This document shows positions 1-64,000 of a stretch of 64,000 bases of DNA, in pieces. A program made the position numbers and the translations under genes. The stretch is taken from assembly GCA_028715785.1 (NCBI GenBank), contig JAQURC010000006.1:21630-85629 (forward strand), written 5' to 3'. Origin of the DNA: Candidatus Omnitrophota bacterium. Lineage in GTDB: Bacteria > Omnitrophota > Gorgyraeia > Gygaellales > Profunditerraquicolaceae. How positions within the stretch are numbered: the stretch's first letter is position 1; each line of letters opens with the position of its first letter. Under the pieces are notes generated by a model, which was not told the origin of the DNA, made no database searches, and saw only the letters and a list, made by a program, of their open reading frames with translations.

Positions 1-917
1 TCGGCTCCATCGGTTTTAATTTTGGCACGGCAGACGTCCATCGTTACGATGCCCGAATCACTGATGCGGGAAAATTTTTACTTTTAGCCAGCGGGCAAAA
101 TACTGCCGAATTTATGGGCCGGGTGAATAAAATCAGGGCATTAATTGGCCAAGCTCATGAAAAAGGCGCAGCAGCATTCGTTGTTTCAGGCTTAAAGAAA
201 GATAAGATAGAACTGCTGCTGGAGGCAGTTAACAATGTGCTGCATAAAGGTGATAAAGTAGTAGTGGTGGGCGCTATCAATGCCTATCCTTTAGCCGCCG
301 AAGGAAAGACTACCGGTAAAATGGAGATTAAAAAAGACGCTTTGGAAACCTGGAAAGAAGTAGTTGAAGCGGCAAAAGCCAAAGGTATTGATTTATACTA
401 TCCTAAGGCGCTTAAAATAGTGAAAGATTTAACTACAGCGAAAAACGAAGATATTCAGGTTATTCAGGACGGAAATATTCCTGAGGATTATGTGATTGGC
501 GATGTGGCTGAACAGGGGCTTACAGAGATATTTAATATTCTTGAGGATGAGAATGTTAAATTGGTATTACAATCCGGCCCTGTTGGGCCGTTTGACTTAA
601 ATGATGTTCTCGCTGAAGGCAGTAACAAATTTCAGCAAAAATTGGCAGAGTTATCGTTAAAGAAAAAAGTAGTTTCTCTTGGTTCCGATACTCAAAAGGC
701 CAATAAAAAAGCAGGCGTGGAGGGCAAATTCCCCGATCAATTTACCGACGGCGGTTCGTTCCTTGATGCCTTAACTTGTCCGAAAGGCGAAGATTGTCCG
801 GCTATTAGCGCATTAAAAGAATCGGCAAAAATATATGCTGGGGTTTTAGCCAAAGATATTGAAAAAGAGGCCGAAAAAGTAGAAACGGCTGCAGGTGAAG
901 TTACGACAAAGAATTAA
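1..917 (+). CDS. Phosphoglycerate kinase-like protein, strongly divergent (5' end outside window)
   Basis: Frame 3 is open from nt 3, so the listed Met at 114 is internal. Collinear with PGK from the FGTAHR region onward: FGTADVHR; AAFVVSGLKKDKI (cf. VAIVGGSKVSTKL); QSGPVGPFDL (cf. WNGPVGVFEF); LGSDT (cf. GGGDT); FTDGGSFLDAL (cf. STGGGAFLEF). The Gly-rich nucleotide loops are substituted. Confidence 0.55.
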   Translation, partial: GSIGFNFGTADVHRYDARITDAGKFLLLASGQNTAEFMGRVNKIRALIGQAHEKGAAAFVVSGLKKDKIELLLEAVNNVLHKGDKVVVVGAINAYPLAAEGKTTGKMEIKKDALETWKEVVEAAKAKGIDLYYPKALKIVKDLTTAKNEDIQVIQDGNIPEDYVIGDVAEQGLTEIFNILEDENVKLVLQSGPVGPFDLNDVLAEGSNKFQQKLAELSLKKKVVSLGSDTQKANKKAGVEGKFPDQFTDGGSFLDALTCPKGEDCPAISALKESAKIYAGVLAKDIEKEAEKVETAAGEVTTKN

Positions 918-939
918 ATTTGAAAAAGTTGGCATAAAA

Positions 940-975
940 GTAGGGGGCGTTTAAACGTCCCCTACAATGTGGATA
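940..975. repeat. Family A hairpin (GTTTAAAC apex), copy 1
   Basis: GTAGGGGGCGTTTAAACGTCCCCTAC (940-965) followed by AATGTGGATAAC. Copy 2 shares the 3' flank TGTGGATAA. Confidence 0.8.
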
Positions 976-996
976 ACTAATAGCTCCGGGAAGACA

Positions 997-3900
997 ATGC
1001 GTAAATCAAAATTCAGCCCCTGGATAAGGTCTGTTGCTTTATTAGTAGTGGCTGTTTTTCTGCCGCAGCAGGTAATTTACGCCGGCAGCATCACCGATGA
1101 AATTACGTCTCGTCTCCCCAGCGTATCCAGCCTTAAATCAAGCGTTCAATCCACCATCTCCACCGCCCAATCCTATGTTTCTAAAGCCAATAGCGCCTAC
1201 ACTTCCGCAAGCAATGTTTACAACGCCGTAAAAGCCTCTACCGGCCTATCGGTAAGAAGCTTTGTCTCTCCCTTAAGCAGTATCAATGTCCAAACTATTA
1301 AAACTACTGCCGGCATAGCTACTGCCGCCCTTACCCGTAATCCCCAGGCAGGAATAGCCATAGCCAATACCAATTGGGCCAAGACGATATCTAATGGCCT
1401 TCCCGCAATAAAAAATTCTATTTACGATAAAGCAATCTGGGCAAGAGACCAGACTATATTCAAACCCGGTTTTAACGATAGCCCGGAAGGCCAAGAACAT
1501 TGGAAAGCTCTTGGCACAGCTTTTATCTTTATAACCGGCCCGGCTGGAGCAGCTGAAGGATTGCTTTCAAGCGCTGGCGGATTAGTGACTGTCAGTGTTG
1601 CCCGATACGCGCCTTCTTTAGCGATAAGAGGCGGTTCTTGGGCTTTGCAGGGCAGCCGGTTAATAGAATGGGTAGGGCCGAAAGTGGGGCAGGGCAGCAG
1701 TTGGGTATTTAATAGCCGGCCGGTCGCAGCTTATGGCAAATATGTGCTTGTGCCTGCGGGAATAGAGGTAATGGGTAATACTCTTTACGGTTATTCTCCG
1801 TTTAAATCCGTCGCGTTTACAACTTATAACTCTAATCAAGGGCAGATTACTAATTTGATGGGGGATATCAGCAGAAGGCAGCACTCGCTTGAGGCAGGGA
1901 GTTTTGCCGCTGAAAATTATGAACCGCTGATCAGCGATTTGTCAACCGCGTTTCCCGGTAACACTGCTACGCCCGAAGGAGTAAAGAGTTATTTACAGAA
2001 GAATGAAGGTAAATATCGCGGGGTTATATCCAATGATGCGCAGATTTCCTCCGATTTGGCAGTAATAAGTAATTTAAGCAACGACAATAAACACCAGGCA
2101 GGTAAATTCAATTCTTTTGAAAAAGGGTTTACTGCGTTGGCAGAAGTTAATTATGCCGCAGTTAACGCATTAGGCAATGGAATAAATAGTTCAGGTATTC
2201 CTCTTGCGGGTGAATTTATTAAATCCGTAGGTTCTTTTACCCCGCTTACCGGGCTTTCAATCGGCGGCTCTGTGGGCGCTGACCCCGGCCAAGGATTATA
2301 TGGTTTTGCGAATTTCTTTGCCAGTCCGGTTGAAAATGGTATTGGGCTTCGCGAAGGTTCAATTATTGAGCGTTTATCAAACCGCGAATTTTCGGCGCTT
2401 TTAACAGGCGCAGATTATCATTCTAATTATAGAAACCTTGGGAAAGCCGCAGGCAGCGCTTTTATTATGTTGGGCGGCGGCAGGCAGGTTTCAGGAGCGG
2501 CTAAGTCCGTGAAAGCAAAAGCAGGGACGTTAGATTCATTTTTGTCCGTTCATCCGGATATTAACGCTGTTGTAGCGCACCCTTACTTTAAACCCGCGGC
2601 GCACGCCTTAATATTGACCCTGCCGCTGGTGGGCGCAGCGCTATGGGAAGGTTATCAAAATAATAACTTAGGTAAACCTTTTGCTGCTACTACAGTGATG
2701 GCGGCAAATATGTTTGCGCCTTCTCTTGTTGCCAGGAGTAGATTTAATTCTAACCAGCAACTCGATCCTTTAATGAGTCCTAAAAACGATTTTCCTAAGA
2801 AATCCCCTATACCGGTGAAGAGTTTATTCGAGGATCAGGTAATGACTCTTAAAAGCATGGTTTCCAGCGGGACAAACGACCGCTTGGCGGTAATAAGAGG
2901 TTTAGGCACCGGTAAGACCACAGCCTTGTTAGCTTATATTTTGCCGTATAAAATAGGTGATAACCTAAAGAGAGGCAAGGGCACTCTTATATTGACTCCT
3001 AATGATGGGGTTACTAATGATGTGAAAGCGGTTCTCCGGGGGGCCAATGACGTTGGATTCAATCATCAAGAAATTCAGAAGCGGTTAGGAACAAATGTTA
3101 ATTTCCCTAAAGAGATAACTGAAAAGAAACTAAAAATTGAAAGTGTAACCAAAACTGAAGATAAACTTAAGCAGGAGCAGGATTTTATCGATAAGGTTAT
3201 GAATAATGATGTAGTGGTTATGCCGTATGAACTTTATAGTTCAATTTATCATACTTATTTAATGCGGCCAGGCCGAATGGACGCGGCCAGAGAAAAAGTT
3301 ATCAACAGGATTAAAGACAGTAATTTTCTTATGGATGAAGTTGATCTGCCCGCGTTTCTTCCTTCTTTGATGATGAGTGAGGGCAGAATGTATGTTCCTG
3401 AGGGTAATCCAGAATACAATTACTGGCAGGATGTGGCGGGGAAAAGCCGGCAGATTTATGATAAAGTTAAATATGACAAGGTTAATTCTAATGATATGAA
3501 ATTAGATAAGATAGAAGGCGAAACAAGCGCGGAATTAGAGTTTAGAACTATGGCTCAGGGGCAGAAGTTATTGAGTGAACGAATTCCGGGAATAGAAGAA
3601 TTGCCTTTGCCGGATTCCGCAACAGTGCGGAACTTAGTCCGGGAAATAAAAAATAAACATTCAGAAATAGGATACACTGACCAGGAAATTGCCGAGCATA
3701 TAGCCCATGGAACCTGGGGGTATCGGTCATATGAATTAAGAAACTCGTTTACTAAAGAAGAATACGCTGTTAAGACCGAGGCTGTTCCGGCAGCCGATAT
3801 AGATACATACGGTCCCAAAAAAGCTGTGGATACCGTAAAGATCGGAGGCGTGGAAGGCAGGGATATTCATAATTTTGATTTGCATATACCCGCGGGCCAA

Positions 3901-6513
3901 CAGCAAATCTTAGAAATACTTCACGGTGCCAAGCTTATTTCCCGGCCCTTAAAAGGGGATCATGTGGGTAACGCTATCGATGCTTTAGAAATATTAGGAG
4001 GTAGTATTGGATTCACAGGCACTGTTTCTGATACAGCCAAGCCTGTTCTTGAAAAAGCAGGCTTTACAAAGTTCGATTATGGGCAGGTAAAAGCTTCTGA
4101 TTACGAAGCCCCGGTTGTAAACGCAGATTTGAGCCAGACAATAAAGCAAGTCACAGATGGTATTGTCAATAACCGGGGGGATCGGCTTGATATCGATATA
4201 ACCCCGAATAATCCCCTTTCCCGTCTTATTAAAAAAGTTTTAATATCCAAGGGAATTGCTCCCGCGAAATTGGCAAAAGAGGGGGAAAATTATAAATTTA
4301 TAGAAGGAAAATATGTTCATATCGGAGGCCGGACTCCGGAAAAGGCTGCCCAGGCATTATTGGATTCTTTGAAAACCGAAAAAGCCCCTTATGCTATCGT
4401 CGGGACCGCCAATGAAATCGGCAGAGGCCTGAATTTTGATCCCGCGCCTTATTTAGCCAAAGATGGCACAAAAGTAGCGGTAAATCTTATTGAGCCGGAG
4501 TTGATGACCGCCACCCAGGTTAACCAGGGAGCGGGCCGTATCGGGGGGAAATTCCGATTTACAAATATAAAAGATAAAGAAGGTAATCTTCATAATCCGG
4601 AAAAAATCGTCCGCCTTCTGATGAGCAAAGATATGATGCGGCCAATGCCTGAATTTGAAGAAGCGCTGAAATTAGATAATTCTCAAGATGGTGTAAAAAG
4701 CCTTAAAATTATGGAAGCCCTGCAGGATGTCTGGAATAAAAACGAGAGAGAGGTAGTTGCCAGATCGGGCCTTTCTTCAGAGAGAATCGACAATAAAGTA
4801 GTGAAAAGTGAATTCAAGGAAGTAGATATGCCTACTACTTTGGAGGAAATAAAAGAGAAAGATGCCAAGGATTACCTTGTTTTAAAAGGCTACACGACTG
4901 AAAGTATTGTTAAAAAAGGAGAAGCATATATAAAGGAGAATAAGCTTACGATTAAGGGATTACGGTTTATGCAATTGCTTAAGGAGGCCGAGGCATTATT
5001 GGATAAGCAGCATAAGATTTTGGATAAAATTACTGCGCTTCGCATTTTGAATATAGATAATCCCGTCCAATTCGCGATAGGTTTGACTGAAAAGGGCATC
5101 GTAGAGCTTGAAGATTACAATAAGAGAGGGTTAACTTCCGTTATGTGCTTAGGAAGGGTATTAAAGCCGTTTAATACGGATATTTCAAGCGAAGAAATAA
5201 AACAATATCAGGATATCATAAGCAGCGCTTTGGAACAGAAGCTTGAATTCGTTGAAGGGCTGATAAATAAAAATAAGATAAAAATAGACGATAACGGGAC
5301 AAAAGAGTTAATTCTAAAGAAATTAGGGCTGCTAAGGGGCTCTTTAGCCAATATCCAGGAAATATCCCGTCAGATATCCGACGGATATGCTAAAAATAAA
5401 GGCACTGTTCTTCCAGCAGACAAGTTGCGTTTAAAATCCGCCTACCGTGAATTCGAAAATATTATGGCGTATCAGGATTTAGAGGATATCAGCGCTAAAC
5501 TTGGTTCTCCGGCAATAACTGACCTGATTCCTTTGTTTATTCCCAATGCCGGCACCGATGAGATCGCGAAATTCTCCGCGATTTTTGATTTTGCCAAGGA
5601 TAACAATATTAACTTGGCCCCGTATAATTTATTTGAATTGTTTAATTTGACTGACGGTAACAATAAAATTGATTTTGCCAAATTTATTGACAAGAACACC
5701 GGGGATCCGTATCTAAAAATCTATGCGCAACGATTAGCCCTTTATGAAAACGTTTTAGCCAAACAAATGCAATATTATATCCAATTATTTAGCGGAAAAA
5801 CAAAAGATGCAAAAGAATATGAACAGGGCTTGCAGGAAGATGTCGATTTCTTGAGGAATTTTGACATCGATCCAACAAGGGGCGCCCGGCTTAATTTAGC
5901 TCAACTAAGAAAATTGTCGGATGGAAAGCTCTCCGATAAATTATTGTTAAGAATTTATTTGGGTTTATGCGTTTCCGATGAAGAAATCGAAAATTTTATT
6001 CTTGACGAAGGAATTAATAATATAGTTTTAAAGAAAGAAGGATCGCAAGAAGTATCCGAGGCCTTGGCAGAACTAATTCGCCTTGGAAAATTATACGGGA
6101 TGGAAAGGGCAATAAGAGAGGTGCAGGCAAAATATGCCCCTGATGTAGTAAATGGAGCAATAAAGGAATATTTAGCAAATATAGGACAAGGAAAGTATTT
6201 CAGGCCCGAATACTTTAATACAATACAGGGGGGTATTATTGATGCGGTTTCTACCCTGGCGCCTTTAATAAATAGAGAAGGAGCGATTAACGCAGCTGCG
6301 GTTATGGGTATAGGCCTTCTAAGATATCCGGTTTCAGCAAGTTTTAAGGCTATTACCGAGGCAATTTTTAATACCAATTCTCCGGAGCAACGGCTTCGGG
6401 CTATCAGCGATATCAAAGCAACCCTTGACATCCTTCCTCCAACAGTATCAACCGCGCCTGCCTTACCAGCAGTCGATTCGAAAACAGTTGAAGTGGCCGA
6501 AACCGCCGTATAA
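997..6513 (+). CDS. Giant (~1840 aa) membrane-anchored protein with SecA-like DEAD-motor ATPase core
   Basis: Uninterrupted ORF (track 967..6513). Met at 997 is preferred because 940-975 belongs to a repeat hairpin. Signal anchor RSVALLVVAVFLPQQVIYA, then ~600 aa of S/T/A/G-rich sequence with hydrophobic helices. Motor motifs follow: GLGTGKTTAL (Walker A), GKGTLILTPNDGVTNDV, FLMDEVDLP (Walker B), GFTGTVSD, IVGTANEIGRGLNF, QGAGRIGG. Long helical C-terminus. Confidence 0.6.
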   Translation: MRKSKFSPWIRSVALLVVAVFLPQQVIYAGSITDEITSRLPSVSSLKSSVQSTISTAQSYVSKANSAYTSASNVYNAVKASTGLSVRSFVSPLSSINVQTIKTTAGIATAALTRNPQAGIAIANTNWAKTISNGLPAIKNSIYDKAIWARDQTIFKPGFNDSPEGQEHWKALGTAFIFITGPAGAAEGLLSSAGGLVTVSVARYAPSLAIRGGSWALQGSRLIEWVGPKVGQGSSWVFNSRPVAAYGKYVLVPAGIEVMGNTLYGYSPFKSVAFTTYNSNQGQITNLMGDISRRQHSLEAGSFAAENYEPLISDLSTAFPGNTATPEGVKSYLQKNEGKYRGVISNDAQISSDLAVISNLSNDNKHQAGKFNSFEKGFTALAEVNYAAVNALGNGINSSGIPLAGEFIKSVGSFTPLTGLSIGGSVGADPGQGLYGFANFFASPVENGIGLREGSIIERLSNREFSALLTGADYHSNYRNLGKAAGSAFIMLGGGRQVSGAAKSVKAKAGTLDSFLSVHPDINAVVAHPYFKPAAHALILTLPLVGAALWEGYQNNNLGKPFAATTVMAANMFAPSLVARSRFNSNQQLDPLMSPKNDFPKKSPIPVKSLFEDQVMTLKSMVSSGTNDRLAVIRGLGTGKTTALLAYILPYKIGDNLKRGKGTLILTPNDGVTNDVKAVLRGANDVGFNHQEIQKRLGTNVNFPKEITEKKLKIESVTKTEDKLKQEQDFIDKVMNNDVVVMPYELYSSIYHTYLMRPGRMDAAREKVINRIKDSNFLMDEVDLPAFLPSLMMSEGRMYVPEGNPEYNYWQDVAGKSRQIYDKVKYDKVNSNDMKLDKIEGETSAELEFRTMAQGQKLLSERIPGIEELPLPDSATVRNLVREIKNKHSEIGYTDQEIAEHIAHGTWGYRSYELRNSFTKEEYAVKTEAVPAADIDTYGPKKAVDTVKIGGVEGRDIHNFDLHIPAGQQQILEILHGAKLISRPLKGDHVGNAIDALEILGGSIGFTGTVSDTAKPVLEKAGFTKFDYGQVKASDYEAPVVNADLSQTIKQVTDGIVNNRGDRLDIDITPNNPLSRLIKKVLISKGIAPAKLAKEGENYKFIEGKYVHIGGRTPEKAAQALLDSLKTEKAPYAIVGTANEIGRGLNFDPAPYLAKDGTKVAVNLIEPELMTATQVNQGAGRIGGKFRFTNIKDKEGNLHNPEKIVRLLMSKDMMRPMPEFEEALKLDNSQDGVKSLKIMEALQDVWNKNEREVVARSGLSSERIDNKVVKSEFKEVDMPTTLEEIKEKDAKDYLVLKGYTTESIVKKGEAYIKENKLTIKGLRFMQLLKEAEALLDKQHKILDKITALRILNIDNPVQFAIGLTEKGIVELEDYNKRGLTSVMCLGRVLKPFNTDISSEEIKQYQDIISSALEQKLEFVEGLINKNKIKIDDNGTKELILKKLGLLRGSLANIQEISRQISDGYAKNKGTVLPADKLRLKSAYREFENIMAYQDLEDISAKLGSPAITDLIPLFIPNAGTDEIAKFSAIFDFAKDNNINLAPYNLFELFNLTDGNNKIDFAKFIDKNTGDPYLKIYAQRLALYENVLAKQMQYYIQLFSGKTKDAKEYEQGLQEDVDFLRNFDIDPTRGARLNLAQLRKLSDGKLSDKLLLRIYLGLCVSDEEIENFILDEGINNIVLKKEGSQEVSEALAELIRLGKLYGMERAIREVQAKYAPDVVNGAIKEYLANIGQGKYFRPEYFNTIQGGIIDAVSTLAPLINREGAINAAAVMGIGLLRYPVSASFKAITEAIFNTNSPEQRLRAISDIKATLDILPPTVSTAPALPAVDSKTVEVAETAV

Positions 6514-6801
6514 TGCATACAGATAACCCTAAATTAATTGATAAGCCATATTTAAAAAGGCGAGGGAAAATGAAATTTATTTCCACGGTCGTAAAAATTA
6601 CCGGATATAGAACCCGCGCAGGAGATAAATGAGATTGTTAAAAATGACGCTGATTTAATTTCCAAGTTTATGGATAGTTTTATTTAAGGTTTTTATGTTC
6701 TTTGAAAATATCGGGCCAAATTTTTTCTTGATTAATTTGATAAATAAAGGATAATATGCGTAAGTTCACTTGGCTCACTAGGTTAGGGCGGGGAGAAAAA
6801 G

Positions 6802-7497
6802 ATGGGCGAACGCAGAAAATTAGCCAGATGGCAGGTAAATCAACACGCCGCGCTTAAATTGGAGCAGGCCGCCGAGGAATTATTCTGCCAAATCAAGGAT
6901 ATCAATTCTAAAGGGGCAAGGATTACTTTAAATACAAAATTGCCGCAGGATAGCCGGCTTAAGATGAGTTTACGGCTCTCTGAAAATTATGCCGTTGAGG
7001 CGGAAGTTTGGGTTGCCTGGCACAAGGTTATTAACGGCATTAACCACTACGGGCTTTATTTTAGCAGGATAAAGGATGCGGATAAGGATAAAATTTATAA
7101 ATTTATCAACAGGTATCGTTCTAATGGTTTGAAACAGGAACCGTCGCCGGCAGCTGCAAGGGTTGAGAAAGAGAAAGGAGGTGAAGGGATGCATGACCAT
7201 CGGATATTCGAAAGGTTCAGGAAGGAATTTTCCGCCCGCTTTATCGGCTTAGACGGAAAAGAGGGGCAGGCTCAAACATTTGATGTAAGCGCAAAAGGCC
7301 TGGGGTTATCAACCACAAATGAATTGGAATCCAAGACTCCTCTAGAGATCTGGTTGGATGTTCCTGGCAGCACCGATCCTTTATACACAAGGGGGCAGGT
7401 TGTCTGGTCAAGGTTGGCAGGGGTAAGCGGATATCGTTCGGGTATCGAATTGGAAAGGGCTGATCTTATGGGTGTTTCGCGCCTCCTGCGCGCCTGA
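6802..7497 (+). CDS. Tandem PilZ-domain protein (c-di-GMP receptor)
   Basis: Two PilZ signatures. Domain 1: RRKLAR (RxxxR) plus DINSKG (variant DxNxxG). Domain 2: RIFER (RxxxR) plus DVSAKG (DxSxxG). Confidence 0.75.
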   Translation: MGERRKLARWQVNQHAALKLEQAAEELFCQIKDINSKGARITLNTKLPQDSRLKMSLRLSENYAVEAEVWVAWHKVINGINHYGLYFSRIKDADKDKIYKFINRYRSNGLKQEPSPAAARVEKEKGGEGMHDHRIFERFRKEFSARFIGLDGKEGQAQTFDVSAKGLGLSTTNELESKTPLEIWLDVPGSTDPLYTRGQVVWSRLAGVSGYRSGIELERADLMGVSRLLRA

Positions 7498-7615
7498 TTT
7501 AGCCGATAAAAAACTTGATTTGTTGGCTAAAATATGCTAAATTTTTATATTAACGTCTTTTATAATCTATTCCTATAGGGTAGATCTCCCACTAAAAGCG
7601 GAAGGAGTTATTAAG

Positions 7616-8914
7616 ATGTGGTTTAAGAACATACTTCTGGGTATTTCTATATTATTTTCAGCATTAGGCTGTTCGGGCCAAAAAGTTGATTCCAAACCCA
7701 CCATAACTATCTGGCACTGGATGACCGACCGCGACGCAACCTTCCAGGATCTGGCAAAAAAATATGAAACTTTAACCGGCGTAAAAGTAAATTTCGAGCT
7801 TTATGCCCCTTCGGACGCTTATTCACAGAAGATCCGCGCCGCAGCCCAGGGCATAAACCTTCCGGATGTTTTTGGCATTTTGGGAGAAAAGAGGGATTTT
7901 GCTTCTTTTATCAAAGCCGGCCACATTTTAGATCTTACCTCCTATATGGAAGCCAATAATAACGGTTGGAAGAACAGTTTTTTCCCCAAGGCGCTGGCGG
8001 TAAATGAATTTGCCGCAGGCAATAGTTATGGGATAAATCCCGGCACCTACGGTGTCCCTGTCGATATTATGACCATCCAGATGGTCTATAACAAAAAACT
8101 TTTTACGCAGTTGGGATTAAATCCCAGCCGGCCTCCGAAGACCCTCCAGGAGTTTTTAGATATCGGTCCGAAAATCCAGGCCGCCGGAATGCAGGGGCTG
8201 GTTTCCGGATGGGGCGAGGTTTGGATGATTGATTGCCTGGCCAATGACTATGCCTTCAATATTATGGGTAAAGATAAGGTAATGGCGACGATCAGGGGCC
8301 AGGTCCCTTATACCGATCCGGATTGGGTCAAGGTATTTTCTATCTTTAAGCAGATGCAGGACTCCGGTGTTTTAGCCAAAGGCCTGGTAACCATGATCAA
8401 TAAATCCGCCGAGCAGCTTTTTGCCAATGAAAAAGCTGTTTTTGCTTTTAACGGTTCCTGGTGCGTGAATGTTTATAAGGGGATGAATCCTAATCTTGAA
8501 TACGGGGCAATACTTCCGCCGCAGGCCTCTGACAAATATCCGATGTCTATCTGGGGCGGGGCAGGTTCTTCTTTTATGGTCAACGCGCGTTCTAAAAATA
8601 AGGAAGAAGCAATTAAGTTTTTAGTCTGGCTGACCGGCCAGGACCAGCAGGCATATTTATCCAGGGCCACCAATAACCTGCCTGCCAACAAAAACTGTTT
8701 GGCTAAGATCCCCGAGGTGCTTGCCCAATTTGCCCGCGGCATGGAGTATGCCACCCATCCGAACGTCTGGGGGGTTTCGGAGTTTTCTTTGGTCATCGAG
8801 GCTTTTGACCGCGGTATCCAATCCATCATTATCGGAGAGAAAACCCCCGAGCAGGTTGCTGATGAAGTTCAGAAAGTAAAGGAAAGGGAATTAAATAAGA
8901 GAAGAGCCAAATAG
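7616..8914 (+). CDS. Sugar ABC transporter substrate-binding lipoprotein (family 1 SBP)
   Basis: Lipobox LFSALGCSG. Sequence has general family-1 extracellular solute-binding character. GGAAGGAG RBS. Followed by two permease genes. Confidence 0.85.
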   Translation: MWFKNILLGISILFSALGCSGQKVDSKPTITIWHWMTDRDATFQDLAKKYETLTGVKVNFELYAPSDAYSQKIRAAAQGINLPDVFGILGEKRDFASFIKAGHILDLTSYMEANNNGWKNSFFPKALAVNEFAAGNSYGINPGTYGVPVDIMTIQMVYNKKLFTQLGLNPSRPPKTLQEFLDIGPKIQAAGMQGLVSGWGEVWMIDCLANDYAFNIMGKDKVMATIRGQVPYTDPDWVKVFSIFKQMQDSGVLAKGLVTMINKSAEQLFANEKAVFAFNGSWCVNVYKGMNPNLEYGAILPPQASDKYPMSIWGGAGSSFMVNARSKNKEEAIKFLVWLTGQDQQAYLSRATNNLPANKNCLAKIPEVLAQFARGMEYATHPNVWGVSEFSLVIEAFDRGIQSIIIGEKTPEQVADEVQKVKERELNKRRAK

Positions 8915-8917
8915 TCA

Positions 8918-9811
8918 ATGACACACAAATCAATGAAGCTGAAAGATACATTAGAGAATTACACCTTTGTCCTGCCGGCAGTAACCATATTTTCCATATT
9001 CTATATTATTCCTTTTATCTGGGTTTTTCAGTTGGGCCTCTTTGATTGGGACGGGATCTCTTTTAGCAAGACGTTTGTGGGCTTGGCAAATTTCAAAGAG
9101 ATCTTCCTGCAGGATAAAAACTGGTGGCAATCGATGTGGAACGCCGGTTACATCACTTTGATCGCCCTTACTTTTCAGAATATCCTGGCTTTTATGCTCG
9201 CCTGGGCCTGCGACCGCGAAATGAGGATGAAAAATTTTTACCGGGTGATTTTTTTTATCCCTCCGGTCCTCTCGGAAGTGGTCGTGGGCATGGCCTGGCG
9301 TTTTATCATCAATGACATCGACGGGGCGAATGTCATCAATCGCACGCTTACACAAATGGGTTTTCCGCATTTAGTGCATAATTGGTTATCCGACCCCAAC
9401 ACCGCACTTACTACCGTTGCGATTGTGCATTGCTGGAAGGGTTTTGGCTGGGGGTTCCTGATTTTTCTGGCAGGTCTGCAGACCATACCGCGCGAACTTT
9501 ACGAAGCCGCCCGGGTTGACGGGGCAAGCGCCTGGCAGTCATTTAAAAAAGTAACCATACCTTTGATGATCCCGGTGATGGTGCTGGTGGCCATCCTTAC
9601 GGTATTGGGCACGATGCAGGTGTTTGTATTGATTGTCAGCCTGGTGGGAGGCGAATTTGCCGGGCATACTTCGGTTCCGGTTTTAAGGATCCTGGCTTCT
9701 ATGCGCGGCTCATCGCGTTTTGGTTATGCCTGCGCCCAGGGGATTACTTTCGGTCTGGTATTGATTATAATATCTTTTATCCAATACCGTTTTTCCAAAA
9801 AAGGGCAATAG
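8918..9811 (+). CDS. Sugar ABC transporter permease (MalF/UgpA-like)
   Basis: Six-TM profile with EAA loop region ELYEAARVDGASAWQSFKKVTIPL. Confidence 0.85.
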   Translation: MTHKSMKLKDTLENYTFVLPAVTIFSIFYIIPFIWVFQLGLFDWDGISFSKTFVGLANFKEIFLQDKNWWQSMWNAGYITLIALTFQNILAFMLAWACDREMRMKNFYRVIFFIPPVLSEVVVGMAWRFIINDIDGANVINRTLTQMGFPHLVHNWLSDPNTALTTVAIVHCWKGFGWGFLIFLAGLQTIPRELYEAARVDGASAWQSFKKVTIPLMIPVMVLVAILTVLGTMQVFVLIVSLVGGEFAGHTSVPVLRILASMRGSSRFGYACAQGITFGLVLIIISFIQYRFSKKGQ

Positions 9812-9817
9812 AGTTAT

Positions 9818-9860
9818 CAATGTAGCGGAGGTTTAAACCTCCGCTACATTGTGGATAATT
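9818..9860. repeat. Family A hairpin, copy 2 (between the two permease genes)
   Basis: CAATGTAGCGGAGGTTTAAACCTCCGCTACATTG is a perfect 34-nt palindrome, followed by TGGATAAT. Confidence 0.85.
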
Positions 9861-9886
9861 TTCAAGAAAGGCCAGTGAGATAAAGA

Positions 9887-10735
9887 ATGATGAACTCATT
9901 TTATTATAAGGGTAAAAAGATCGTGGTAAATACGCTGATCCATCTTTTCCTGATTAGCGTGGCAATAACCTGTCTTTATCCGCTGCTTTGGATGATCGTT
10001 TCAAGCCTTAAAACCCAGGATATGATCTTTAAGGATATTTCTTTGATCCCGCATCAGTTCCGCCTGGAGAATTATGTCCTGGCCTGGAAAGAAGGGGGAT
10101 TCGGCGGAAACTTTTTTAACAGTATTATTTATACCGTTTCGGTAGTCTTCGGGATAGTGATTATTTCTTCCATGGCCGCCTATGCTTTCAGCCGCTTACG
10201 TTTTGCGGGAAGTAAATTTTTGTTCATCATGTTTATGGCGGCAATGATGATCCCCATCCCGGGAAGTTTTGTCGCCCTCTATGTTTTATTAAATAAACTG
10301 CATTTAAGGAATACTCCCATCGGTTATATTCTGTGCATGATTAACGTGGGGCTCTCCACCAGCATATTTTTGCTGAAAACTTTTTTTGATAAGATGCCCA
10401 AGGAGCTGGAAGATGCCGCGCGCATCGACGGCTGCTCGAAAATCGGGATTTGGTGGCATGTTGCCCTGCCGCTGGCCAAGCCGGTGCTGGCGGTGGTGAT
10501 TGTTTTTAACGCTTTAGCCGTATGGAACGAATATATCCTGGCGCTGATTATTTTTGATAACCGCAAGTTCATGCCGCTTCAGGTGGCCTTGCAGTCTTTT
10601 CAGGGCGAGTTCGTCACCAATTATCCGCTGTTAATGGCCGGATTGACGATTACGGCCCTGCCGATTATTTTAGTATATCTTTTTATGCAGAAGTATATTA
10701 TCAAGGGCGTTACCCAGGGAGCGGTAGTAGGATGA
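9887..10735 (+). CDS. Sugar ABC transporter permease (MalG/UgpE-like)
   Basis: EAA loop ELEDAARIDGCSKIGIWWHVALPLAKP. Multi-TM. Confidence 0.85.
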   Translation: MMNSFYYKGKKIVVNTLIHLFLISVAITCLYPLLWMIVSSLKTQDMIFKDISLIPHQFRLENYVLAWKEGGFGGNFFNSIIYTVSVVFGIVIISSMAAYAFSRLRFAGSKFLFIMFMAAMMIPIPGSFVALYVLLNKLHLRNTPIGYILCMINVGLSTSIFLLKTFFDKMPKELEDAARIDGCSKIGIWWHVALPLAKPVLAVVIVFNALAVWNEYILALIIFDNRKFMPLQVALQSFQGEFVTNYPLLMAGLTITALPIILVYLFMQKYIIKGVTQGAVVG

Positions 10736-13119
10736 GTTGTATAAATTTAAAATTTAATGTGTCATTGCGAGCCCGCAGGGCGAAGCAATCTGGGCTTGGA
10801 TTGCTTCGTCGCCTTCGGCTCCTCGCAATGACACTGCCAGTGTTTTTCATTTGCCAATGTACTGACGTGCTGGCTTCCCAGCCTGTTCCTCCCGCTGCTA
10901 CCGCCAGGCCTTCCTCAAGCGAGTTGACCACTAAGGCCTGGATTGCCCACGGCAAAAGGGATATCGAGGCGACGAATAAATACACTCAGGAATGTATCGA
11001 TCTATACAGTTTCCAAGCGGATAAAGAGCAGGCAGCTTTAGCCGCATTGCCTAAGAATAAAAAAGAGATCGAGGCGGTGCAGGTATTAAACGATGTGGCT
11101 ACCTGTTATTTTATTCAGGCTGAGGGCCTGATGCGCCAGCAAAAAATCGATGAGGCCAAGAAAATATTTAAATTGATCATCGATAAATATTCTTACGGAC
11201 AAGCCTGGGACCCGCGCGGCTGGTTCTGGTCGATAAAACTGGCTGCCGAACAAACGATCAAAAAAATCGAAACCGGCTCGATAGAAGTGGAGCAGAAGAA
11301 AAAAGTCAGCCAGCTTGCGACAAAATTGACTTTATTCGATCCGGGTAAAGAAGAAATTGTCGATTACGCAAAATACGGCGAGTTTCAAAACATCGGGACC
11401 AAAGATTATCAGTATGTTGTCGGCGACCAGAAGGGTTTAATCGAGGCAGCCGGAGAAGGCGTCTACCCCAATAACAGCGCAGTCAGGAAAGACCCGATTT
11501 TTAAGCAGGTGATTAAAGACAAGCGCCTGGAGGGGGATGTCTGGGATTTTCTTTATTCCCCGGATCTAGAGGCGGCATTTGTCAAATGGACAACCTCCAG
11601 CGAGCCGCAAGGGGTGAGATTATATGGCACCGGTTTGATTTTGGAGAAGGCCGGTTTAATCACCCAGGCGATCAAATGCTATTATTCGATTGTCGTGCAT
11701 TTCCCCGGCAGCTACGGCTGGACTTACTGGCATACGCCTTGGTATGTGGGCCAGGCCTCGATTGCCAAAATAAATTTTCTTCTCAGGCGCAACCCGCAGT
11801 TAGGTTATAAACTGGAAGGCGCGCAGATCGATATCATCAATGGTTTTGATAATGATATTTCCAATGATGTTGCGGTGGCTAATCCCGGCAAATTCGTGAA
11901 AGTTGATATGGGCCAGGAAGCGGCCAAGGCCAGGCCTACGGCTGAATCCGTGGGGATTAAAAAGAAGGTAGGACGCGGCAAGGTGCGTTTAGTGCAGTAT
12001 AATAATAATGACTGGCAGCTTCTGGTCGAGGACAAGCCTTATATTATTAAAGCGGTTACTTACGCTCCCACTAAGGTTGGCCAGTCTCCGGATGACGGAA
12101 CGCTTAAGAACTGGATGGAGGAGGATTTGAATAAAAACGGCAAAATCGACGGCCCCTATGATGCCTTCGTGGATAAGAACAGGAACAACATCCAGGATGC
12201 CGATGAGCCGTCGGTCGGTGATTTTAAATTGATGCAGGATATGGGTATTAATACCATACGCCTCTACCATCATCCTTTAAAGGTAAACAAAGAATTAATG
12301 CGCGATATGTATAATGCTTATGGGATAGGCGTAATTATGGGGGATTTTTTAGGTAAATATGCCATCGGCTCCGGGGCTGCCTGGAATCCCGGGACCGACT
12401 ATAACAATGAAGCGCAAAAGAAGAAAATGATCGAGTCGGTCAAAGGGATGGTCAATGAATTTAAAGACGAGCCCTACATTTTATTCTGGCTCCTGGGCAA
12501 TGAGAATGTTTACGGTTATGCCTGCAACGCCAATGAATACCCGGAAGCTTATTTTAAATTCGCCAACGAGGTGGCCAGGATAATTAAGTCTATCGACCCA
12601 AATCATCCGGTAGCCATATGCAGCGGCGATATTTTATTTCTGGATAAATTCGGCAAGAGCGCCCCGGATATAGATATCTTCGGTACCAATGCCTACCGCG
12701 GGGATTATGGTTTCGGCGCTTTTTGGAGGCAGGTCAAGGAACAGGCAGGCAAGCCGGCTTTTATCACCGAGTTTGGCTGTCCGGCATACGCTGAAGGGAA
12801 AAGTGTCGATGAAGCCGAGGAGCTGCAGGCGCAATATCATTTGGGTTCCTGGGAGGACATTCAGGATAATATGGCGTTTGGCGGCACAGCAGGTAACGCA
12901 ATAGGCGCAGTGATCTTTGAATGGCTGGATGAATGGTGGAAGGCTTATGAGCCGGGGATCCATGACACCAAGGGTTTGTGGACCGGGCCGTTTCCCGACG
13001 GATATATGCATGAGGAGTGGCTGGGTGTCAGCGGCCAGGGGGATGGAAAACTAAGCCCGTTTTTGCGGCAACTGCGCAAAGCGTATTATATGTATCAGAA
13101 AAAGTGGAAACAGAATTAA
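10732..13119 (+). CDS. Clan GH-A (TIM-barrel) glycoside hydrolase, secreted; family unassigned
   Basis: GINTIRLYHH, WLLGNENVY (acid/base NE), AFITEFGCPAY (nucleophile E), FEWLDEWWK. ATGA overlap with the permease stop. Codons 1-32 lie inside a repeat element, so Met at 10828 is an alternative start. Confidence 0.6.
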   Translation: MSCINLKFNVSLRARRAKQSGLGLLRRLRLLAMTLPVFFICQCTDVLASQPVPPAATARPSSSELTTKAWIAHGKRDIEATNKYTQECIDLYSFQADKEQAALAALPKNKKEIEAVQVLNDVATCYFIQAEGLMRQQKIDEAKKIFKLIIDKYSYGQAWDPRGWFWSIKLAAEQTIKKIETGSIEVEQKKKVSQLATKLTLFDPGKEEIVDYAKYGEFQNIGTKDYQYVVGDQKGLIEAAGEGVYPNNSAVRKDPIFKQVIKDKRLEGDVWDFLYSPDLEAAFVKWTTSSEPQGVRLYGTGLILEKAGLITQAIKCYYSIVVHFPGSYGWTYWHTPWYVGQASIAKINFLLRRNPQLGYKLEGAQIDIINGFDNDISNDVAVANPGKFVKVDMGQEAAKARPTAESVGIKKKVGRGKVRLVQYNNNDWQLLVEDKPYIIKAVTYAPTKVGQSPDDGTLKNWMEEDLNKNGKIDGPYDAFVDKNRNNIQDADEPSVGDFKLMQDMGINTIRLYHHPLKVNKELMRDMYNAYGIGVIMGDFLGKYAIGSGAAWNPGTDYNNEAQKKKMIESVKGMVNEFKDEPYILFWLLGNENVYGYACNANEYPEAYFKFANEVARIIKSIDPNHPVAICSGDILFLDKFGKSAPDIDIFGTNAYRGDYGFGAFWRQVKEQAGKPAFITEFGCPAYAEGKSVDEAEELQAQYHLGSWEDIQDNMAFGGTAGNAIGAVIFEWLDEWWKAYEPGIHDTKGLWTGPFPDGYMHEEWLGVSGQGDGKLSPFLRQLRKAYYMYQKKWKQN
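10759..10834. repeat. Family B ~75-bp nested palindrome (GTGTCATTGCGAG ... CTCGCAATGACAC), copy 1
   Basis: Outer arms GTGTCATTGCGAG/CTCGCAATGACAC and inner arms CGAAGCAATC/GATTGCTTCG. Overlaps the 5' end of the GH ORF. Confidence 0.85.
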
Positions 13120-13133
13120 AACGGAGGTGTAAG

Positions 13134-14282
13134 ATGAGAAAGTTGTCAGCAGTATTACTGGCTTTAAGTCTTTTGGTCCCGGCAATGGCCGCTTCCGAAG
13201 AAAAAGCCGCAGGCCCCAAGGAGTTTGTGGTCTACTTGGATAAAAACGCCAAGGAGAATCATTATATTCCTAGCGGCTGGATGGGTGATTACGGCGATAT
13301 CAAAATGAATGACCAGTCAGCGGATAATCCGCATGGCGGGACAACCAGCATTCAATTCATTTATAGCGCCAAGAAATCACAGAATCAGGGTTGGGCCGGA
13401 GTTTACTGGCAGAATCCTTCGAACAACTGGGGAAACAAAAAAGGCGGTTTTGACTTGACCGGCATGACCAAACTTACTTTTTGGGCCCGCGGGGCAAAAG
13501 GCGGTGAAGTGATCCAGAAGGTGATGGTCGGCGGGATCAAGGGGACATATCCTGATACCGCGATGGTGGAGATGGGGCCCATTGAATTGACCAATGCCTG
13601 GAAACAGTATACGGTTAATTTAGTAGGTAAGGATCTTTCTTATGTTAACGGCGCTTTTGGCTGGACTTCAACCGCCGATTTAAATCCGGAGGGAGCCGCG
13701 TTTTATATCGATGATATAAAATTTGAGGCGGATGCGGCTTTGAAACCCGAGGGTAAAAAACAACAGGCAATGCCGTTCTATATTTATGCCGACCGCTCAA
13801 CCGCAGCCAACCATTTTATACCTAGCGGCTGGATGGGCGATTACGGCGATATAAAATATGACGGGGCTTCCAAAGAAGACCCGTATTTAGGCGATACTTG
13901 CGTTAAAATAATCTACAACGGAAAAGCCGCCCAAGGCGCGCGCTGGGCGGGGATTTTCTGGCAGAATCCGGCTAATAACTGGGGCAGCGTTGATGCGGGT
14001 TTTGATCTTTCCAAAGCCGCCAAGCTTACTTTTTGGGCCCGCGGGGCAAAAGGCGGAGAACGCATCGAAGAGTTCAAGGTCGGCGGGATTATGGGGGAGT
14101 TTTCGGATTCAGACAGCGCGACCATCGGCCCGGTCCTCTTGAATAAAGAGTGGACCCAATATACTATTGATTTAAAAGGCAAAGATTTGTCGTATGTTAT
14201 CGGCGGTTTTTGCTGGTCGGCAAATGTGGACAACAACCCGGAAGGCGCTACATTCTATCTGGATGAGATCAAGTTTGAATAA
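13134..14282 (+). CDS. Secreted protein with two tandem CBM-like beta-sandwich modules
   Basis: GGAGGTG RBS and signal peptide MRKLSAVLLALSLLVPAMA. Two ~170-aa modules share H(Y/F)IPSGWMGDYGDIK, WAG..WQNP.NNWG, KLTFWARGAKGGE and NPEGA.FY.D.IKFE. A 32-nt DNA stretch is identical at ~13474 and ~14024. Confidence 0.5.
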   Translation: MRKLSAVLLALSLLVPAMAASEEKAAGPKEFVVYLDKNAKENHYIPSGWMGDYGDIKMNDQSADNPHGGTTSIQFIYSAKKSQNQGWAGVYWQNPSNNWGNKKGGFDLTGMTKLTFWARGAKGGEVIQKVMVGGIKGTYPDTAMVEMGPIELTNAWKQYTVNLVGKDLSYVNGAFGWTSTADLNPEGAAFYIDDIKFEADAALKPEGKKQQAMPFYIYADRSTAANHFIPSGWMGDYGDIKYDGASKEDPYLGDTCVKIIYNGKAAQGARWAGIFWQNPANNWGSVDAGFDLSKAAKLTFWARGAKGGERIEEFKVGGIMGEFSDSDSATIGPVLLNKEWTQYTIDLKGKDLSYVIGGFCWSANVDNNPEGATFYLDEIKFE

Positions 14283-15540
14283 TAAAAATAGTAATTACAA
14301 AGCTACAGGTTACAGGCATTTCTTGCTTGCAGCCTGTAGCTTTTTGTTTGTATTTATTTTGTCCGCCTGCCAGCCCAAGCAAGGCGCCTATATCCAAAAG
14401 TTAAAAAATCAACACTACGTTCTTATCGTAAACGCCCGGCCGTATATCGTCAAAGGAGTTTGTTATAACCCCATCCCGATAGGTTCAAATCAGGAGTATG
14501 ACTGGTGGGGTGATCCGAATAAGCCCTGGATTACCGACGGCAAACTGATGAAGGATATGGGGGTCAATACTATCCGTCTTTATCAAGCGCATGAGCATCC
14601 CGAAGAAGTAAGGCAGGTAATCCGGGATTTATATAATTTATACGGCATCCGGACACTCCTGGGCGACTGGCTGGGGTTCTGGGAATACCCCTGTCCTTTT
14701 TACGGCGACCAGAAATTCCAGGATAAAGTAAAGGCTCAGGTGTTGGAGATGGTCAAGCTTTATAAAGATGAGCCCGGGATCCTCGGATGGATTTTAGGAA
14801 ATGAGAATAATTATTCCTGCCTGGGGCATGTCAATCCCTGGTCAAGCCCCGAGGTTGACCAGGAAACAAACCCCCAGAAACAAAAAGCGCTGCGCGCAAA
14901 AATTTATTATTCTTTTGTAAATGATATCTCCAAGGAAATACATAAAATCGACTCCAGGCATCCGGTAGGGTTAGGCAACGGGGAGTTGGTGGGGTTGGAT
15001 TCTGCCGACAAATTTTGCCGGGATGTTGATTTTGTGGCCTGTATAATTTACCGCGGCAAGACCTTCGGCAATCTTTTTAGATCCCTCAAGATGACATTCG
15101 ATAAGCCGGTATTATTGTCCGAATTCGGCGCGGATTGCCACGATGCCTACTTAAAAAAAGAAGACCAGAATATGCAGGCGTTCTTCCTGCAATCCCAGTG
15201 GCAGCAGATCTACGAAAACTTAGCCAATAATAAAACAGGGGCGGGCAATTGCATAGGCGGGACGGTTTTTGAATGGACGGATGAATGGTGGAAGCACAGT
15301 TCGGATAATCCGGAAAGCTGGAAGGTCCATGACACCGAAGGCGGCTGGTCCAACGGCAGTTATTATTTTGACATAAAAGTCCCGGGCGGCATGAATATGA
15401 ACGAAGAATGGTTCGGTATATGCGCTTTATCGGAAAACCTTGAAAATGGTCTAAATAAACGTATCCCGCGCAAGGCCTATTATGTTATCAGGGAATTCTG
15501 GAAGCATCCGGTAATTAAAAAAGCGCATAAGAAAAAATAA
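14263..15540 (+). CDS. Clan GH-A glycoside hydrolase lipoprotein, paralogue of 10732..13119
   Basis: VNTIRLYQAH, WILGNENNY, VLLSEFGADCH, FEWTDEWWK; lipobox FILSAC. The start is uncertain: track 14194 overlaps the previous gene, and Met at 14263 or the in-frame TTG before LAAC are both possible. Confidence 0.6.
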   Translation: MRSSLNNKNSNYKATGYRHFLLAACSFLFVFILSACQPKQGAYIQKLKNQHYVLIVNARPYIVKGVCYNPIPIGSNQEYDWWGDPNKPWITDGKLMKDMGVNTIRLYQAHEHPEEVRQVIRDLYNLYGIRTLLGDWLGFWEYPCPFYGDQKFQDKVKAQVLEMVKLYKDEPGILGWILGNENNYSCLGHVNPWSSPEVDQETNPQKQKALRAKIYYSFVNDISKEIHKIDSRHPVGLGNGELVGLDSADKFCRDVDFVACIIYRGKTFGNLFRSLKMTFDKPVLLSEFGADCHDAYLKKEDQNMQAFFLQSQWQQIYENLANNKTGAGNCIGGTVFEWTDEWWKHSSDNPESWKVHDTEGGWSNGSYYFDIKVPGGMNMNEEWFGICALSENLENGLNKRIPRKAYYVIREFWKHPVIKKAHKKK

Positions 15541-15551
15541 TATAGTTAGGC

Positions 15552-15698
15552 GTGTCATTGCCGGGAGCGCAGCGGTTGCGAGGCGAAGCCGAAGCAAACC
15601 AGCAGCCCCTCGCAACTGGATTCCTTCGCTTCGCTCGGAACAGGCTGCGCAATCCAAAGCGAGATTGCTTCGGGCACTTCGTGCCCTCGCAATGACAC
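15552..15698. repeat. Family B composite (~147 bp) with a nested variant unit
   Basis: Same outer termini (GTGTCATTGCC ... CTCGCAATGACAC). The interior contains a second unit with arms GGTTGCGAGG/CCTCGCAAC plus the GAGATTGCTTCG inner arm. Confidence 0.75.
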
Positions 15699-15713
15699 TA
15701 AAGGGGAGGCAAT

Positions 15714-17267
15714 ATGTCAGTATTTTTGAGATGCACTCTGATAATTTTTTTAAGCATATTTTCATGGGCACCTTCGGTTTATTGCGCTCAAACATCCGGT
15801 TGTTCCGGCATCGAAGAATCCAAATCGAAATATCTGGCGGCCAACCGGTATAATGAATTTGTCGAGTTTCTTGATAATTTTAAGGATAAGGATAAAGTTG
15901 ATCCGCTTTGCTTGAATTATTATAAGGCGCAAACCCGTTACCTGCAGCTCGAATACCTGGAAGAAAAACAATCCTGGGATGATTATTTTGCCAACGGCAA
16001 CAATTATCGCCAGCAATTAGAGCAGAATGCCCAAAAGGTTGTTGACCAGGCCGATGCCGCCAATCCCTTAAGGCCGAAAGCAAGGCTTTTGCTTTGGCAA
16101 TTCCATTATGGCCAGCAGGATGCTTTTGTCCAGGCCTCATTAGACGATCTGGTTAGCGACCTTGGCGCTTACGCTAAAATTAAAAGCGACCCGGAACTGA
16201 TCAAAAATGTTGCCGATGCTCTCTTGGCCGTCGAAGAAAAAACAAAGGCCCGCCAAATTTATAAGCTTTATGTAGATCAGCTTGTCGCAGGAACGATGAC
16301 CGATGCAAAGCTCAAAAGCCAGGCCGCCGGATTTTACAAGGAAGGCAACCTGGAATTAGCGCAGGCTGTTTATAATATTTATATAGAAAGGATTTCAAAA
16401 ACCCCGGCTCCGGAGAAACTCATCCAGGAGTTGTTTGAAATTGCCAGCCTTTTTGTTTATAAGCAGACAGGCTTCTATGATATGGCTTACGCGGAGGATA
16501 TTTACGCCAAGATAGAAAAATTGGGCGGTAAGGATGCTTTTAATCAGGCAGCAATCTACTTGCGCGCCTTTAACTTAGAGAAACTCAAGGATTATAAAGG
16601 AGCGCAGAAGCTTTATTTGCAATTAATCCAGCTTTATCCGGATACCAAGTATTTTGATGAGGCCGTTTATAAAATTGCCATGATCGAGGCGTATGCTTTG
16701 GCAAATATTAATGAAGCAAGAAAATATTTTGAAATACTTGCGGCTAAGACCGTATTCAGCCCGCAGGTTATTTCCAGCCTCTATCAGTTAGGGCTATTGG
16801 CGCAATGGGAAGGCAACTTAGTTAAAGCCCAGGAATATTATGGCCTGTTGTTAAAAAATTCCGCGGATAACCATGTTTCCACCGCGGCCCTTGTTAAGGA
16901 CAGGCTCAAGGAGATAGAAGAGAATAAGCAGCTCGATTACAATTTAAAGACTTTCCTCGACCTGTCTTTAAAAAATGAGAATACACTGGTTGAGCCGGGC
17001 AAGGCAGAATTAAGATCTTCCGGATACCTGCTCGATAAAAATCAGAAAGCCGTAATTTCCTCTTTAGTCGCTATGCCGCAGAGCGGCTGTAATCAAGTTG
17101 ACCTGCAGTATCTCTGGAGCGGCGACTTGGGCGGGGAAAACCCTGCGGTAACCGATGGAAGCTTTCAATGCGCCTATTCCGATGCCGGGACAAAAACGAT
17201 AAATATAGTGATAATTTCGCCCGCAGGAGCCATCGACCGCTTCTTTATAATGGTGGATGTCTATTAA
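15714..17267 (+). CDS. Secreted helical-repeat (TPR-like) protein with C-terminal PKD/Ig-like domain
   Basis: AAAGGGGAGG RBS. Signal peptide ending SVYCAQ. Repeated helical hairpins. C-terminus QYLWSGDLGG...FQCAYSDAGTKTINIVIISPAG. Confidence 0.4.
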   Translation: MSVFLRCTLIIFLSIFSWAPSVYCAQTSGCSGIEESKSKYLAANRYNEFVEFLDNFKDKDKVDPLCLNYYKAQTRYLQLEYLEEKQSWDDYFANGNNYRQQLEQNAQKVVDQADAANPLRPKARLLLWQFHYGQQDAFVQASLDDLVSDLGAYAKIKSDPELIKNVADALLAVEEKTKARQIYKLYVDQLVAGTMTDAKLKSQAAGFYKEGNLELAQAVYNIYIERISKTPAPEKLIQELFEIASLFVYKQTGFYDMAYAEDIYAKIEKLGGKDAFNQAAIYLRAFNLEKLKDYKGAQKLYLQLIQLYPDTKYFDEAVYKIAMIEAYALANINEARKYFEILAAKTVFSPQVISSLYQLGLLAQWEGNLVKAQEYYGLLLKNSADNHVSTAALVKDRLKEIEENKQLDYNLKTFLDLSLKNENTLVEPGKAELRSSGYLLDKNQKAVISSLVAMPQSGCNQVDLQYLWSGDLGGENPAVTDGSFQCAYSDAGTKTINIVIISPAGAIDRFFIMVDVY

Positions 17268-17288
17268 ATCCAGCCTCGCCGAAAACTA

Positions 17289-17342
17289 GGGGACGTTTCT
17301 ATTTTTTCATAGCCTCGGCTTCAAAAAAATAGAAACGTTCCC
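17289..17342. repeat. Family D long hairpin, copy 1 (after the TPR/PKD gene; probable terminator)
   Basis: GGGGACGTTTCTATTTTTT-catagcctcggcttc-AAAAAAATAGAAACGTTCCC, followed by TTTTTC. Confidence 0.8.
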
Positions 17343-17436
17343 TTTTTCTTGAAACTACTTGACTTGAGGCTTCTTTAGTAGTAAAGTAAAAATAAATATT
17401 TCCATTTATTTTTATAAAGCGAGGCAATTCCCTCCC

Positions 17437-18669
17437 ATGCATCTATTAGATCTACAAAAAGAAGATTTTAGCGAAAAAGAAAAACGCAATATCGAGATAC
17501 TGGGCATACTTAGGAAGCAGGGGCCGATAAGCCGCCCGGATATTTCCCAGGAGATGGGGATAAATATAGTGAGCGTTTCCAACTATATCGACGATTTCAT
17601 CAAGAGTAACCTGGTTTATGAAAAGGAGCTTGATGTGTCCGAAGGGGGCCGCAGGCCGGTGTTGCTGGATTTAAACCCGCGGGCCGGATACGCCATCGGG
17701 GTGGGGTTAAACCTGATGAACATGGTCGGGCTTCTTGTGGATTTAAAGGGCAACATTATTACCAAAACTCAAATTGTCCGGCCGCAGGCTTCGGTTAAGG
17801 AAGTCTCTGAGTGCCTTTTAGAAATTGTGCGCGAAATCTTAAGGCGCTCCAAAGGATATGTTGAAAATATAAAAGGTATCGGCGTGGGCGTTGCCGGATT
17901 GATCAATAAAAAAGACGGCTCTATCCGCTGGCCGCAGAAAATGGACCATTATTATACTTATGCCTCGGTAGACCTTCCTTTAAAGGGGTTGATCGAGAAA
18001 GAATTCAACCTGCCGACACTGATCGAGAATGACGCCAGCAGCGCCTGCTTTGGCGAACATTGGCTGGATTTAGGAGGGGCCTATAAAGATGTCATTTATA
18101 TGTTCTCCGGGGTCGGCTGCGGGATCATGATCAACGGGGAGCTTTATCGCGGCTGGCAGGGATATGCCGGCGAGGTTTCCGTTTATAATTATAAGGAGCA
18201 GGACCTTTTTAACTGCCCAACCGGATCCCCCTGTTTTGTCAAACGCTGGGATATGGATTTGGGGATTGTCGATGAGATAAAAGCAATTTTGCTTAAAGAT
18301 AAAGAAAAAGCAGCGGAGTTTTTGCGGGCCAGCTCAACCAGCATAGAGAGCATAGATTTAAAAAGCATATTCAGCGCCTCCCGCTTAAAGAATGAAGTGG
18401 CCTTGACGGTACTAGAGCGGGCGGCCAAAAGATTAGGGATAAAAATCGCTTACCTGGTTAACCTGCTTAACCCGCAGGTGGTAATCATCGGCGGAGGCTT
18501 CGAAGAGTCAGGAGAAGAGTTTTTAAATAAAGTCAGGAGCACGGTTATGGATTGGGCTTTCCGCGAAGTAACCAGTGATTTGAAAATCGTTTATTCTCAA
18601 TTAAGAGAGAATGCCGTGGCCATGGGTGCGGCAAGTTTGGTTTTAGAGAGAGTATTCGCTCAATTATAA
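17437..18669 (+). CDS. ROK-family transcriptional regulator
   Basis: N-terminal wHTH (ILRKQGPISRPDISQEMGINIVSVSNYI) plus a ROK sugar-kinase fold (GVGVAGLINKKDG, ENDASSACFGE). The Cys/His zinc motif is degenerate. Confidence 0.75.
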   Translation: MHLLDLQKEDFSEKEKRNIEILGILRKQGPISRPDISQEMGINIVSVSNYIDDFIKSNLVYEKELDVSEGGRRPVLLDLNPRAGYAIGVGLNLMNMVGLLVDLKGNIITKTQIVRPQASVKEVSECLLEIVREILRRSKGYVENIKGIGVGVAGLINKKDGSIRWPQKMDHYYTYASVDLPLKGLIEKEFNLPTLIENDASSACFGEHWLDLGGAYKDVIYMFSGVGCGIMINGELYRGWQGYAGEVSVYNYKEQDLFNCPTGSPCFVKRWDMDLGIVDEIKAILLKDKEKAAEFLRASSTSIESIDLKSIFSASRLKNEVALTVLERAAKRLGIKIAYLVNLLNPQVVIIGGGFEESGEEFLNKVRSTVMDWAFREVTSDLKIVYSQLRENAVAMGAASLVLERVFAQL

Positions 18670-18687
18670 GCCATAACAGGGGGGATT

Positions 18688-19560
18688 ATGGAACAAAAAA
18701 CAAAATTTATTATTATTGGCTTGATAGTTTTTTCCGTAGTATGCCTTTTTTTCCTTTTTCAGGCGACTAACCAGCAGCAGACGCTGCTTAGGGAAAACAA
18801 TGATTTAAAGAGCGAGAATGCCACCCTGTTGAGTAAAGTTAACCGGCTTGAAAATGACTTAAGAGGAAACCAGAGTAAAATAGATTCTCTTAGAGGCGAG
18901 AGGGATAAGTGGGCCGAGGAGTTGAATGATTTACAGAAGAAATACGAATCAGTAGCCAGGGTCAGGGACGAACTGATTGAGAAGTTAAAGAAGCAAAGCC
19001 AGCGTCAGCAGGAGATGTTCGTTGCCCAAGACGCGCTGAAAACGCTTAAGGCTGAGAATGAAGAGTTTACCCGGCAATTAAAGAGTTTAAGCAGCCGTAA
19101 AATTATTTTGGATCAAAAAATCCAGAGCCTTCAGGAAACTAACTCCGCGCTGGAGAAGCGCTTGAATGAAATGAATACGATGCTTGTCAACAGGATGCCT
19201 CAGGCGGGTTCTCTTGGAAGCGAATCGGATATGATTAAGAGCGGCGTCCCCGCGGCGACTTTAGAGAAAAAAAGAGAGTCTGTGGAGCTGCCGGCAATAA
19301 TAGTGCGGTCATCGTTTTCTCCGGAAAAGCCAGTGGTGCCGGCATTTGGCGGCAAGATCTTAGCGGTAAATACGGATAATAACTTTGTAATTATAGATTT
19401 GGGGTCTGCATCAGGAGTGAAGGTTGGAGATATGTTTAATGTTTACCGCGCGCAAAAATCAATTGGTTCTATCGCGGTAATCCAGATAAGAGACAGTATT
19501 TCCGCCTGCGACATAAAGAGGACAAGTACGCCGTTAAAAATCGGCGATAATATCAAATAG
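18688..19560 (+). CDS. Membrane-anchored coiled-coil protein, unknown function
   Basis: N-terminal TM FIIIGLIVFSVVCLFFLF, ~170 aa of heptad-like coiled coil, and a small C-terminal beta domain (VIIDLGSASGVKVGDMFNVYR). Confidence 0.4.
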   Translation: MEQKTKFIIIGLIVFSVVCLFFLFQATNQQQTLLRENNDLKSENATLLSKVNRLENDLRGNQSKIDSLRGERDKWAEELNDLQKKYESVARVRDELIEKLKKQSQRQQEMFVAQDALKTLKAENEEFTRQLKSLSSRKIILDQKIQSLQETNSALEKRLNEMNTMLVNRMPQAGSLGSESDMIKSGVPAATLEKKRESVELPAIIVRSSFSPEKPVVPAFGGKILAVNTDNNFVIIDLGSASGVKVGDMFNVYRAQKSIGSIAVIQIRDSISACDIKRTSTPLKIGDNIK

Positions 19561-19563
19561 CCA

Positions 19564-20595
19564 ATGGCACGTATTAAAAAAGCAGTATCTGCCTCCAGAA
19601 ATAATTCTATTGTTGATGTCGCGCGGGCCAGCGGAGTATCCATTACTACCGTTTCCCGGGTAATCAATAAGATCGGCTCGGTCAAAGAATCCAACCGTAT
19701 AAAAGTAATGAATGCGGTCCGTGAATTGAAATTCCAGCCGTCTGTCTTTGCGCAGCGCCTGGCAACCGGCAAAAGCAATGTTGTGGCTTTGGTGATCCCG
19801 CGCTATGAAGGGGTATTTTATTCATTCTATGCCCTGGAGCTTATCCGCGGGGTAGGCACGATGTGCGAAGCTCTCAAGCTGGATTTACTTTTGCATTTAA
19901 CCGATGCGCGCTCTCCATTATCTCTGCGCGGAGTAGGCGGGATAATCTTTTCCGATATTATCGGTAACCGCGCCCAGTTGGAGGAATGTTTGGCAAAAGG
20001 CATACCCAGCGTCGTGATTAATTATTATGTGGATGATTTGGACGTTTCATGTATCGCCATCGATAACGCAGGCGGTGCCGAGAGGGCGGTTAATTATTTG
20101 ATCGAGCTGGGGCATCGAAAAATAGCGCATATTACCGGGGACGTAATGACCCAGGCGGCAGCCAAGCGCCTGGAGGGTTATAAGCACGCACTAACGAAAA
20201 ATAATATCAAGGTCAGGGAGGATTATATATTCCACACCGATTATTCCCGCGGGGCGGCAAGGAGCGCGGCCGAGAAGTTGATCAAGGCGGCGGATCCGGC
20301 AACCGCTGTATTTGTCGCCTCGGATGCGATGGCCCTGGAAGTAATGGCTGTGGCCCGTGAGTCAGGCAAGAATATTCCGGATGATTTATCGATTGTCGGT
20401 TTTGATGATAATCCTTCGGGGCTTTATGGCCCGGTCGGGCTTACTACCGTGCGCCAGCCGTTGATCCGGATGGCCGAAGAAAGCGTTAAAGAATTGAACC
20501 GGCTGATTGTCTTAAATAAAAATGCGCCAAAAAAGATCCTGCTTCCGGCGGAATTAGTGATCCGGGAGTCCTGCAAGCCTTTTTCCGGCGGATAA
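19564..20595 (+). CDS. LacI/GalR-family transcriptional regulator
   Basis: HTH SIVDVARASGVSITTVSRVIN plus a periplasmic-binding-protein-like sugar-binding core. Confidence 0.85.
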   Translation: MARIKKAVSASRNNSIVDVARASGVSITTVSRVINKIGSVKESNRIKVMNAVRELKFQPSVFAQRLATGKSNVVALVIPRYEGVFYSFYALELIRGVGTMCEALKLDLLLHLTDARSPLSLRGVGGIIFSDIIGNRAQLEECLAKGIPSVVINYYVDDLDVSCIAIDNAGGAERAVNYLIELGHRKIAHITGDVMTQAAAKRLEGYKHALTKNNIKVREDYIFHTDYSRGAARSAAEKLIKAADPATAVFVASDAMALEVMAVARESGKNIPDDLSIVGFDDNPSGLYGPVGLTTVRQPLIRMAEESVKELNRLIVLNKNAPKKILLPAELVIRESCKPFSGG

Positions 20596-20603
20596 GCTTT
20601 TCC

Positions 20604-20648
20604 TACAATCTATTGTATATTGCATAAATATCTATACAATATGTTGTA
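20604..20648 (+). promoter_or_regulatory. Two NrdR-box-like palindromes upstream of nrdJ
   Basis: TACAATCTATTGTA (20604-20617) and TACAATATGTTGTA (20635-20648). Centres are 31 bp apart. Confidence 0.55.
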
Positions 20649-20656
20649 ATTTTTTA

Positions 20657-20685
20657 TTGACAACCGTTGCCTCCTTTGTTATATT
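20657..20685 (+). promoter_or_regulatory. Sigma-70-type promoter for nrdJ
   Basis: TTGACA (20657-20662), 17-nt spacer, TATATT (20680-20685). Confidence 0.55.
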
Positions 20686-20731
20686 GCTTAAGTAATTTGT
20701 CGTTAACCTTCCTAAATATTCGAGGTGAAAA

Positions 20732-23026
20732 ATGGAATTAAAGTTATCCCCCAACGCCGTCAAAGTCCTTGAGCGCAGGTATCTGCGCAAGGATCAAGAG
20801 GGTAAACTTATCGAAACCCCGGAGCAGTTGTTTGCCCGCGTAGCCGGCGCCATTGCTATCGCGGATAAACAATACGGCGCATCAGAACAGGATGTAAAAC
20901 TTCTTACGGAGGCATTTTTTAAGATGATGGCCAATTTAGAATTCCTGCCTAATTCCCCGTGCCTGATGAACGCGGGAAAAGAATTAGGGCAGCTTTCCGC
21001 CTGCTTTACCCTTCCCATCGAAGATTCGATGGAATCCATTTTTGAAACCTTAAAAGTTACCAGCCTTATCCATAAATCCGGCGGCGGCACAGGTTTTAAT
21101 TTTTCACGCCTGCGCCCCAAGAATGCCGTAGTCAAAACTACCGGCGGAGTAGCCAGCGGGCCGATTTCATTTATGCGCGTCTATGATGCGGCAACCGAGG
21201 CGGTCAAACAGGGCGGCACACGCCGGGGCGCAAATATGGGGATTCTGCGCGTGGACCATCCGGATATCCTGGAGTTTATTACCTGCAAGGAAAACAATAA
21301 TCATATTACTAATTTTAATATTTCCGTTGCCATTACCGATGAGTTTATGCAGAGATTGGCCAAGGGCGAGGATTATGACTTGATCGATCCGCACACGCAT
21401 AAGCCGGTGCAGAAAATCAACAGTAAAGATGTATTTAATTTAATCGTAAAACAGGCGCACAAAAACGGGGAGCCCGGGATTATCTTTATTGACCGGATTA
21501 ACCAGTATAACCCCACTCCGAAATTAGGGGAGATTGAAAGTACCAATCCCTGCGGTGAACAGCCTCTCTTGCCTTATGAAAGCTGCGATTTAGGCTCGAT
21601 AAACCTGGACCAGATGTGCAAAAAATCCGGGGCACGCTGCGAGATCAATTGGGAGAGGTTAAAAGAGGTTACGGCTTTAGCGGTGCATTTTCTGGATAAT
21701 CTGATCGATGTGAATAAATTCCCGCTTCCGGAGATCGAGGAGGCCACCAAGGCCACTCGGAAGATCGGCTTAGGGGTTATGGGCTGGGCAAGCTTATTGA
21801 TCCGCCTGAATATCCCTTATAATAGCGAAGAGGCCGTGGCTTTGGGGGAAAAAGTAATGTCATTTATCCTGGAGGAAGCCAATAAAAAATCCCTGGAATT
21901 GGGGAAAAATAAAGGCGTATTCCCGGCTTTTAAAGGAAGTATTTATGATAAAAAAGACGGTTCAAGCAGGATGCGCAGCGCCACGCTGACAACCATCGCC
22001 CCCACGGGGACGATCAGTATCATCGCCGGCCCCTGTTCTTCGGGAATCGAGCCTTTATTCGCCCTCTCATATTATCGTAATGTCATGGACAATGATAAGC
22101 TGGTGGAGGTGGAGCCGTTATTTGAGCAGGTTGCGCGGCAAAGAGGGTTCTATAGCACCAAGCTTATGGAAAAGATTGCCGAGAGCGCTTCAATAAAAGA
22201 TATTAAGGAGATTCCCGAAGATGTGCGCAGGATTTTTGTGACCAGCCACGACATCGCTCCTGAATGGCATGTGCGGATGCAGGCAGCTTTCCAGAAATAT
22301 GTGCATAATGCGACAAGCAAGACGATTAATTTTCCGCATGAGGCAACTATTGAGGAAGTGCGCAAATCTTATATCATGGCGTTTGATTTAAATTGCAAAG
22401 GCATAACTATTTACCGCGATAAGAGCCGCGAGGAGCAGGTGTTAAATGTCGGCAAGCCCAAGGAAAAGCAGGAAAGAATTATTCATGAGATCAAGAAAGA
22501 GATTGCCCCGCGCCCGCGGCCGGAAGTAATTATCGGCACGACCACCAAGGTTTCTACCGGTTGCGGCAATCTTTACGTGACCATAAATATCGACGAGGAC
22601 GGCAAACCCTTTGAGTTATTTACCCAGATGGGTAAGGCCGGCGGTTGCGCCGCCAGCCAGCTGGAAGCAACCGGACGACTGGTTTCTTTGGCTTTTCGCG
22701 CCAATATCGAGGTAAAGTCTATTATCGAGCAATTACGTAATATCCGCTGCCCGTCTCCCTCCTGGGAAAAGGGGCAGAGAATATTTTCTTGCGCTGATGC
22801 CATTGCCCGGGTTATCGAGCGCCGGCTGATCAATACGCAGCCAGTTGCTATGGTTGCCGCAGAATCCGCGACCATTCCGATGAAGCATTCGCACGATGAC
22901 CAATTACAATCATCGGATTTGGATGAGCAGGTCAATATTGTGGGAATGTGCCCTGATTGCGGAGGCGCCCTGCGTCATGAAGAAGGCTGCGTCAAATGCC
23001 ATGGCTGCGGATATTCCAAGTGTTAA
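20732..23026 (+). CDS. nrdJ: Class II (adenosylcobalamin-dependent) ribonucleotide reductase
   Basis: LPNSPCLMNAG, TNPCGEQPL, C-terminal CPDCGG...CVKCHGCGYSKC zinc ribbon; 764 aa. Confidence 0.9.
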   Translation: MELKLSPNAVKVLERRYLRKDQEGKLIETPEQLFARVAGAIAIADKQYGASEQDVKLLTEAFFKMMANLEFLPNSPCLMNAGKELGQLSACFTLPIEDSMESIFETLKVTSLIHKSGGGTGFNFSRLRPKNAVVKTTGGVASGPISFMRVYDAATEAVKQGGTRRGANMGILRVDHPDILEFITCKENNNHITNFNISVAITDEFMQRLAKGEDYDLIDPHTHKPVQKINSKDVFNLIVKQAHKNGEPGIIFIDRINQYNPTPKLGEIESTNPCGEQPLLPYESCDLGSINLDQMCKKSGARCEINWERLKEVTALAVHFLDNLIDVNKFPLPEIEEATKATRKIGLGVMGWASLLIRLNIPYNSEEAVALGEKVMSFILEEANKKSLELGKNKGVFPAFKGSIYDKKDGSSRMRSATLTTIAPTGTISIIAGPCSSGIEPLFALSYYRNVMDNDKLVEVEPLFEQVARQRGFYSTKLMEKIAESASIKDIKEIPEDVRRIFVTSHDIAPEWHVRMQAAFQKYVHNATSKTINFPHEATIEEVRKSYIMAFDLNCKGITIYRDKSREEQVLNVGKPKEKQERIIHEIKKEIAPRPRPEVIIGTTTKVSTGCGNLYVTINIDEDGKPFELFTQMGKAGGCAASQLEATGRLVSLAFRANIEVKSIIEQLRNIRCPSPSWEKGQRIFSCADAIARVIERRLINTQPVAMVAAESATIPMKHSHDDQLQSSDLDEQVNIVGMCPDCGGALRHEEGCVKCHGCGYSKC

Positions 23027-23034
23027 ATATTTAA

Positions 23035-23091
23035 GGGGACGTGCCAAAAGGGGACACCCTCTTAAAGGGTGTCCCCCAAGAGGACGTCCCC
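23035..23091. repeat. Family C nested hairpin, copy 1 (after nrdJ)
   Basis: GGGGACGT...GGGACACCCT-ctta-AGGGTGTCCC...ACGTCCCC. Outer 8-bp and inner 10-bp stems. Confidence 0.8.
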
Positions 23092-23114
23092 GACTACACC
23101 TCTAATTATTTTCC

Positions 23115-24941
23115 ATGGATAATTTTGATGTAATTATTGTCGGTGCCGGCCATGCCGGCATCGAGGCAAGCTTGGCGTGCGCCCGGCTTGGCGCTAAAAC
23201 CTTGATGCTTACCTTGGATATTAATTCCATCGGTAGGATGAGCTGTAATCCGGCTATCGGCGGGGTAGGCAAGGGCCAGCTGGTAAAAGAAATCGATGCT
23301 TTAGGCGGCCAGATGGGCCGGGCTGCCGATGCCTGCGCGATCCAGTTCCGTATCCTTAACTCCTCAAAAGGCGCGGCGGTGCAGTCATCACGGGCCCAGA
23401 TCGATATGCATAAATATAGCCGTTATATGCGGCGTATAGTTTTACATCAGAAAAATTTAACGGTAAAAGAGGCAGAGGCAAAGAAATTAATCGTTAGAGA
23501 TGGCAGGGTTTTAGGAGTAGTTACGGATAAGGGGGAGATTGGCTCTAAATGCGTAATTATTTGCCCGGGGACATTTTTAGACGGTATAATTCATATAGGG
23601 TTAAAACATTTCAGCGCCGGCCGGATTAATGAACGCGCTTCCGTGGGGCTGGCGGATCACCTGAAAAGTTTAGGTTTTAACACCTTGCGTTTTAAAACCG
23701 GGACCTGCCCGCGCCTGAATAAGCATACCATTAATTTTTCCAATCTAATAATCCAGGAAGGGGATTTAATCCCCAAGCCGTTTTCGTTCTCAACAAAAAA
23801 CATAAAGCAAAAACAGGTTTGCTGCCACATTACTTATACCAATAAAAATACGCATGAGTTAATTCGGGCTAACCTCAACCGCTCCCCGCTTTATGCCGGT
23901 ATAATCAAAGCTACGGGCGTCAGATATTGCCCGTCGATCGAGGACAAAATCGTTAAATTCGCGGATAAAGAACGCCATCAGGTATTTTTAGAGCCCGAAG
24001 GTTTAGGAGTGGATGAAATTTATCCTAACGGCATATCCACCAGTTTACCCGAAGATGTGCAGCTTAAGCTTTTGCATTCTATTGCAGGGTTAGAGACAAC
24101 AAAGGTCATCCGTTTTGGTTATGGCATTGAACATACCGTGGTTGACTCCACTCAGCTTTACCCCAGCCTGGAAACAAAATTAATCAAAAATCTTTTTTTT
24201 GCCGGACAGATTAACGGCACAACCGGTTATGAAGAAGCAGCGGCCCAGGGATTGGTCGCCGGAATTAATGCCGCCCTGCGCCTTAAAGATAAAGAAGCTT
24301 TTATTCTGGACCGCTCAAGCAGCTATATCGGCGTGTTAATCGATGATTTAACCACTAAAGGCACGGCTGAACCATACCGCATGTTTACCTCAAGGGTGGA
24401 ATACCGTTTAATTATCCGCGAGGACAACGCGGACTTGCGTTTAGCCAAGGCAGGCTTTGATTTAGGTTTGGTAAAAAAAGATGTTTACCGTAAAATAAAA
24501 AAGAAAGCCCAGGGTATTAAAGAAGGCCTGATTTTTTTAAGAAAAACCCGGATTAATTGCGCTCCTTTTCATAAACCGTTAACTTTGGAAAAATTATTAA
24601 AACGGCCGCAGATAAGCATCAAAGATGTAAATAAGCTGCATAAATTAAAACCGGCGATACCTGAATCCGCTTGGCGGCAGGTTGAAATTGAGGTAAAATA
24701 TGCCGGGTTTATCCAAAGGCAAGAGAAGGATGTGGAACGGTTTAAGCATATAGAGAAAATCAAGCTCCCGGCGAATTTTGATTACGGCAGTTTAGCCGGC
24801 ATATCCCGGGAGATAAGGGAGAAGTTGTCTAAATTTAGGCCGCTTAATTTGGGCCAGGCCTCGCGTATTTCAGGGGTTACGCCTGCGGCAATTTCCCTGC
24901 TTATGGTTTATTTGAGAAAACTAAAAGGCTGTCCAAGTTAG
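23115..24941 (+). CDS. mnmG: tRNA uridine-5-carboxymethylaminomethyl modification enzyme MnmG/GidA
   Basis: FDVIIVGAGHAGIEA FAD motif. Full-length (608 aa) GidA-like sequence, including the C-terminal SGVTPAAISLL. Confidence 0.95.
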   Translation: MDNFDVIIVGAGHAGIEASLACARLGAKTLMLTLDINSIGRMSCNPAIGGVGKGQLVKEIDALGGQMGRAADACAIQFRILNSSKGAAVQSSRAQIDMHKYSRYMRRIVLHQKNLTVKEAEAKKLIVRDGRVLGVVTDKGEIGSKCVIICPGTFLDGIIHIGLKHFSAGRINERASVGLADHLKSLGFNTLRFKTGTCPRLNKHTINFSNLIIQEGDLIPKPFSFSTKNIKQKQVCCHITYTNKNTHELIRANLNRSPLYAGIIKATGVRYCPSIEDKIVKFADKERHQVFLEPEGLGVDEIYPNGISTSLPEDVQLKLLHSIAGLETTKVIRFGYGIEHTVVDSTQLYPSLETKLIKNLFFAGQINGTTGYEEAAAQGLVAGINAALRLKDKEAFILDRSSSYIGVLIDDLTTKGTAEPYRMFTSRVEYRLIIREDNADLRLAKAGFDLGLVKKDVYRKIKKKAQGIKEGLIFLRKTRINCAPFHKPLTLEKLLKRPQISIKDVNKLHKLKPAIPESAWRQVEIEVKYAGFIQRQEKDVERFKHIEKIKLPANFDYGSLAGISREIREKLSKFRPLNLGQASRISGVTPAAISLLMVYLRKLKGCPS

Positions 24942-25014
24942 TGTCATTGCCAGGAGCGTAGCGACGAAGCAATCTAATACGAGATTGCTTCGCCCTTCGG
25001 GCTCGCAATGACAC
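24941..25014. repeat. Family B, copy 3
   Basis: GTGTCATTGCCAGG...CGAAGCAATC-taatacga-GATTGCTTCG...CTCGCAATGACAC. Begins at the mnmG stop and supplies the ATG at 25008. Confidence 0.85.
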
Positions 25015-25025
25015 GCTATTTTAGA

Positions 25026-25703
25026 ATGGATAAAAATAAGAACTATTCAATTTTAAAGAAATTCTGCCTCGATGAAGGTATTGATCTTTTTGGGGTTGCC
25101 GATATAAGCCGGATAAGGGGTGAATTTAAGATCTCTCCCAAAATTTCGCAGAATTTCGACAAGGCTATTTGTTTGGGGGTCATGCTTTCCGCAGCCGTGC
25201 TTTCCGAAATAGATATTGTGCCTACCAAGCTGTATTTCCATCATTATAAAATAGTAAATTCTTTCCTGGACCACATAGCTTTAAGATTATGTAATATAAT
25301 CCAGAAGCGGGGTTTTTTGGCCCTTGCCGTCCCCGCGACCCAAATCATTGATTGGGAAAATAACATTGCGCATCTTTCGCACCGGAAATTAGGGGTTTTG
25401 GCCGGGTTGGGCTGGATTGGCCGGAATAACCTTTTGGTGAACGAGAGATTAGGCAGCCAATTCCGCTTGGTTTCGGTATTAACCAACATGCCGTTAAAGG
25501 CAGATGAGTTAAGTAAAAAAGATTGTGGGCAGTGCAGGCTTTGTGTTAAGATATGCCCGTCAGGGGCGATTCAGGATAATCCGGCGGATTTTGACCATGT
25601 TAAATGTTTTGAAAAACTCAAGAGTTTTCAGAAACAGCGCCAGGTTGAGCAGTTTGTCTGCGGAGTATGCGTGAATGTTTGCAAAGGCAAGGAAAAACAA
25701 TAG
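25026..25703 (+). CDS. QueG-like 4Fe-4S protein (epoxyqueuosine reductase family, short form)
   Basis: HRKLGVLAGLGWIGRNNLLVNERLGSQFRL and CGQCRLCVKICPSGAI. The track start at 25008 lies inside a repeat, so Met at 25026 is preferred. Confidence 0.5.
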   Translation: MDKNKNYSILKKFCLDEGIDLFGVADISRIRGEFKISPKISQNFDKAICLGVMLSAAVLSEIDIVPTKLYFHHYKIVNSFLDHIALRLCNIIQKRGFLALAVPATQIIDWENNIAHLSHRKLGVLAGLGWIGRNNLLVNERLGSQFRLVSVLTNMPLKADELSKKDCGQCRLCVKICPSGAIQDNPADFDHVKCFEKLKSFQKQRQVEQFVCGVCVNVCKGKEKQ

Positions 25704-26396
25704 ATGAAAGAAAAAATATTAATCGTCGAGGATGAAAGAGATATCATTAAGATGCTTGAGTATAACCTTAAGAAGGAGGGTTTTAAGGTTATTAGCGCCG
25801 GTGACGGTGAGGATGCTTTGGACCTGGCGGTGCGCGGGCAGCCGGACCTTATTTTGCTGGATTTGATGCTTCCGGGAATGGACGGCCTGGAGGTATGCAA
25901 GGCCTTAAAAAAAGAAAGCAAGGCCGCAGCTATACCGATAATTATGCTTACGGCCAAAGGCCAGGAATCGGATAAAGTGGTCGGTTTAGAATTAGGCGCG
26001 GATGATTATATGACCAAGCCGTTTAGCGTGCGCGAACTGATCGCCCGTATCAAGGCGGTCCTGCGCCGGGTAGCTGAAAAAGAAAAACTTCCGGAGATAT
26101 TCCAAGCCGGGGATTTAAAAATAGATTTTGCCAAAATATCCGTAACGGTCAAGGATAAGCCGGTTGAGTTAACGGCCAAGGAGTTTGAGCTTTTAAGGAC
26201 TTTGCTTGCCGCCAAAGGCAGGGTCTTATCGCGGGATTATCTATTAGACACAATTTGGGGTTTTGATCATGCGATGGAGATCCAGACGCGCACAGTCGAT
26301 GTGCATATCCGCACCCTGCGTAAAAAACTAAAAAACGCATCCAAATATATTCTAACAGTGAAAAATTACGGTTACCGTTTTGAGGTAGAGGGATAA
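25704..26396 (+). CDS. phoB: OmpR/PhoB-family response regulator
   Basis: Receiver (LLDLMLPGMDG, TAKG, MTKPF) plus winged-helix output (TVDVHIRTLRKKL, VKNYGYRF). Adjacent to a PhoR-like kinase and the pst genes. Confidence 0.75.
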   Translation: MKEKILIVEDERDIIKMLEYNLKKEGFKVISAGDGEDALDLAVRGQPDLILLDLMLPGMDGLEVCKALKKESKAAAIPIIMLTAKGQESDKVVGLELGADDYMTKPFSVRELIARIKAVLRRVAEKEKLPEIFQAGDLKIDFAKISVTVKDKPVELTAKEFELLRTLLAAKGRVLSRDYLLDTIWGFDHAMEIQTRTVDVHIRTLRKKLKNASKYILTVKNYGYRFEVEG

Positions 26397-26399
26397 AAA

Positions 26400-27509
26400 T
26401 TGTTCAATTCCCGCCTAAAGAAAAAAATATCCGAGCTGGATTCCGAACTGGAAATATTCAAGCAGCGCATCGACCTTTTAGAAAATGAGAACAACCGCAT
26501 ACATGCCATATTAAACAGTATGGTTGAGGGGGTAATCGCGGTAGATAAAGACACGCGTGTTCTTTGGCTTAATCCAACAGCCGAAAATATTTTTAATATC
26601 TCCCAAAAGAACGCGCAAGGTAAGATTTTTCTAGAGGTATTCCCTAACAATGATATTGCTGATGTAATTGCCTTGGTCTTAAAAGGCAAAGAACCCGTTT
26701 CTAAAGAGCTGGCTCTTATTTGGCCGGTACAAAAAGTATTCCAGGTGAATGCCTCCCCGATTTTTGAATCCAAAGTAACCAGCGGCTGCCTTTTAGTCAT
26801 CCACGATATTACCGAGATCAGGCGCCTTGAGACGATGCGCCGGGATTTTGTGGCCAATGTTTCGCACGAGTTGAAAACGCCGCTTACCTCGATAAAAGGT
26901 TTTGTGGAAACCCTGCTTGAGGGGGCCCTGGAGGACAAAGAAAACAGCGTCAATTTCCTCAAGATCATCAATACCCACGCTGACAGGCTGAATACTTTAA
27001 TTAATGACCTGCTGGATCTTTCGCATATCGAATCCAAAGAAATTGTGCTTAAAAAAGATAAATTTGATTTAGCCGGGCTTGTCAATGAGGTTATATCGGG
27101 ATTTAAGTCTCAGGCAAAAAAGAAAGGGATAGAGATCAATTCGGCATTACCCCAAGGCCTGGAAATTTTTGCCGATAAGAGCAAGATCGAACAAGTTTTC
27201 ACTAACCTGGTTAATAATGCAATAAAATACAATAAAGAGAACGGTTTTGTGCGTATTTATTCTGAGCAGCTTGCCGATAAAATAAAAATTGTTGTCGAAG
27301 ATTCCGGTTCAGGCATACCCGCAAAAGATATCCCCCGTATTTTTGAGCGCTTTTACCGCGTCGATAAAGCCCGCTCCCGCCAGCTTGGAGGCACCGGCCT
27401 TGGGCTTTCTATTGTTAAGCATATCATCGAACTGCATGGCGGTAATGTTGGAGTGGAAAGCACCGAAGGCTTAGGCTCCAAATTTTGGTTTATCCTGCCA
27501 ATTTCCTAA
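26400..27509 (+). CDS. phoR: PhoR-like sensor histidine kinase, soluble (no TM segment)
   Basis: TTG start. Coiled coil plus PAS, H-box FVANVSHELKTPLTSIKGF, HATPase motifs (NLVNNAIKY, DSGSGI, GGTGLGLSIV). Confidence 0.7.
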   Translation: MFNSRLKKKISELDSELEIFKQRIDLLENENNRIHAILNSMVEGVIAVDKDTRVLWLNPTAENIFNISQKNAQGKIFLEVFPNNDIADVIALVLKGKEPVSKELALIWPVQKVFQVNASPIFESKVTSGCLLVIHDITEIRRLETMRRDFVANVSHELKTPLTSIKGFVETLLEGALEDKENSVNFLKIINTHADRLNTLINDLLDLSHIESKEIVLKKDKFDLAGLVNEVISGFKSQAKKKGIEINSALPQGLEIFADKSKIEQVFTNLVNNAIKYNKENGFVRIYSEQLADKIKIVVEDSGSGIPAKDIPRIFERFYRVDKARSRQLGGTGLGLSIVKHIIELHGGNVGVESTEGLGSKFWFILPIS

Positions 27510-27543
27510 TTACCACAATATCTTCTCGAGTGTCATTTTTAAT

Positions 27544-27597
27544 TTTACCCAGATTTTACCTCTCTTTGAAGTAGATTTAACCCCTTTATTTTATACT
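27544..27597 (+). promoter_or_regulatory. Pho-box array plus -10 element (R1)
   Basis: TTTACC-cagat-TTTACC-tctct-TTGAAG-tagat-TTAACC at 27544/27555/27566/27577 (11-bp phase). TATACT at 27592-27597 lies 9 nt after the last repeat. Confidence 0.6.
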
Positions 27598-27603
27598 TTG
27601 GCC

Positions 27604-28002
27604 ATGGTTAAGAAAATAATGATCGTAGAAGATGATAAAGATGTCAACGACCTTATTGCCTATAACCTGCGCAAAGAGGATTTTTATGTGGAGCAGGCTT
27701 TTGACGGCTTAAGTGCACAGGAGAGAATTAGAAAAGAAAGTTTTAATATTGTTATTCTCGATATTATGCTGCCCGGCATAGATGGGTTTGATATATGCAA
27801 ACTGATAAAAGATGACCCGCGGAATTTTCACACCTTTATTATAGTGGTGAGCGCTAAATCTCATGAACAGGATAAATTATATGCCCATCTTTTGGGGGCG
27901 GATTGTTATCTAAGCAAACCCTTCAATTTGGCAAGCTTATTAAGCACGGTAAGGGAAATAAGCGCCAACCTGGATAAAGAATTTTTAGTAAAAAGCAGAT
28001 AA
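27604..28002 (+). CDS. Single-domain response regulator (receiver only), PhoB-receiver paralogue
   Basis: IMIVEDDKDVNDLIAYNLRKEDF, LDIMLPGIDG, VSAKS, LSKPF. No output domain. The track start TTG 27598 is in frame; ATG 27604 is preferred. Confidence 0.8.
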   Translation: MVKKIMIVEDDKDVNDLIAYNLRKEDFYVEQAFDGLSAQERIRKESFNIVILDIMLPGIDGFDICKLIKDDPRNFHTFIIVVSAKSHEQDKLYAHLLGADCYLSKPFNLASLLSTVREISANLDKEFLVKSR

Positions 28003-28008
28003 ATTGAA

Positions 28009-28062
28009 TTTACACAGATTTTACCTGCGTTTAATTTAGAATCAATATGAAAAATGTAATAT
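28009..28062 (+). promoter_or_regulatory. Pho-box array plus -10 element (R2)
   Basis: TTTACA-cagat-TTTACC-tgcgt-TTAATT-tagaa-TCAATA at 28009/28020/28031/28042. TG-TAATAT at 28055-28062. Confidence 0.6.
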
Positions 28063-28107
28063 TGCAGTGATATCAGGGGAGGGTTAACAAAAAAAGGAGG
28101 GACAGGA

Positions 28108-29394
28108 ATGAAAAGGTTGTTAATCGCAGTATTGTTGGGAACTTTCTGCTTGATGAGCGCAGGTGTCCGGGTTTCATACGCAGGGGAAATCGATTTATTG
28201 TTACAAAAGTTAGTAGATAAAGGTGTTTTAACCGGCGCAGAAGCACAGCAGGTAAAACTTGAGACTCAGGAGCAGGTAAAGAAGGAAATTGCCCAGGGCA
28301 AGTATTCTTCTCTGCCGGCTTGGGTGCAGAATATCAAGTTAAAAGGTGATTTACGGCTGAGATATCAGAATCAACATGAAAAAAATAATGCTGATATACA
28401 AAAAGACGCCAACATCGGCCGTGTGCGTATGCGCTTGGGCTTAGAGGCCAAGGTAAACGATAAGATCCTCGCCGGAGTCGGTATAGCTACCGGAAGCGGA
28501 GATCCGCGCTCTACCAATATATCTTTCGGCGGTTACAATAGTAAAAAGACGGTTGTGCTGGATTATGCTTACGGTAAGTATGCGCCGCTTCCCTGGCTAA
28601 AACTTGTCGGCGGAAAAATGCTTCCTGGTGATGTATTTTGGGAGCCTACCGATTTAATATGGGATACGGATATAACTCCTGAAGGCGCGGTTATCGGGCT
28701 TAGCAAGGATTTGAATCCCAGAACCAATTTGTTTATGAACGGCAGTTTCTTAGTTGTCGAGACAGATTCTACATCAACTTCCGGGGCTTCGGCGTTCCTT
28801 ATTCAGCCGGGAGCAAGTTACAAATTTAATGATACCTACTCATTAAAAGGGGCGGTTTCTTTTTCCTCGTTCGATGTCAAAGACCAGGTTCCTTCAAGCC
28901 ACGATAAAGGCTCCAATACTAAATATAATAGCACTTCTGCTACTACGGGAAACTATGCCTTTAATTACGCGATGCTTAATCCTGCGTTAGAATTTAAGAT
29001 TATGCAGCCTTTTAAAGTTTTTGGGTTAAGCCCTGAATCTTTAAAGTTTTTTGGTGAATATGTGAATAACCTGGATGTTTCCAAGAAAAATACCGGTTTC
29101 TCGGCAGGGTTCCAGCTTGGCAATGAAAAAATCGAAAAGTGGGGTGATTGGCAGTTACGATACCTCTATGCTATGTTAGGCAAGGATGCCGTGCTTGATA
29201 TATTGCCTGACTCTGACCGTTATAGCGGTAAAACAGGCATAAGAAGCCATGAGGTTATTTTAAATTTCGGCTTAGCTAAAAATACCTCCCTTGGTTTTGA
29301 TATCTACCGTTCATGGGGAATAAACGGGATAAATAGCGGCGGAAGGGCGCAGCCTGAAACCTTGGCTCAGGTTGATCTTAATATGAAGTTCTGA
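28108..29394 (+). CDS. Outer-membrane beta-barrel porin, putatively phosphate-selective (OprO/P-like context)
   Basis: Signal peptide. N-terminal helical segment, then alternating beta-strand pattern and a C-terminal aromatic (LNMKF). Immediately upstream of pstS and downstream of a Pho box. Confidence 0.5.
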   Translation: MKRLLIAVLLGTFCLMSAGVRVSYAGEIDLLLQKLVDKGVLTGAEAQQVKLETQEQVKKEIAQGKYSSLPAWVQNIKLKGDLRLRYQNQHEKNNADIQKDANIGRVRMRLGLEAKVNDKILAGVGIATGSGDPRSTNISFGGYNSKKTVVLDYAYGKYAPLPWLKLVGGKMLPGDVFWEPTDLIWDTDITPEGAVIGLSKDLNPRTNLFMNGSFLVVETDSTSTSGASAFLIQPGASYKFNDTYSLKGAVSFSSFDVKDQVPSSHDKGSNTKYNSTSATTGNYAFNYAMLNPALEFKIMQPFKVFGLSPESLKFFGEYVNNLDVSKKNTGFSAGFQLGNEKIEKWGDWQLRYLYAMLGKDAVLDILPDSDRYSGKTGIRSHEVILNFGLAKNTSLGFDIYRSWGINGINSGGRAQPETLAQVDLNMKF

Positions 29395-29427
29395 CAAGCG
29401 TAATCAGCGAAAAGAGGAGGAATTAAA

Positions 29428-30246
29428 ATGAAATTAACAAGGTTAGCGGTAATGGGAACGTTGATTTTGGGCCTTGCGTTACCCTGCTACGCAGAGAAGA
29501 TTGTGGTTGAAGGCTCTACTACTGTGCTTCCTATCGCCCAAAAAACAGCTGAAGTTTATATGGACAAAAATCCCGGTGCCAATATTTCTGTGCGCGGCGG
29601 AGGTTCAGGAGTGGGTATTGCATCGTTGTTAGATAAAAATTGCGATATCGCTGATTCTTCCCGTCCGATTAAGGACACAGAGCTTGATAAAGCAGTAACT
29701 AACGGCGTTGATGCTACAGCTAATATAGTTGCCATGGATGGTTTAGCAGTAATTGTCAATCCGGAAAATAGCATTAGTAAATTAAGTAAAAAACAGGTAA
29801 AAGATATTTTTACCGGCACAATTTCTAACTGGTCTCAGTTAGGAGGCAAAGATGAGAAGATTGTAGTTGTATCCCGCGATACTTCAAGCGGGACATTTGA
29901 AGCTTTCCTCACGTTAGTATTGGAAGGCGGTAAAACCCGCTCTGATGCTTTAATGCAGGCATCTAATCAGGCAGTGGCAACTACTGTTGCTGGCACCCCG
30001 GGAGCTATAGGTTATGTGGGGTTAGGTTTTCTTTCATCTTCGGTAAAGGCGATTGAAATAAACGGAGTTATGCCTTCAAGGGATACGGTTGTCTCCGGTA
30101 AATATCCAGTTACCCGCCCGCTTTTTATGTACACCAATGGTAAACCTAAAGGGTTAGTTAAGGAATACATTGATTTTATTTTAAGCGATGAAGGACAGAA
30201 GTTAGTTGAAGAAGAGGGTTTTGTAGGGTTAAAGGAGAAAAAATAA
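29428..30246 (+). CDS. pstS: Phosphate ABC transporter substrate-binding protein PstS (copy 1)
   Basis: GSTTVLPIAQK...RGGGSGVGIASLLDKNCDIADSSRPIK...VSRDTSSGT. Confidence 0.9.
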   Translation: MKLTRLAVMGTLILGLALPCYAEKIVVEGSTTVLPIAQKTAEVYMDKNPGANISVRGGGSGVGIASLLDKNCDIADSSRPIKDTELDKAVTNGVDATANIVAMDGLAVIVNPENSISKLSKKQVKDIFTGTISNWSQLGGKDEKIVVVSRDTSSGTFEAFLTLVLEGGKTRSDALMQASNQAVATTVAGTPGAIGYVGLGFLSSSVKAIEINGVMPSRDTVVSGKYPVTRPLFMYTNGKPKGLVKEYIDFILSDEGQKLVEEEGFVGLKEKK

Positions 30247-30269
30247 AGCGTTTACTCGGTAACCCTAAG

Positions 30270-30300
30270 ATGGCACGGTGGATTTATTCTGCCGTGCCAT
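30270..30300 (+). other. Intercistronic stem-loop between pstS and pstC
   Basis: ATGGCACGG (13-nt loop) CCGTGCCAT, a 9-bp perfect stem with no U-run. This fits a 3' stabiliser or partial terminator that gives excess pstS mRNA. Confidence 0.5.
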
Positions 30301-30310
30301 TACTCCTATT

Positions 30311-31201
30311 ATGAAGATACTGCGTTTTAAAGAAAGACTATACAAATGGATTTTTACTATCCTTGCCTTTGCTTCGCTTTTTTTCCTGATGGGCATTGTG
30401 TTAGTGCTGGTTAAAGAAAGCCTGCCCATATTCCAGAAAGTAAACTTCTTTAAATTTATCTTTGGCCGCAGCTGGTATCCTACTTATAATCCCGCGGAAT
30501 TCGGAATCTTACCTTTAATTTTAGCTTCTATTTGGGTAACTTTGGGCGCGGTTGTAGTTTGTGTTCCTTTAGGGGTTGGCAGCGCGCTTTATCTAAATGA
30601 ATTAGCCGGGAGGCGCCAAAAAGCCGTACTCAAGCCAATCGTTGAATTGTTAGCCAGCATCCCTTCGGTAGTTTTCGGATTTTTTGGCGTGGTTATACTT
30701 ACGCCTTTATTACAGAAGGTATTTCATTTACCTACAGGGTTAACTGCCTTAAATGCCAGTATTATTTTGGGGGTTATGGCTACTCCTACGGTATGCAGTA
30801 TCGCAGAAGACGCATTAAATTATGTCCCGAATGCGTTTCGCGAGGCTTCATTTGCGGTAGGGGCCACACGCTGGCAAACTTTGACTCAAGTAATAATCCC
30901 GGCAGCGGGTTCAGGAATAGCTACGGCCATAATTTTAGGGATGAGCCGGGCGATCGGCGAAACGATGACTGTGTTAATGGTTGCCGGAGGTTCAGCAGTC
31001 ATACCTCATACATTCTTAGAGCCGGTGCGGCCGATGACCGCGGCGATTGCCGCGGAGATGGGGGAGGCTCCTATGGGCGGCAGCCATTATCACGCGCTTT
31101 TTGCCATCGCGCTCATATTATTTGTGATTACATTTATATTTAATGTTATCGCCGAGATAATCAGCCGGAGTTTTAGGGTAAAGCTGGGGTTAAGCGGATG
31201 A
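30311..31201 (+). CDS. pstC: Phosphate ABC transporter permease PstC (copy 1)
   Basis: PstC-like multi-TM protein with EDALNYVPNAFREASFAVGATRWQT. The track GTG 30278 lies in the hairpin, so ATG 30311 is preferred. Confidence 0.9.
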   Translation: MKILRFKERLYKWIFTILAFASLFFLMGIVLVLVKESLPIFQKVNFFKFIFGRSWYPTYNPAEFGILPLILASIWVTLGAVVVCVPLGVGSALYLNELAGRRQKAVLKPIVELLASIPSVVFGFFGVVILTPLLQKVFHLPTGLTALNASIILGVMATPTVCSIAEDALNYVPNAFREASFAVGATRWQTLTQVIIPAAGSGIATAIILGMSRAIGETMTVLMVAGGSAVIPHTFLEPVRPMTAAIAAEMGEAPMGGSHYHALFAIALILFVITFIFNVIAEIISRSFRVKLGLSG

Positions 31202-32046
31202 AGAAAGAGTTTTCGCAAAATTTGGGATTTTTTGGTTTATTCCTCTGCATGCTTACTACCATTTTGGCCCTGGGCTCAATTATTTATTTTATCGCGGCGC
31301 GTGGATTTAGCGTGTTGAGTTGGAGTTTTCTTACCCAGGTGCCGTATTCGGCGATGACTAAAGGCGGGATTGCGCCGGTTATCGTGGGCACATTTTATAT
31401 TACTTTGGGGGCGATTATGTTTGCTCTTCCGCTGGGGATTGCTTGCGCGGTATATCTTTGCGAGTATTCACCTAAGAGCATCGTGGTAAATATTATTAGA
31501 ATCAGCATCAATAATCTGGCCGGCGTGCCATCGGTTGTCTTTGGCCTATTTGGCTTAGCGGTGTTCGTTAAATTCTTCGGTTTTGGAGTTTCCATTCTCT
31601 CCGGAAGCCTGACTTTAGGGATTTTGGCGCTGCCAATGATAATCTCCTCAGCGCAAGAGGCGCTTTTGGCCGTTCCTCAATCAATCAGGGAAGCTTCATT
31701 ATCTCTGGGGGCGACGAAATGGGGAACTATCAAAAATATCGTCTTACCTACAGCTTTGCCCGGGATCCTTACCGGTGTGATTTTAAGTATTGGCAGGGTG
31801 GCCGGAGAAACTGCACCGATTCTATTTACCGCCGCCGCCTTTTATACGCGCGGCTATCCTAAATCCGTATTTTCCGAAGTCATGGCCCTGCCGTACCATA
31901 TTTACGCGCTGATGACTGAAGGAGCGCATCCGGATAAGCAAAGAGCGATTGCCTATGGTTGCAGCTTGGTGCTTTTATTTTTGGTTTTATTTATTTCAGG
32001 ATTTGCTATATTCTTGCGTCAAAGGCAGAGGAGTTTGTATGGATAA
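31198..32046 (+). CDS. pstA: Phosphate ABC transporter permease PstA (copy 1)
   Basis: [38 protein letters not shown] overlap with pstC. Confidence 0.9.
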
Positions 32047-32800
32047 CAAGATAAAAATGCAGGCAAAAAACGTGGATTTTTTTTACGGGAAAAACCAGGC
32101 GCTAAAAAATGTCAACCTCAATGTTTATGCCAATAAAGTTACGGCGATGATCGGGCCTTCAGGCTGCGGCAAATCAACATTCATCCGTCTGTTTAACCGG
32201 ATGAATGAATTAGTCGCGCATACAACCCTTAAAGGCAAGATTTTGCTGGATGATTTGGATATTAACAGCCCTCTGGTTGATGCCGTGGATATTCGAAAAA
32301 GGGTGGGGATGGTTTTTCAGAAACCCAATCCTTTTCCTAAAACTATATTTGAAAATATAAGCTACGGTTTAAAAGTGAACGGAATAAAAGATAAAGCGTT
32401 TATTGAGCAGAAGGTTGAAGATTCCTTAAAGAAGGCGGTTATCTGGGCTGAAGTAAAGGACAGGCTTAATGACAGTGCTTTGAAATTATCCGGCGGGCAG
32501 CAACAACGTTTATGTATTGCCCGGTGTTTGGCCGTAGAGACAGAGGTAATACTATTTGATGAGCCATGTGCCAGCCTGGATCCGATATCAACCGCTAAGA
32601 TAGAGGAATTGATTTTGGAGCTTAAAAAAGATTATTCCATTGTGATTGTCACGCATAATATGCAGCAGGCAGCGCGGGTCTCTGATTATACAGGGTTTTT
32701 CCTTTTGGGGGAGTTGATTGAGTTTGGAAAAACGCAGGATATATTTACCGCTCCCAAAGATAAAAAAACCGAGGCTTATATAACCGGTAGGTTTGGTTAA
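32039..32800 (+). CDS. pstB: Phosphate import ATPase PstB (copy 1, canonical motifs)
   Basis: [43 protein letters not shown]-type Walker [12 protein letters not shown]. Start at Met 32039 (8-nt overlap with pstA); the upstream part of the track ORF is out-of-frame overlap. Confidence 0.95.
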
Positions 32801-32829
32801 ACAAGGCAACTTATTAGCGAGGTCTGATT

Positions 32830-33507
32830 ATGGAAAGACATTTTGACGTAGAGTTGGCCGATTTAAAAAGTAGTATACTTCAGATGGGTGATTTAGTGGA
32901 GGAAGCGATTATTGATTCGGTGGAGGCGCTTAAACAGTTACGTAAAGATAAAGCTGCCAGGGTGATTGCCGAAGATAAGATTGTTGATGAGTGCGAACTT
33001 AAAATTGATGAAGAGTGTCTGGATCTTTTGGCTTTAAGGCAGCCGATGGCAGTGGACCTGCGTTTTATTACCATGGCGATGAAGATCTCTACTGATTTGG
33101 AAAGAATGGCGGATCTGGCTGTGGATATCTCCCAGCGGGTGTTGGAATTAGCAGATAAGCCGCTGCTTAAGCCGCTGGTAGATATACCAAAATTAACCCT
33201 GCTTGCGCAAAAGATGACTCGTGATGCCATAAGTTCATTTGTTAATAAAGACGCGGAATTAGCCAGGATAGTAATATCGAGCGATCGAGAAGCCGATAAC
33301 CTGCGTGATCTAGTTCAACAGGAGCTGCTCAATGATTATATCTCCAAAAATAAAACAACTATTCCACGCGCTATTCCTTTACTTTTGATTGCCCGCCATC
33401 TTGAGCGTATCTGCGATCACGCCACTAATATCGCCGAAGATGTAATCTATATGGTTGAGGCAAAGGTAGTAAAACACCACCTGGAAAAATTAGATGAAAA
33501 CAGTTGA
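32830..33507 (+). CDS. phoU: Phosphate signalling regulator PhoU (copy 1)
   Basis: Two PhoU repeats, with LERMADLAVDI and LERICDHATNIAEDVIYM. Confidence 0.95.
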   Translation: MERHFDVELADLKSSILQMGDLVEEAIIDSVEALKQLRKDKAARVIAEDKIVDECELKIDEECLDLLALRQPMAVDLRFITMAMKISTDLERMADLAVDISQRVLELADKPLLKPLVDIPKLTLLAQKMTRDAISSFVNKDAELARIVISSDREADNLRDLVQQELLNDYISKNKTTIPRAIPLLLIARHLERICDHATNIAEDVIYMVEAKVVKHHLEKLDENS

Positions 33508-33569
33508 TTTAAGATGGTTGCTGCAATATTATAATGTCGCGTTGTATTTTAAAAGGAGATACTTTTAGC

Positions 33570-34001
33570 ATGGATAAGAAAAAAGTTTTATTTGTTTGCG
33601 TGCATAACTCGGCTCGTTCGCAAATGGCCGAAGCGTTTTTAAAACAGATGGCTGGTGATAGATTTGAGGTGGAGAGCGCGGGCCTGGAGCCTGGCAAGTT
33701 AAATCCCACAGTTGTCGAGGTGATGAAAGAGGTAGGCATCGATATTTCACAGAACAAGACTAAGAGTGTGTTTGATTTCTACAAACAGGGTAAACGATAT
33801 GATTATGTTGTGACTGTGTGCGCTGAATCGCAAGCGGAAAAGTGTCCTATTTTTCCCGGGACAGCAGTCACACAAAGAATGCATTGGGGTTTTGATGACC
33901 CCTCGAGTTTTCAGGGGGGCCAGGATGAGAGAATGAAGAAAATCCGCCAGGTTAGAGATAAAATTAAACGCCGGATTATGGAATGGATTAATGAAAGATA
34001 G
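33570..34001 (+). CDS. arsC: Arsenate reductase, LMW-PTP/thioredoxin-coupled type
   Basis: CVHNSARS (CX5R P-loop) and the downstream Cys pair VCAESQAEKCP. AAAGGAG RBS before Met 33570. Confidence 0.8.
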   Translation: MDKKKVLFVCVHNSARSQMAEAFLKQMAGDRFEVESAGLEPGKLNPTVVEVMKEVGIDISQNKTKSVFDFYKQGKRYDYVVTVCAESQAEKCPIFPGTAVTQRMHWGFDDPSSFQGGQDERMKKIRQVRDKIKRRIMEWINER

Positions 34002-34875
34002 CCGGTGCAAAGTATTTTGCTTGCCTGTTATTATCCGCCCCCGTTTACTATCAGTTATTTTAATGGTATTAGCTTTATCCTTGAATACAGTTGTTCAGGG
34101 TTCCTTTGCCCAAGGTGCCGATTCTACTTATCGCAAAGGTATAGAATACGCTTCCGAAGGAAGATTCCCGGAGGCTGCGGATTGGTTTCAAGATAACCTA
34201 AAAAACAATAAATCAGATTCTACTTCACTTAGTTCCCTTATCGTTATTAAGGATTTAAATGACGGTAAAATTACCGATGTGTATGCCAAGTCTTTTTTTA
34301 CAGGATTGAATTTTCTACAAAACGGTAATATAGATGATGGGCTTAAGGAGCTCCAGAAGGCTATAGAATTTAATCCAGGCTATCCTAAGCCGTATAATGT
34401 CATTGGTGTGGTTTATGCTTCAGTTGGGGATAAATCCAAAGCCATTGATTATTTCCAAAAAGCCATAGAAATAAATCCTCAATATAGCCAGGCATGTTTT
34501 AACCTAGCCGCGTTGTATCAATCATCAGCCCAGCCGGAAGATGCCCTTAAGTATTATGAGAAAGTAATATCTTTGGATCCAAATTCTTTCGAAGCAATAA
34601 TTAATATGGCCGCAATTTATGCTTTACTTGGGAAATACTCCGAAGCGATTAGGTATTATCAAAATGCCATCGGGTTGGATGGGAATAACCCCGAACTGTA
34701 TTATAACCTCGCCCTATCTTATTTTATGTCTGATCAATTTAGAAAGTTTAAAGAAAATCTTCTTAAATCCCAAGAATTATATCAAGAAAAAGGTGATCGC
34801 CAGGGGCTTGAGAAAGTAGCAGTATATATGAATAAGATGAAAGAAATTGAAAGCAAGGCAAGGCATACCAAGTAA
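33991..34875 (+). CDS. Secreted TPR-repeat protein
   Basis: Signal peptide (LMVLALSLNTVVQGSFA) and several TPR units (AIEFNPGYPKPYNVIGVVY, AIEINPQYSQACFNLAALY ...). Confidence 0.6.
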   Translation: MKDSRCKVFCLPVIIRPRLLSVILMVLALSLNTVVQGSFAQGADSTYRKGIEYASEGRFPEAADWFQDNLKNNKSDSTSLSSLIVIKDLNDGKITDVYAKSFFTGLNFLQNGNIDDGLKELQKAIEFNPGYPKPYNVIGVVYASVGDKSKAIDYFQKAIEINPQYSQACFNLAALYQSSAQPEDALKYYEKVISLDPNSFEAIINMAAIYALLGKYSEAIRYYQNAIGLDGNNPELYYNLALSYFMSDQFRKFKENLLKSQELYQEKGDRQGLEKVAVYMNKMKEIESKARHTK

Positions 34876-34933
34876 GCAACTCCCCTCATTAGAACGGACA
34901 CTCCCTGATTGTTAATTGTAATTATGCGGTAAA

Positions 34934-34987
34934 TTTACAAAGAATTTACATTGCCTTAATAATTAGTTAACAAATTAATTGTATATT
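34934..34987 (+). promoter_or_regulatory. Pho-box array plus -10 element (R3)
   Basis: TTTACA-aagaa-TTTACA-ttgcc-TTAATA-attag-TTAACA at 34934/34945/34956/34967. TATATT at 34982-34987, 9 nt after the last repeat. Confidence 0.65.
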
Positions 34988-35021
34988 TTCTATGTAAGCA
35001 ATGGATTAAAAAGCCACGGAA

Positions 35022-35051
35022 GGGAAAGGTCTCGTAAAAGAGGCTTTTCCC
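35022..35051 (+). other. 5'-leader stem-loop upstream of 35077
   Basis: GGGAAAGGTCTC-gtaaaa-GAGGCTTTTCCC: a 12-bp stem (two G-U pairs) between the putative -10 and the start codon. Confidence 0.4.
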
Positions 35052-35076
35052 TTAAAATATCACCAGGGAATCAAAA

Positions 35077-35730
35077 ATGTTAAAAATAAGAGGCACTATT
35101 TTATCCATAATATTTATCCTTTTATTGTCGCGCTATGCCGTGGCCGAAGTAGTTACTCTCAAATCCGGCAAGGTTATTGACGGTGAAATTGTCGAAAGAA
35201 ATAAAGACTATGTTAAAGTTAAATATGATGGACAAGAGATTTATTATGAAAATAAATATATTAAAAATATAGAGGCACAAAATACGCCTGAGCCAGCCGT
35301 GAATGCGGAAAAAGAAAAAGCAGCGCAAGATCCAATGCCATCTTTTAAGAGCGCAATAGAGTTGGCTGCGGCAGGGAACTTCAGCCAGGCTAGGCAGGAA
35401 TTTCAAAAGCAGTTCAATGATATAAAAGGAGGGCTTAATATTCTTGATGATGTGGAGAAAGGCTTAATCAGTAAAGAGTATGCCATCTATTTATTTCAAG
35501 GGTCATTGCATATGATTAACGGGGAATATAATTTAGCCATAACATCTTTGGAAAAGGCCTGGGAAATTAATCCCAGGGATCCGGATCTAAATTATAACCT
35601 CGGTTCCGCTTATTTTTCCTTGGGGGAATATAAAGAATCAATCGTGTATTTGTCCGCTGTTTTAAAATTACAACCGCTTGATACCGAGGCCCAGGAGCTT
35701 CTAACCAGGGCTTATCATGGACAAAACTAA
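35077..35730 (+). CDS. Secreted protein with small N-terminal beta domain and TPR repeats
   Basis: Signal peptide ILSIIFILLLSRYAVA. TPR-like units (KAWEINPRDPDLNYNLGSAYFSLGEYKESI). Confidence 0.55.
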   Translation: MLKIRGTILSIIFILLLSRYAVAEVVTLKSGKVIDGEIVERNKDYVKVKYDGQEIYYENKYIKNIEAQNTPEPAVNAEKEKAAQDPMPSFKSAIELAAAGNFSQARQEFQKQFNDIKGGLNILDDVEKGLISKEYAIYLFQGSLHMINGEYNLAITSLEKAWEINPRDPDLNYNLGSAYFSLGEYKESIVYLSAVLKLQPLDTEAQELLTRAYHGQN

Positions 35731-35747
35731 ACAGCTAATTCCTCAAC

Positions 35748-38700
35748 ATGTTTAGAATGTTACGTAGAATCTTAGCCTGCCTGTTATGTTTTACGCTCCT
35801 CTTTGAACAGAGTGGTTTTGCCCAGTCTGTAGCGGAAGGCAATTTCTTAGGTTTTTTTGCCCCTCCTCACCTAAGCGGCGCCTTTAATCCCGCGCGTCTT
35901 CGCTATGTTGCATACGCCGAAAACATCAATAAATTTAAATTTTTATTTGACAAGGGTGATTTAAGAGATACTGACGATTTTACTTTAAAGGATTCAATCA
36001 GCGGACCTTTAAGTTATTTTTTGGTAGGGATAACTTTACCGAGCGAAAGTTTCTGGGTAAATCTGCGGCCGGATTCCCCGGCTAATGTTATCGATGATTT
36101 ACTGGCTGAAACTGATGTGGGCAAGATTTTCTTAGAAGCCGACTTGCAGTTAAAGAAGGAGTTTGCTCGTTACACTATGTCTGCCCAGCAGGGAAAAGAA
36201 TATCGGCTGCAAATCAGGAAAAAAGCCGAAGAGCTTTTTGGCTGCCTGGCGTTAGCTCCTTCAACTTTTACCCGCGTGTGGATTGACCCGGGTGAGATAA
36301 TCATCAGAGAAACTCAAAACAGCGCTTATATATATAAAGCAAATTTGAATGTGCTTACGGAGGAAGATTATTTTGGAAATTCCTTGGCCTCTGAAGATAA
36401 ACGGGTACAGGCTTTTAACGAATACGCGTCAGAACTTATAAAAAATTTAATTTTACCCAAGCTTATCAAGGAGGTGAATACCGGGAAAGAATTTGCCGCT
36501 TTAAGACAGGTTTATTATTCTTTTATTTTAGCTCAGTGGTTTAAAAATAGATTCTTGCAGCGTAACGGTCCAGCGCCCCGGTTTATCGATAGTAAAATTT
36601 TATCTGGTCTTAATTCTAAACATCCTTGGTCCAAGGAGGATTATTTTGCGCAATACCAGGAATCAGTACAAAGGGGGGACTACCGTTTTGATGAAAGAGA
36701 ACCTTTAGTTTTTGGAGAAATGGTAACTAGTTATTCTTGCGGCGGGGTAACTCTGGCATTAAAAATTCCGCCTTTTGCTTCTGCGGGGATGATCACTAGT
36801 GATGGGAGTATGACTTTAATAGGCGGAAGAGAAATAGAAGGTATTTTATCCCCTGACCGGGTTCTTGACCTAGGGTTAATCAGTGCAACTGCAAAATTTG
36901 ATCTAAAGGATCCGCTGGGTAATGTTATTGTTGAATCCGCAGCAAGTTCAGTTCGTAATGCTGCGTCAGCCGCTCCTGTTTCTGCTGCCAGCAGCGCGCA
37001 GGCGATGAATGACGGTGGAAGCCAGGTATTGAAAAAAGCAAAAGAAAAACTAAGTGTGTTAGAATTAAATAATCCGGCTTATTTAATTGCCGCGGAGCTA
37101 TTGCTTGGCGCTTTATTTATTTTTGGATTTTTTGTTGACGCCGGGAGTATGTTTTATAACTATGGGGTATTTGGACACTCCGTAATAGAAAGGTTTGTCG
37201 GTTATCCCTTGCCGAGTTTGAATGAGTATTTCCAGATTATCTCGCTTTCTTTTATTGCCTTTAACGCCTTGTTTGGATTATCAAAATCACCCGCGGTTAG
37301 GGCAAAAACCGGGCTTGCCCCCATTTTTTCAATACTTTCGGGATTTACGCTTTTTGGGATAGTGCCGCTGGCTATCAGCCTTACGGGTTTAGATAAATAT
37401 TTCAACTTGCAACTGGCGGTTTCTCCTTACGCGATGGAGGCCTTCGCGCTTTTGGGCGCGGCAGTTATAGGTCTATTGCCGGGGATGAATACTAAAAAGG
37501 AGAGCCCGGTTGATTTCCCTGAGAGTAGTCCGGATATAGAAAATAATACGGGTTGGGTGGAGCCTTCATGGGACGCTGTAGTAGAGGCGGCTTTGAATGA
37601 AGTAAACAAAAGGGCCGGTATTTCCGGCCTTACCGATGGAGCCTGTCTTGAGTTCCTGGAACAAACGCGCAAGCTCAGAAACCTCCTGCCTTTTGAATCG
37701 CATATCGTTACCGACAAAAGAGTCGCCTATTATCAGATTTACGACGAAGCTTTACAGTCTCTGTGCAAGAAACTCCAGGAAATTATGGATAGGCTGCGTG
37801 TAAGTACAGATGAGTTGGAACGAAAACGCCTGAATATCTACGCTTCTGAAATATTGGTTACTGCCGAATATTTTAATGAATGCCTGCGCGCTCTTAATGA
37901 GGTAGAGAATATCCCTCTTTCATCCGGTGACCGGCTTGACCGCAGCACCCCTTTTCGTAAAACAATCTCTTTTATTGTCGGGCATGCCTTTGGGTTTAAT
38001 AAGACATTTAACTATTCCAAGAAGGAGCTTATGAAGCAGCTAAAGGAGAAAATCATTCCGTTAGGCAATAGCTTGGATAACCTTTATTCGACAAAAGCCG
38101 ATATCGATAAGCAGGTTATTAAAAAGTGGGGGGAATGGATCCAAAACTGTTATGAAGGCAAAAGAAAAAGGCTGGGCGCCAGAAAAGGCTGGGTTTTTTG
38201 GAAAGAGATGTTCGGCCCGCTTGTCAGCCTGGTCTTGGTGGCTTCTGCACTTCCGATTGGCGGGAACATTGGTTTTCTAGAGTTCTTGTCCGCCCCTGAC
38301 TTTAGCGCGGGCGCTTTATGGAACGCAAAACCATTGGTAGGGCTTTCGCTTATTTTTTTGGGTTGGTATGTGTTACTGTTTCCCGGCAGAGGTAAAGCCG
38401 ACCAGACTTATAAAGAACACAATAAGACAATTGAGAAGTTAAAGCGGCAATTTAAAGACACTTTTTTCCTTATTGAGGGGGATTCAAGAAACAAGGCATT
38501 ACAATTTGCTTATGAGCAGTCTCTTGAAGCGGCTTGGAAAGAACTTTCTAGCGCCAGCGCAAGCGCGCAGGCAGTCATTGTTGTCACGGAACAGCCCAAA
38601 ATAATTCAGGATTTTCTTGAAAATTTGCGCGGTACGATATTACGAAAAGATGTCGAATTATTGGCTATTTCCGCCGAAAACAAAGGCAGTGCCGCGGCGT

Positions 38701-40094
38701 TTATCGAAGGTATGTTAGAAGCGCGGAAGTTTAAGAGAAGTATACTGTTGTTGGGAAGAGAGCAGGATATTGCGCGGTCATTGCAGCTTTTGCCGCTTCC
38801 GGCGTTTGAGCCGCTGGGGCGGCCATTGACCCCTTTGGAATTATCGCTGATTAATGGTTATCAGCTAACCCAGGCTTTAAAACAAAAAGGCCGTTGGGGT
38901 ACAGCGGTAGAAGTTACGCATAAATGCTTGATTCGTGATCTGAATTCATCATTGGAAGAAGTGCCTGACATGGAATTAACAACGGCATTGGTCGATATAG
39001 AGCAAATGGCCAGGCAGGATCTGGCATTAATTGTTGAAAATAACGGTAATGGCGGAAACGGTAAGCCAAAACCGTATGGGTGGATCCGCAAGATATTTAA
39101 ACATTTGAGTCTAGAAGACGTGAGAAATAAGACCGGGCCAAGGCATTTGCCCGCGTTTTCTGTTGACTGGCGCAATAAAGAAAAGCGGCAAATGCGCGTA
39201 TTCAGCGGAGAGATATTGGTAAGTATTCAGGATAAAGAACGCAATGAGTCTTTTATGTCGTTTCTTTCGCAAATGAAGGATTATATGGCTGAGCATTCCA
39301 AAGATAGTTTTCAACCCAATCTTACTACCCATTTTCTCGTTCCTCTGGTTATGCTTACTAATAACGAAGGAGCAGGGATTCACCGTTTTCGGGAGGGCCT
39401 GAATTTAAAAAATAAAGAGGATATTTTTTTAAAGGGGCTCTTCAATTTGTTTTGGCCTGAAGATGATACAGGGTATCACAGTAAATTAGCAGCTCTTCAA
39501 ATAGAAGCTCTTATACCCCATCAAAGTTCATTCTATACGCGTTTAGACGGCACTACGGATGCGGATGCGGTATTGAAACAACAATTAGGCGGCCTTTATA
39601 CTGAACCGCCTAACAAAGAAATTTTAACTTTACTGTACAGGGCTGCCCAAAACGAGGATACAGCCTCAATGCAACATGAATTAGACGGCGGGCATTCATC
39701 ATCCAATGTAATATCCTCCAGCCCGCAGAGAGTTGTAATTCCATCATTGGGAGCCGGCGTCGGCGGCATAGGTTTTTCTTCAATGAAAGTTGTCCTGAAC
39801 TACGATGATCTGTTGAAAATAGATGGGGAGTGGGGTCAAATTGAAAAGATGTTGGAGTCCGGAAACCTTCCCTCGATACCTTCGGTCACAAATTATGTGG
39901 AAACGGCGGTAAAAAATACTGATTCCGGTATGCAGTTATATAAAGCGATGGCCTGCGTTGCCGGTATCCTCAAACTGGAAGAAGAATTGGTAATCCCGGC
40001 GCAGATGGAAATTAAAAGGCTGTTGCTGGTGCTGGAAGAACATCTAAACCGGCAGGGCGGCCAAATGAATTCTAAGAATCTTGCTTTAAGGTAA
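35748..40094 (+). CDS. Giant (1448 aa) multi-pass membrane protein, unknown function
   Basis: Uninterrupted ORF. Signal peptide ending GFAQS, ~430-aa N-terminal exported domain, two TM clusters (~aa 445-590 and ~aa 820-880) around a helical soluble region, and a ~560-aa C-terminal domain. No motif I can assign securely. Confidence 0.5.
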   Translation: MFRMLRRILACLLCFTLLFEQSGFAQSVAEGNFLGFFAPPHLSGAFNPARLRYVAYAENINKFKFLFDKGDLRDTDDFTLKDSISGPLSYFLVGITLPSESFWVNLRPDSPANVIDDLLAETDVGKIFLEADLQLKKEFARYTMSAQQGKEYRLQIRKKAEELFGCLALAPSTFTRVWIDPGEIIIRETQNSAYIYKANLNVLTEEDYFGNSLASEDKRVQAFNEYASELIKNLILPKLIKEVNTGKEFAALRQVYYSFILAQWFKNRFLQRNGPAPRFIDSKILSGLNSKHPWSKEDYFAQYQESVQRGDYRFDEREPLVFGEMVTSYSCGGVTLALKIPPFASAGMITSDGSMTLIGGREIEGILSPDRVLDLGLISATAKFDLKDPLGNVIVESAASSVRNAASAAPVSAASSAQAMNDGGSQVLKKAKEKLSVLELNNPAYLIAAELLLGALFIFGFFVDAGSMFYNYGVFGHSVIERFVGYPLPSLNEYFQIISLSFIAFNALFGLSKSPAVRAKTGLAPIFSILSGFTLFGIVPLAISLTGLDKYFNLQLAVSPYAMEAFALLGAAVIGLLPGMNTKKESPVDFPESSPDIENNTGWVEPSWDAVVEAALNEVNKRAGISGLTDGACLEFLEQTRKLRNLLPFESHIVTDKRVAYYQIYDEALQSLCKKLQEIMDRLRVSTDELERKRLNIYASEILVTAEYFNECLRALNEVENIPLSSGDRLDRSTPFRKTISFIVGHAFGFNKTFNYSKKELMKQLKEKIIPLGNSLDNLYSTKADIDKQVIKKWGEWIQNCYEGKRKRLGARKGWVFWKEMFGPLVSLVLVASALPIGGNIGFLEFLSAPDFSAGALWNAKPLVGLSLIFLGWYVLLFPGRGKADQTYKEHNKTIEKLKRQFKDTFFLIEGDSRNKALQFAYEQSLEAAWKELSSASASAQAVIVVTEQPKIIQDFLENLRGTILRKDVELLAISAENKGSAAAFIEGMLEARKFKRSILLLGREQDIARSLQLLPLPAFEPLGRPLTPLELSLINGYQLTQALKQKGRWGTAVEVTHKCLIRDLNSSLEEVPDMELTTALVDIEQMARQDLALIVENNGNGGNGKPKPYGWIRKIFKHLSLEDVRNKTGPRHLPAFSVDWRNKEKRQMRVFSGEILVSIQDKERNESFMSFLSQMKDYMAEHSKDSFQPNLTTHFLVPLVMLTNNEGAGIHRFREGLNLKNKEDIFLKGLFNLFWPEDDTGYHSKLAALQIEALIPHQSSFYTRLDGTTDADAVLKQQLGGLYTEPPNKEILTLLYRAAQNEDTASMQHELDGGHSSSNVISSSPQRVVIPSLGAGVGGIGFSSMKVVLNYDDLLKIDGEWGQIEKMLESGNLPSIPSVTNYVETAVKNTDSGMQLYKAMACVAGILKLEEELVIPAQMEIKRLLLVLEEHLNRQGGQMNSKNLALR

Positions 40095-40109
40095 GGGGGC
40101 ATTTACGGC

Positions 40110-40385
40110 ATGAAAAATTACATTTTCAAAAATGATTTAAGGCGCAAGAATACAAAATTTCTTACAACAGCCAGCATGGTTTTAAAAACGTACGCTTGGT
40201 TTATTCTTATTTTAAGCGTATTGTCGGCAATATTGATAATGTCCGGGGTTTTAAGCAGCGTGCCGCCGTGGGCAGGCCTGGTTGTTTTATCCGCGTATAC
40301 ATTCTTCTTCTTTTTCTTCTACACCATAGCCGAAATTTCAGATTTATTGGTAGCGATCAAAGAGGCGTTACAAAGTAATTGTTGA
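40110..40385 (+). CDS. Small two-TM membrane protein
   Basis: AAGGGGG RBS. Two hydrophobic helices. Follows the giant gene after a 15-nt gap. Confidence 0.45.
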   Translation: MKNYIFKNDLRRKNTKFLTTASMVLKTYAWFILILSVLSAILIMSGVLSSVPPWAGLVVLSAYTFFFFFFYTIAEISDLLVAIKEALQSNC

Positions 40386-40483
40386 CTAAATCCCCGATTA
40401 ATTATTTACTTACTCATTAACATATCATATAATAATTCAGATTGTTTTACCCGCAATAATCTTTCCAAAGAAAGGTTAAAGAA

Positions 40484-41140
40484 ATGAATAAAACAGGCTT
40501 GGTGGCTATTGGTTTGATACTATTGTTATTAGCTAATGCCTATGCTTATGACGACGGTGATTTTCAGGTATGGAACACGGATGTCGAGGAAATCCAGCTT
40601 AAGAAAGATTTAAAGCTGGCCTTTGAGCAGGAGTTTCGCTGGGGGGATAACGCCAGTGAATTTTACTACCAGCATTATGATGTCGGATTAACCTATAACC
40701 TAAATAAATATTGGAGTGCCGGCGGTGGATACCGGCATGTGCTTAATAAAAGCAAAGATAAATTTTTGGTAGAAAACGAGCCTTATGTTACGGCCACTTT
40801 TGCCAGCCAATTTGCCGGATTTAAATATGATGACCGCAGCCGGCTGGAATATAACCATTTTGATTATAAAGATGACACCTGGCGCTACCGCAATAAGCTT
40901 ACGGTAAAGGCCCCCTGGAAATTTACTAAATTAGAGATCCAGCCGTTTGCTGCCGATGAGATATTCATTCTTTTTGATGATGGCCAGAGGTTAAGTGAAA
41001 ACAGGACGACTGCGGGTTTGGCGATGAATATCGCCAAAAACCTAAAAGGTGAAGTTTATTATATGTTCAGAACCGTAAAAAGCGGACTGAAGTGGACGGA
41101 TACGAATGTATTGGGAACAAAACTAAAGTTAGTGTTTTAA
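40484..41140 (+). CDS. Outer-membrane beta-barrel protein (DUF2490-like)
   Basis: Signal peptide. DDGDFQVWN...EQEFRWGDN...YYQHYDVGLTY alternating pattern. Terminal LKLVF. Confidence 0.5.
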   Translation: MNKTGLVAIGLILLLLANAYAYDDGDFQVWNTDVEEIQLKKDLKLAFEQEFRWGDNASEFYYQHYDVGLTYNLNKYWSAGGGYRHVLNKSKDKFLVENEPYVTATFASQFAGFKYDDRSRLEYNHFDYKDDTWRYRNKLTVKAPWKFTKLEIQPFAADEIFILFDDGQRLSENRTTAGLAMNIAKNLKGEVYYMFRTVKSGLKWTDTNVLGTKLKLVF

Positions 41141-41142
41141 AT

Positions 41143-41186
41143 TTTACTTAGATTTAACATGGATTTAGAGTAAATACAAGTATAAT
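41143..41186 (+). promoter_or_regulatory. Pho-box array plus -10 element (R4)
   Basis: TTTACT-tagat-TTAACA-tggat-TTAGAG at 41143/41154/41165. TATAAT at 41181-41186, 10 nt after the third repeat. Confidence 0.55.
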
Positions 41187-41220
41187 AAAGGTAATATAAA
41201 TATGAGCAAATGGAGGAGAA

Positions 41221-42075
41221 ATGTTTAAGAAAGGTTTGTTTATTTTAGCTTTGCTTATCTTTACGGTTCCGGCGTTTGCCGGAAAAGATAAAAATTCCAT
41301 CCAGATTAAAGGCTCGGATACTATGGTCAATCTCGGACAGGCCTGGGCAGAGAAATATATGGAAAAAAATCCCGGGGATTTTGTGGCGGTAACCGGCGGC
41401 GGCTCCGGGACAGGATTGTCCAGTTTAATCAGCGGAACCTGCGATATCGCGATGAGCTCAAGAAATATCAAGGATAAAGAGATTTCTTTGGCCGAACAAA
41501 AAGGGATTGATCCTTTTGAGATAAAAGTTGCTTTGGATGGTTTGGCGGTAGTCGTCAATCCGGCTAATCCGGTGAGCAAGCTCACAGTGGAACAGCTGGC
41601 CGGAATCTTTACCGGCAGTATCACTAACTGGAAAGAAGTGGGGGGAAAAGACGGGAAGATCGTCATTCTTTCGCGCGAAGTAAATTCCGGGACCCACGTT
41701 TATTTTAAAGAGCACGTATTAAGGAAAGGCAATGCCAACGGCAGAGAGGAATTTGCTCCCGGAGCCTTGTTATTATCTTCTTCGCAGGCGATTGCCGATG
41801 AAGTTGCCGGTAATTCCGCAACGATAGGTTATTATGGGATGGGTTATATCTCAAGCAAGCAAAAGCCCGTTGCTATTGCTAAAGACGCTAAATCCGAATA
41901 CGTTAATCCCAGTATCGAGAATGTTCTAAGCGGTAAATACCCCATATCCAGGCCGCTTTTTCTATATACTAATGGAGAGCCGCAAGGACTGATTAGGAAA
42001 TTCGTTGATTATGCCCTTTCTAAAGAAGGTCAGGATATTGTAGTCAAGACGGACTTTGTTCCCATTAAAAAATAA
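41221..42075 (+). CDS. pstS: Phosphate ABC transporter substrate-binding protein PstS (copy 2)
   Basis: GSDTMVNLGQA...TGGGSGTGLSSLISGTCDIAMSSRNIK...LSREVNSGT. Confidence 0.9.
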   Translation: MFKKGLFILALLIFTVPAFAGKDKNSIQIKGSDTMVNLGQAWAEKYMEKNPGDFVAVTGGGSGTGLSSLISGTCDIAMSSRNIKDKEISLAEQKGIDPFEIKVALDGLAVVVNPANPVSKLTVEQLAGIFTGSITNWKEVGGKDGKIVILSREVNSGTHVYFKEHVLRKGNANGREEFAPGALLLSSSQAIADEVAGNSATIGYYGMGYISSKQKPVAIAKDAKSEYVNPSIENVLSGKYPISRPLFLYTNGEPQGLIRKFVDYALSKEGQDIVVKTDFVPIKK

Positions 42076-42094
42076 TGCGAAAGTTATTAACAGT

Positions 42095-42122
42095 TGTAGG
42101 GGAGGTTTAAACCTCCCCTACA
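42095..42122. repeat. Family A hairpin, copy 3 (between pstS2 and pstC2)
   Basis: TGTAGGGGAGGTTTAAACCTCCCCTACA is a perfect 28-nt palindrome, preceded by TAACAGTT. Confidence 0.85.
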
Positions 42123-42141
42123 TTAAGGGTATCAGGCGGCT

Positions 42142-43005
42142 ATGCGGAAAATCAAGGAGTTTGTTATTGAGAAGCTAATCCTGGTCTGCGGCTTAGCTTC
42201 CATATTTTTTGTCATCCTAATTTTTTTATTTCTAACCAAAGAAGGCCTGTCCGTATTTAAATCGGTTAGTCCTTTTAATTTTCTTTTTGGCAAAAGCTGG
42301 TATCCCATCTCTGAACCGCCGCAATTAGGGATCTTACCGCTAATATTGGGTTCATTATTAGTGACCTTGGGAGCGGCAATTATTTCTATCCCTATAGGCG
42401 TAGCCTGCGCAGTTTATATCGCCGAAATCGCGCCATTAAAAATTAAAGAAATTCTAAAAGCCGGAATTGAATTATTGGCGGCTATACCCAGCGTGGTCTT
42501 AGGTTTTATTGGTATGGTAACTTTAGTCCCCTGGGTAAAGACTACTTTTCATCTGCCTACGGGTTTAACTGCCTTGTCCGGTTCGATAATTTTAGCTTTT
42601 ATGGCTATGCCGACGATAGTTTCGATTGCCGAGGACGCGCTTTATTCTGTTCCCAAAAGTTATAAAGAAGGCGCCTTTGCTTTAGGGGCTACGCATTGGC
42701 AGACAATTTACCGGGTTTTGCTTCCGGCTGCTTCTTCAGGGATAGTCGCGGCGGTAATGCTTGGTATCGGCCGGGTAATCGGCGAGACCATGGCGGTAAT
42801 GATGATTACCGGCAACGCCGCGGTCATTCCGCAGAGCATTCTTGTGCCGGTGCGCACTTTGACCGCCACCATTGCCGCGGAAATGGGCGAGGCGGTTGTG
42901 GGCAGCGAACATTATTTTGCGCTTTTTGCTATCGGCATAGTTTTATTCATCATAAGTTTTATCATCAATGTTACCGCGGACCTATTCTTGCACAAGAGGC
43001 ATTAA
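42142..43005 (+). CDS. pstC: Phosphate ABC transporter permease PstC (copy 2)
   Basis: EDALYSVPKSYKEGAFALGATHWQT. Multi-TM. Confidence 0.9.
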   Translation: MRKIKEFVIEKLILVCGLASIFFVILIFLFLTKEGLSVFKSVSPFNFLFGKSWYPISEPPQLGILPLILGSLLVTLGAAIISIPIGVACAVYIAEIAPLKIKEILKAGIELLAAIPSVVLGFIGMVTLVPWVKTTFHLPTGLTALSGSIILAFMAMPTIVSIAEDALYSVPKSYKEGAFALGATHWQTIYRVLLPAASSGIVAAVMLGIGRVIGETMAVMMITGNAAVIPQSILVPVRTLTATIAAEMGEAVVGSEHYFALFAIGIVLFIISFIINVTADLFLHKRH

Positions 43006-43853
43006 TGCGTAATACGCAAAGATCACAAAAGATCGCCTTCTTTTTTCTTTTCCTGGCTACGCTTTTAATTGTTGTGCCGGTTGGCTTGATTGTTGTGATT
43101 ATTATCCAGAAAGGCCTGCCGGCGATTAACTGGCAATTTTTAGCGGATATTCCGCGCCAGGGGATGCGCGCCGGAGGGATTTTCCCGGCGATCATCGGGA
43201 CAATTTATCTTGTTTTGGGCGCGATAATCTTTGCCCTGCCCATAGGCCTGCTGGCGGCAATTTATTTAAGTGAATACGCAAAGGACAATATTCTTAACCG
43301 CATAATCAAGCTGGCAATCGTGAATCTCTCCGGTGTGCCTTCGGTTGTCTATGGTTTATTTGGTTTGGCGCTTTTTGTGGTTTTCTTAAAATTTGGCGCA
43401 TCGATTTTATCCGGTTCGCTCACTTTAGGGATAATGATCCTGCCGATAATCATTACTACCTCCCGGGAGGCTTTGGAAAGCGTGCCGCATTCGTTTCGCG
43501 AGGTAAGCTTGTCTTTGGGGGCAAGTAAATGGCAAACCATAAGGCATATAGTTTTACCCAATGCCGTACCCGGAATTCTAACCGGGACCATTCTGGGATT
43601 AGGCCGCGCAGCGGGAGAAACCGCCCCGATTCTTTTTACTGTGGCGGCTTTTTATCTGCCGCAGCTGCCTAAATCTATTTTTGATCAGGCGATGGCGCTG
43701 CCGTATCACTTGTATGTAATTTCAACGCAGGTGCCTAATGTGGATGAAAAAATACGTTATGGCACGGCTTTAGTCCTGTTATCTTTGGTTTTGTTTATGA
43801 ATTTAGTGGCCATAATCATCCGTTATAATTTCAGAAAGAAGAAGAAATGGTAA
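43005..43853 (+). CDS. pstA: Phosphate ABC transporter permease PstA (copy 2)
   Basis: Met at 43005 (TAATG overlap with pstC). REALESVPHSFREVSLSLGASKWQT, ALPYHLYVI. The longer track ORF (42696) is an out-of-frame overlap. Confidence 0.9.
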   Translation: MRNTQRSQKIAFFFLFLATLLIVVPVGLIVVIIIQKGLPAINWQFLADIPRQGMRAGGIFPAIIGTIYLVLGAIIFALPIGLLAAIYLSEYAKDNILNRIIKLAIVNLSGVPSVVYGLFGLALFVVFLKFGASILSGSLTLGIMILPIIITTSREALESVPHSFREVSLSLGASKWQTIRHIVLPNAVPGILTGTILGLGRAAGETAPILFTVAAFYLPQLPKSIFDQAMALPYHLYVISTQVPNVDEKIRYGTALVLLSLVLFMNLVAIIIRYNFRKKKKW

Positions 43854-44593
43854 AACTTAACGCCAGGAACCTGAATATCTGGTTTGGCCAGATCCACGCT
43901 TTAAAAAGCGTGAACATCGAGGTAGAGGCCAATGAGATTTTAAGCGTAATCGGCCCGTCCAACAGCGGAAAGACCAGTTTCCTGCGCATGCTTAATCGTC
44001 TGAATGACCTGTATCCGGGTTTTAAAATGAGCGGCAGCTTAGAGTTTGATCAAGAGGATATCAGAAAAATAGATATTGAGGTTTTGCGCAAAAAAGTAGG
44101 CATGGTTTTTGCTTTACCCCTGCCCCTGCCTTTATCGATTTTTGAAAATGTGGCCTATGGGGTCAGGATGCACGGAGAAAATAACCGCGGCCGGATCTCC
44201 GGGATTGTCGAGCGTTCCTTAAAGCAAGCCTATCTCTGGGATGAGGTCAAGGACAGGTTGGATGTCTCGGCTTTTAAATTATCCGGCGGACAGCAGCAGC
44301 GTCTTTGCATTGCCCGGACCCTGGCGGTTGAGCCGGAGGTCATCTTATTCGATGAGCCTTGTTCCGGGCTTGACCCGATTTCAACCGCCAAAGTTGAAGA
44401 GGCAATGTTAAAGCTGAAAAAAGACTATACAATAGTTTTAGTAACTAACAATGTAAAGCAGGCGGCCAGGGTGGGGGACCGCACGGCTTTTTTTCTGTCA
44501 GGAGAGCTGATAGAATTGGACAAAACAGAAAAGATGTTTACGGCGCCCAGCGACCAGCGTACCGATGGCTATATTAGAGGAAAGTTTGGATAA
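43847..44593 (+). CDS. pstB: PstB-like ATPase with degenerate Q-loop and H-loop (copy 2a)
   Basis: Walker [19 protein letters not shown] replaces VFQKPNPFP. Signature LSGGQQQRL is intact. Walker [17 protein letters not shown] replaces VTHN. Confidence 0.85.
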
Positions 44594-45348
44594 TGGCGGA
44601 TATTTTAGTAAATAATTTAAATTTATGGTACGCTGATTTCCAGGCGCTGATAGGCGTAAAAGCGCATTTTACCCAAAAGCAGATTACCGCTATGATTGGG
44701 CCATCAGGGTGCGGTAAGTCGACTTTACTGCGGGTGTTTAACCGGATGAATGACCTTATCGAAGGGGTGCGCGTAGAAGGGGAAGTAATCATTGACGCCG
44801 AAAATATAATTTCCGATAAAACGGATTTAGTGGGCTTGCGTAAAAAAGTAGGCATGGTCTTTCAGCGGCCCAACCCCTTCCCGTTATCTATTTATGAGAA
44901 TATTGTTTTTGGCCAGAAGGTGCATGCCGAAGGCTTAACTAAGCTAAAACTCAATGAGATAGTTGAGGATAGCTTAAAATCCGTTCTTTTGTGGGATGAA
45001 CTTAAAGATAAGCTGAATAAATCCGCGCTGAGTTTGTCGCTTGAACAGAAGCAGCGGCTTTGCATTGCCAGGCTGATCGCGGTTAAGCCTGAGATTTTGC
45101 TGATGGATGAGCCCTGTTCGACCCTTGACCCGCAGGCAACCAGCCGTATCGAAGAATTAATGCGTGAACTTAAGAATAACTATACTATAATAATTGTTAC
45201 GCACAATATGCAGCAGGCAGCGCGCGTTTCGGACCAAACAGGTTTTATGCTTTTAGGCGAATTGGTTGAATTTGGTAAAACAGAGGATATTTTTACCCGG
45301 CCAAAAGATAAGCGGACAGAAGATTATATTACCGGCCGATACGGTTAG
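44593..45348 (+). CDS. pstB: PstB-like ATPase with degenerate ABC signature (copy 2b)
   Basis: Walker [11 protein letters not shown]-loop VFQRPNPFP, Walker [13 protein letters not shown] and H-loop VTHN are all canonical. The signature is LSLEQKQRL instead of LSGGQ. Confidence 0.85.
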
Positions 45349-45394
45349 ACACCCCGCGCTTATAAGGTATTGCGCGGGTATGGCCTTGTGGCCA
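45349..45394 (+). repeat. Family E element + satellite hairpin, copy 1
   Basis: ACACCCCGCGCTTATAAGGTATTGCGCGGGTA, then TGGCC-ttgt-GGCCA. Starts right after the pstB2b stop. The satellite abuts the phoU2 RBS. Confidence 0.8.
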
Positions 45395-45404
45395 AGGAGG
45401 ATAA

Positions 45405-46073
45405 ATGCTAAGGCATTTAGATGAAGAATTAAAGGAACTGCACAAAGATATTTTGAAGATGGCGGTATTTGCCCAGGAGTCGATATTTAAATCTATCGAG
45501 TCGCTAAAGAACCGCGATAAAAACCTGGCTCAGGATGTAATCGATACTGATAATAAGATCGATGAACTGGAGTTGGCAATCGATGAAAAATGCATTGATC
45601 TTATTGCCCGTTATCAGCCGATGGCAGGAGATTTAAGGTATATTACCACCGGGATGAAGATAAATACGGAGCTGGAGCGGATTGCCGACATAGCATTAGA
45701 TATCTCGCAAAAATCATTAGCATTGATGGATAAGCCTTTACTTAAACCATTAGTGGATATTCCCAAGCTTTCCCAGGTGGCGCAGAATATGGTTAAGGAT
45801 GCCATTGACGCATTTGTCAAAAAGGATGCCCAGTTGGCCCGGCAGGTGGTTTTAGCGGATTGCGAAGCCGACAGGTTGCGTAACCTGGTTCAGGATGAGC
45901 TGGTTAATGAATATCTGGCGCGCGATCCTAAAACCGCGGAGCGGGCGGTGGCATTATTGCTTATTGCCCGGTATTTGGAGCGTATCTGCGACCACACTAC
46001 CAATATTGCCGAAGACGTAATTTATATGGTCGAGGCAAAAGTAGTCAAGCACCATCCCGAAGAATTGAAATAA
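45405..46073 (+). CDS. phoU: Phosphate signalling regulator PhoU (copy 2)
   Basis: LERIADIALDI and LERICDHTTNIAEDVIYMVEAKVVKHH. Close paralogue of 32830..33507. Confidence 0.95.
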   Translation: MLRHLDEELKELHKDILKMAVFAQESIFKSIESLKNRDKNLAQDVIDTDNKIDELELAIDEKCIDLIARYQPMAGDLRYITTGMKINTELERIADIALDISQKSLALMDKPLLKPLVDIPKLSQVAQNMVKDAIDAFVKKDAQLARQVVLADCEADRLRNLVQDELVNEYLARDPKTAERAVALLLIARYLERICDHTTNIAEDVIYMVEAKVVKHHPEELK

Positions 46074-46084
46074 TTTCTAGTTGG

Positions 46085-46141
46085 GGGGACGTCCTCTTAG
46101 GGGACACCCTTTAAAAAGGGTGTCCCTTTTTGGCACGTCCC
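46085..46141. repeat. Family C nested hairpin, copy 2, inverted orientation (after phoU2; probable terminator)
   Basis: Its reverse complement matches copy 1 with a few substitutions. Followed by TTTTAATTT. Confidence 0.8.
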
Positions 46142-46161
46142 TTTTAATTTAATATATCCCC

Positions 46162-46190
46162 TTGACCCCTCGTATTTAGTGGTATATAAT
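46162..46190 (+). promoter_or_regulatory. Sigma-70-type promoter upstream of the Lrp-aminotransferase pair
   Basis: TTGACC (46162-46167), 17-nt spacer, TATAAT (46185-46190). Confidence 0.5.
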
Positions 46191-46260
46191 CCATTCAATA
46201 TCTGTTTAAATATTGTAAAATAATTTTTTAGGCCATTACAATAGCAAAAGGAGTGAAAAA

Positions 46261-46746
46261 ATGGATGAGATTCTAGAAATTTTAGAAAAAGACGGCCGGG
46301 CAAGCGTGGAAGATATCGCTAAAATGACCCGCAAGAATCCGGAGGATGTAAAAAAGGCGATCAAGAAATACGAAAAAGAGGGGGCAATTTTAAAATATAA
46401 GGCGGTAATCAATAAGGATTTGATTAAGGACAATGAATCCGAGGTCAGGGCTTTAATTGAGGTGAATATCATCCCCCAGAAGGACCTGGGTTTTGAGAAA
46501 ATTGCCGAGCGTATCTATTCATTCCCCGAGGTAACCAGTTGTTATTTAATCAGCGGAACATATGATTTATTGGTGGTTGTCGAGGGCAAGAACCTGCATA
46601 CGGTTTCCAACTTTGTGGCGGAGAAGCTTTCCTGTTTAGAGAATGTCCGCGGCACAGCCACCCATTTTTTATTGAAAAAGTATAAGGAAGACGGAGTAAT
46701 TTTGAAGCAGAAAGCGGAGAACAAAAGGATAGCCATATCCTATTAA
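46261..46746 (+). CDS. Lrp/AsnC-family transcriptional regulator
   Basis: HTH ILEKDGRASVEDIAKMTRKNPEDVKKAIKKYEKEG plus a RAM/ACT-like C-terminal domain. Confidence 0.85.
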   Translation: MDEILEILEKDGRASVEDIAKMTRKNPEDVKKAIKKYEKEGAILKYKAVINKDLIKDNESEVRALIEVNIIPQKDLGFEKIAERIYSFPEVTSCYLISGTYDLLVVVEGKNLHTVSNFVAEKLSCLENVRGTATHFLLKKYKEDGVILKQKAENKRIAISY

Positions 46747-46753
46747 AGGGCAA

Positions 46754-47914
46754 ATGCAAATATCAAAAGTTGTAGAAAAAATGCAGCCATCGGGCATCCG
46801 GGCGTTCTTTGATTTAGTGCTCGGGATGAAGGATGTTATATCTTTAGGAGTGGGGGAGCCGGATTTTGTCACCCCCTGGCAGATCCGTGAGGCCGGGATC
46901 TATTCCCTGGAGCAGGGTTTTACCAGTTATACCTCGAATAAAGGGCTGTATAAACTGCGTTTAGGAATCCACCGTTTTTTAAAAAGTGAATACGGCCTGG
47001 ACTATTGCCCGGATGAGGAAATATTAATTACCGTGGGAGTCAGCGAGGGCATTGACCTGCTTATGCGGGCGATCATTAACCCCGGCGATAAGATATTGGT
47101 TCCCCAACCCAGTTATGTTTCATACGGCCCGGTTACCGAGCTTGCCGGCGGCACTCCGGTTTATATCGATACCTCAAAAGATGGATTCAAAATCACGCCC
47201 AGGCTTTTAGAAAAACATATCGATAAGAAGACCAAAGGTATTGTTTTGAATTACCCCACCAATCCTACCGGTGTTTCATACCGCCGCAAGGAGCTGCTGG
47301 ATATAAATAAAGTTTTATTAAAACATAAAATACTTTGTATCAGTGATGAAGTTTATGGCGACCTGACTTATGATTTTGAGCATGTTGCTTTTCCGGCTTT
47401 ACCGGGTGCCAGGAAAAATACGGTTTATTTTAACGGATTTTCCAAGTCATACGCGATGACCGGCTGGCGCGTGGGATTTGCCTGCGGCCCGAAAGAGATC
47501 ATCGCGGCGATGACTAAAATCCATCAATATACGATTATGTGCGTATCGATCACCAGCCAGATGGCCGCGGCAGAGGCATTGGTCAGCGGCAGGAGATCGG
47601 TAGAGCAGATGAAACGCGAATATAACCGCAGGCGGGAGCTGATGACCTTTGAATTAAATTCTTTGGGATTAAAATGCTTCCGGCCGCAGGGAGCTTTTTA
47701 TGTTTTTCCCTGCATTAAAAGCGCAGGTTTGTCGTCTATGGAATTCTCGCGCCAATTATTGAAAGAGGAGAAGGTGGCGGTGGTCCCGGGAACTGCTTTT
47801 GGTCCCTGCGCGGAAGGTTATATCAGGATTTCTTACGCTTCCAGCATGGATAATTTAAAGGAAGCTTTGAATAGAATAAAAAGATTTTTAAATAGAAGGA
47901 CACCCCGCGCTTAA
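46754..47914 (+). CDS. Class I/II pyridoxal-phosphate aminotransferase (aspartate/alanine type)
   Basis: NGFSKSYAMTGWRVG (PLP lysine), NYPTNPTG; 386 aa. Confidence 0.85.
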   Translation: MQISKVVEKMQPSGIRAFFDLVLGMKDVISLGVGEPDFVTPWQIREAGIYSLEQGFTSYTSNKGLYKLRLGIHRFLKSEYGLDYCPDEEILITVGVSEGIDLLMRAIINPGDKILVPQPSYVSYGPVTELAGGTPVYIDTSKDGFKITPRLLEKHIDKKTKGIVLNYPTNPTGVSYRRKELLDINKVLLKHKILCISDEVYGDLTYDFEHVAFPALPGARKNTVYFNGFSKSYAMTGWRVGFACGPKEIIAAMTKIHQYTIMCVSITSQMAAAEALVSGRRSVEQMKREYNRRRELMTFELNSLGLKCFRPQGAFYVFPCIKSAGLSSMEFSRQLLKEEKVAVVPGTAFGPCAEGYIRISYASSMDNLKEALNRIKRFLNRRTPRA

Positions 47915-47945
47915 AGGTATTGCGCGGGTGTTGTCTTCGTAGACA
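47900..47945 (+). repeat. Family E element + satellite hairpin, copy 2
   Basis: ACACCCCGCGCTTAAAGGTATTGCGCGGGTGT, then TGTCT-tcgt-AGACA. Encodes the last four codons and the stop (TPRA*) of the aminotransferase. Confidence 0.8.
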
Positions 47946-47950
47946 AGATA

Positions 47951-48673
47951 ATGGCTGCTAAAAAAGACAATTTCCAGGTTTATGTAAAACAGATTGAGGC
48001 TATTTCAAAAGTGGCAAACCTGCTTACTTCCGGGATGTATTTGGAAGAGCTCCTGCGTTTAGTGGTGCAGGTTACCGCTGAAATTATGAACTCCAAAATT
48101 TCTTCTTTGATGCTGCTTGACCCGGAGAAAAAAGAGCTGGTGGTTAAAGCTACGCAGTCAATATCCGAGGCCTACAATAAAAAGCCTAATATCCGTTTAG
48201 GCGAAGGTATAGCCGGCATGGTTGCCCGGGAGAATAAGCCGATGTGTATCCTGGATGTTAAAAGCGATGCGCGCTATCTAAACCAGGATGTGGCTAAAAA
48301 AGAGGGCTTATGTTCTTTGGCTTGCGTGCCGTTGGCAGTCAAGGGAAGAGTCATCGGGGTACTCAACTGTTATACTTCTAAAAAGCACAAATTTTCTAAA
48401 CACGAATTGGATCTTTTGACGGCTCTGGCCAATCAGGCGGCCATTGCTATCGAAAACGCAGAGCTGGATTTACGCGTCCGCTCGGCAGAAGAGGCCCTGA
48501 CCATTCGTAAGCTGGTCGAGAGGGCAAAGGACATCCTTTCCCAGGAAGCAAACATTGCGCCTTCAGAAGCATACCGTTTGATCCAGAAGCAAAGTATGGA
48601 TATGCGAAAATCCATGCGCGAGGTGGCCGAGGCGATTATTCTGGCAAAAGATATAAGGACCAGGAAAAAATGA
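47951..48673 (+). CDS. GAF-ANTAR RNA-binding antiterminator-type regulator
   Basis: GAF domain ([17 protein letters not shown] ... VIGVLNCY) followed by ANTAR helices ([44 protein letters not shown]). Confidence 0.8.
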
Positions 48674-50355
48674 AAGATAAATCTTTGCGCCTGGCAATTG
48701 CGCAGGTAAATTCCACTGTCGGCGACCTGCGAGGGAATGCCGCTAAAATCAGCCGGTATATCGAAAAAGCAAAAGATTGCGGCGCAGATATCGTCTGTTT
48801 CCCGGAATTGGCGCTTTGCGGATACCCTCCCGAAGACCTCCTGTTAAAACCAAAATTCATCAGTGATAACCTCAAAGCCTTAAAAAAGTTGGCCAGGGCC
48901 ATAAAAGGCAATATCACCGCGATTGTAGGTTTTGCCGATGGCAGGGGCAAAGTGGCCTATAATGCCGCCGCGGTAATTTATAACCGGAAAATTAAAGGGG
49001 TCTACCGCAAGGTCCTTCTGCCCAATTACGGGGTTTTTGATGAGAAACGTTATTTTGAGCCCGGAGACAAGCCCCTGGTTTTTAAGTTTGGTGATTTTAT
49101 CTTTGGAGTAAATATCTGTGAGGACATTTGGTATCCGAGCGGCCCGACAAAATCGCAGGCGGAAGCGGGAGCAAAATTAATCCTGAATATCAATGCCTCT
49201 CCCTATTATGCGGCTAAATTCAAGCAAAGGCAGGCGGTTATTGCCGGCCAGGCCAAGAGCAACAGGGTGTTTGTGGTTTACGCTAACCTTGTCGGCGGCC
49301 AGGATGAGCTGGTATTTGACGGCCAGAGCATGATTGTCGATAATAAGGGGAAAACGCTGGCGCGCGCCAGGGCCTTTGCGGAGGATTTATTAATCCAGGA
49401 TTTAGATATTCCCGCAAGCAAGGTAAGCCCTTCTAGAAAGATAATTAGAATTTCGAACATATTGCAGCCGGCAAAGAAAAAAATAGTTACCCAGGAAGAG
49501 CCTGAGATTTTACGGCCTGTAGAAGAGATTTACCGGGCATTGGTCTTAGGATTAAGGGATTATGTGCTTAAAAACGGTTTTGGAAAAGTTATCATCGGTT
49601 TAAGCGGCGGGATTGATTCTTCTTTGGTGGCGGCGCTGGCAGTGGATGCTTTAGGTAAAGAAAATGTTACCGGCGTATTCATGCCTTCGCGCTATTCTTC
49701 CAGCCACTCACATGAAGACGCTATCATGCTAGCGAGAAATTTAGGGATTAAATTTATCACTATTTCTATCGAGCAAATATTCAAGTTTTACCTGTTGGCG
49801 CTTGAGCCGCATTTTAAAGGCCTGGGAAGGGATAGCGCCGAGGAGAACCTGCAGGCGCGCATAAGAGGTAATATCCTGATGGCTTTTTCCAACAAATTCG
49901 GCTGGCTGGTCCTGGCTACCGGAAATAAATCAGAGATGAGCACCGGTTATGCCACTCTTTACGGCGATATGGCCGGAGGGCTTGCCGTGATCAAAGATGT
50001 GCCCAAAACATTGGTTTATAAATTATCCAGGCACAGGAATTCTATCTGTCAAGTTATCCCCGAGCGCGTATTTACCAAGGCCCCTACTGCCGAACTGAAA
50101 CCAAACCAGAAGGACCAGGATACCCTGCCGCCTTATGAAATCCTGGATGCGATCCTGAAAGCCTATGTTGAAGAAGATAAGGATTTGGCAAAAATTGTCT
50201 CTTCAGGTTTTAATAAAGAAACAGTCAATAAGACTATTAGTATGGTGGATAAAAATGAATATAAACGCAGGCAGTCTCCGCCGGGTATCAAGATTACGCC
50301 CAAGGCCTTTGGCCGGGACAGGCGCATGCCGATTACCAATAAGTACCGCGGTTAG
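48670..50355 (+). CDS. nadE: Glutamine-dependent NAD+ synthetase (CN-hydrolase + NAD synthetase domains)
   Basis: N-terminal nitrilase-like domain ([21 protein letters not shown]) and a C-terminal PP-loop (GLSGGIDSS). ATGA overlap with the GAF-ANTAR gene. Confidence 0.9.
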
Positions 50356-50390
50356 AAAGATATAAAAGGCGAAAAGCAGCTGTGCAATTC

Positions 50391-51062
50391 ATGGAGTTAT
50401 TTCAAAAACTAATTAATATATTGCTTAATTTTGATACCCACCTTAGTGTCCTGATCCAGCAGTGCGGTTTGTGGACATATCTCATACTTTTCGGGGTTAT
50501 CTTTGCCGAGACCGGGTTTGTGGTAACGCCGTTTCTGCCCGGAGATTCGCTTCTTTTTGTGCTGGGCGCTTTTGCCGCGCAAGGGACATTCCATCCTTTT
50601 GTTTTGGCCGGCATCCTGATGTGCGCGGCAATATTGGGCGACAGTGTTAATTATGCCATTGGGAAATATTTGGGAAATCGCCTGGTCAACGCCAAACATA
50701 TCCCTTTTTTTAAGAAAGAGTACCTGGATCGCACCCATCACTTTTATAAAAAGTACGGCGGAAAAACTATTATTTTAGCCAGGTTTATACCCGTAGTACG
50801 GATGTTTGCGCCGTTTATAGCAGGAATCGTGCGTATGGATTACGCCAAATTCTTTATCTATAATGTAATCGGAGGCGTATTATGGGTGGCAATTTTTGTG
50901 TTCGGCGGTTTTTATTTCGGGAATATTCCTATTGTGAAAGAGAATTTTTCTTTAGTCGCGCTATTGATTATAGGTATTTCAATAATGCCGGTTATAATTG
51001 AATTTTTTAAAGCAAGAACAAGAATTAAGCAGGGAGCTAAATACGCCGCACCTTCGGAATGA
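50391..51062 (+). CDS. DedA-family membrane protein
   Basis: VTPFLPGDSLLFVLGAFA motif, multi-TM. The track start GTG 50382 is also possible. Confidence 0.8.
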   Translation: MELFQKLINILLNFDTHLSVLIQQCGLWTYLILFGVIFAETGFVVTPFLPGDSLLFVLGAFAAQGTFHPFVLAGILMCAAILGDSVNYAIGKYLGNRLVNAKHIPFFKKEYLDRTHHFYKKYGGKTIILARFIPVVRMFAPFIAGIVRMDYAKFFIYNVIGGVLWVAIFVFGGFYFGNIPIVKENFSLVALLIIGISIMPVIIEFFKARTRIKQGAKYAAPSE

Positions 51063-51134
51063 ATTTTAGTTGACAAATCCCTAAAATGTGTTAAACTTTA
51101 AATAGATTACAGCGTTGTAGTAAAAGACACAGAA

Positions 51135-51175
51135 GTCTTCTGGCAGGAAAGTTTGCCCAGAAGGCTTTTTTATTT
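51135..51175 (+). terminator. Intrinsic terminator after dedA
   Basis: GTCTTCTGGCA ... TGCCCAGAAGGC stem (one bulge, one G-U) followed by TTTTTTATTT. Confidence 0.6.
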
Positions 51176-51195
51176 GTCAGGACTAAGGCGTCCTT

Positions 51196-51241
51196 TGCCC
51201 ACCGGGGCACATCCGCGCAATACCTTATAAGCGCGGGGTGT
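51196..51241 (-). repeat. Family E element + satellite hairpin, copy 3 (inverted)
   Basis: TGCCC-accg-GGGCA, then ACATCCGCGCAATACCTTATAAGCGCGGGGTGT. This is the reverse complement of the copy 1 core. Confidence 0.8.
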
Positions 51242-51273
51242 ACCCATATGGGGCCAAAGGACGTTTTTGTTTT

Positions 51274-51319
51274 CCACCACCTGGTGGACATCCGCGCAAT
51301 ACCTATTAGCGCGGGGTGT
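51274..51319 (-). repeat. Family E element + satellite hairpin, copy 4 (inverted)
   Basis: CCACC-acct-GGTGG, then ACATCCGCGCAATACCTATTAGCGCGGGGTGT. Ends 16 nt before the sigma-factor start. Confidence 0.8.
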
Positions 51320-51334
51320 TATGAGGATTAAAAT

Positions 51335-51853
51335 ATGAGTTTTGAAGAGCTGCACCAGAAACTGTCGCCGACAATCAAGCGGATTGCCTATAAGCTAAAC
51401 GGGCGTTATCGCTCCTTTAACCATGACGACCTGTATCAGGAGGCATCAATCCACCTTTGGAGCAATTTTCTAAAAGGAAAGCTTAGCGATAAGACCGAAA
51501 GCTATATCCTGCAGGGGTGTTATTTTCATCTGAAAAATTATATCCGTAAGGTGAATGAACGCTCCAATGTTATCAGTATTGATGCTACGTTGAGCGCGGA
51601 TGGGGCAACTATAGAGGATGTGTTGGGGAAATATTGGTCTTCTCCGGATTGCCGGGGGCAATTGCATAATATATTTTTAGCGCGGAGTATCCAGAATAAT
51701 GGTTTCAACCTCAAAGAAAAAAAGCTGCTTGCCTATTTCAGCCAGGGCCTGACTACCAGAGAGATAGGCAAGCGTATGGGGATCTCTCACGTTAGCGTAG
51801 TAAAGCTGATGCAGAAGGTTAGAGCCAGGGCCCAAAAACATTTGGATAAATAA
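51335..51853 (+). CDS. Sigma-70-family (group 4/ECF-like) RNA polymerase sigma factor
   Basis: Region 2-like DDLYQEASIHLWSNF...YILQGCYFHLKNYIRK. Region 4 HTH LTTREIGKRMGISHVSVVKLMQKVRARAQ. 172 aa. Confidence 0.7.
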   Translation: MSFEELHQKLSPTIKRIAYKLNGRYRSFNHDDLYQEASIHLWSNFLKGKLSDKTESYILQGCYFHLKNYIRKVNERSNVISIDATLSADGATIEDVLGKYWSSPDCRGQLHNIFLARSIQNNGFNLKEKKLLAYFSQGLTTREIGKRMGISHVSVVKLMQKVRARAQKHLDK

Positions 51854-51920
51854 AAGAGATCCTTCGTTTGTAGATAAAAGCTTATTGTAGACTCAGGACA
51901 AATTTTGCTACGCAAAATTT

Positions 51921-51951
51921 GGTTACCAGATTTAAGCATTCTTTACTTGTA
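51921..51951 (+). promoter_or_regulatory. N-motif copy A: GGTTACCA-N12-CTTTACTTGTA
   Basis: One of three near-identical motifs (with 54591 and 56928). A perfect 10-bp inverted repeat CAAATTTTGC-tac-GCAAAATTTG (51899-51921) abuts it. Confidence 0.6.
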
Positions 51952-51988
51952 GTGACGTAAGGCACATTGAAGTGTAAGATTTAAACAT

Positions 51989-52020
51989 AGGCGTTCTATG
52001 AAAATAGAGCGCCTTTTTTA
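51989..52020 (+). terminator. Leader terminator/attenuator A
   Basis: AGGCGTTCTA-tgaaaa-TAGAGCGCCT (10 bp, one G-U) plus TTTTTTA. It ends 17 nt before the start at 52037, just upstream of the GGAAAGGAG RBS. Confidence 0.65.
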
Positions 52021-52036
52021 TTCGGAAAGGAGAATA

Positions 52037-52864
52037 ATGGCGAAACGAATTGGATTGATTTTTGCGGTTTTCTGCGTCTTTGTTTTATCAAATGCGTACG
52101 CAACTCCTTCAACGCACATCTGGGCTCCGTCAACGGATATCCAGCCTTATAAGAAAATCCACGTTACCTCGGATTTTTATTTTCCCACGACCGGCAAAGG
52201 CACCAACGCCGATAATTACGATCAGCATAATTATGTCCAGCAGGTATACGGCCTTACCTTTAGTTTATTATCGGATAAACCGGAAGAGAATCTTTTAGGC
52301 AAACTCTGGCAGCCGCTGGGAAAGATTATGGCGGAGACCGGTTTTGATTATAAAAAGGGGTTTGGTTCTTTCTATGATTCGACTCCCTGGTATTTTCATT
52401 TTAAGTTCGGCATCCCCGAAGGTTATTCAAAATTTACCTGCCCGTTAGGCAGCGCGGATATGCCCGCAATCGCCGCGGGTATGTATGACATGGGAACCAG
52501 AAGCCACCGGACGAATTATAACGTTGCTTATGTTAAGGCCGCAAAGACCGTTAATCTAGGCAAGGTTAATCTGGGAAGGTTTTCCGCCGGTTATTTTAAG
52601 GGAAATGGCAGGCTGCTTAGGGGCAGGGATGGTTTGCGGGATAACGCCGGGCCGATGTTTGCCTGGGAACGCACAATGTGCGAGATAAGCCCGAAGTTAT
52701 GGCTGTGCGTGGATTATCAGGGCACGCAATCATCTTACGGAGCGATTAATTACGGTTTTGCCTGGAGTTTTACGCCGGACATCTCGGCGATCCTTGCGTA
52801 TGATATTTATAATAACCGTAATTTAACCGACACTATTACGCTTCAATTGGATATTAATTTCTAA
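52037..52864 (+). CDS. Putative outer-membrane beta-barrel protein co-transcribed with amtB
   Basis: GGAAAGGAG RBS. Signal peptide MAKRIGLIFAVFCVFVLSNAYA. Beta-strand alternation. Terminal LQLDINF. The track start 51998 lies inside the terminator hairpin. Confidence 0.45.
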   Translation: MAKRIGLIFAVFCVFVLSNAYATPSTHIWAPSTDIQPYKKIHVTSDFYFPTTGKGTNADNYDQHNYVQQVYGLTFSLLSDKPEENLLGKLWQPLGKIMAETGFDYKKGFGSFYDSTPWYFHFKFGIPEGYSKFTCPLGSADMPAIAAGMYDMGTRSHRTNYNVAYVKAAKTVNLGKVNLGRFSAGYFKGNGRLLRGRDGLRDNAGPMFAWERTMCEISPKLWLCVDYQGTQSSYGAINYGFAWSFTPDISAILAYDIYNNRNLTDTITLQLDINF

Positions 52865-52879
52865 CAGAGGAGGAGCCAA

Positions 52880-54106
52880 ATGAATTCAGGCGATACAGCA
52901 TGGGTGTTAATCTCATCAGCCCTGGTTTTACTGATGACCCCCGGCCTTGCTTTTTTCTACGGAGGCATGGTGCGGCGAAAAAATGTTTTAAGCGTTTTGA
53001 TGCAGTGTTTTATTATTATGTGTGTCTTAAGCCTGCAATGGGTTTTGATTGGTTATAGCTTATCATTTCATCCGGGAAATGGGTTTTGGGGAGGTCTGCA
53101 ATGGCTGGGTTTAAACGGAGTGGGGTTGGAGCCTTACGCGGATTACGCCGGCACAATTCCGCATCAGGCGTTTATGATCTTTCAGGCGATGTTCGCCATA
53201 ATTACTCCGGCTTTGATTATCGGCGCGTTTGCCGAGAGGATGAAATTTTCCGCGTTTCTGATTTTTACTCTGCTTTGGGCAACTTTTGTTTATGATCCGT
53301 TATGCCATTGGGTTTGGGGAATGGGCGGATGGTTAAGGAATTTAGGGGCAATGGATTTTGCCGGAGGAACTGTCGTGCATATTAATGCCGGTATTGCCGC
53401 TCTTGTTACGGCAATAGTATTAGGCAGAAGAGGTAATTTAGAAAAAAATGTGCCTACTCCGCATAATATGCCTTTCGTGGTTTTGGGCACAGGGCTCTTA
53501 TGGTTTGGCTGGTTTGGTTTTAATGCCGGAAGCGCTTTGGCGGCAAATGGATTAGCGGTAAACGCCTTTGTCGTAACCAATACTGCCGCCGCGGCTGCGG
53601 GATTAAGCTGGGCGTTGATTGAATGGATACGCAATGGCAAACCCACAATTTTCGGCGTATGTTCCGGGGCGGTCGCCGGGTTAGTCGCGATTACTCCGGC
53701 AGCCGGGTTTGTGGGCGTGGTTGCGGCGATAATTATCGGTTTATTAGTCAGCGTGATTTGTTTTATCGCTGTAACTGTGATTAAGCCTCTGTTCGGTTAT
53801 GATGATTCTCTTGATGCCTTCGGCGTGCATTGCGTAGGAGGGATTTGGGGGGCCTTGGCTACCGGATTATTCGCTTCAAAATTAGTTAACCCTGCCGGAG
53901 CCGACGGATTATTTTTTGGCAACCCCAAACAATTCCTAACACAGCTTTTAGCCGTAGCCGTAACTATTGTTTATACGGCGGTTGTAACATTCGTAATTTA
54001 TAAATTAGTGGATATTTTTGTCGGGGTCAGGGTGGATGAAAAATCCGAAGCTATTGGCTTGGACCTTACGCAGCATCGCGAGAGAGCGTATACGATATTA
54101 GAATGA
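52880..54106 (+). CDS. amtB: Ammonium transporter AmtB
   Basis: DTAWVLISSALVLLMTPGLAFFYGGMVR, DFAGGTVVHINAG, FGWFGFNAGS, DDSLDAFGVHCVGGIWG. Confidence 0.95.
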   Translation: MNSGDTAWVLISSALVLLMTPGLAFFYGGMVRRKNVLSVLMQCFIIMCVLSLQWVLIGYSLSFHPGNGFWGGLQWLGLNGVGLEPYADYAGTIPHQAFMIFQAMFAIITPALIIGAFAERMKFSAFLIFTLLWATFVYDPLCHWVWGMGGWLRNLGAMDFAGGTVVHINAGIAALVTAIVLGRRGNLEKNVPTPHNMPFVVLGTGLLWFGWFGFNAGSALAANGLAVNAFVVTNTAAAAAGLSWALIEWIRNGKPTIFGVCSGAVAGLVAITPAAGFVGVVAAIIIGLLVSVICFIAVTVIKPLFGYDDSLDAFGVHCVGGIWGALATGLFASKLVNPAGADGLFFGNPKQFLTQLLAVAVTIVYTAVVTFVIYKLVDIFVGVRVDEKSEAIGLDLTQHRERAYTILE

Positions 54107-54113
54107 GAAACAT

Positions 54114-54168
54114 GGGGACGGTTCTATTTTTCCATAGCTAACCGTGTTCGAAAAATAGAACCGTCCCC
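54114..54168. repeat. Family D long hairpin, copy 2 (between amtB and glnB)
   Basis: GGGGACGGTTCTATTTTT-ccatagctaaccgtgttcg-AAAAATAGAACCGTCCCC is a perfect 18-bp stem. The loop starts CATAGC, as in copy 1. Confidence 0.85.
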
Positions 54169-54195
54169 AGGATTTTAAAAACTCGGGAGGTATAA

Positions 54196-54537
54196 ATGAA
54201 ATTAATTATTGCGATAATTCAACCCTATAAATTAGAAGAGGTAAAAGAAGAATTGTATAAAGCGGAAGTAAATCTAATTACGGTCAGTGAGGTTTTAGGC
54301 CACGGCCGCCAGAAGGGCCTGACCGAAGTTTACCGCGGCGCAAAGGAAACCGGAAATCTCCTGCGCAAAATCCGCCTTGAGATCGCGGTAAATGATAATT
54401 ATCTTGAGCCAACCATTAAAGCAATCGTCAAAGGTGCCAAAACCGGCGAAACCGGCGACGGAAAAATTTTTGTGCTGGATTTAAAAGAGTGTGTGCGTAT
54501 AAGGACTGAAGAGCGCGGAAGCTTGGCGATAGGATAG
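54196..54537 (+). CDS. glnB: PII nitrogen regulatory protein (GlnB/GlnK)
   Basis: 113 aa, collinear with E. coli GlnB. The T-loop reads [20 protein letters not shown] (position 49 = Ala, 51 = Glu). C-terminal GDGKIFV. Confidence 0.95.
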
Positions 54538-54545
54538 TAAAACAT

Positions 54546-54575
54546 GGGGGCTGTCCTCTTGAGAGGACCGTCCCC
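54546..54575. repeat. Family D-related short hairpin after glnB
   Basis: GGGGGCTGTCCTC-ttg-AGAGGACCGTCCCC. Shares the AACATGGGG prefix with 54109-54117. Confidence 0.6.
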
Positions 54576-54590
54576 TATTTTAAAAATTTA

Positions 54591-54621
54591 GGTTACCAAC
54601 GCTTTGTATTTCTTACTTGTA
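54591..54621 (+). promoter_or_regulatory. N-motif copy B: GGTTACCA-N12-TCTTACTTGTA
   Basis: Lies between the post-glnB hairpin (54546-54575) and leader terminator B. Confidence 0.6.
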
Positions 54622-54631
54622 ATTAGAGGAC

Positions 54632-54672
54632 GGGGGCGTTCTGGGGCCTTAAAGAATGCCTCTTTTATTTTA
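54632..54672 (+). terminator. Leader terminator/attenuator B
   Basis: GGCGTTCT-ggggccttaa-AGAATGCC (one G-U, extendable outward) followed by TCTTTTATTTT. 56 nt before the glnN start. Confidence 0.55.
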
Positions 54673-54727
54673 ACTTAATTGTGGTAAAATTAAACTTAAC
54701 GGAAGAATAGATAATCAGGAGGAAGGA

Positions 54728-56923
54728 ATGAGCATAAGACAGAAAGTTCTATTTAAAATTAAAAGCACCGAATTAGAAAAAATAGATTTTCCTAAAAAAG
54801 TTTCCTCTTATTTCGGCGTGAATACCTTTAGCACGGAAACTATGCAAAAGCATATTTCTAAAGGTACTTTTGAGGCATTCAAGACCTGGATGTCTGAAGG
54901 TAAAACCATAACTTTAGCGCAGGCAAACGAAATTGCCGATGCGATGAAGGAGTGGGCAATTGCCAAAGGCGCTACCTATTATACGCACTGGTTCCAGCCG
55001 ATGACCGGGCTTACCGCGGAAAAGCACGACAGCTTTATTTCGATAACCGCTCCGGGAAAAGTAATCGAAAAATTCTCGGGGAATAAATTAATCCAGGGGG
55101 AGCCGGATGCATCCAGCTTTCCTTCAGGAGGAATCCGGGCGACCTTTGAAGCCAGAGGTTATACTGCCTGGGATCCATCAAGTGCGGCGTTTATTATCGA
55201 AAGTACGCTTGGCAAAACTTTGTGTATCCCCACAATATTTATTTCTTACCACGGTGAAGCTTTAGACAAGAAGCTGCCGCTTTTGCGTTCGGATGAAGCG
55301 TTAAATAACGCCGCTTTAGGCCTGATTAAACTTTTCGGCCATAAAGATGTAAAAAAGATATTTTCTACCTGCGGTCCGGAGCAGGAATATTTCCTGATCG
55401 ATAAGAACTATTACAATTTACGCCAGGATTTGATCATGACCGGCCGGACCCTGGTTGGAGCGCCGTCTCCTAAAGGCCAGCAGTTAGAGGACCAGTATTT
55501 CGGCACGATTAAAGAGCGGGTGGTTAATTTTATGTTCGAGGTCGCTGAAGAGGCTTACAAGCTGGGCATACCGGTAATGACCCGGCACAATGAAGTTGCC
55601 CCGCATCAGTATGAATTTGCTCCGATATTCGAAGAATCAAATATCGCCGCCGATCACAATCAACTGCTTATGGAATTGATGAAAAAGATTGCCTTAAGGC
55701 ATGGGATGGTCTGCCTTTTGCATGAGAAACCTTTTGCCGGAATCAACGGCAGCGGAAAACACCTGAACTGGTCGCTGGCCGATGATAAAGGCAATAACCT
55801 GCTTAATCCCGGGCAGACTCCGGAGGATAACCTGCAGTTTTTGGCAGTTTTAGCCGCGGTATTAAGAGCGGTCTATCTGCACGCTGATCTCCTGCGTGCT
55901 TCGGTTGCCCTGGCTGGCAATGAACATCGCTTAGGCGCTAACGAGGCCCCTCCGGCCATTATCAGCGTATTTTTAGGCGAACAATTGACTTCGATCCTGG
56001 ACATGATTGAAAAAGGGGCTAAATCCAAAGTTTCTAAAAGCGACATTATCGATTTAGGGATAGGCCGCCTGCCCAAATTTAACAAGGATACAACCGATAG
56101 GAACCGCACCTCGCCTTTTGCCTTTACCGGGGCCAAATTTGAATTTCGCGCCGTCGGTTCATCGCAGAATATCTCCACACCCATCGCGGTAATCAATACC
56201 ATTATTGCTGAAAGCCTTGATTATGTTGCTGAGCAGATTAAAAAGGCCAAGTCCACGGGCAAGGATTTTAATTCCGCGGTATTGCTGGTAATCTCTAAGA
56301 TTGTTAAAGAGACCAAGGATATCCGCTTTGAAGGAAATAACTACGCGCAAGAGTGGATTAAAGAAGCTAAGAAACGGGGACTGCCGAACATCGCTTCGAC
56401 TTACCAGTCCCTGGAGGCTTTAACCAAAAAAGAGAATATCGCCCTTTTTGAGAAATACAAAGTCTTTTCTAAAGAAGAGCTGATCGCCCGTTACCATATC
56501 TGGATCCATATGTATAACCTGACCCTGGAAATCGAGGCCAATACCTTAAACGAAATGGTTAATGCTTCGGTAGTGCCGGCAGGTTATGAATATGAAAAAT
56601 TATTGGCGGCAAACCTGGACGCGTTAGTCAAATTACATAAAGACGCCAGCCTGAAAGTTGATAGCGGAGCGTTAAAAGACAAAAAGGATCATTTGGCTGA
56701 GATAGTTGCCAAGATTTATTATGTGCGCAGGAATGTCGGTGAAATGGTTAAGTTGCTTGAGGATGCCGGTAAACTAAACAACGAAAAACGCGCCGCGCTT
56801 TATTTTGATGAGCTTAAGCCTTTGATGGAGCATATTCGAAGGCACGTTGATCAGCTGGAATGCGTAGTTTCCGATGATGCCTGGGATCTGCCTAAGTATC
56901 GGGAAATGCTGTTCATAAAATAA
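54728..56923 (+). CDS. glnN: Glutamine synthetase type III
   Basis: 731 aa. GSIII-type N-terminus (FGVNTF...MKEWAIAKGATYYTHWFQPMTG) and catalytic core (NGSGKHLNWS, RTSPFAFTGAKFEFRAVGSS). Confidence 0.9.
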   Translation: MSIRQKVLFKIKSTELEKIDFPKKVSSYFGVNTFSTETMQKHISKGTFEAFKTWMSEGKTITLAQANEIADAMKEWAIAKGATYYTHWFQPMTGLTAEKHDSFISITAPGKVIEKFSGNKLIQGEPDASSFPSGGIRATFEARGYTAWDPSSAAFIIESTLGKTLCIPTIFISYHGEALDKKLPLLRSDEALNNAALGLIKLFGHKDVKKIFSTCGPEQEYFLIDKNYYNLRQDLIMTGRTLVGAPSPKGQQLEDQYFGTIKERVVNFMFEVAEEAYKLGIPVMTRHNEVAPHQYEFAPIFEESNIAADHNQLLMELMKKIALRHGMVCLLHEKPFAGINGSGKHLNWSLADDKGNNLLNPGQTPEDNLQFLAVLAAVLRAVYLHADLLRASVALAGNEHRLGANEAPPAIISVFLGEQLTSILDMIEKGAKSKVSKSDIIDLGIGRLPKFNKDTTDRNRTSPFAFTGAKFEFRAVGSSQNISTPIAVINTIIAESLDYVAEQIKKAKSTGKDFNSAVLLVISKIVKETKDIRFEGNNYAQEWIKEAKKRGLPNIASTYQSLEALTKKENIALFEKYKVFSKEELIARYHIWIHMYNLTLEIEANTLNEMVNASVVPAGYEYEKLLAANLDALVKLHKDASLKVDSGALKDKKDHLAEIVAKIYYVRRNVGEMVKLLEDAGKLNNEKRAALYFDELKPLMEHIRRHVDQLECVVSDDAWDLPKYREMLFIK

Positions 56924-56927
56924 AAAG

Positions 56928-56958
56928 GGTTACCAAAACAGCCCTTTTCTTACTTGTA
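56928..56958 (+). promoter_or_regulatory. N-motif copy C: GGTTACCA-N12-TCTTACTTGTA
   Basis: Begins 5 nt after the glnN stop. Followed by TATATA and leader terminator C. Confidence 0.6.
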
Positions 56959-57000
56959 TATATAGACACGCTGTTGTGTTTATCATAACGAATAGAACGT

Positions 57001-57052
57001 AGACGTTCATGCTGGCTAAAACTGTTTTTTGCCAAAATGAACGTCTTTTTTT
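57001..57052 (+). terminator. Leader terminator/attenuator C
   Basis: AGACGTTCAT...ATGAACGTCT (10-bp perfect outer stem, inner TGGC/GCCA) plus TTTTTTT. A competing small hairpin GAACG-taga-CGTTC (56995-57008) sequesters the 5' arm. Confidence 0.65.
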
Positions 57053-57084
57053 GTCAACAGCCATGCCTAAAGTTTGGGCATAAT

Positions 57085-57468
57085 ATGATTACTATAGTTA
57101 TTACCGAAGATGAAACAAAGGCAAAAGAGGCTTTGGCTAAGATGTTAAAGCAGGAGGGGTACACTTTATCCCCGGATACAAGCCGGGAAAATGTAATCCG
57201 CGTCGTGAAAAAGGATTGTATAAGGGACCTGGCTTTTATCAAAGACAGGGTAGTGGAATTAGAAAATTCATTGTTTATTGAAAAAAAGGGAGTATTGTAT
57301 AAATCCGTTTTGGAGGCAATCGAGAAACCTTTGCTTGAACAGACGCTAGAGCGTTGTGAAGGCAACCAGCTTAAAGCCGCCCGCATCCTGGGGATTAACC
57401 GCAACACCATGCGGGCCAAAATTAACAAATTAGGTATTGATGTTTCAAGGTGGAAAATAAATTTATGA
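57085..57468 (+). CDS. Small Fis/NtrC-type HTH protein (mini-NtrC: receiver-like N-terminal stub + HTH_8, no AAA+ domain)
   Basis: C-terminus KPLLEQTLERCEGNQLKAARILGINRNTMRAKINKLGI. N-terminus IVITEDETKAKEALAKMLKQEGYTL resembles receiver beta1-alpha1-beta2 only. ATGA coupling to gltB. The track start 57037 lies in the terminator. Confidence 0.65.
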   Translation: MITIVITEDETKAKEALAKMLKQEGYTLSPDTSRENVIRVVKKDCIRDLAFIKDRVVELENSLFIEKKGVLYKSVLEAIEKPLLEQTLERCEGNQLKAARILGINRNTMRAKINKLGIDVSRWKINL

Positions 57469-60400
57469 AACAGGCGCGTTTACCAAAAAAGCAGGGTCTA
57501 TACGACCCGCGGTTTGAGCATGATTCCTGCGGAGTAGGGTTTGTTTGCAATATCAAAGGCAAGAAAAGCCATGATATTGTTAAGCAGGGGCTGGAGGTTT
57601 TACGGCGCTTAAGCCACCGCGGAGCAACCGGCGCGGACCCTAAAACCGGTGACGGCGCGGGCCTGCTTATCCAGTTTCCTCATGAATTTTTTGTATCGAT
57701 ATGCGCGAAAGAAAAGATCAATCTGCCTAAAGAAGGTGAATATGCCTCAGGGTTAGTCTTCCTGCCGCAGGATGCCAAAGAGCGCAGGTTTTGTAAAGAG
57801 GCCTTTGAGAAAATAATTAATAGCGAAGGGCAGTTATTTTTGGGCTGGCGTAATGTACCGGTAGATAATTCTGATATCGGCCAGAGCGCCAAAGACACCC
57901 AGCCGGTGATCGAGCAGATATTTATTGGCGCTGCTGCGGTGTCATTGCGAGCCCCGAAGGGGCGAAGCAATCCAAAAGAGATTGCTTCGTCGCCTGCGGC
58001 TCCTGGCAATGACAATTTAGATAACCTGGCTTTTGAAAGAAAGCTTTATGTTATTCGTAGGCAGGTTGAAAATATTATCCGCGCCTCCAAAATAAAACAA
58101 AAAACATCTTTCTATATTCCCAGCTTGTCCGGCCGCACATTTATCTATAAGGGCCTGCTTATGCCGCATCAGGTAGAAAACTTCTTTTTGGATTTAAGTT
58201 CCCAGGAAATTAAAAGCGCTTTAGCCATGGTCCATTCGCGTTACTCTACCAATACTTTTCCCACCTGGGACCTCTCTCAACCGTTTAGATTTATCGCCCA
58301 TAACGGAGAGATCAATACTTTAAGGGGCAATATTAATTGGATGCGTGCCCGCCAAAACTTCTTAAAGAGCCAATTATTCGGCCAAGACTTAAAGAAAATA
58401 TTTCCGGTAATTGTTCCGGGCGGCAGTGATTCGGCGGCCATTGATAATGTTTTTGAGCTCCTGACCTTGTCCGGCAGAAGCCTGACGCAGGCAATCTCGA
58501 TGCTCATACCGGCTGCTTGGGAACAGAATAACCTGCTTACCCAGGAGGTAAGGGCTTTTCATAAATACCACACCTGTCTTATTGAGCCCTGGGACGGCCC
58601 GGCAGCCATGGTTTTTACTGACGGGATATCTATCGGAGCAGTGCTTGACCGTAACGGATTGCGGCCCTGCCGTTATATTGTTACCAAAGATGATTTTGTG
58701 GTGATGGCCTCCGAAGTAGGAGTTTTAGATATCGATCCTGCCAAGATCCTTCATTCAGGACGGCTTGAGCCGGGCAAGGCATTTTTTATCGATACCAAAG
58801 CCGGGTGCATAATTGAAGACAGCCGGATAAAAAAAGAGCTCAGCGAAGATAAGCCATACGATCAATGGGTTAAGAAGAATATACTGGAGTTAGACAGTTT
58901 AAAAGACAGAGGACAGAAGACAGAAGATAGAGGACAGAGGAGAGAAACAAATATTTTGACCCAATTAAAGGTTTTTGGTTATACCCGCGAAGATCTGAAA
59001 ATGATTATTAAGCCGATGGCTGAAAATGCCCAGGAACCGGTGGGCTCGATGGGCAATGATACCCCGCACGCCGTACTTTCAACCAGGCCGCAACTCTTGT
59101 TTTCCTATTTTAAACAATTATTCGCCCAGGTAACTAACCCTCCGATTGATCCTATCCGTGAGGAGCTGGTGATGAGCCTGGCCAGTTATTTGGGCCCGGA
59201 AAAGAATATTTTAAGCGATGGAGAGGACCACTGCCATAAATTATTAGTAAAACAGCCGATTTTAAACGACGCGGAATTAAAGAAAATCAGAAAAATTAGA
59301 ACAAGCGGATTTAGGACTAAAACAATCTCCATAAATTTTAAGATTTCCGAAAAGGACGCCTTCAAAAGGACATTGGAGAGAATACGTAAAGAGGCAGAGC
59401 AGGCGATATCCGCCAAAGGCGGATCCCTGCCTGTCCGGCAGGCAGGCGCCTCCGGCGGAAAAAAAGGCTATACTTTTATTATTTTAAGCGACCGCGGAGT
59501 GAATAAAGATTATGCCGCTATTCCCAGCCTCCTGGCGGTTTCAGCGCTGCACCATTATCTGGTGCGCCGTTCTTTGCGCACGCAGATCAGCATTATTTTA
59601 GAGAGCGCCGAGCCCCGCGAAGTAAATCATTTTGCCCTGCTTTTTGCCTACGGAGTTGATTGTGTTAATCCGTATCTTGTATTTGGCGCCTTGGAAAAGA
59701 TGGCTAAAGAGAAAGAATTGAACCTTGGCGCCGAGAAGGCAAAGCATAATTACATAAAAGCCATCGACAAAGGGATACTCAAAGTCCTTTCCAAGATGGG
59801 CATCTCGACTTTACAGAGTTACCGCGGGGCCCAGATTTTTGAAGCGGTGGGATTAAATAAAAGCGTAATTGATGAATATTTCACCGGCACAGTTTCCCGG
59901 ATTAACGGCGCATCTTTAGGGGTAATTGTTAAAGAAACTATTCTGCGCCATAAGGAGGCTTTTGCCGTAAGGAGCCAAGGCGAAAATCATCTGGCTTCCG
60001 GCGGCCTTTATCAGTGGAGGCGCGACGGAGAATTCCATCTCTGGAACCCGGACACGATTGCCGCTTTGCAGGATGCCGCGCGCAATAATGATGCCAAAAA
60101 ATATCAGGAGTTTGCCAGCTTAATTAATGATCAGTCAAAAAATCCGACTACTCTAAGAAGCCTGCTAAAATTTAAAATACAAAAATCTATCCCGCTAAGT
60201 GAAGTTGAGCCGGTTGAAGAAATTGTAAAAAGGTTTGCTACCGGGGCGATGAGTTTTGGCTCAATCAGCCGCGCCACGCATGAAACGATTGCTATCGCCA
60301 TGAATAGGTTAGGTGGAAGGTCTAATACTGGAGAGGGCGGCGAAGACCCCGCGCGTTTTGTTCCGTTGCCTGGCGGAGATTCTGCCAGAAGCGCGATAAA

Positions 60401-62132
60401 GCAGGTTGCCTCCGGGCGTTTCGGCGTAACCACGAATTATTTAGTTAATGCCGATGAAATCCAGATAAAAATGGCCCAAGGCGCAAAACCCGGCGAGGGC
60501 GGCCAGCTTCCCGGGCATAAGGTAAGCGCGATAATCGCCAAGACCCGCTATACTACCCCGGGAGTTACTTTGATTTCCCCGCCTCCGCACCATGATATAT
60601 ATTCAATCGAAGATTTAGCGCAGCTTATCTTTGACCTAAAAAACGCAAATCCCAAAGCGCGGATTAGCGTAAAATTAGTTTCTGAAATCGGCGTAGGCAC
60701 GGTAGCCGCGGGTGTGGCTAAAGGGCATGCCGATATGATCCTTATTTCCGGCCAGGACGGAGGCACCGGAGCTTCTCCTTTGAGTTCAATTAAACACGCC
60801 GGACTTCCCTGGGAGCTGGGGCTTTCCGAAACGCACCAGACTTTAGTCTTAAATGATTTAAGGAGCAGGGTGCGCCTGCAGAGTGACGGCCAGATGCGCA
60901 CCGGACGGGATGTGGCGATTGCCGCAATGCTTGGCGCCGAAGAGTTCGGTTTCTGCACCGCGGTATTAATCGTGTTGGGATGCGTGATGCTGCGTCATTG
61001 TAATTTAAATAATTGTTCGGTAGGGATTGCTACCCAAGATGAGATCCTGGAAAAAAGATTTACCGGCCGGCCGGAATATATTATTAATTATTTTACCTTT
61101 ATCGCCGATGAACTGCGCCAGATCATGAGCTCTTTAGGCATAAAAAAATTAGAGGATATGGTCGGCAGGGTGGATCTGCTGGAATTGAATCAGGAGATTT
61201 TACCCTGGAAGGCAAAAGAAATCGATTTTTCTAAAATCCTTTATAAACCTCAGGTGCCGGAGTCAGTAATTACGCATTATTGTAAAAAACAGGACCATGG
61301 TATTGATAAGATTCTGGATTTAAAGTTGATTGAATTATCCGAGCCGGCATTGGCAGAAGCTAAAAACGTGGAAATAAATCAAAAGATCGAAAACGTAAAC
61401 CGCGCCACCGGGGCAATGTTAAGCGGGGAGGTTTGCCGGCGGTTTGGCGAAAGCGGGCTGCCCGAAGATACGATTAAATGTAATTTTAAAGGGGTGGCCG
61501 GCCAAAGCTTCGGGGCTTTTTTGGCCAAAGGGATAACTTTTGCCCTGGAAGGCATGGCTAATGATTATGTGGGCAAAGGGATATCCGGAGGTAAAATTAT
61601 AATTTATCCGGATAAAAAAGTTGATTACAAACCGGATGAAAATATTATTATCGGCAACACTACTTTCTACGGGGCAATCAACGGAGAGGCATATATACGG
61701 GGGGTTGCCGGAGAGAGGTTCTGTATCCGGAATTCCGGGTTAAATGCGGTTATTGAGGGTTTGGGAGACCACGGTTGTGAATATATGACCGGAGGAAGGG
61801 TGGTTGTCCTGGGAAAATGCGGCAGGAATTTCGGGGCAGGGATGTCCGGGGGGATTGCCTATTGTCTGGATGAAAGAAGAGATTTTAAGAAAAAATGTAA
61901 TTTGGAGATGGTGGCTTTGGAGAAAATAAATGCCCAAGACGCAGAGACGATCAAAAACCTGCTGTTTAACCACCGCAAATACACGCAAAGCTTTAAAGCC
62001 AAAGAGATTCTCGATGATTTTCATAAGTATGCCAATCTTTTTGTCAAAGTCATGCCTTTGGAATACAAACGTATATTGGAAGAAAAAAAGGCTGTTGGGA
62101 AGGCTGACCTGGGAGAATATACTGATGGGTGA
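57465..62132 (+). CDS. gltB: Glutamate synthase large subunit
   Basis: Ntn Cys (HDSCGVGFV), GEINTL, the FMN/Fe-S central and synthase domains (GEGGEDP, KMAQGAKPGEGGQLPG, SGQDGGTGASP) and the C-terminal GXGXG domain. Contains three in-frame repeat-like insertions. Confidence 0.95.
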   Translation: MKQARLPKKQGLYDPRFEHDSCGVGFVCNIKGKKSHDIVKQGLEVLRRLSHRGATGADPKTGDGAGLLIQFPHEFFVSICAKEKINLPKEGEYASGLVFLPQDAKERRFCKEAFEKIINSEGQLFLGWRNVPVDNSDIGQSAKDTQPVIEQIFIGAAAVSLRAPKGRSNPKEIASSPAAPGNDNLDNLAFERKLYVIRRQVENIIRASKIKQKTSFYIPSLSGRTFIYKGLLMPHQVENFFLDLSSQEIKSALAMVHSRYSTNTFPTWDLSQPFRFIAHNGEINTLRGNINWMRARQNFLKSQLFGQDLKKIFPVIVPGGSDSAAIDNVFELLTLSGRSLTQAISMLIPAAWEQNNLLTQEVRAFHKYHTCLIEPWDGPAAMVFTDGISIGAVLDRNGLRPCRYIVTKDDFVVMASEVGVLDIDPAKILHSGRLEPGKAFFIDTKAGCIIEDSRIKKELSEDKPYDQWVKKNILELDSLKDRGQKTEDRGQRRETNILTQLKVFGYTREDLKMIIKPMAENAQEPVGSMGNDTPHAVLSTRPQLLFSYFKQLFAQVTNPPIDPIREELVMSLASYLGPEKNILSDGEDHCHKLLVKQPILNDAELKKIRKIRTSGFRTKTISINFKISEKDAFKRTLERIRKEAEQAISAKGGSLPVRQAGASGGKKGYTFIILSDRGVNKDYAAIPSLLAVSALHHYLVRRSLRTQISIILESAEPREVNHFALLFAYGVDCVNPYLVFGALEKMAKEKELNLGAEKAKHNYIKAIDKGILKVLSKMGISTLQSYRGAQIFEAVGLNKSVIDEYFTGTVSRINGASLGVIVKETILRHKEAFAVRSQGENHLASGGLYQWRRDGEFHLWNPDTIAALQDAARNNDAKKYQEFASLINDQSKNPTTLRSLLKFKIQKSIPLSEVEPVEEIVKRFATGAMSFGSISRATHETIAIAMNRLGGRSNTGEGGEDPARFVPLPGGDSARSAIKQVASGRFGVTTNYLVNADEIQIKMAQGAKPGEGGQLPGHKVSAIIAKTRYTTPGVTLISPPPHHDIYSIEDLAQLIFDLKNANPKARISVKLVSEIGVGTVAAGVAKGHADMILISGQDGGTGASPLSSIKHAGLPWELGLSETHQTLVLNDLRSRVRLQSDGQMRTGRDVAIAAMLGAEEFGFCTAVLIVLGCVMLRHCNLNNCSVGIATQDEILEKRFTGRPEYIINYFTFIADELRQIMSSLGIKKLEDMVGRVDLLELNQEILPWKAKEIDFSKILYKPQVPESVITHYCKKQDHGIDKILDLKLIELSEPALAEAKNVEINQKIENVNRATGAMLSGEVCRRFGESGLPEDTIKCNFKGVAGQSFGAFLAKGITFALEGMANDYVGKGISGGKIIIYPDKKVDYKPDENIIIGNTTFYGAINGEAYIRGVAGERFCIRNSGLNAVIEGLGDHGCEYMTGGRVVVLGKCGRNFGAGMSGGIAYCLDERRDFKKKCNLEMVALEKINAQDAETIKNLLFNHRKYTQSFKAKEILDDFHKYANLFVKVMPLEYKRILEEKKAVGKADLGEYTDG
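57939..58014. repeat. Family B, copy 4, in frame inside gltB
   Basis: GTGTCATTGCGAGCCCCGAAGGGGCGAAGCAATCCAAAAGAGATTGCTTCGTCGCCTGCGGCTCCTGGCAATGACA. Translated as VSLRAPKGRSNPKEIASSPAAPGND. Confidence 0.85.
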
Positions 62133-63567
62133 TCCAAAAGGATTCTTAAAAGTTAAAAGACAGCCCGGGACATACCGTCTGGTTTGCGAAAGAATAAAAG
62201 ATTTCGCCGAAGTTAATTTATTGCGGACTGAATTTCAAAACAAGGAGCAGGCATCGCGCTGTATGGATTGCGGCACGCCTTTTTGCCACTCCGGCTGCCC
62301 CATCGGTAATTATATACCGGAATGGAATGACCTTGTTTTTGCCGGCCAGTGGGAAAAGGCCTTTAGTTTACTTAACGCCACCAATAACCTTCCGGAAATT
62401 ACCGGAAGGATTTGCCCTGCGCTTTGTGAATATGCCTGTGTTTTGGGGATCAATGATGACCCGGTAACGATTCGGGAAAACGAATTGAGTATTATCGAGT
62501 ATGCCTTTAAGAATGATTTAATCCAGCCGCGAATTTTAAGCAAGAGGACAGGAAAAAAAATAGCCGTAGTCGGTTCCGGGCCGGCAGGCCTGGCCTGCGC
62601 CGACCAGCTGAATTGCGCCGGGCATAAGGTTGTGGTTTTTGAAAGGGATGATGCCATTGGAGGAATTTTGCGTTATGGGATCCCCGAGTTTAAGCTGGAG
62701 AAGAAAATAATCGACCGCCGGATAAAGATCCTGCAAAAGGAAGGGATAAAATTTAAAACGAATGTTGATGTAGGCGCGGATTTATCCGCGCGAAAATTGT
62801 TGCGGGAGTTTGACGCGGTTTGTATTGCCTGCGGGTCGCGGCAGCCGCGGGACCTGCATATTGAGGGCAGAAACCTTTCCGGCATCCATTTTGCCATGGA
62901 TTATTTGATTCAATCCAATAAAAGGATAAAAGGAGAGAGGATACCGGATGATTTATTGATTGACGCAAAGGATAAGCGCGTAGCGGTGATCGGCGGAGGA
63001 GATACCGGAGCAGATTGCGTGGGAGTGGCGCATCGGCAAGGCGCATCCTGCGTTACGCAGATCGAGATTATGCCTAAACCCGCCTCCTGCCGCACTAAAG
63101 ATTACCCCTGGCCAAAGTATCCTTTATTGCTTAAATCTTCGACCAGCCATGAAGAAGGCGGACAAAGAGATTGGTCAATATTAACCAAAAAATTTACCGG
63201 CTCAAGCGGAAAGGTAAAAAAACTTTCCTGCGCAAGGGTGGAGTTTAAAAAAGATGCCGCGGGGTGCCCGGTCATGCAGGAAGTAAGGGATTCGGAGTTT
63301 GAAATCGAAACCGACCTGGTGATTCTGGCTTTGGGTTTTTTGCACCCTGAGAAAAAAGGGATAATCGAGGAACTCAGATTGGATTTGGATCAAAAGGGAA
63401 ATGTAAAAACAAGCGATAATTTTATGACTTCTAACGAAGGCCTGTTTGCCTGTGGAGATATGCGCCGCGGCCAATCCCTGATTGTCTGGGCAATTGCCGA
63501 AGGCAGGCGCGCTGCCCACTATATCGACAAATACCTTATGGGTGATTCAATCCTGCCGGTGTTATAA
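62125..63567 (+). CDS. gltD: Glutamate synthase small subunit (NADPH-dependent)
   Basis: Met at 62125 (8-nt overlap with gltB). [50 protein letters not shown]. Confidence 0.95.
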
Positions 63568-63674
63568 AATTCGTAACAGTTCAACTCTTGGAAGCGCTCC
63601 GACAAGATTGTAGGGCAGGTTTAAACCTGCCCTACGACGATCTCCTTCTGAAAGCTGAACTGTTACTAAAATTC
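63565..63674. mobile_element. 94-bp MITE-like element carrying a family A hairpin, flanked by an 8-bp direct repeat
   Basis: Terminal inverted repeats GTAACAGTTCA (63573-63583) and TGAACTGTTAC (63656-63666). Central GTAGGGCAGGTTTAAACCTGCCCTAC (63610-63635). Direct repeats TAAAATTC at 63565-63572 and 63667-63674; the left one contains the gltD stop codon. Confidence 0.65.
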
Positions 63675-63753
63675 AAGCTTTTTTACTAATTTTAAGTTAC
63701 AATATTAAGAAAAAGACAAGGAGAGAGGTTTGTATTTATTAGAGTTTTTAATC

Positions 63754-64000
63754 ATGTTTCCGTTGTTAATCTCCGTAATCCTGCTTTTGTTAAAAGGGGA
63801 AAGATTGCGGGCCGGCCTGGTCAAGATATCCGCCTTAGCCATTTCTTCGGCAGCCATTGCCCTGCTCATAAGCACTTTCCATCGAAGTATCCAGTATTTT
63901 AAAGCCGAATCCCATCTGGTTGATAAAATCATGTTTTTTACGGAATGGGCTTTGGCAGGTTATATTTTATATTTAGGGTTAAAATTCAAACGCGCCCGCC
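63754..64000 (+). CDS. Partial hydrophobic membrane protein (3' end outside window)
   Basis: Frame open from ATG 63754 (or in-frame TTG 63730, 7 nt after AAGGAG) to the window end. MFPLLISVILLLL...ISALAISSAAIALLI...WALAGYILYLGL. It reminded me of the N-termini of NuoL/Mrp-type subunits, but I cannot support that. Confidence 0.35.
   Translation, partial: MFPLLISVILLLLKGERLRAGLVKISALAISSAAIALLISTFHRSIQYFKAESHLVDKIMFFTEWALAGYILYLGLKFKRAR

Follow-up and report, generated by a model that had tools for sequence, protein, structure and literature searches.

Giant proteins of the phylum Omnitrophota carry divergent SecA_DEAD and PP-binding domains that occur without scaffold or wing and lie beside transmembrane regions (West-Roberts et al. 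2023, bioRxiv 10.1101/2023.11.21.568195). The giants with SecA-like modules are the 'Archaeovorins' and dockerin-type proteins, and TIM, GPI, PGM, FBA and PPDK domains are found in the same giant proteins as the SecA-like domains (10.1101/2023.11.21.568195). Self-export, or the export of partner proteins, has been proposed for these modules. A PF07517 architecture cluster has also been reported among very large Omnitrophota proteins (bioRxiv 10.64898/2026.06.07.730766). We analysed a window of 64,000 nucleotides from the genome of an Omnitrophota bacterium, near the start of which lies a gene for a protein of 1,848 aa, hereafter the giant. All features discussed below are on the + strand.

Compared by description only, the giant resembles the published modules in its phylum, in its fast-evolving SecA-type motor, in an insert at the position of the preprotein cross-linking domain (PPXD) and in the absence of scaffold and wing. 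In both cases hydrophobic or putatively membrane-associated sequence precedes the motor, and domains of the TIM, GPI, PGM and PPDK type are associated with it. Several features set the giant apart. It is a separate gene of 1.8 kaa, whereas the published modules sit inside proteins of >10-30 kaa, and unlike them it has diverged beyond the reach of Pfam PF07517 and PF01043. Nothing related to its N-domain or C-terminal region was found beyond a clade of ~8 proteins, and the enzyme domains are encoded by separate genes nearby rather than in the same protein. These neighbours are reminiscent of the class 1 multi-enzyme metabolic giants (10.64898/2026.06.07.730766), being fusions of numerous sugar-metabolism domains that Pfam matches weakly and in part, but they measure 0.9-3 kaa instead of at least 10 kaa, hold glycolysis/gluconeogenesis enzymes only, and each have their own signal peptide. 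Judged from its sequence, the giant appears to be a smaller counterpart, encoded on its own, of the SecA-like modules known from Omnitrophota giants. The original prediction, which could not place it in any described secretion system, is superseded by the description of those modules (10.1101/2023.11.21.568195, 10.64898/2026.06.07.730766).

Canonical SecA (E. coli b0098; PDB 2fsf, 3bxz, 1m6n) and the giant share the order GxGKT, GKG..T.ND, DEVD, an insert of ~200 aa, G(M/F)TGT, GRG and QxxGR. The canonical features that are not detectable in the giant are the helical scaffold, the wing, the IRA1 two-helix finger and the C-terminal Zn-binding tail. Scaffold and wing go unmatched because the hhalign alignment stops at SecA residue 476, Pfam SecA_SW has no match, and the last 60 residues hold no cysteine that could form the Cys-rich SecB/Zn-binding tail of SecA. 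Also unlike canonical SecA, the giant has a signal/anchor, an N-domain of 570 aa and an unrelated C-terminal region of 650 aa. The accessory SecA2 of Gram-positive bacteria and mycobacteria (PDB 4uaq, 6t4h) may provide a purely functional parallel, being a second, specialised SecA-type ATPase encoded beside very large dedicated export substrates, and SecA2 structures were among the fold-search matches. However, SecA2 has retained the scaffold domain and acts together with SecY or SecY2, whereas no secY-like gene and no SecY2 or Asp-like partners were found in the six loci of the giant that we inspected.

The giant is encoded by a real open reading frame (967-6513) whose product is 100% identical to the NCBI protein PHP73_05600 of an Omnitrophota MAG (Candidatus Omnitrophica), and every motif previously quoted from it is present. 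The true start is probably the ATG at 997 (M11), since the homologues begin MxKSKFSPW. A signal-peptide-like N-terminus follows (997-1086), in which a K/R-rich n-region leads into a hydrophobic core (residues 23-38), and then IYA followed by G. The next segment (1087-2799; aa 41-611) is a lineage-specific N-domain that is S/T/A/G-rich, predicted to be all-helical, and ~50% identical across all 7 homologues; its AF2 model (pLDDT 39) is unusable. The S/T/A/G content of residues 1-600 is 35-43%, so the compositional part of the original description of this region stands, as does its signal-like start. The additional hydrophobic helices ascribed to it do not stand as such, since the four segments concerned (182-212, 252-277, 541-562 and 570-588) have marginal Kyte-Doolittle values of 1.0-1.4. 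Residues 23-41 (family mean 1.95) are the only strongly hydrophobic segment of the giant, and thus the membrane-integrated topology that had been proposed for it is not established.

The motor begins with the first part of a SecA-like NBD1 (2839-3366; aa 625-800), which hhalign places against E. coli SecA 95-212. It comprises a Walker A motif, GLGTGKTT (aa 645-652; nt 2899-2922), the motif GKGTLILTPNDGV (aa 670-682; nt 2974-3012) and a DEVD box, FLMDEVD (aa 787-793, with DEVD at aa 790-793; nt 3325-3345). In hhalign, GLGTGKT (aa 645-651) and DEVD pair with SecA MRTGEGKT and DEVD, and both GxGKT and DEVD are intact, as in the SF2 DEAD motor of SecA; the relative L013p carries ELRTGGGKT. The insert at the PPXD position follows (3367-3984; aa 801-1006, ~205 aa) and contains EEYAVKTEA (nt 3757-3783) and PAGQQQILEILHGAKL (nt 3889-3936). 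The last part of the motor (3985-4611) consists of motif III, GFTGTVSD (aa 1015-1022; nt 4009-4032), and a second RecA-like domain (NBD2) with motif V, VGTANEIGRGLNF (aa 1145-1157; nt 4399-4437), which includes IGRGLNF, and motif VI, QGAGRIGG (aa 1187-1194; nt 4525-4548). AF2 models NBD2 with these two motifs at pLDDT 70-85; such a domain is a generic SF2 feature and is not specific to SecA. NBD1 and the insert have pLDDT <50.

After the motor comes a long C-terminal region (4612-6324; aa 1216-1786), which has no match in Pfam and has relatives detected only inside the family. In agreement with the earlier description it is predicted to be mostly helical, with AF2 helices at pLDDT 70-90 for aa ~1290-1610. 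The protein ends in a conserved tail (6325-6510; aa 1787-1848; ...AIFNTNSP..LPPTVSTAPALP...).

Profile-profile comparison provided the evidence for the nature of the core. A family profile of nine sequences aligned collinearly with E. coli SecA 95-476 over ~340 columns (hhalign score 54-57, Prob 85-87%, E 4-6e-6), along a path that runs through Walker A, DEVD, the PPXD-position insert and GMTGTA, with an identity of ~12-23% between the giant and SecA over aligned columns. As controls, 80 shuffled SecA sequences gave a mean score of 17.4 and a maximum of 26.5, and the SF2 proteins UvrB, RhlE, RapA and RecQ scored <=36 over <=125 columns. The SecA signal emerged only once remote relatives from an exhaustive profile search had been added, and shallow profiles of 3 and 4 sequences found no match to SecA. 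Adding L012 and L013, two long-ORF relatives from a metagenome scan with profile A7 that have no SecA Pfam match, weakened the result: with 11 sequences the signal falls to Prob 44-65% and shrinks to SecA 294-480. The distance from the DEVD box to GFTGT is 221 residues, and the insert aligns with SecA 213-385, the part 294-385 being recovered by every alignment tried (Prob 44-87%). The original reading of an insertion at the position of the cross-linking domain agrees with the sequence in place and approximate length; with an AF2 model below pLDDT 50, the insert is at most a candidate for that fold. One relative, P0013, has a weak Pfam SecA_PP_bind match (E 0.02), and the Thermus thermophilus SecA 2ipc matches the insert region at a non-significant E of 0.12 when a profile is compared with PDB sequences.

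Family models did not recognise the protein. Scans of the giant against Pfam (E <= 0.1) and NCBIfam (E <= 1) reported no family, PF07517, PF01043 and the NCBIfam SecA models remaining below threshold, and no homologue of the giant had a SecA match above threshold in either collection. The claim of a SecA-type core therefore fares unevenly: hhalign lends it moderate support, which weakens with 11 sequences, and the Pfam SecA models that were to confirm it are silent. As far as can be told from sequence, we regard the core as SecA-type with moderate support, on profile-profile comparison only.

Upstream, the supposed stand-alone PGK paralogue (114-917) turned out to belong to a multi-enzyme megaprotein gene of which the window, owing to its edge, includes just the 3' end (3-917): the frame is open from base 3 and matches positions 181-377 of the 379 of the Pfam PGK profile (E 1.7e-22). 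Of the two PGK domains, only the C-terminal, nucleotide-binding one is seen because of this cut, and the N-terminal 3-PG-binding one is not. The final 30 aa share 77% identity with the C-terminus of a 1,493-aa TIM/GAPDH/PGK protein of locus L004, and in relatives the upstream gene encodes a multi-enzyme protein of 1,493-3,050 aa, with the PGK domain terminal or internal. The 49-nt spacer between this gene and the giant contains an inverted repeat, GTAGGGGGCGTTTAAACGTCCCCTAC (940-965), read from the sequence; a scan for promoters and terminators performed no better than on shuffles.

Six related loci have the giant flanked by fusions of 900-3,000 aa that combine GPI, TIM, GAPDH, PGK, enolase, PPDK and iPGM domains, in a tightly spaced cluster with start/stop overlaps in the relatives. 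Conservation of gene order had been set beforehand as a test of the prediction, and the neighbourhood of the giant is conserved in related loci. Downstream of the giant, the window retains a deletion remnant of an iPGM megaprotein gene (6513-6687), whose ATG overlaps the TAA of the giant. Comparison of its translations with the intact genes of L003 (12926-17686), L007 (15070-17772) and L008 (8397-11072) showed that ~25 codons of its start (MHTDNPKLIDKPYLKRRGKMKFIST) are left, together with ~29 codons of its end in a different frame (closing with NDADLISKFMDSFI before the stop). The overlap between the stop of the giant and the start of the iPGM gene is shared by L003, L007, L008 and the remnant. 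The iPGM gene is deleted in the window and in L005, and the cluster is thus evolutionarily labile.

Based on these findings, we tentatively postulate, as a reading that falls somewhat short of an even chance, that the giant is a stand-alone, highly diverged SecA-like ATPase module of the Omnitrophota giant-protein kind that handles megaproteins. Its predicted architecture would run from a Sec-type signal/anchor through a clade-specific helical N-domain of ~570 aa to a SecA-type DEAD motor, in which NBD1 and NBD2 are joined by an insert where SecA has its PPXD and both Walker A and DEVD are canonical, and from there to a long helical C-terminal region that would stand in place of the scaffold, wing and Zn-finger parts of SecA. 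The N-domain, rather than the SecY-binding parts of SecA, may tether the protein at the cytoplasmic membrane. With ATP as its energy source, the giant would act on very long polypeptides, unfolding, feeding or assembling the exported megaproteins encoded next to it. Such a role would resemble the dedication of accessory SecA2 to large substrates, and is in line with what has been proposed for the SecA-like domains within Omnitrophota giants.

The signals carried by the cluster could also be read differently. The neighbouring megaenzymes of the relatives all share the signal-peptide design of the giant, ending in (S/G)YA followed by (A/G), and most have a DKLR-type motif after the signal peptide. 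No convincing transmembrane helix follows the signal peptide of the giant, and if the latter is cleaved, the ATPase would come to lie beyond the cytoplasm and have no obvious ATP supply. The giant might then be an exported structural or scaffold part of a cell-surface 'coat' formed with the megaenzymes, its SecA-like core being a relic without motor function. We consider this unlikely.

The family is small. When 1.84 billion representatives were searched exhaustively with a profile, no more than 8 relatives of the core came to light, and widening the search with the core profile added no new members. Only one further protein with the N-domain, a fragment, was found in 5.8 billion sequences, and the domain is present in only 3 of 185,579 species genomes. 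The relatives measure 1,641 to 5,845 aa; the N-domain profile did not match the transmembrane regions of the largest of them (P0011, 5,845 aa), and in BLAST comparisons the giant showed no similarity to the megaenzymes around it. Four positional orthologues (P0004-7, group B) keep the N-domain and the C-terminal tail, the latter with 65-67% identity to the giants of group A, although the middle regions of the two groups cannot be aligned. The group B middle has no proper Walker A, and no profile relates it to group A or SecA. For this reason we rejected it as evidence of SecA likeness, despite segments that look similar by eye (EMSGGKMDG, YWITSDKEGKYVDYRIADSDGTE.., FGSATTEG). An unrelated or degenerate middle of this kind indicates that the ATPase is not essential at this position, and counts in favour of a surface scaffold. 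Similarly, the motif VI arginine is missing from P0010 and P0012, and in P0011 GKT is replaced by GKG. Against a relic stands the preservation of Walker A, DEVD, motifs III and V and one motif VI arginine in the giant and its close homologues P0002 and P0003, which speaks for catalysis being under selection in group A. Moreover, we know of no role for glycolysis-like and ATPase domains outside the cytoplasm, which also counts against a coat.

Alternatively, the giant could be a conventional SF2 helicase or translocase working on nucleic acids, of the DEAH/NS3-like or Snf2-like type, with a lineage-specific insert, in which case its resemblance to SecA would be convergent or generic to SF2. In the Foldseek search of the AF2 model, which had been suggested as a check, the top three matches were SecA from three species, but Brr2 and BLM followed with E-values within a factor of two. 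SecA thus ranked first only narrowly, and the fold searches did not separate it from Snf2, DEAD or Brr2 ATPases, their outcome being only "SF2". The family profile matches P-loop regions of flavivirus NS3 (E 0.003-0.1); phmmer and hmmsearch comparisons with PDB sequences, using the protein and profiles A2, A3 and A6, gave nothing significant. Weak Pfam DEAD and Flavi_DEAD matches occur in P0002 and P0003, around Walker A, and in P0008 and P0011, and with the alignment of 11 sequences the SecA match ties with the P-loop match of UvrB. Nevertheless, SecA alone aligns across the insert and motif III (SecA 294-480), a match that recurs in every alignment tried, whereas other SF2 matches are limited to the P-loop or to a generic NBD2. 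The place of the insert, between motifs II and III, is exactly that seen in SecA. An export signal and neighbours bearing signal peptides are unlike a DNA or RNA enzyme, and none of the six loci contains a nuclease, a methylase or any other nucleic-acid partner. Hence, we find a nucleic-acid enzyme doubtful, and give it a somewhat lower chance than a surface scaffold.

The original prediction had also suggested control of the motor by c-di-GMP through an adjacent protein with two PilZ domains. This protein exists (6802-7497; 231 aa; Pfam PilZ twice, E 4.6e-20). Its second domain, with RIFER and DVSAKG, has the canonical RxxxR and DxSxxG expected of a predicted c-di-GMP receptor, while in the first domain RRKLAR is present and DINSKG is off register. 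Orthologues with 70-88% identity come after the cluster in L003, L004, L005 and L008, in keeping with a functional connection. However, the giant and PilZ are kept apart either by the iPGM megaprotein gene or by what remains of it and a spacer of ~290 nt, and in L007 there is no PilZ within 1.4 kb. Meanwhile, genes for ABC sugar uptake always come directly after PilZ: the window has one solute-binding protein and two permeases (7616-10735; Pfam SBP_bac_1, SBP_bac_8, BPD_transp_1), and the order PilZ, solute-binding protein, permease is the same in L004, L005 and L008. The PilZ protein belongs with the ABC sugar transporter, the proposed link is not supported, and a motor under c-di-GMP control is highly improbable. 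Least probable of all, and barely credible to us, is a picture in which the whole cluster is exported and the ATP-yielding modules of lower glycolysis (GAPDH, PGK, iPGM, enolase and PPDK), with their common signal peptide, form an extracytoplasmic ATP-regenerating enzyme layer on an ultrasmall, possibly predatory cell. The layer would power a SecA-like motor, likewise exported, for pulling or unfolding polymers outside the cytoplasm, for example at host contact.

We return to our tentatively preferred reading, a SecA-like module that handles megaproteins. Elsewhere SecA is a near-invariant housekeeping motor, and the fast-evolving SecA copies of Omnitrophota normally lie inside genes too large to clone. 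Here, a module of the same kind is found as a separate gene of 1.8 kaa with intact catalytic motifs, which would make it experimentally tractable. The 'ATPase-less' positional orthologues offer a natural comparison, and the adjoining genes a small, defined set of candidate clients. Finally, the common export signal on the glycolysis-like megaproteins sharpens an existing puzzle, namely where their enzyme domains work.

The 1,848-codon open reading frame at 967-6513 (forward strand) encodes a giant protein, identical to the hypothetical protein PHP73_05600 of a Candidatus Omnitrophica MAG, whose core appears to be related to the SecA motor. The original prediction was largely correct in what it observed. 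Every motif quoted there was found (residues 645-652, 670-682, 787-793, 1015-1022, 1145-1157, and 1187-1194), the DEVD box and GFTGT lie 221 residues apart, and the N-terminal region is indeed rich in S/T/A/G (35-43% over residues 1-600). The homologues begin with MxKSKFSPW, which makes the ATG at 997 the probable start. Strong hydrophobicity is limited to residues 23-41 (family mean Kyte-Doolittle value 1.95), and four further segments reach only 1.0-1.4; thus, of the membrane integration originally proposed, a signal or anchor sequence is clear but a multi-pass domain is not. The short hydrophobic core is followed by IYA-G (CLA-G in relatives), and this N-terminus resembles a Sec signal that can be cleaved off.

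Among 5.8 billion proteins, a word-indexed search returned six homologues, all from Omnitrophota. The N-terminal domain is carried by only 3 of 185,579 species genomes, and a profile search with it added a single fragment. The giant and its homologues split into group A (P0001-P0003, the window protein among them) and group B (P0004-P0007), which have in common the N-terminal ~600 residues (~50% identity) and the last ~60 residues and differ in their ~650-residue middle regions. When 1.84 billion cluster representatives were searched exhaustively with HMMER for the group A core, only eight proteins matched, including fragments and P0011 (5,845 residues). This much larger relative displays the same SecA-like core at residues about 2240-2800 (EMLGTGEGKG, IVDEFD, GLTGTLS, GRGTNI, QGMGRVAG), with GKG rather than GKT in its Walker A and genuine transmembrane helices on either side (1424-1450, 3481-3583, and 5064-5082). 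A metagenome scan added two long core relatives, at 131-7198 of JGI contig Ga0315281_10000490 (2,355 residues, E 1e-85) and at 3-5891 of JGI contig Ga0207433_10008088 (at least 1,963 residues, E 6e-65), both scored against A6, a nine-sequence profile of the group A core and remote relatives. Domains outside their cores are unannotated.

Group B comprises positional orthologues in the related loci L004 and L005 (both 10001-15277), L007 (10001-15070), and L008 (3097-8397), which retain the N-terminal domain and C-terminal tail. Their ~690-residue middle could not be linked by any profile with SecA or the core of group A, and in place of a proper Walker A it has EMSGGKMDG, indicating either extreme divergence or domain replacement. 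The missing Walker A, together with the absence of clear transmembrane helices, supports the alternative that the giant belongs to an exported coat, as a relic or as a scaffold component, which we consider unlikely but deserving of attention.

The resemblance of the group A core to SecA emerged once the profiles were broadened with remote relatives. Pfam and NCBIfam scans of the giant, SecA models included, gave no match; searches of PDB sequences yielded nothing significant, and shallow family profiles did not match E. coli SecA. The nine-sequence profiles A4 and A6 did match E. coli SecA 95-476 in hhalign (Prob 85-87%, E 4-6e-6), in a collinear alignment of ~340 columns covering motor and insert region. 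It pairs GLGTGKT with RTGEGKT, GKGTLILTPND with GKGVHVVTVND, MDEVD with VDEVD, EEYAVKTEA with DYIVKDGEV, EGRDIHN..PAGQQQILEILHGAKL with TGRTMQG..SDGLHQAVEAKEGVQI, and GFTGTVSD with GMTGTADT. Eighty shuffled SecA sequences scored 17.4 ± 2.7 (maximum 26.5) and reversed SecA 15.6. The SF2 controls UvrB, RhlE, RapA, and RecQ scored 36.3, 33.2, 25.6, and 23.1, in alignments that never exceeded 125 columns or entered the insert. Weak independent pointers to the same SecA region come from P0013 (Pfam SecA_PP_bind, E 0.02), T. thermophilus SecA (E 0.12), and the metagenomic 2,355-residue relative, whose ELRTGGGKT is very close to SecA EMRTGEGKT. On the other side, an 11-sequence alignment reduced the match to SecA residues 294-480 (Prob 44-65%), tied with a UvrB P-loop match. 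The AF2 model had a mean pLDDT of 60 (NBD1 and insert below 50), and Foldseek placed SecA of three species on top, with Brr2, BLM, and Eta close behind. The scaffold, wing, two-helix finger, and Zn tail of SecA were not detectable by Pfam, hhalign, or sequence. The core is certainly SF2, and we assign it to the SecA type with moderate confidence, which partly supports the original interpretation; a generic SF2 nucleic-acid enzyme is rather improbable.

The gene neighborhood is conserved in relatives, as the original prediction required, and includes megaenzymes, large fusions of glycolysis-like enzyme domains. The supposed stand-alone PGK paralogue needs correction: its frame is open from base 3, and the window edge truncates a larger gene of which it forms the C-terminal end. 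The 49-nt spacer between this gene and the giant contains a near-perfect hairpin at 940-965 (GTAGGGGGCG-TTTAAA-CGTCCCCTAC) with no T-run after it. Gene orders are GPI-GAPDH-TIM-PGK (2,964 aa), giant in L002; GPI-TIM-PGK-enolase (3,050 aa), giant, iPGM (1,567 aa), PilZ in L003; PPDK megaprotein, TIM-GAPDH-PGK or TIM-PGK (1,493-2,182 aa), giant, PilZ, SBP, permeases, GH in L004 and L005; GPI-TIM-PGK (1,894 aa), enolase (877 aa), giant, iPGM (900 aa) in L007; and enolase (967 aa), giant, iPGM (891 aa), PilZ, SBP, permease in L008. In L003, L007, and L008, the start of an intact iPGM gene (891-1,567 aa) overlaps the giant stop codon. Comparison with these genes revealed a deletion scar in the window at 6513-6687, between giant and PilZ, in which ~25 codons from the start of the gene (MHTDNPKLIDKPYLKRRGKMKFIST) and, in a different frame, ~29 from its end (..NDADLISKFMDSFI and stop) remain; a comparable scar lies in L005 at about 15271-15990.

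Every cluster megaenzyme opens with a short signal peptide ending (S/G)YA-(A/G), in most followed by a conserved D(K/N)LR(x)P motif (starts at L003 12983; L004 5497; L005 3428; L007 1620, 7319, and 15070; L008 166 and 8397). The giant counterpart is ..A-G(I)TDEIxSRLP. These N-termini may represent a shared lineage-specific sorting signal on enzymes that are otherwise normally cytoplasmic.

PilZ is kept in five of six informative loci. Its link to the giant is weak, since it always directly precedes ABC sugar-uptake genes and never adjoins an intact giant-iPGM pair; the c-di-GMP control of the giant proposed originally is thus highly unlikely. Downstream of the transporter genes, 10732-13119 and 13017-15540 hold a TPR plus GH2/GH72-like glycosidase (795 aa) and, after it, further ORFs. 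L004 and L005 continue with the same genes, which makes the block of sugar-uptake and glycosidase genes syntenic with the megaenzyme cluster. A second large ORF (35748-40094, forward strand, 1,448 aa), amid otherwise ordinary housekeeping genes, had no Pfam match at E <= 0.001.

We tentatively propose, by analogy with SecA2, that the giant is an ATPase of the SecA type, tethered to the membrane, whose task is to handle the very long exported proteins encoded next door. Its motor part would lie in the cytoplasm, its clients would be the neighboring megaproteins, and translocation would be driven by ATP. It is very unlikely that the cluster products make up an exported glycolytic layer that regenerates ATP and powers an extracytoplasmic motor.

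The original prediction could not place the protein in any described system, but its kind is already known from two preprints. The majority of giant Omnitrophota proteins contain SecA DEAD and preprotein-binding domains of a divergent kind, which lack scaffold and wing, adjoin transmembrane regions, form a long-branch clade, occur in the same genomes as canonical SecA, and may export their own giant protein; these giants also carry TIM, GPI, FBPase, PGM/PMM, aldolase, and PPDK domains, which are, puzzlingly, predicted to be extracellular (West-Roberts et al., bioRxiv 10.1101/2023.11.21.568195). A 2026 preprint lists, besides a PF07517 architecture cluster, long proteins classed as "multi-enzyme metabolic" (bioRxiv 10.64898/2026.06.07.730766). 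The window clade represents this kind in a form that is small, split, and, compared with the published giants, more diverged, and it is in this form, rather than in the SecA-like kind itself, that the novelty rests.

What the first reader, a model, noticed from the sequence alone, without database searches (positions are those of the whole stretch)
7616..20595. Carbohydrate locus built around two paralogous GH-A hydrolases with a GH72-like motif order and a tandem duplicated binding-module protein
**Hydrolase motifs.** Both hydrolases share:
- (I/V)NTIR(L)Y.
- W(L/I)LGNEN.
- a DI(F/V)..N.YRG-type segment.
- (I/L)(T/S)EFG(C/A).
- FEW(L/T)DEWWK.

From memory, this order and spacing resemble fungal GH72 beta-1,3-glucanosyltransferases (GxNTIRVY / GNEV / FFSEYGCN) at least as much as GH2 or GH5. 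I cannot assign the family without profile searches.

**Neighbouring genes.**
- Between the two hydrolases lies a secreted protein made of two ~55%-identical modules (an internal duplication, with identical 32-nt DNA blocks at ~13474 and ~14024).
- After them lies a TPR/PKD-like protein.
- Upstream lies a sugar ABC importer with no ATPase gene in the locus.
- Downstream lie ROK and LacI regulators.

The substrate is unknown.
Basis: partly seen in the sequence, partly recalled or inferred. Interest (0 to 1): 0.5.

Follow-up and report, generated by a model that had tools for sequence, protein, structure and literature searches.

The report
Omnitrophota GH158-like glucan-harvesting operon
This is a sugar-harvesting operon conserved in gene order in all 80 related Omnitrophota genomes examined, usually next to their giant genes; its two enzymes are distant relatives of GH158 beta-1,3-glucanases rather than GH72 or GH2, and its duplicated protein is a pair of glucan-binding-type modules.

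Summary
Only the PKD-like label has no support.

- **Organism and locus.** The window comes from a Candidatus Omnitrophota genome assembled from a metagenome. The gene order PilZ, binding protein, two permeases, GH#1, tandem protein, GH#2, TPR protein, ROK, coiled-coil protein, LacI, RNR is kept in all 80 species-representative genomes examined, wherever the contig is long enough. In 34 of 40 of them it follows a very long open reading frame. The literature has already noted this locus as the carbohydrate-import and glycosyl-hydrolase block downstream of Omnitrophota giant genes.
- **Enzymes.** Both hydrolases align over the whole barrel with GH158 endo-beta-1,3-glucanases (hhalign 99.1%, E about 1e-18, 28-29% identity). 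A control against another clan GH-A family, GH17, gives 18-30%. The GH72 signal is consistent but weak; the GH2 signal covers only the barrel. Both enzymes lack the Ig-like domain of GH158.
- **Tandem protein.** It is two CBM30/CBM11-like beta-sandwiches. In other organisms the same module is fused to a genuine GH158 enzyme and, in 15 of 49 large proteins, to GH17 domains.
- **Best reading.** Exported enzymes and a binding protein cut a beta-glucan, probably beta-1,3-linked, and an ABC importer takes up the oligosaccharides. The substrate is inferred, not shown.

The parts
967..6513 (+). Upstream large ORF (1848 aa, no Pfam family). It sits where relatives carry a giant gene. Context only, not part of the operon.
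   Evidence: No Pfam hit. In 34 of 40 related loci a reading frame still open at the locus start (318 to about 2,100 aa of it visible) ends just before PilZ. The two called genes are 34,628 and 37,663 aa. The only similarity found is 52% identity over 518 aa to the C-terminal part of the upstream ORF in L029.
6802..7497 (+). PilZ-domain protein (putative cyclic-di-GMP receptor), the first conserved gene of the syntenic block.
   Evidence: Pfam PilZ, E 4.6e-20. Found at the same position in 53 of 82 loci, wherever the contig reaches that far. Noted downstream of giant genes in bioRxiv 10.1101/2023.11.21.568195.
7616..8914 (+). Sugar ABC solute-binding protein, family 1 oligosaccharide type. A lipobox-like signal (SALGC) is read by eye.
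   Evidence: Pfam SBP_bac_8 5.2e-39 and SBP_bac_1 6.7e-34. Best solved relative is the chitin-oligosaccharide binder NagB1, 7ehp, E 5.1e-26. NCBIfam NgcE 1.2e-19, far below its cut-off.
8918..9811 (+). ABC permease 1
   Evidence: Pfam BPD_transp_1, E 6.7e-16.
9887..10735 (+). ABC permease 2. Its stop codon overlaps the GH#1 start by 4 nt.
   Evidence: Pfam BPD_transp_1, E 1.3e-17. The same 4-nt overlap is seen in L001.
10732..13119 (+). GH#1 (795 aa): signal peptide, then a conserved N-terminal region of about 400 aa with a TPR match, then a GH158-like (beta/alpha)8 barrel (aa 418-795). Predicted acid/base residue E591 (12502-12504) and nucleophile E680 (12769-12771).
   Evidence: Pfam GH2_C 5.9e-12, GH72 7.6e-6, TPR_6. 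PDB GH158 3.5e-12 and profile 7.9e-13. hhalign against a GH158 mini-profile: 99.1%, E 6.4e-19, 238 columns, 29% identity. E591 and E680 are invariant in 16 orthologues.
13134..14282 (+). Secreted, non-catalytic protein made of two CBM30/CBM11-like beta-sandwich modules (about 13224-13727 and 13776-14279).
14263..15540 (+). GH#2 (425 aa from the ATG at 14263; the ORF tool gives 14194): N-terminal hydrophobic anchor or lipobox (ILSAC), then a GH158-like barrel. Predicted acid/base residue E181 (14803-14805) and nucleophile E287 (15121-15123).
15714..17267 (+). Secreted TPR-containing protein, the least conserved member of the block. Its C-terminal roughly 100 aa are unassigned.
   Evidence: Pfam TPR_6 3e-5 and NCBIfam YbgF-like 7.9e-7, below cut-offs. 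No PKD or other Pfam hit on aa 363-517. Syntenic in 56 loci at 36-72% identity.
17288..17343 (.). 27-nt inverted repeat 21 nt after the TPR gene. It may be a terminator or an operator, marking a transcript boundary before the regulator genes.
   Evidence: Arms 17288-17314 and 17317-17343, 85% complementary. Its function is inferred only.
17437..18669 (+). ROK-family protein of repressor length with an N-terminal winged helix (NagC/Mlc type).
   Evidence: Pfam ROK 1.4e-41 and HTH_24 1.3e-3. NCBIfam NagC 1.3e-40, below its cut-off.
18688..19560 (+). Coiled-coil protein whose N-terminal hydrophobic stretch looks like a membrane anchor (read by eye). It is conserved in position; its role is unknown.
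   Evidence: Only weak coiled-coil matches. Syntenic in 45 loci at 29-57% identity.
19564..20595 (+). LacI-family transcriptional regulator.
   Evidence: Pfam LacI 5.1e-15 and Peripla_BP_3 3e-34.

Best explanation
This is the conserved oligosaccharide-harvesting operon that Velamenicoccus-type Omnitrophota carry immediately downstream of their giant gene and PilZ gene.

**Proposed mechanism.**
1. Two exported, retaining clan GH-A glycosidases cleave a beta-glucan outside the cytoplasmic membrane. GH#1 has a large TPR-containing N-terminal extension. GH#2 is a minimal lipoprotein or membrane-anchored barrel.
2. A secreted protein made of two CBM30/CBM11-like modules binds the same polymer.
3. 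The released oligosaccharides are captured by the lipoprotein binding protein and imported through the two permeases. The ATPase is encoded elsewhere in the genome.
4. The ROK and LacI proteins control expression in response to sugar.

**Enzyme family.** The enzymes form a distinct lineage that is specifically related to GH158 endo-beta-1,3-glucanases. They are not GH72 and not GH2. They lack the Ig-like domain of GH158 and have a longer C-terminal region after strand 8.

**Substrate.** Most likely a beta-1,3-linked or mixed-linkage glucan. I give the glucan reading about 0.5, within an overall 0.6 for the operon model.

**Shown.** Homology, conserved catalytic glutamates, folds, domain fusions, synteny and linkage to giant genes.

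**Inferred.** The substrate, the cellular location of the cleavage, the targets of the regulators, and hydrolysis rather than transglycosylation.
For: **Organism and conservation.**
- The top 120 listed homologues of each of GH#1, GH#2 and the tandem protein are 67-100% identical; nearly all that carry a name come from Omnitrophota assemblies.
- 388 stretches in species-representative genomes encode a GH#1 relative.
- Gene order is identical in every locus long enough to show it.
- A very long open frame ends just upstream of PilZ in 34 of 40 loci. Called genes there are 34,628 and 37,663 aa.
- The literature describes PilZ, solute-binding proteins, transporters and glycosyl hydrolases downstream of giant genes.

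**Enzyme family.**
- GH158 is the best solved relative by sequence, by profile and by Foldseek.
- hhalign gives 99.1%, E 1.3e-18 and 6.4e-19, over 232 and 238 columns at 28-29% identity, from strand 1 to strand 8.
- The control against a GH17-like profile gives only 18-30%.
- The catalytic glutamates align with Glu143 and Glu229 of GH158(Pro) and are invariant in orthologues.

**Binding protein.**
- The model shows two beta-sandwiches.
- The module family has 2,815 representatives.
- Among 49 large members, 15 carry a GH17 domain. One of these matches the beta-1,3-glucanosyltransferase RmBgt17A at E 8.7e-31.
- One member, P0397, is a full GH158 enzyme (E 1.2e-99) followed by two modules.
- Three members carry the same hydrolase family as this locus.

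**Import.**
- The binding protein and the two permeases are typical sugar ABC components.
- A subset of relatives adds a sugar:cation-symporter-like gene between permease 2 and GH#1.
Against: - No activity has been measured for any member of this lineage.
- The binding protein's nearest solved relative binds chitin oligosaccharides, and the ROK protein scores best against NagC.
- GH158 subsite residues are only partly kept. Trp236 (+1 subsite) aligns with Ala687 in GH#1 and Asp294 in GH#2. Tyr291 aligns with Leu in GH#1.
- The Ig-like domain of GH158 is absent.
- CBM30 and CBM11 bind beta-1,4 and mixed-linkage glucans, not pure beta-1,3-glucan (from my own knowledge of these families).
- No cytoplasmic beta-glucosidase or phosphorylase gene lies in the locus.
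- If the enzymes stay in the periplasm, how a polymer would reach them is unexplained.
Confidence: 0.6

Rival explanations
1. The architecture and logic are the same (exported enzymes, binding protein, importer), but the substrate is not a beta-1,3-glucan. It could be a GlcNAc- or GlcN-containing oligomer or polymer from a prey or host cell wall, such as a chitin-like glycan, or a beta-mannan.
For: - The binding protein's best solved relative is the chitin-oligosaccharide binder NagB1, E 5.1e-26.
- NCBIfam NgcE scores 1.2e-19 and the ROK protein scores 1.3e-40 against NagC.
- Pfam's GH5_mannosidase model is listed for many GH#2 orthologues.
- The published hypothesis is degradation of prey cell walls.
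Against: - All of these matches fall far below the family cut-offs.
- The sequence-profile link to GH158 is specific.
- The binding module's most frequent catalytic partners are GH17 and, in one case, a genuine GH158. From my own knowledge, both families act on beta-1,3-glucan.
- No nagA- or nagB-type genes lie in the locus.
Confidence: 0.2
2. The two enzymes are transglycosylases, like GH72 and many GH17 enzymes. They would remodel the cell's own surface or periplasmic glucan, perhaps the coat associated with the giant protein, under cyclic-di-GMP/PilZ control, rather than feeding the cell.
For: - Consistent weak matches to the Pfam GH72 glucanosyltransferase model.
- The binding module is mostly fused to GH17 domains whose best solved relative is a beta-1,3-glucanosyltransferase.
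- Tight linkage to PilZ and to giant genes, which are reported to carry glycosyltransferase and GGDEF domains.
- Very high sequence conservation, which is unusual for catabolic accessory genes.
- TPR proteins commonly accompany exopolysaccharide machinery (from my own knowledge).
Against: - The enzymes are embedded between a binding-protein-dependent importer and sugar-responsive repressors, which is the typical layout of a catabolic operon.
- A subset of relatives adds a second sugar-symporter-like gene.
- The nearest family, GH158, consists of hydrolases.
- No synthase or glycosyltransferase gene lies in the operon.
Confidence: 0.12
3. They are ordinary GH2 exo-glycosidases (beta-galactosidase or beta-glucuronidase), as public annotation states.
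For: - The Pfam GH2 TIM-barrel model is the best Pfam hit for GH#1 (5.9e-12; 16 of 16 orthologues).
- Sources name the proteins 'GH2 TIM barrel domain-containing' or 'beta-glucuronidase'.
- A 2026 preprint calls the hydrolases that flank giant genes GH2.
Against: - No match to any GH2 N-terminal domain was found in either protein.
- The GH#2 barrel begins about 45 residues after its start, leaving no room for such domains.
- GH2 structures score worse than GH158 by sequence, by profile and by Foldseek.
- The GH2 matches cover only part of the barrel.
Confidence: 0.05

Closest known systems
GH158 endo-beta-1,3-glucanases (BuGH158, PDB 6pal; GH158(Pro), PDB 9oro)
   Same: - Clan GH-A (beta/alpha)8 barrel.
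- The alignment runs from strand 1 to strand 8 at 28-29% identity.
- The acid/base and nucleophile glutamates sit in equivalent motifs (LGNE and TEFG).
- An aromatic residue sits at the Trp77 position (Tyr512 in GH#1, Tyr107 in GH#2), and Phe278 is conserved.
- As in Bacteroides, the enzymes lie in a glycan-utilisation locus next to non-catalytic glycan-binding proteins (PMC7157763).
   Different: - No C-terminal Ig-like domain.
- Trp236 is not conserved, and Tyr291 is not conserved in GH#1.
- A longer region follows strand 8 (FEW.DEWWK ... EEW[LF]G).
- GH#1 adds an N-terminal region of about 400 aa with a TPR match and a 43-aa insert after strand 1.
- The importer is an ABC system rather than SusC/SusD.
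- The phylum is different.
- Activity is untested.
The block of PilZ, binding-protein-dependent transporter and glycosyl hydrolases downstream of Omnitrophota giant genes (West-Roberts et al., bioRxiv 10.1101/2023.11.21.568195, Fig. 7C)
   Same: It appears to be this very locus type. The gene classes, their order relative to the giant gene, and the phylum all match.
   Different: - That paper and a 2026 preprint describe the enzymes only as glycosyl hydrolases or GH2. Neither mentions GH158, or a binding-module protein at this locus.
- In this window the upstream gene is only 1848 aa, not giant.
GH72 fungal beta-1,3-glucanosyltransferases (Gas and Gel proteins)
   Same: - Clan GH-A barrel.
- Similar motif order (NTIR.Y, GNE, SE[FY]GC).
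- Consistent weak Pfam matches.
   Different: - Scores are at or below the Pfam cut-off.
- No GH72 structure appears in the PDB sequence or profile searches at E up to 1.
- GH72 proteins are eukaryotic and GPI-anchored, often with a Cys-rich CBM43 (from my own knowledge). Neither feature was looked for here.
CBM30 and CBM11 beta-glucan-binding modules
   Same: - The Pfam CBM30 or CBM11 models hit some multi-domain relatives of the module (6 and 2 of 49).
- The module is fused to glycoside hydrolases in other proteins.
   Different: - The window's own protein does not reach either Pfam model or any PDB sequence.
- Here the modules form a free-standing tandem protein instead of being attached to an enzyme.
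- The ligand is untested.
Sugar ABC importers that rely on a shared ATPase encoded elsewhere (MsiK or MsmK type; from my own knowledge)
   Same: One family-1 binding protein and two permeases, with no ATPase gene in the operon.
   Different: The ATPase has not been located; only 64 kb of the genome was available.

Membership tests
GH158 | Detectable sequence similarity across the whole catalytic barrel to established GH158 members | tested here: met
   hhalign gives 99.1%, E 1.3e-18 (GH#2) and 6.4e-19 (GH#1), over 232 and 238 columns at 28-29% identity. BLASTP gives 25-27% identity, E 1e-10 to 1e-16. The control against GH17 gives 18-30%. For comparison, GH158(Pro) itself is only about 30% identical to characterised members. 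The CAZy and dbCAN models themselves could not be run.
GH158 | [quoted passage not shown] | tested here: met
   They align with E591 and E680 in GH#1 and with E181 and E287 in GH#2. All four are invariant in orthologues.
GH158 | C-terminal eight-stranded Ig-like domain attached to the barrel | tested here: not met
   Both proteins end about 60-90 residues after the strand-8 motif, in a region that aligns with neither GH158 domain. hhalign covers only template positions 5-252 of 403. The GH#2 model shows no C-terminal beta-sandwich, although confidence there is low.
GH158 | Subsite residues that impose beta-1,3 specificity (Trp77, Trp236, Phe278, Glu285, Tyr291) | tested here: inconclusive
   Trp77 corresponds to Tyr, and Phe278 is conserved. 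Trp236 corresponds to Ala687 (GH#1) or Asp294 (GH#2). Tyr291 corresponds to Leu764 (GH#1) or Phe384 (GH#2), matched by motif only. Glu285 lies in a region that cannot be aligned. The model is too poor there to check geometry.
GH158 | Endo-beta-1,3-glucanase activity | not testable with these tools
   Needs enzyme assays.
GH72 | Match to the family profile (Pfam PF03198) above its curated cut-off | tested here: inconclusive
   GH#1 scores 25.9 bits, exactly the cut-off. GH#2 scores 18.8-18.9 bits, below it. Among orthologues, 16 of 16 and 13 of 18 match at E up to 0.01, best 1.3e-7.
GH72 | GH72 structures are the closest solved relatives | tested here: not met
   [not shown]
GH2 | Multi-domain architecture in which a sugar-binding domain and an Ig-like domain precede the barrel | tested here: not met
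   Only the barrel model PF02836 matches, and only partly (profile positions 39-227 of 302). No match to any GH2 N-terminal domain was found. The GH#2 barrel starts about 45 residues from its N-terminus.
CBM30 / CBM11 | Beta-sandwich fold of these modules | tested here: met
   [not shown]
CBM30 / CBM11 | Sequence match to the family profiles | tested here: not met
   The window protein has no Pfam hit and no PDB sequence or profile hit. Only some multi-domain relatives reach the models: CBM30 in 6 of 49 (best 2.3e-9) and CBM11 in 2 of 49.
Choice-of-anchor J domain (NCBIfam NF038128) | Score above the curated cut-off | tested here: met
   41.2 bits against a cut-off of 30, E 1.9e-10, with two matched stretches.
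Binding-protein-dependent sugar ABC importer | Binding protein, two permeases and an ATPase | tested here: inconclusive
   The binding protein and two permeases are present. No ATPase is present in the locus here or in relatives. The only ABC ATPase domains found in the Pfam-scanned ORFs of the window lie in phosphate-transporter-like operons. The rest of the genome was not available.
Omnitrophota block downstream of giant genes (West-Roberts et al. 2023) | PilZ, binding protein, transporter and glycosyl hydrolases directly downstream of a giant gene | tested here: inconclusive
   The gene set and order are met. 34 of 40 relatives have the long open frame upstream. In this window the upstream ORF is only 1848 aa and is preceded by a phosphoglycerate kinase fragment.

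The most novel reading that the evidence does not exclude
The operon is the feeding arm of the giant-protein apparatus of predatory or episymbiotic Omnitrophota. On this reading:
- A widely conserved, PilZ-linked module strips a beta-glucan-type polymer from the surface of the host or prey cell and imports the fragments.
- GH#1 is docked to the giant protein or the cell surface through its TPR-containing N-terminal region and its insert with two calcium-loop-like motifs.
- The GH158-like pair would then found a new CAZy family or subfamily whose specificity is tuned to a cell-envelope glycan rather than to laminarin.
Probability: 0.15. Interest if true: 0.75.

Novelty: new variant of a known kind. 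Interest (0 to 1): 0.45.

Why it matters
Omnitrophota are widespread, uncultivated, ultra-small bacteria thought to live as predators or parasites. Their giant genes are a well-known puzzle.

This operon sits next to those genes in most of the relatives examined and is 65-90% identical in protein sequence across them. It is therefore likely to be central to how these cells feed.

Public annotation labels its enzymes as GH2 or as hypothetical proteins. Assigning them instead to a GH158-like lineage, and recognising the hypothetical tandem protein as a glucan-binding-type module pair, turns a vague 'cell-wall degradation' idea into one that can be tested. Three small soluble proteins and one binding protein can be expressed and assayed on defined beta-glucans and on cell-wall preparations.

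The work would also extend the small GH158 family and add a large, unclassified family of binding modules (2,815 cluster representatives) that is associated with GH17 and GH158 enzymes.

Tried and rejected
- **GH72 membership.** The signal is real but weak at profile level. It is rejected as the closest family by the PDB sequence, profile and fold searches.
- **GH2 membership.** Rejected because no match to a GH2 N-terminal domain was found.
- **PKD-like C-terminus of the TPR protein.** No Pfam match even at E 0.01.
- **Homology between the GH#1 N-terminal region and the downstream TPR protein.** None found; best BLASTP E is 0.53.
- **An ABC ATPase for the sugar importer within the window.** Only ATPases in phosphate-transporter-like operons were found.
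- **Homology of the 1848-aa upstream ORF to the ends of giant genes in relatives.** One partial hit only, in L029.
- **The identical 32-nt block as a sign of a recent duplication.** Rejected. The 552-nt offset and about 63% DNA identity between the modules hold in most relatives, so the duplication is old. Identical runs occur at varying places.
- **Sequence link of the tandem protein to any solved structure.** None found.
- **Promoter and terminator scan.** Counts were close to the chance expectation, so it was uninformative.
- **Pfam scan of the calcium-loop-like insert in GH#1.** No match.
- **Structure models.** Both were limited by shallow alignments of close orthologues (mean pLDDT 58.6 and 66.5). 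Active-site geometry could not be examined.
- **Literature on laminarin and Omnitrophota.** Nothing specific to this locus.

Full report
**1. What is in the sequence**

All ORFs of 200 aa or more in 6800-25000 lie on the + strand. In order they are:

| Coordinates | Product |
|---|---|
| 6802-7497 | PilZ-domain protein |
| 7616-8914 | family-1 sugar-binding protein |
| 8918-9811 and 9887-10735 | two ABC permeases |
| 10732-13119 | GH#1, 795 aa |
| 13134-14282 | tandem-module protein, 382 aa |
| 14263-15540 | GH#2, 425 aa |
| 15714-17267 | TPR protein |
| 17437-18669 | ROK protein of repressor length |
| 18688-19560 | coiled-coil protein |
| 19564-20595 | LacI regulator |
| 20732-23026 | ribonucleotide reductase |

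- The two hydrolases are 33% identical, E 3e-58.
- The two modules of the tandem protein are 55% identical, E 3e-73.
- The identical 32-nt block is at 13473-13504 and 14025-14056.
- The only ABC ATPase domains found in the Pfam-scanned ORFs of the window lie in two phosphate-transporter-like operons.
- The PKD-like label has no support.

**2. Where it comes from, and how conserved it is**

The tandem protein is 100% identical to a hypothetical protein of a Candidatus Omnitrophica genome assembled from a metagenome.

The top 120 listed homologues of each of GH#1, GH#2 and the tandem protein are 67-100% identical. Nearly all of those that carry a name come from Omnitrophota assemblies.

A scan of species-representative genomes found 388 stretches that encode a GH#1 relative. 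The best 80 are all Omnitrophota, although some are labelled Planctomycetales.

In all 82 fetched loci the gene order PilZ, binding protein, permease, permease, GH#1, tandem, GH#2, TPR, ROK, coiled-coil, LacI, RNR is kept as far as each contig reaches.

In 34 of 40 loci with upstream sequence, a reading frame still open at the locus edge ends just before PilZ. Where genes were called, that gene is 34,628 or 37,663 aa.

This appears to be the block that West-Roberts et al. describe as conserved PilZ genes, solute-binding-protein-dependent carbohydrate transporters and glycosyl hydrolases downstream of Omnitrophota giant genes. A 2026 preprint calls the flanking hydrolases GH2. Neither paper mentions GH158 or a binding-module protein here.

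In this window the upstream ORF is only 1848 aa and follows a phosphoglycerate kinase fragment. It resembles only the C-terminal part of one relative's upstream ORF.

**3. What the enzymes are**

Pfam gives the GH2 barrel model as the best hit, the GH72 model exactly at its cut-off for GH#1, and only a sub-threshold GH72 hit for GH#2. Across orthologues both signals recur, and GH2_C is always the stronger.

Against solved structures, GH158 is the best match in four searches:
- single sequence, E 3.5e-12 for GH#1 and 1.7e-3 for GH#2;
- profile, E 7.9e-13 and 3.3e-6;
- Foldseek with the GH#2 model, E 7e-12;

A genuine GH158 sequence, P0397, turned up among the relatives of the tandem protein (E 1.2e-99 to 9oro). 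I used it to build a small GH158 profile.
- Both enzyme families align with that profile from strand 1 to strand 8: 99.1%, E 1.3e-18 and 6.4e-19, 28-29% identity.
- A control against a GH17-like profile, another clan GH-A family, gives 18-30%. The link to GH158 is therefore specific and not just clan-level.
- GH158(Pro) itself is only about 30% identical to characterised GH158 members.

The catalytic residues Glu143 and Glu229 of GH158(Pro) align with E591 and E680 in GH#1 and with E181 and E287 in GH#2. All four are invariant in orthologues.

The differences from GH158 are these:
- There is no Ig-like domain.
- Trp236 and, in GH#1, Tyr291 are not conserved.
- The region after strand 8 is longer.
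- GH#1 has an N-terminal extension of about 400 aa with a TPR match, and a 43-aa insert after strand 1.

I therefore read the enzymes as a distinct lineage related to GH158. They are either very divergent members or a sister family.

**4. What the tandem protein is**

It has no Pfam family. It passes the NCBIfam choice-of-anchor J model.

The model shows two beta-sandwiches. The closest solved folds are CBM30, CBM11, CBM8 and CBM4, and a laminarin-binding module is also among the hits.

An exhaustive profile search found 2,815 cluster representatives, with one to five copies of the module in proteins of up to 2,917 aa. Some are archaeal.

Among 49 large members:
- 15 carry a GH17 domain, the commonest catalytic partner. 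One of these matches the beta-1,3-glucanosyltransferase RmBgt17A at E 8.7e-31.
- 6 and 2 reach the CBM30 and CBM11 models respectively.

In addition, P0397 is a full GH158 enzyme followed by two modules. Three representatives carry the same hydrolase family as this locus. These fusions tie the module both to the neighbouring enzymes and to enzymes active on beta-1,3-glucan.

**5. How it most likely works**

The N-termini of the binding protein, both enzymes, the tandem protein and the TPR protein look like signal peptides or lipoboxes. I read these by eye.

My reading is that the enzymes and the binding protein work on a beta-glucan outside the cytoplasmic membrane. The binding protein and the permeases then import the oligosaccharides, with an ATPase encoded elsewhere. 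ROK and LacI regulate expression.

Some relatives add a sugar:cation-symporter-like gene between permease 2 and GH#1. That fits uptake.

The substrate is inferred from three independent leads:
- the specific relationship of the enzymes to GH158;
- the fusion partners of the module;
- the fold of the module.

I put a beta-1,3-linked or mixed-linkage glucan at about 0.5.

Evidence against this:
- The binding protein is closest to a chitin-oligosaccharide binder, and the ROK protein is closest to NagC.
- Some GH158 subsite residues are not kept.
- The GH#2 model is poor in its C-terminal third.

**6. Rivals**

- Another substrate with the same logic: 0.2.
- Transglycosylases that remodel the cell's own glucan coat under PilZ control: 0.12.
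- Ordinary GH2 exo-glycosidases: 0.05.

**7. Novelty and verdict**

The locus type is known, and this particular block has been noted in the literature.

What is new is the assignment of the enzymes to a GH158-like lineage in place of GH2, the recognition of the tandem protein as a pair of CBM30/CBM11-like modules from a large unclassified family, and the resulting substrate prediction.

I rate it a new variant of a known kind, of moderate interest. It makes the feeding hypothesis for giant-gene Omnitrophota testable with a few recombinant proteins.

Noticed in passing
window 114-6513: Relatives have a giant gene (more than 30,000 aa) directly upstream of PilZ. This genome has a complete 1848-aa ORF with no Pfam family, preceded by a fragment that matches only the C-terminal half of phosphoglycerate kinase. 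It could be a shortened version of the giant gene, a rearrangement or an assembly join.
   Followed up: partly
window 12124-12207 (GH#1 aa 465-492): A 43-aa insert after barrel strand 1 is absent from GH#2 and GH158. It holds two motifs that look like EF-hand or dockerin calcium loops (DLNKNGKIDGPYD and DKNRNNIQDADE). Their Asp and Asn residues are invariant in 16 orthologues. Pfam finds nothing there.
   Followed up: partly
L045 8382-9893; L067 8317-9816; L079 3750-5246; L020 6636-8140: A subset of related loci carries an extra gene of about 500 aa between permease 2 and GH#1. By eye it looks like a sugar:cation symporter of the glycoside-pentoside-hexuronide type. In L020 it is split across two frames.
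   Followed up: partly
window 13134-14282 and the orthologous genes in L001-L082: Identical DNA runs of 9-45 nt between the two modules occur in many species, but at different conserved peptides (GWMGDYGD, WQNPANNWG, KLTFWARGAKGGE). The 552-nt offset and about 63% overall DNA identity stay the same in most of them. This suggests short-tract gene conversion or strong codon constraint.
   Followed up: partly
P0445 (922 aa) and P0389 (2917 aa, Altiarchaeales archaeon): In P0445 the binding module (about aa 180-346) is inserted inside the GH158-like barrel, between the NTVRIY motif and the nucleophile motif. P0389 is an archaeal multi-domain protein that carries both the module and this hydrolase family.
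   Followed up: partly
window 17288-17343: A 27-nt inverted repeat (85% complementary, 2-nt spacer) lies 21 nt after the TPR gene stop. It may be a terminator or a regulator binding site between the operon and the ROK gene.
   Followed up: no
window 20604-20648: Two related 16-nt palindrome-like boxes (TACAATCTATTGTATA and TATACAATATGTTGTA) lie upstream of the ribonucleotide reductase gene. They resemble NrdR boxes as I recall them.
   Followed up: no
window 29428-33507 and 41221-46073: There are two separate phosphate-transporter-like operons (binding protein, two permeases, one or two ATPases, PhoU). A porin, a response regulator and a histidine kinase lie upstream of the first.
   Followed up: no
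window 35748-40094: A 1448-aa ORF with no Pfam family follows two TPR proteins.
   Followed up: no
whole window: Almost every ORF of 150 aa or more is on the + strand. GC skew is positive in every 2-kb window, so the whole 64 kb appears to lie on one leading strand.
   Followed up: no

What the first reader, a model, noticed from the sequence alone, without database searches (positions are those of the whole stretch)
27544..41186. Four 11-bp-periodic Pho-box arrays with the same distance to a -10 element define a local Pho regulon
**Arrays.**
- R1 (27544): TTTACC/TTTACC/TTGAAG/TTAACC.
- R2 (28009): TTTACA/TTTACC/TTAATT/TCAATA.
- R3 (34934): TTTACA/TTTACA/TTAATA/TTAACA.
- R4 (41143): TTTACT/TTAACA/TTAGAG.

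**Shared geometry.**
- All have 5-nt spacers between hexamers.
- All end 9-10 nt before a TAnnnT -10 hexamer.
- None has a -35 element.

The hexamer consensus TT(T/A)AC(A/C) and this geometry match Bacillus-type PhoP boxes and the logic of PhoB-dependent promoters.

**Targets.** The arrays precede the receiver-only regulator, porin-pstSCAB-phoU-arsC-TPR, the TPR-giant operon, and pstS2C2A2B2aB2b-phoU2. A weaker, partial site (TTTACC at 40446, within the same cagatNNTTTACC context) precedes the DUF2490-like OMP gene.
Basis: partly seen in the sequence, partly recalled or inferred. Interest (0 to 1): 0.55.

Follow-up and report, generated by a model that had tools for sequence, protein, structure and literature searches.

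The report
Phosphate-starvation promoter boxes in Omnitrophota
Four promoters in this uncultivated Omnitrophota bacterium carry tandem 11-bp-spaced TTTAC-type repeats, the classic binding sites ("Pho boxes") for a phosphate-starvation regulator; they are real, conserved across the phylum and specific to phosphate-uptake genes, but they work like the well-known Bacillus and E. coli versions.

Summary
Four intergenic arrays (27544, 28009, 34934, 41143) consist of 3-4 TT(T/A)AC(A/C)-like hexamers spaced 11 bp apart. The last hexamer ends 9-10 nt before a TAnnnT hexamer, and there is no -35. The core TTTAC-N6-TTWAC occurs 4 times in 3,038 nt of intergenic DNA against about 0.016 expected (P about 2e-9).

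A matrix built only from the window was scanned over 76 PhoU loci from other species (about 1 Mb). It finds the same arrays almost only in intergenic DNA, co-oriented with the downstream gene, before pstS, porin, DUF2490, receiver-only and giant-protein homologues. Hits occur in 37/79 target upstream regions against 2/380 others (p = 6e-30). The -10-like hexamer starts exactly 48 nt after the first hexamer in 29/51 sites. In L003 the array inverts together with its gene.

A PhoB-like regulator (below the equivalog cut-off) and a PnpS/PhoR-type kinase (above it) lie immediately upstream. The architecture equals the published Bacillus PhoP box and the E. coli pstS geometry.

Verdict: genuine Pho boxes, a new member of a known kind. 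The "partial site" at 40446 is not supported. Binding and phosphate induction remain untested.

The parts
27544..27582 (+). R1 Pho-box array: four units TTTACC/TTTACC/TTGAAG/TTAACC, 11-bp period
   Evidence: dimer score 21.2. The R1 type (including TTGAAG as unit 3 and TATACT as -10) is conserved just after phoR in many Omnitrophota loci.
27592..27597 (+). R1 -10-like hexamer TATACT, 9 nt after unit 4. The ATG of the receiver-only gene starts 6 nt later (27604), which suggests a leaderless mRNA.
   Evidence: TATACT-N6-ATG is conserved in L070, L005, L050, L032, L008, L063, L061 and L009.
27604..28002 (+). Receiver-only response regulator (132 aa), target of R1
   Evidence: Pfam Response_reg only. 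Its best NCBIfam match is the PhoB receiver half. It is 39% identical to the receiver domain of the PhoB-like regulator.
28009..28047 (+). R2 Pho-box array: TTTACA/TTTACC/TTAATT/TCAATA
   Evidence: dimer 20.6. Conserved before the porin gene in L005, L050, L063 and L072.
28057..28062 (+). R2 -10-like hexamer TAATAT, 9 nt after unit 4
28108..34875 (+). Operon predicted to be driven by R2 (and by read-through from R1): Porin_5, pstS1, pstC1, pstA1, pstB1, phoU1, ArsC/LMW phosphatase, TPR protein
   Evidence: Pfam and NCBIfam. Gene gaps are 33 nt or less. The same order is seen in relatives.
34934..34972 (+). R3 Pho-box array: TTTACA/TTTACA/TTAATA/TTAACA
   Evidence: dimer 19.6. In alignment A2 with L001, L002 and L003 the invariant columns fall in the four hexamers and the -10, plus A19 just before unit 1 and A30/A31 just before unit 2. 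In L003 the gene and the array are inverted together.
34982..34987 (+). R3 -10-like hexamer TATATT, 9 nt after unit 4
35077..40385 (+). Operon predicted to be driven by R3: TPR protein (217 aa), 1448-aa membrane protein with no Pfam or NCBIfam family, 91-aa protein
   Evidence: Giant homologues in L001-L003 are each preceded by an array.
41143..41170 (+). R4 Pho-box array: three units TTTACT/TTAACA/TTAGAG
   Evidence: dimer 21.7. In alignment A3 of pstS2-type promoters from 7 other species, the invariant columns are the first two units and the -10.
41181..41186 (+). R4 -10-like hexamer TATAAT, 10 nt after unit 3
41221..46073 (+). Operon predicted to be driven by R4: pstS2, pstC2, pstA2, pstB2a, pstB2b, phoU2
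   Evidence: Pfam. Same order in relatives.
25704..26396 (+). OmpR/PhoB-family response regulator, the proposed protein that binds the arrays
   Evidence: NCBIfam best hit is PhoB TIGR02154, 264.5 bits against a 296.2 cut-off. Closest solved relative is RegX3, 2oqr.
26400..27509 (+). PAS-HisKA-HATPase histidine kinase, the proposed phosphate sensor
   Evidence: NCBIfam PnpS NF046044, 429.4 bits, above the 400 cut-off. PhoR TIGR02966 scores 330.2 against a 334.2 cut-off.

Best explanation
The four arrays are Pho boxes: operator sites for the phosphorylated OmpR/PhoB-family regulator encoded at 25704-26396. Its partner kinase is at 26400-27509.

Inferred mechanism: under phosphate limitation the kinase phosphorylates the regulator. 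Regulator protomers then bind head-to-tail to successive 11-bp units, with consensus (A)(T)TT(T/A)AC(A/C)(T). Units 1-2 form the high-affinity dimer site. Units 3-4 are weaker and are probably filled cooperatively. The promoter-proximal protomer ends 9-10 nt upstream of the -10 hexamer, so it occupies the place of the missing -35 element and recruits the RNA polymerase sigma subunit (class II activation, as for E. coli PhoB).

The arrays would switch on four transcription units:
1. a receiver-only protein that resembles the PhoB receiver; it is probably translated from a leaderless mRNA and may act as a feedback modulator or phosphate sink;
2. porin-pstSCAB-phoU-arsC-TPR;
3. the TPR, 1448-aa membrane protein and 91-aa protein operon;
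4. pstS2C2A2B2aB2b-phoU2.

Shown here: the sequence architecture, its non-randomness, its conservation and target specificity across Omnitrophota species, and the gene identities. Inferred: which protein binds, that it activates rather than represses, the transcription start sites, and phosphate responsiveness.
For: - Architecture and statistics.
- Independent-genome test: the window-only matrix gives 51/56 intergenic hits at score 18 or more. Target upstream regions 37/79 against others 2/380, Fisher p = 5.6e-30, and only 1/459 antisense hits.
- Fixed phase: the -10-like hexamer is at +48 in 29/51 sites, at +37 or +38 in 5, and the distance is 4 mod 11 in 34/51.
- Footprint: mean information is 1.62, 1.57, 0.93 and 1.10 bits for units 1-4 and 1.42 for the -10, against 0.23 for the 9-nt gap and about 0.3 for the flanks. 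Alignments A2 and A3 agree.
- The array moves with its gene in L003.
- Conserved synteny mnmG-Fer4-phoB-phoR-[array]-(receiver or DUF2490)-[array]-(porin)-pst-phoU.
- Regulator and kinase identities.
[quoted passage not shown] The E. coli PHO box is two 11-nt units with 7 conserved and 4 less conserved bases (PMC4415409). PhoB overlaps the -35 region and contacts sigma through W184, G185, V190, E191 and D192 (PMC3348028).
Against: - No binding, expression or transcription-start data exist for this uncultivated organism.
- The regulator scores below NCBIfam's PhoB equivalog cut-off (264.5 against 296.2). Its DNA-binding domain alone is not closer to PhoB than to other OmpR-family members.
- Its activation loop is 2 residues longer than in E. 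coli PhoB, and V190/E191/D192 are not obviously conserved.
- R4 has an odd number of units (three), which does not fit a simple model of two dimers.
- Many related sites are orthologous, so the counts across species are not fully independent events.
- Only 35/76 related loci show a strong array. Many of the rest are short contigs that lack the upstream region, and some carry a TTCACA variant.
Confidence: 0.85

Rival explanations
1. The arrays are operators for a different OmpR-family (or other direct-repeat-binding) regulator encoded elsewhere in the genome, not for the adjacent PhoB-like protein. The regulon would respond to another signal, for example envelope or general nutrient stress.
For: The adjacent regulator is below the PhoB equivalog cut-off. 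Its DNA-binding domain is generically OmpR-like. Only a 64-kb window of the genome is available, so other regulators cannot be excluded.
Against: The targets are two complete pst-phoU operons, the canonical Pho regulon core. The regulator-kinase pair lies directly upstream of the first array in conserved synteny across many species. The kinase passes the PnpS phosphate-sensor cut-off. The regulator's best family match is PhoB and its nearest solved relative is RegX3; that RegX3 responds to phosphate is from PMC4415409 and my own knowledge.
Confidence: 0.07
2. The same regulator binds the arrays but represses these promoters, for example by occluding RNA polymerase under phosphate-replete conditions.
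For: The arrays overlap the -60 to -22 region, where a bound protein could also block polymerase. PhoP/PhoB-type regulators are described as activating or repressing transcription (PMC4415409).
Against: R1, R3 and R4 have no usable -35 element (2/6 or less), so they are expected to be weak without an activator. The distance from the last unit to the -10 is fixed at 9-10 nt and in phase; from my own knowledge this matches the activating geometry of E. coli pstS and B. subtilis Pho promoters. All sites are co-oriented with the gene (1/459 antisense), which matters for activator-sigma contact but not for simple occlusion.
Confidence: 0.05
3. The phased T-rich repeats are protein-independent promoter elements (intrinsically curved DNA or UP-like elements, or multiple -35-like TTTACA boxes), or simply chance in AT-rich intergenic DNA.
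For: TTTACA matches the -35 consensus TTGACA at 5 of 6 positions. T-tracts phased at about 11 bp can bend DNA. The four intergenic regions are AT-rich (24-33% GC).
Against: Chance is excluded: 0.016 expected against 4 observed in intergenic DNA, and the other AT-rich intergenic regions that were scored reach only 9.5 or less. No hexamer lies 16-18 nt from a -10. The conserved 'AC' and the base after it are not needed for curvature but are conserved across species, whereas spacer bases vary. The element is confined to phosphate-related genes.
Confidence: 0.03

Closest known systems
Bacillus subtilis PhoP boxes (Firmicutes-type PHO box)
   Same: Both have four TT(A/T/C)ACA-like hexamers on the coding strand with 11-bp periodicity, spanning about -60 to -20, at promoters without a usable -35 and upstream of pst genes (PMC11870197 citing Eder 1999). 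The Lacticaseibacillus pstS site (tttaca-N5-tttaca...) is almost identical in sequence to R3. A TTCACA variant also occurs in Omnitrophota (L007, L064), so the full TT(A/T/C)AC range is covered.
   Different: The phylum is different (Omnitrophota, with an outer-membrane porin gene in the operon). Position 6 is often C (TTTACC), and the two bases before the hexamer (A, T) are also conserved. R4-type sites have three units. The regulator is closer by family score to PhoB than to any Firmicute model. There is no array upstream of the regulator-kinase operon, whereas B. subtilis phoPR is autoregulated (my own knowledge).
Escherichia coli PhoB Pho box (CTGTCAT-N4-CTGTCAT)
   Same: Both have 11-bp direct-repeat units with about 7 conserved and 4 variable bases (PMC4415409). 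Binding overlaps and replaces the -35, with contact to sigma (PMC3348028). The last unit ends about 10 nt before the -10, and E. coli pstS carries four units (my own knowledge).
   Different: The core sequence is TTTAC(A/C), not CTGTCAT. The residue equivalent to PhoB Arg201 is Thr, conserved in orthologues; this fits a different base specificity, but that is an inference. The activation loop is two residues longer. phoBR here shows no sign of autoregulation (best dimer score 0.1 upstream).
Cyanobacterial SphR Pho boxes
   Same: Both are tandem direct repeats with an 11-bp period (8-bp repeats with a 3-bp linker) upstream of pst and phosphatase genes, and both were predicted by phylogenetic footprinting (PMC1906773).
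   Different: I could not retrieve the cyanobacterial consensus from the paper text. From memory it is PyTTAAPyPy(T/A), which resembles the TTAACC units here but not the dominant TTTAC core. The fixed +48 geometry was not compared.
Streptomyces / Mycobacterium PhoP and RegX3 direct-repeat units
   Same: Both use 11-nt direct repeat units in variable numbers, with simple and complex operators (PMC2275107, PMC4415409). RegX3 is the closest solved homologue of the regulator.
   Different: The cores are GC-rich (GTTCACC) in high-GC genomes, so the sequences are unrelated at the level of the motif.

Membership tests
Pho box (PhoB/PhoP-type operator) | Two or more direct repeats with about 11-bp periodicity | tested here: met
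   Three to four units at exactly 11-bp spacing in all four arrays. The same is seen in relatives.
Pho box (PhoB/PhoP-type operator) | Located in promoters of phosphate-acquisition genes (the pst operon above all) and not generally in intergenic DNA | tested here: met
   37/79 target upstream regions against 2/380 others, p = 5.6e-30. In the window, the 14 other intergenic regions that were scored all reach 9.5 or less.
Pho box (PhoB/PhoP-type operator) | Overlaps or replaces the -35 element at a fixed distance from the -10 | tested here: met
   The last unit ends 9-10 nt before TAnnnT. No -35-like hexamer at 16-18 nt. The +48 phase holds in 29/51 independent sites. The -10 elements and start sites are predicted, not mapped.
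Pho box (PhoB/PhoP-type operator) | Bound by the phosphorylated Pho response regulator | not testable with these tools
   This needs EMSA or footprinting with the protein encoded at 25704-26396.
Pho box (PhoB/PhoP-type operator) | Downstream genes induced by phosphate starvation | not testable with these tools
   No expression data are available, and no paper combines Pho box and Omnitrophica.
Pho box (PhoB/PhoP-type operator) | A cognate PhoB/PhoR-type two-component system is encoded | tested here: inconclusive
   The kinase passes the PnpS equivalog cut-off (429.4 against 400). The regulator's best hit is PhoB, but at 264.5 against a 296.2 cut-off.
Bacillus-type PhoP box | Four TT(A/T/C)ACA-like hexamers with 11-bp periodicity | tested here: met
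   R1-R3 have four units and R4 has three. The consensus from 38 non-redundant related sites is TTTAC(c/a)-N5-TTTAC(a/c)-N5-TT.A..-N5-tTAAc. The definition is from PMC11870197.
E. coli-type Pho box | Core heptamer CTGTCAT | tested here: not met
   The cores are TTTAC(A/C) or TTAAC(A/C), and there is no CTGTCAT in the arrays. The logic is the same but the sequence family is different.
NCBIfam PhoB equivalog (TIGR02154), for the regulator | Score above the curated cut-off of 296.2 bits | tested here: not met
   264.5 bits. It is the best-scoring family, so the protein is PhoB-like but not a certified equivalog.

The most novel reading that the evidence does not exclude
In Omnitrophota the phosphate-starvation regulon has recruited lineage-specific components beyond phosphate transport:
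- a 1448-aa multi-pass membrane protein whose N-terminal module of about 340 aa (no solved-structure fold match) and C-terminal module of about 75 aa are shared with other large Omnitrophota proteins; the N-terminal module recurs in hundreds of them, with unrelated enzyme domains in between;
- a DUF2490 outer-membrane protein and a dedicated porin;
- a PhoB-receiver look-alike (and, in relatives, a conserved micro-protein of about 35 aa) expressed from a leaderless transcript.

If so, phosphate limitation in these ultra-small, possibly host-dependent bacteria would control a cell-surface or host-interaction apparatus, plus a decoy-receiver feedback loop not described for model Pho systems.
Probability: 0.2. 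Interest if true: 0.55.

Novelty: new member of a known kind. Interest (0 to 1): 0.3.

Why it matters
This is a clean, high-confidence cis-regulatory prediction for an uncultivated phylum in which almost no regulation is known. It shows that the Bacillus-type TT(A/T/C)AC Pho-box grammar and the PhoB-style replacement of the -35 extend to Omnitrophota. It provides a matrix that can be used to annotate Pho regulons in Omnitrophota MAGs. It also nominates new phosphate-starvation genes of unknown function for study: the Porin_5 porin, DUF2490, the TPR proteins, the 1448-aa modular membrane protein, the receiver-only protein and a micro-ORF. Conceptually it confirms known biology and does not change it.

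Tried and rejected
- Exact-protein look-up of the regulator found nothing on record. The source was identified instead from PhoU relatives and from the 100% identical NCBI entry P0001 (PHP73_05735, Ca. Omnitrophica).
- An Rfam E-value scan of 23000-47000 gave no RNA family, so there is no known riboswitch or leader in the 5' regions.
- The consensus sigma-70 scan gives as many hits as shuffled sequence (36 against 35.2) and no canonical promoter at the four -10s. It did suggest TTTACT-17-TATAAT at 40405-40433 for DUF2490, and a non-conserved TTTACA-18-AATAAT inside R3 that I regard as coincidental.
- The terminator scan was no better than shuffles, so operon ends are inferred from gene gaps only.
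- A search of solved structures with the DNA-binding domain alone does not discriminate PhoB from other OmpR-family members.
- The micro-ORF found in relatives has no counterpart in the window.
- Paper PMC3173795 (Blanco 2011) is not held. The search for 'TTHACA' returned only an irrelevant paper.
- The hypothesis that 40446 is a partial Pho box was rejected.
- The hypothesis that phoB-phoR is autoregulated through an array was rejected for the window (best dimer 0.1) and for the relatives examined (Fer4 0/3, mnmG 0/8 upstream regions).


Full report
**1. What is in the sequence**

Reading the window at the stated coordinates confirms all four arrays, hexamer by hexamer.

- R1: TTTACC (27544) cagat TTTACC tctct TTGAAG tagat TTAACC, a 9-nt gap, then TATACT (27592-97).
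- R2: TTTACA (28009) cagat TTTACC tgcgt TTAATT tagaa TCAATA, a 9-nt gap, then TAATAT (28057-62).
- R3: TTTACA (34934) aagaa TTTACA ttgcc TTAATA attag TTAACA, a 9-nt gap, then TATATT (34982-87).
- R4: TTTACT (41143) tagat TTAACA tggat TTAGAG, a 10-nt gap, then TATAAT (41181-86).

All genes in the 64-kb window lie on the + strand. All four arrays are intergenic and point towards the next gene.

**2. Is it more than chance?**

- The core TTTAC-N6-TTWAC occurs 5 times on both strands against 0.47 expected from dinucleotide shuffles. Four are the arrays and the fifth is inside pstS1 on the opposite strand.
The window has 28 intergenic regions totalling 3,038 nt. The expectation there is 0.015-0.017 matches; 4 are observed, 0 of 20,000 shuffles reach that number, and Poisson P is about 2e-9.
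- A 9-nt unit matrix scored as dimers gives 19.6-21.7 for the four regions. The 14 other intergenic regions I scored all give 9.5 or less, including the regions upstream of mnmG, of Fer4-phoB-phoR and of the Lrp-like gene.
- No -35-like hexamer lies 16-18 nt upstream of the four -10 hexamers. The best match to TTGACA is 2/6 or less for R1, R3 and R4, and a weak 4/6 for R2. The generic promoter scan finds no canonical pair ending at those -10s.

**3. Genes**

- mnmG, then a 4Fe-4S (QueG-like) protein.
- An OmpR/PhoB-type regulator (25704-26396) and a PAS-HisKA-HATPase kinase (26400-27509).
- [R1] a receiver-only protein.
- [R2] Porin_5, pstS, pstC, pstA, pstB, phoU, a thioredoxin-type ArsC / LMW phosphatase and a TPR protein.
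- [R3] a TPR protein, a 1448-aa protein with no family, a 91-aa protein and DUF2490.
- [R4] pstS2, pstC2, pstA2, two pstB genes and phoU2.

The kinase exceeds the curated cut-off of the PnpS phosphate-sensor model (429.4 against 400). The regulator's best model is PhoB, but it is below the equivalog cut-off (264.5 against 296.2). Its nearest solved homologue is RegX3, the phosphate regulator of mycobacteria (SenX3-RegX3 is listed among the Pho systems in PMC4415409).

**4. Where it comes from, and the independent test**

PhoU relatives place the window in Candidatus Omnitrophota. The 1448-aa protein is 100% identical to NCBI PHP73_05735 from a Ca. Omnitrophica MAG.

I built the matrix only from the window's 15 hexamers. 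I scanned it over 76 PhoU loci from other species-level genomes (1.04 Mb, of which about 7% is intergenic by a simple ORF caller).

- At a dimer score of 18 or more, 51 of 56 hits are intergenic.
- Classified by the downstream gene among 459 upstream regions of 40 nt or more, sense hits occur before pstS2-like (20/33), DUF2490 (8/16), porin (4/8), receiver/regulator (3/19, or 6/19 at a score of 16 or more) and giant-protein homologues (2/3, or 3/3 at 16 or more).
- They occur before only 2 of 244 genes with no homologue among the window proteins I used for labelling. Both cases precede small ORFs, which I judge spurious, in the leader upstream of the porin gene. They occur before none of the internal pst genes, phoU, mnmG or Fer4.
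- Only 1 of the 459 upstream regions has a comparable hit on the antisense strand.
- Targets against non-targets: 37/79 against 2/380, Fisher p = 5.6e-30.

That criterion is not met.

**5. Conserved geometry and footprint**

- For 51 intergenic sites in relatives, the best -10-like hexamer within 17-75 nt starts exactly 48 nt after the first hexamer base in 29 sites. That distance equals four units plus a 9-nt gap. It starts at +37 or +38 (three units) in 5 sites. The distance is 4 mod 11 in 34/51.
- In 38 non-redundant sites aligned on unit 1, mean information is 1.62 and 1.57 bits for units 1-2, 0.93 and 1.10 for units 3-4, and 1.42 for the -10. It is only 0.23 for the 9-nt gap and about 0.3 for the flanks.
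- Units 3-4 and the inner -10 positions were not used to select the sites, so their conservation is independent evidence.
- The two bases before each hexamer (A, T) and the base after it are also conserved. The real unit is therefore about 8-9 conserved bases out of 11, like the '7 + 4' of E. coli.
- In alignments of R3-type and R4-type promoters, the invariant columns fall in the hexamers and the -10, plus the one or two bases immediately before units 1 and 2; the rest of the spacers drift.
- In L003 the giant-protein homologue is on the opposite strand and its array is inverted with it.
- Gene order is conserved across the phylum: mnmG-Fer4-phoB-phoR-[array]-(receiver-only or DUF2490)-[array]-(porin-)pstSCAB-phoU.
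- Some lineages use TTCACA instead of TTTACA with the same spacing and the same 9-nt gap (L007, L064).

**6. Mechanism**

The architecture is that of a PhoB/PhoP-dependent class II promoter.

- Published descriptions: the E. coli PHO box is two 11-nt direct-repeat units, 7 conserved plus 4 less conserved bases, bound head-to-tail (PMC4415409).
- PhoB binding overlaps the -35 region and contacts the sigma C-terminal domain through W184, G185, V190, E191 and D192 (PMC3348028).
[quoted passage not shown] (PMC11870197).
- From my own knowledge, the last unit of the E. coli pstS promoter also ends 10 nt before the -10, and B. subtilis core sites span about -60 to -20. The arrays here occupy the same positions, about -60 to -22 if the -10 is at -12 to -7.

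I therefore infer the following. The phosphorylated regulator binds units 1-2 strongly and units 3-4 cooperatively. The proximal protomer substitutes for the missing -35.

R4-type promoters have three units, so the strong dimer sits one helical turn closer. Phase is kept but stoichiometry differs.

The regulator is 44% identical to E. coli PhoB. The regulator keeps the W-G of the activation loop. Its recognition helix, RTVDVHIRTLRK, differs from PhoB's RTVDVHIRRLRK only at the Arg201-equivalent position (Thr, conserved in orthologues). That fits a changed base specificity, but this is an inference.

**7. Corrections to the finding**

- The 'partial site' at 40446 is a lone hexamer with unit score 7.0, a value reached at 133 plus-strand positions. 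TTTACC occurs 98 times in the window. The site lies downstream of a canonical-looking TTTACT-17-TATAAT (40405-40433), and its 'cagat' is out of register. DUF2490 is nevertheless a Pho-box target in many relatives, where it has full four-unit arrays. In this genome DUF2490 may be read through from R3 or use its own promoter.
- There is no array upstream of the regulator-kinase operon.
- Binding and induction remain untested.

**8. Comparison and novelty**

This is a Bacillus-type Pho-box sequence with E. coli-type promoter logic, in a phylum where no Pho box is reported in the searched library (add nothing relevant). It is a new member of a known kind.

The less ordinary parts are the predicted regulon members: a dedicated porin, DUF2490, TPR proteins, the 1448-aa modular membrane protein, a receiver-only PhoB look-alike at a leaderless-type promoter, and a micro-ORF in relatives. 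A specialist would find the main result expected. Its value is as annotation and as a source of leads.

Noticed in passing
window 27592-27606; L070 297-311: The receiver-only gene's ATG (27604) begins 6 nt after the R1 -10 hexamer TATACT, with no room for a Shine-Dalgarno sequence, so the mRNA is probably leaderless. TATACT-N6-ATG is conserved in at least eight relatives.
   Followed up: partly
L005 4424-4528; L063 3987-4091; L032 4947-5054; L009 4388-4483; L008 4898-5032: In several relatives the same leaderless ATG starts a conserved micro-ORF of 32-45 aa (for example MIKKIKKLVKEVIGIVRRIVDEEAEAMNRFYAEYE*), and the receiver-only gene follows about 120 nt later. The micro-ORF is under the R1-type Pho box and is absent from the window.
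   Followed up: partly
[not shown]
   Followed up: partly
L007 about 4800-4920; L064 about 4090-4213: Variant arrays with TTCACA cores show the same 11-bp spacing and the same 9-nt gap to the -10 (TTCACA-N5-TTCACA-N5-TTAATT-N5-TTCACA-N9-TACAGT). They are missed by the window-derived matrix.
   Followed up: no
window 26277-26312 (regulator residues about 192-203): The recognition helix RTVDVHIRTLRK is identical to that of E. coli PhoB except for Thr at the Arg201-equivalent position, and this is conserved in Omnitrophota orthologues. The preceding activation loop (WGFDHAMEIQT) is two residues longer than in PhoB.
   Followed up: partly
window 40405-40433: A canonical-looking sigma-70 promoter (TTTACT-17 nt-TATAAT, 10/12 matches) precedes DUF2490 in this genome, whereas many relatives have a full four-unit Pho box before DUF2490. 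This suggests promoter turnover for that gene.
   Followed up: partly
window 29423-29444: A sub-threshold dimer (score 17.2; AATTAAAATGAAATTAACAAGG) overlaps the porin-pstS1 junction and the pstS1 start codon. It could be a weak internal site or chance.
   Followed up: no
window 23115-27509 and relatives: The synteny mnmG, 4Fe-4S QueG-like protein, phoB, phoR is conserved across many Omnitrophota species, with no Pho box upstream. The regulator-kinase pair therefore seems to be co-transcribed with housekeeping tRNA-modification genes and not autoregulated.
   Followed up: partly
window 46261-48673: An Lrp/AsnC regulator, a class I/II aminotransferase and a GAF-ANTAR protein follow phoU2. The Lrp-aminotransferase pair is syntenic with phoU2 in many relatives, and no array precedes it.
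   Followed up: no
window 29786-29801 (minus strand): This is the fifth match to TTTAC-N6-TTWAC. It lies inside pstS1 on the antisense strand, has no further units and no -10 in phase, and is most likely chance.
   Followed up: partly
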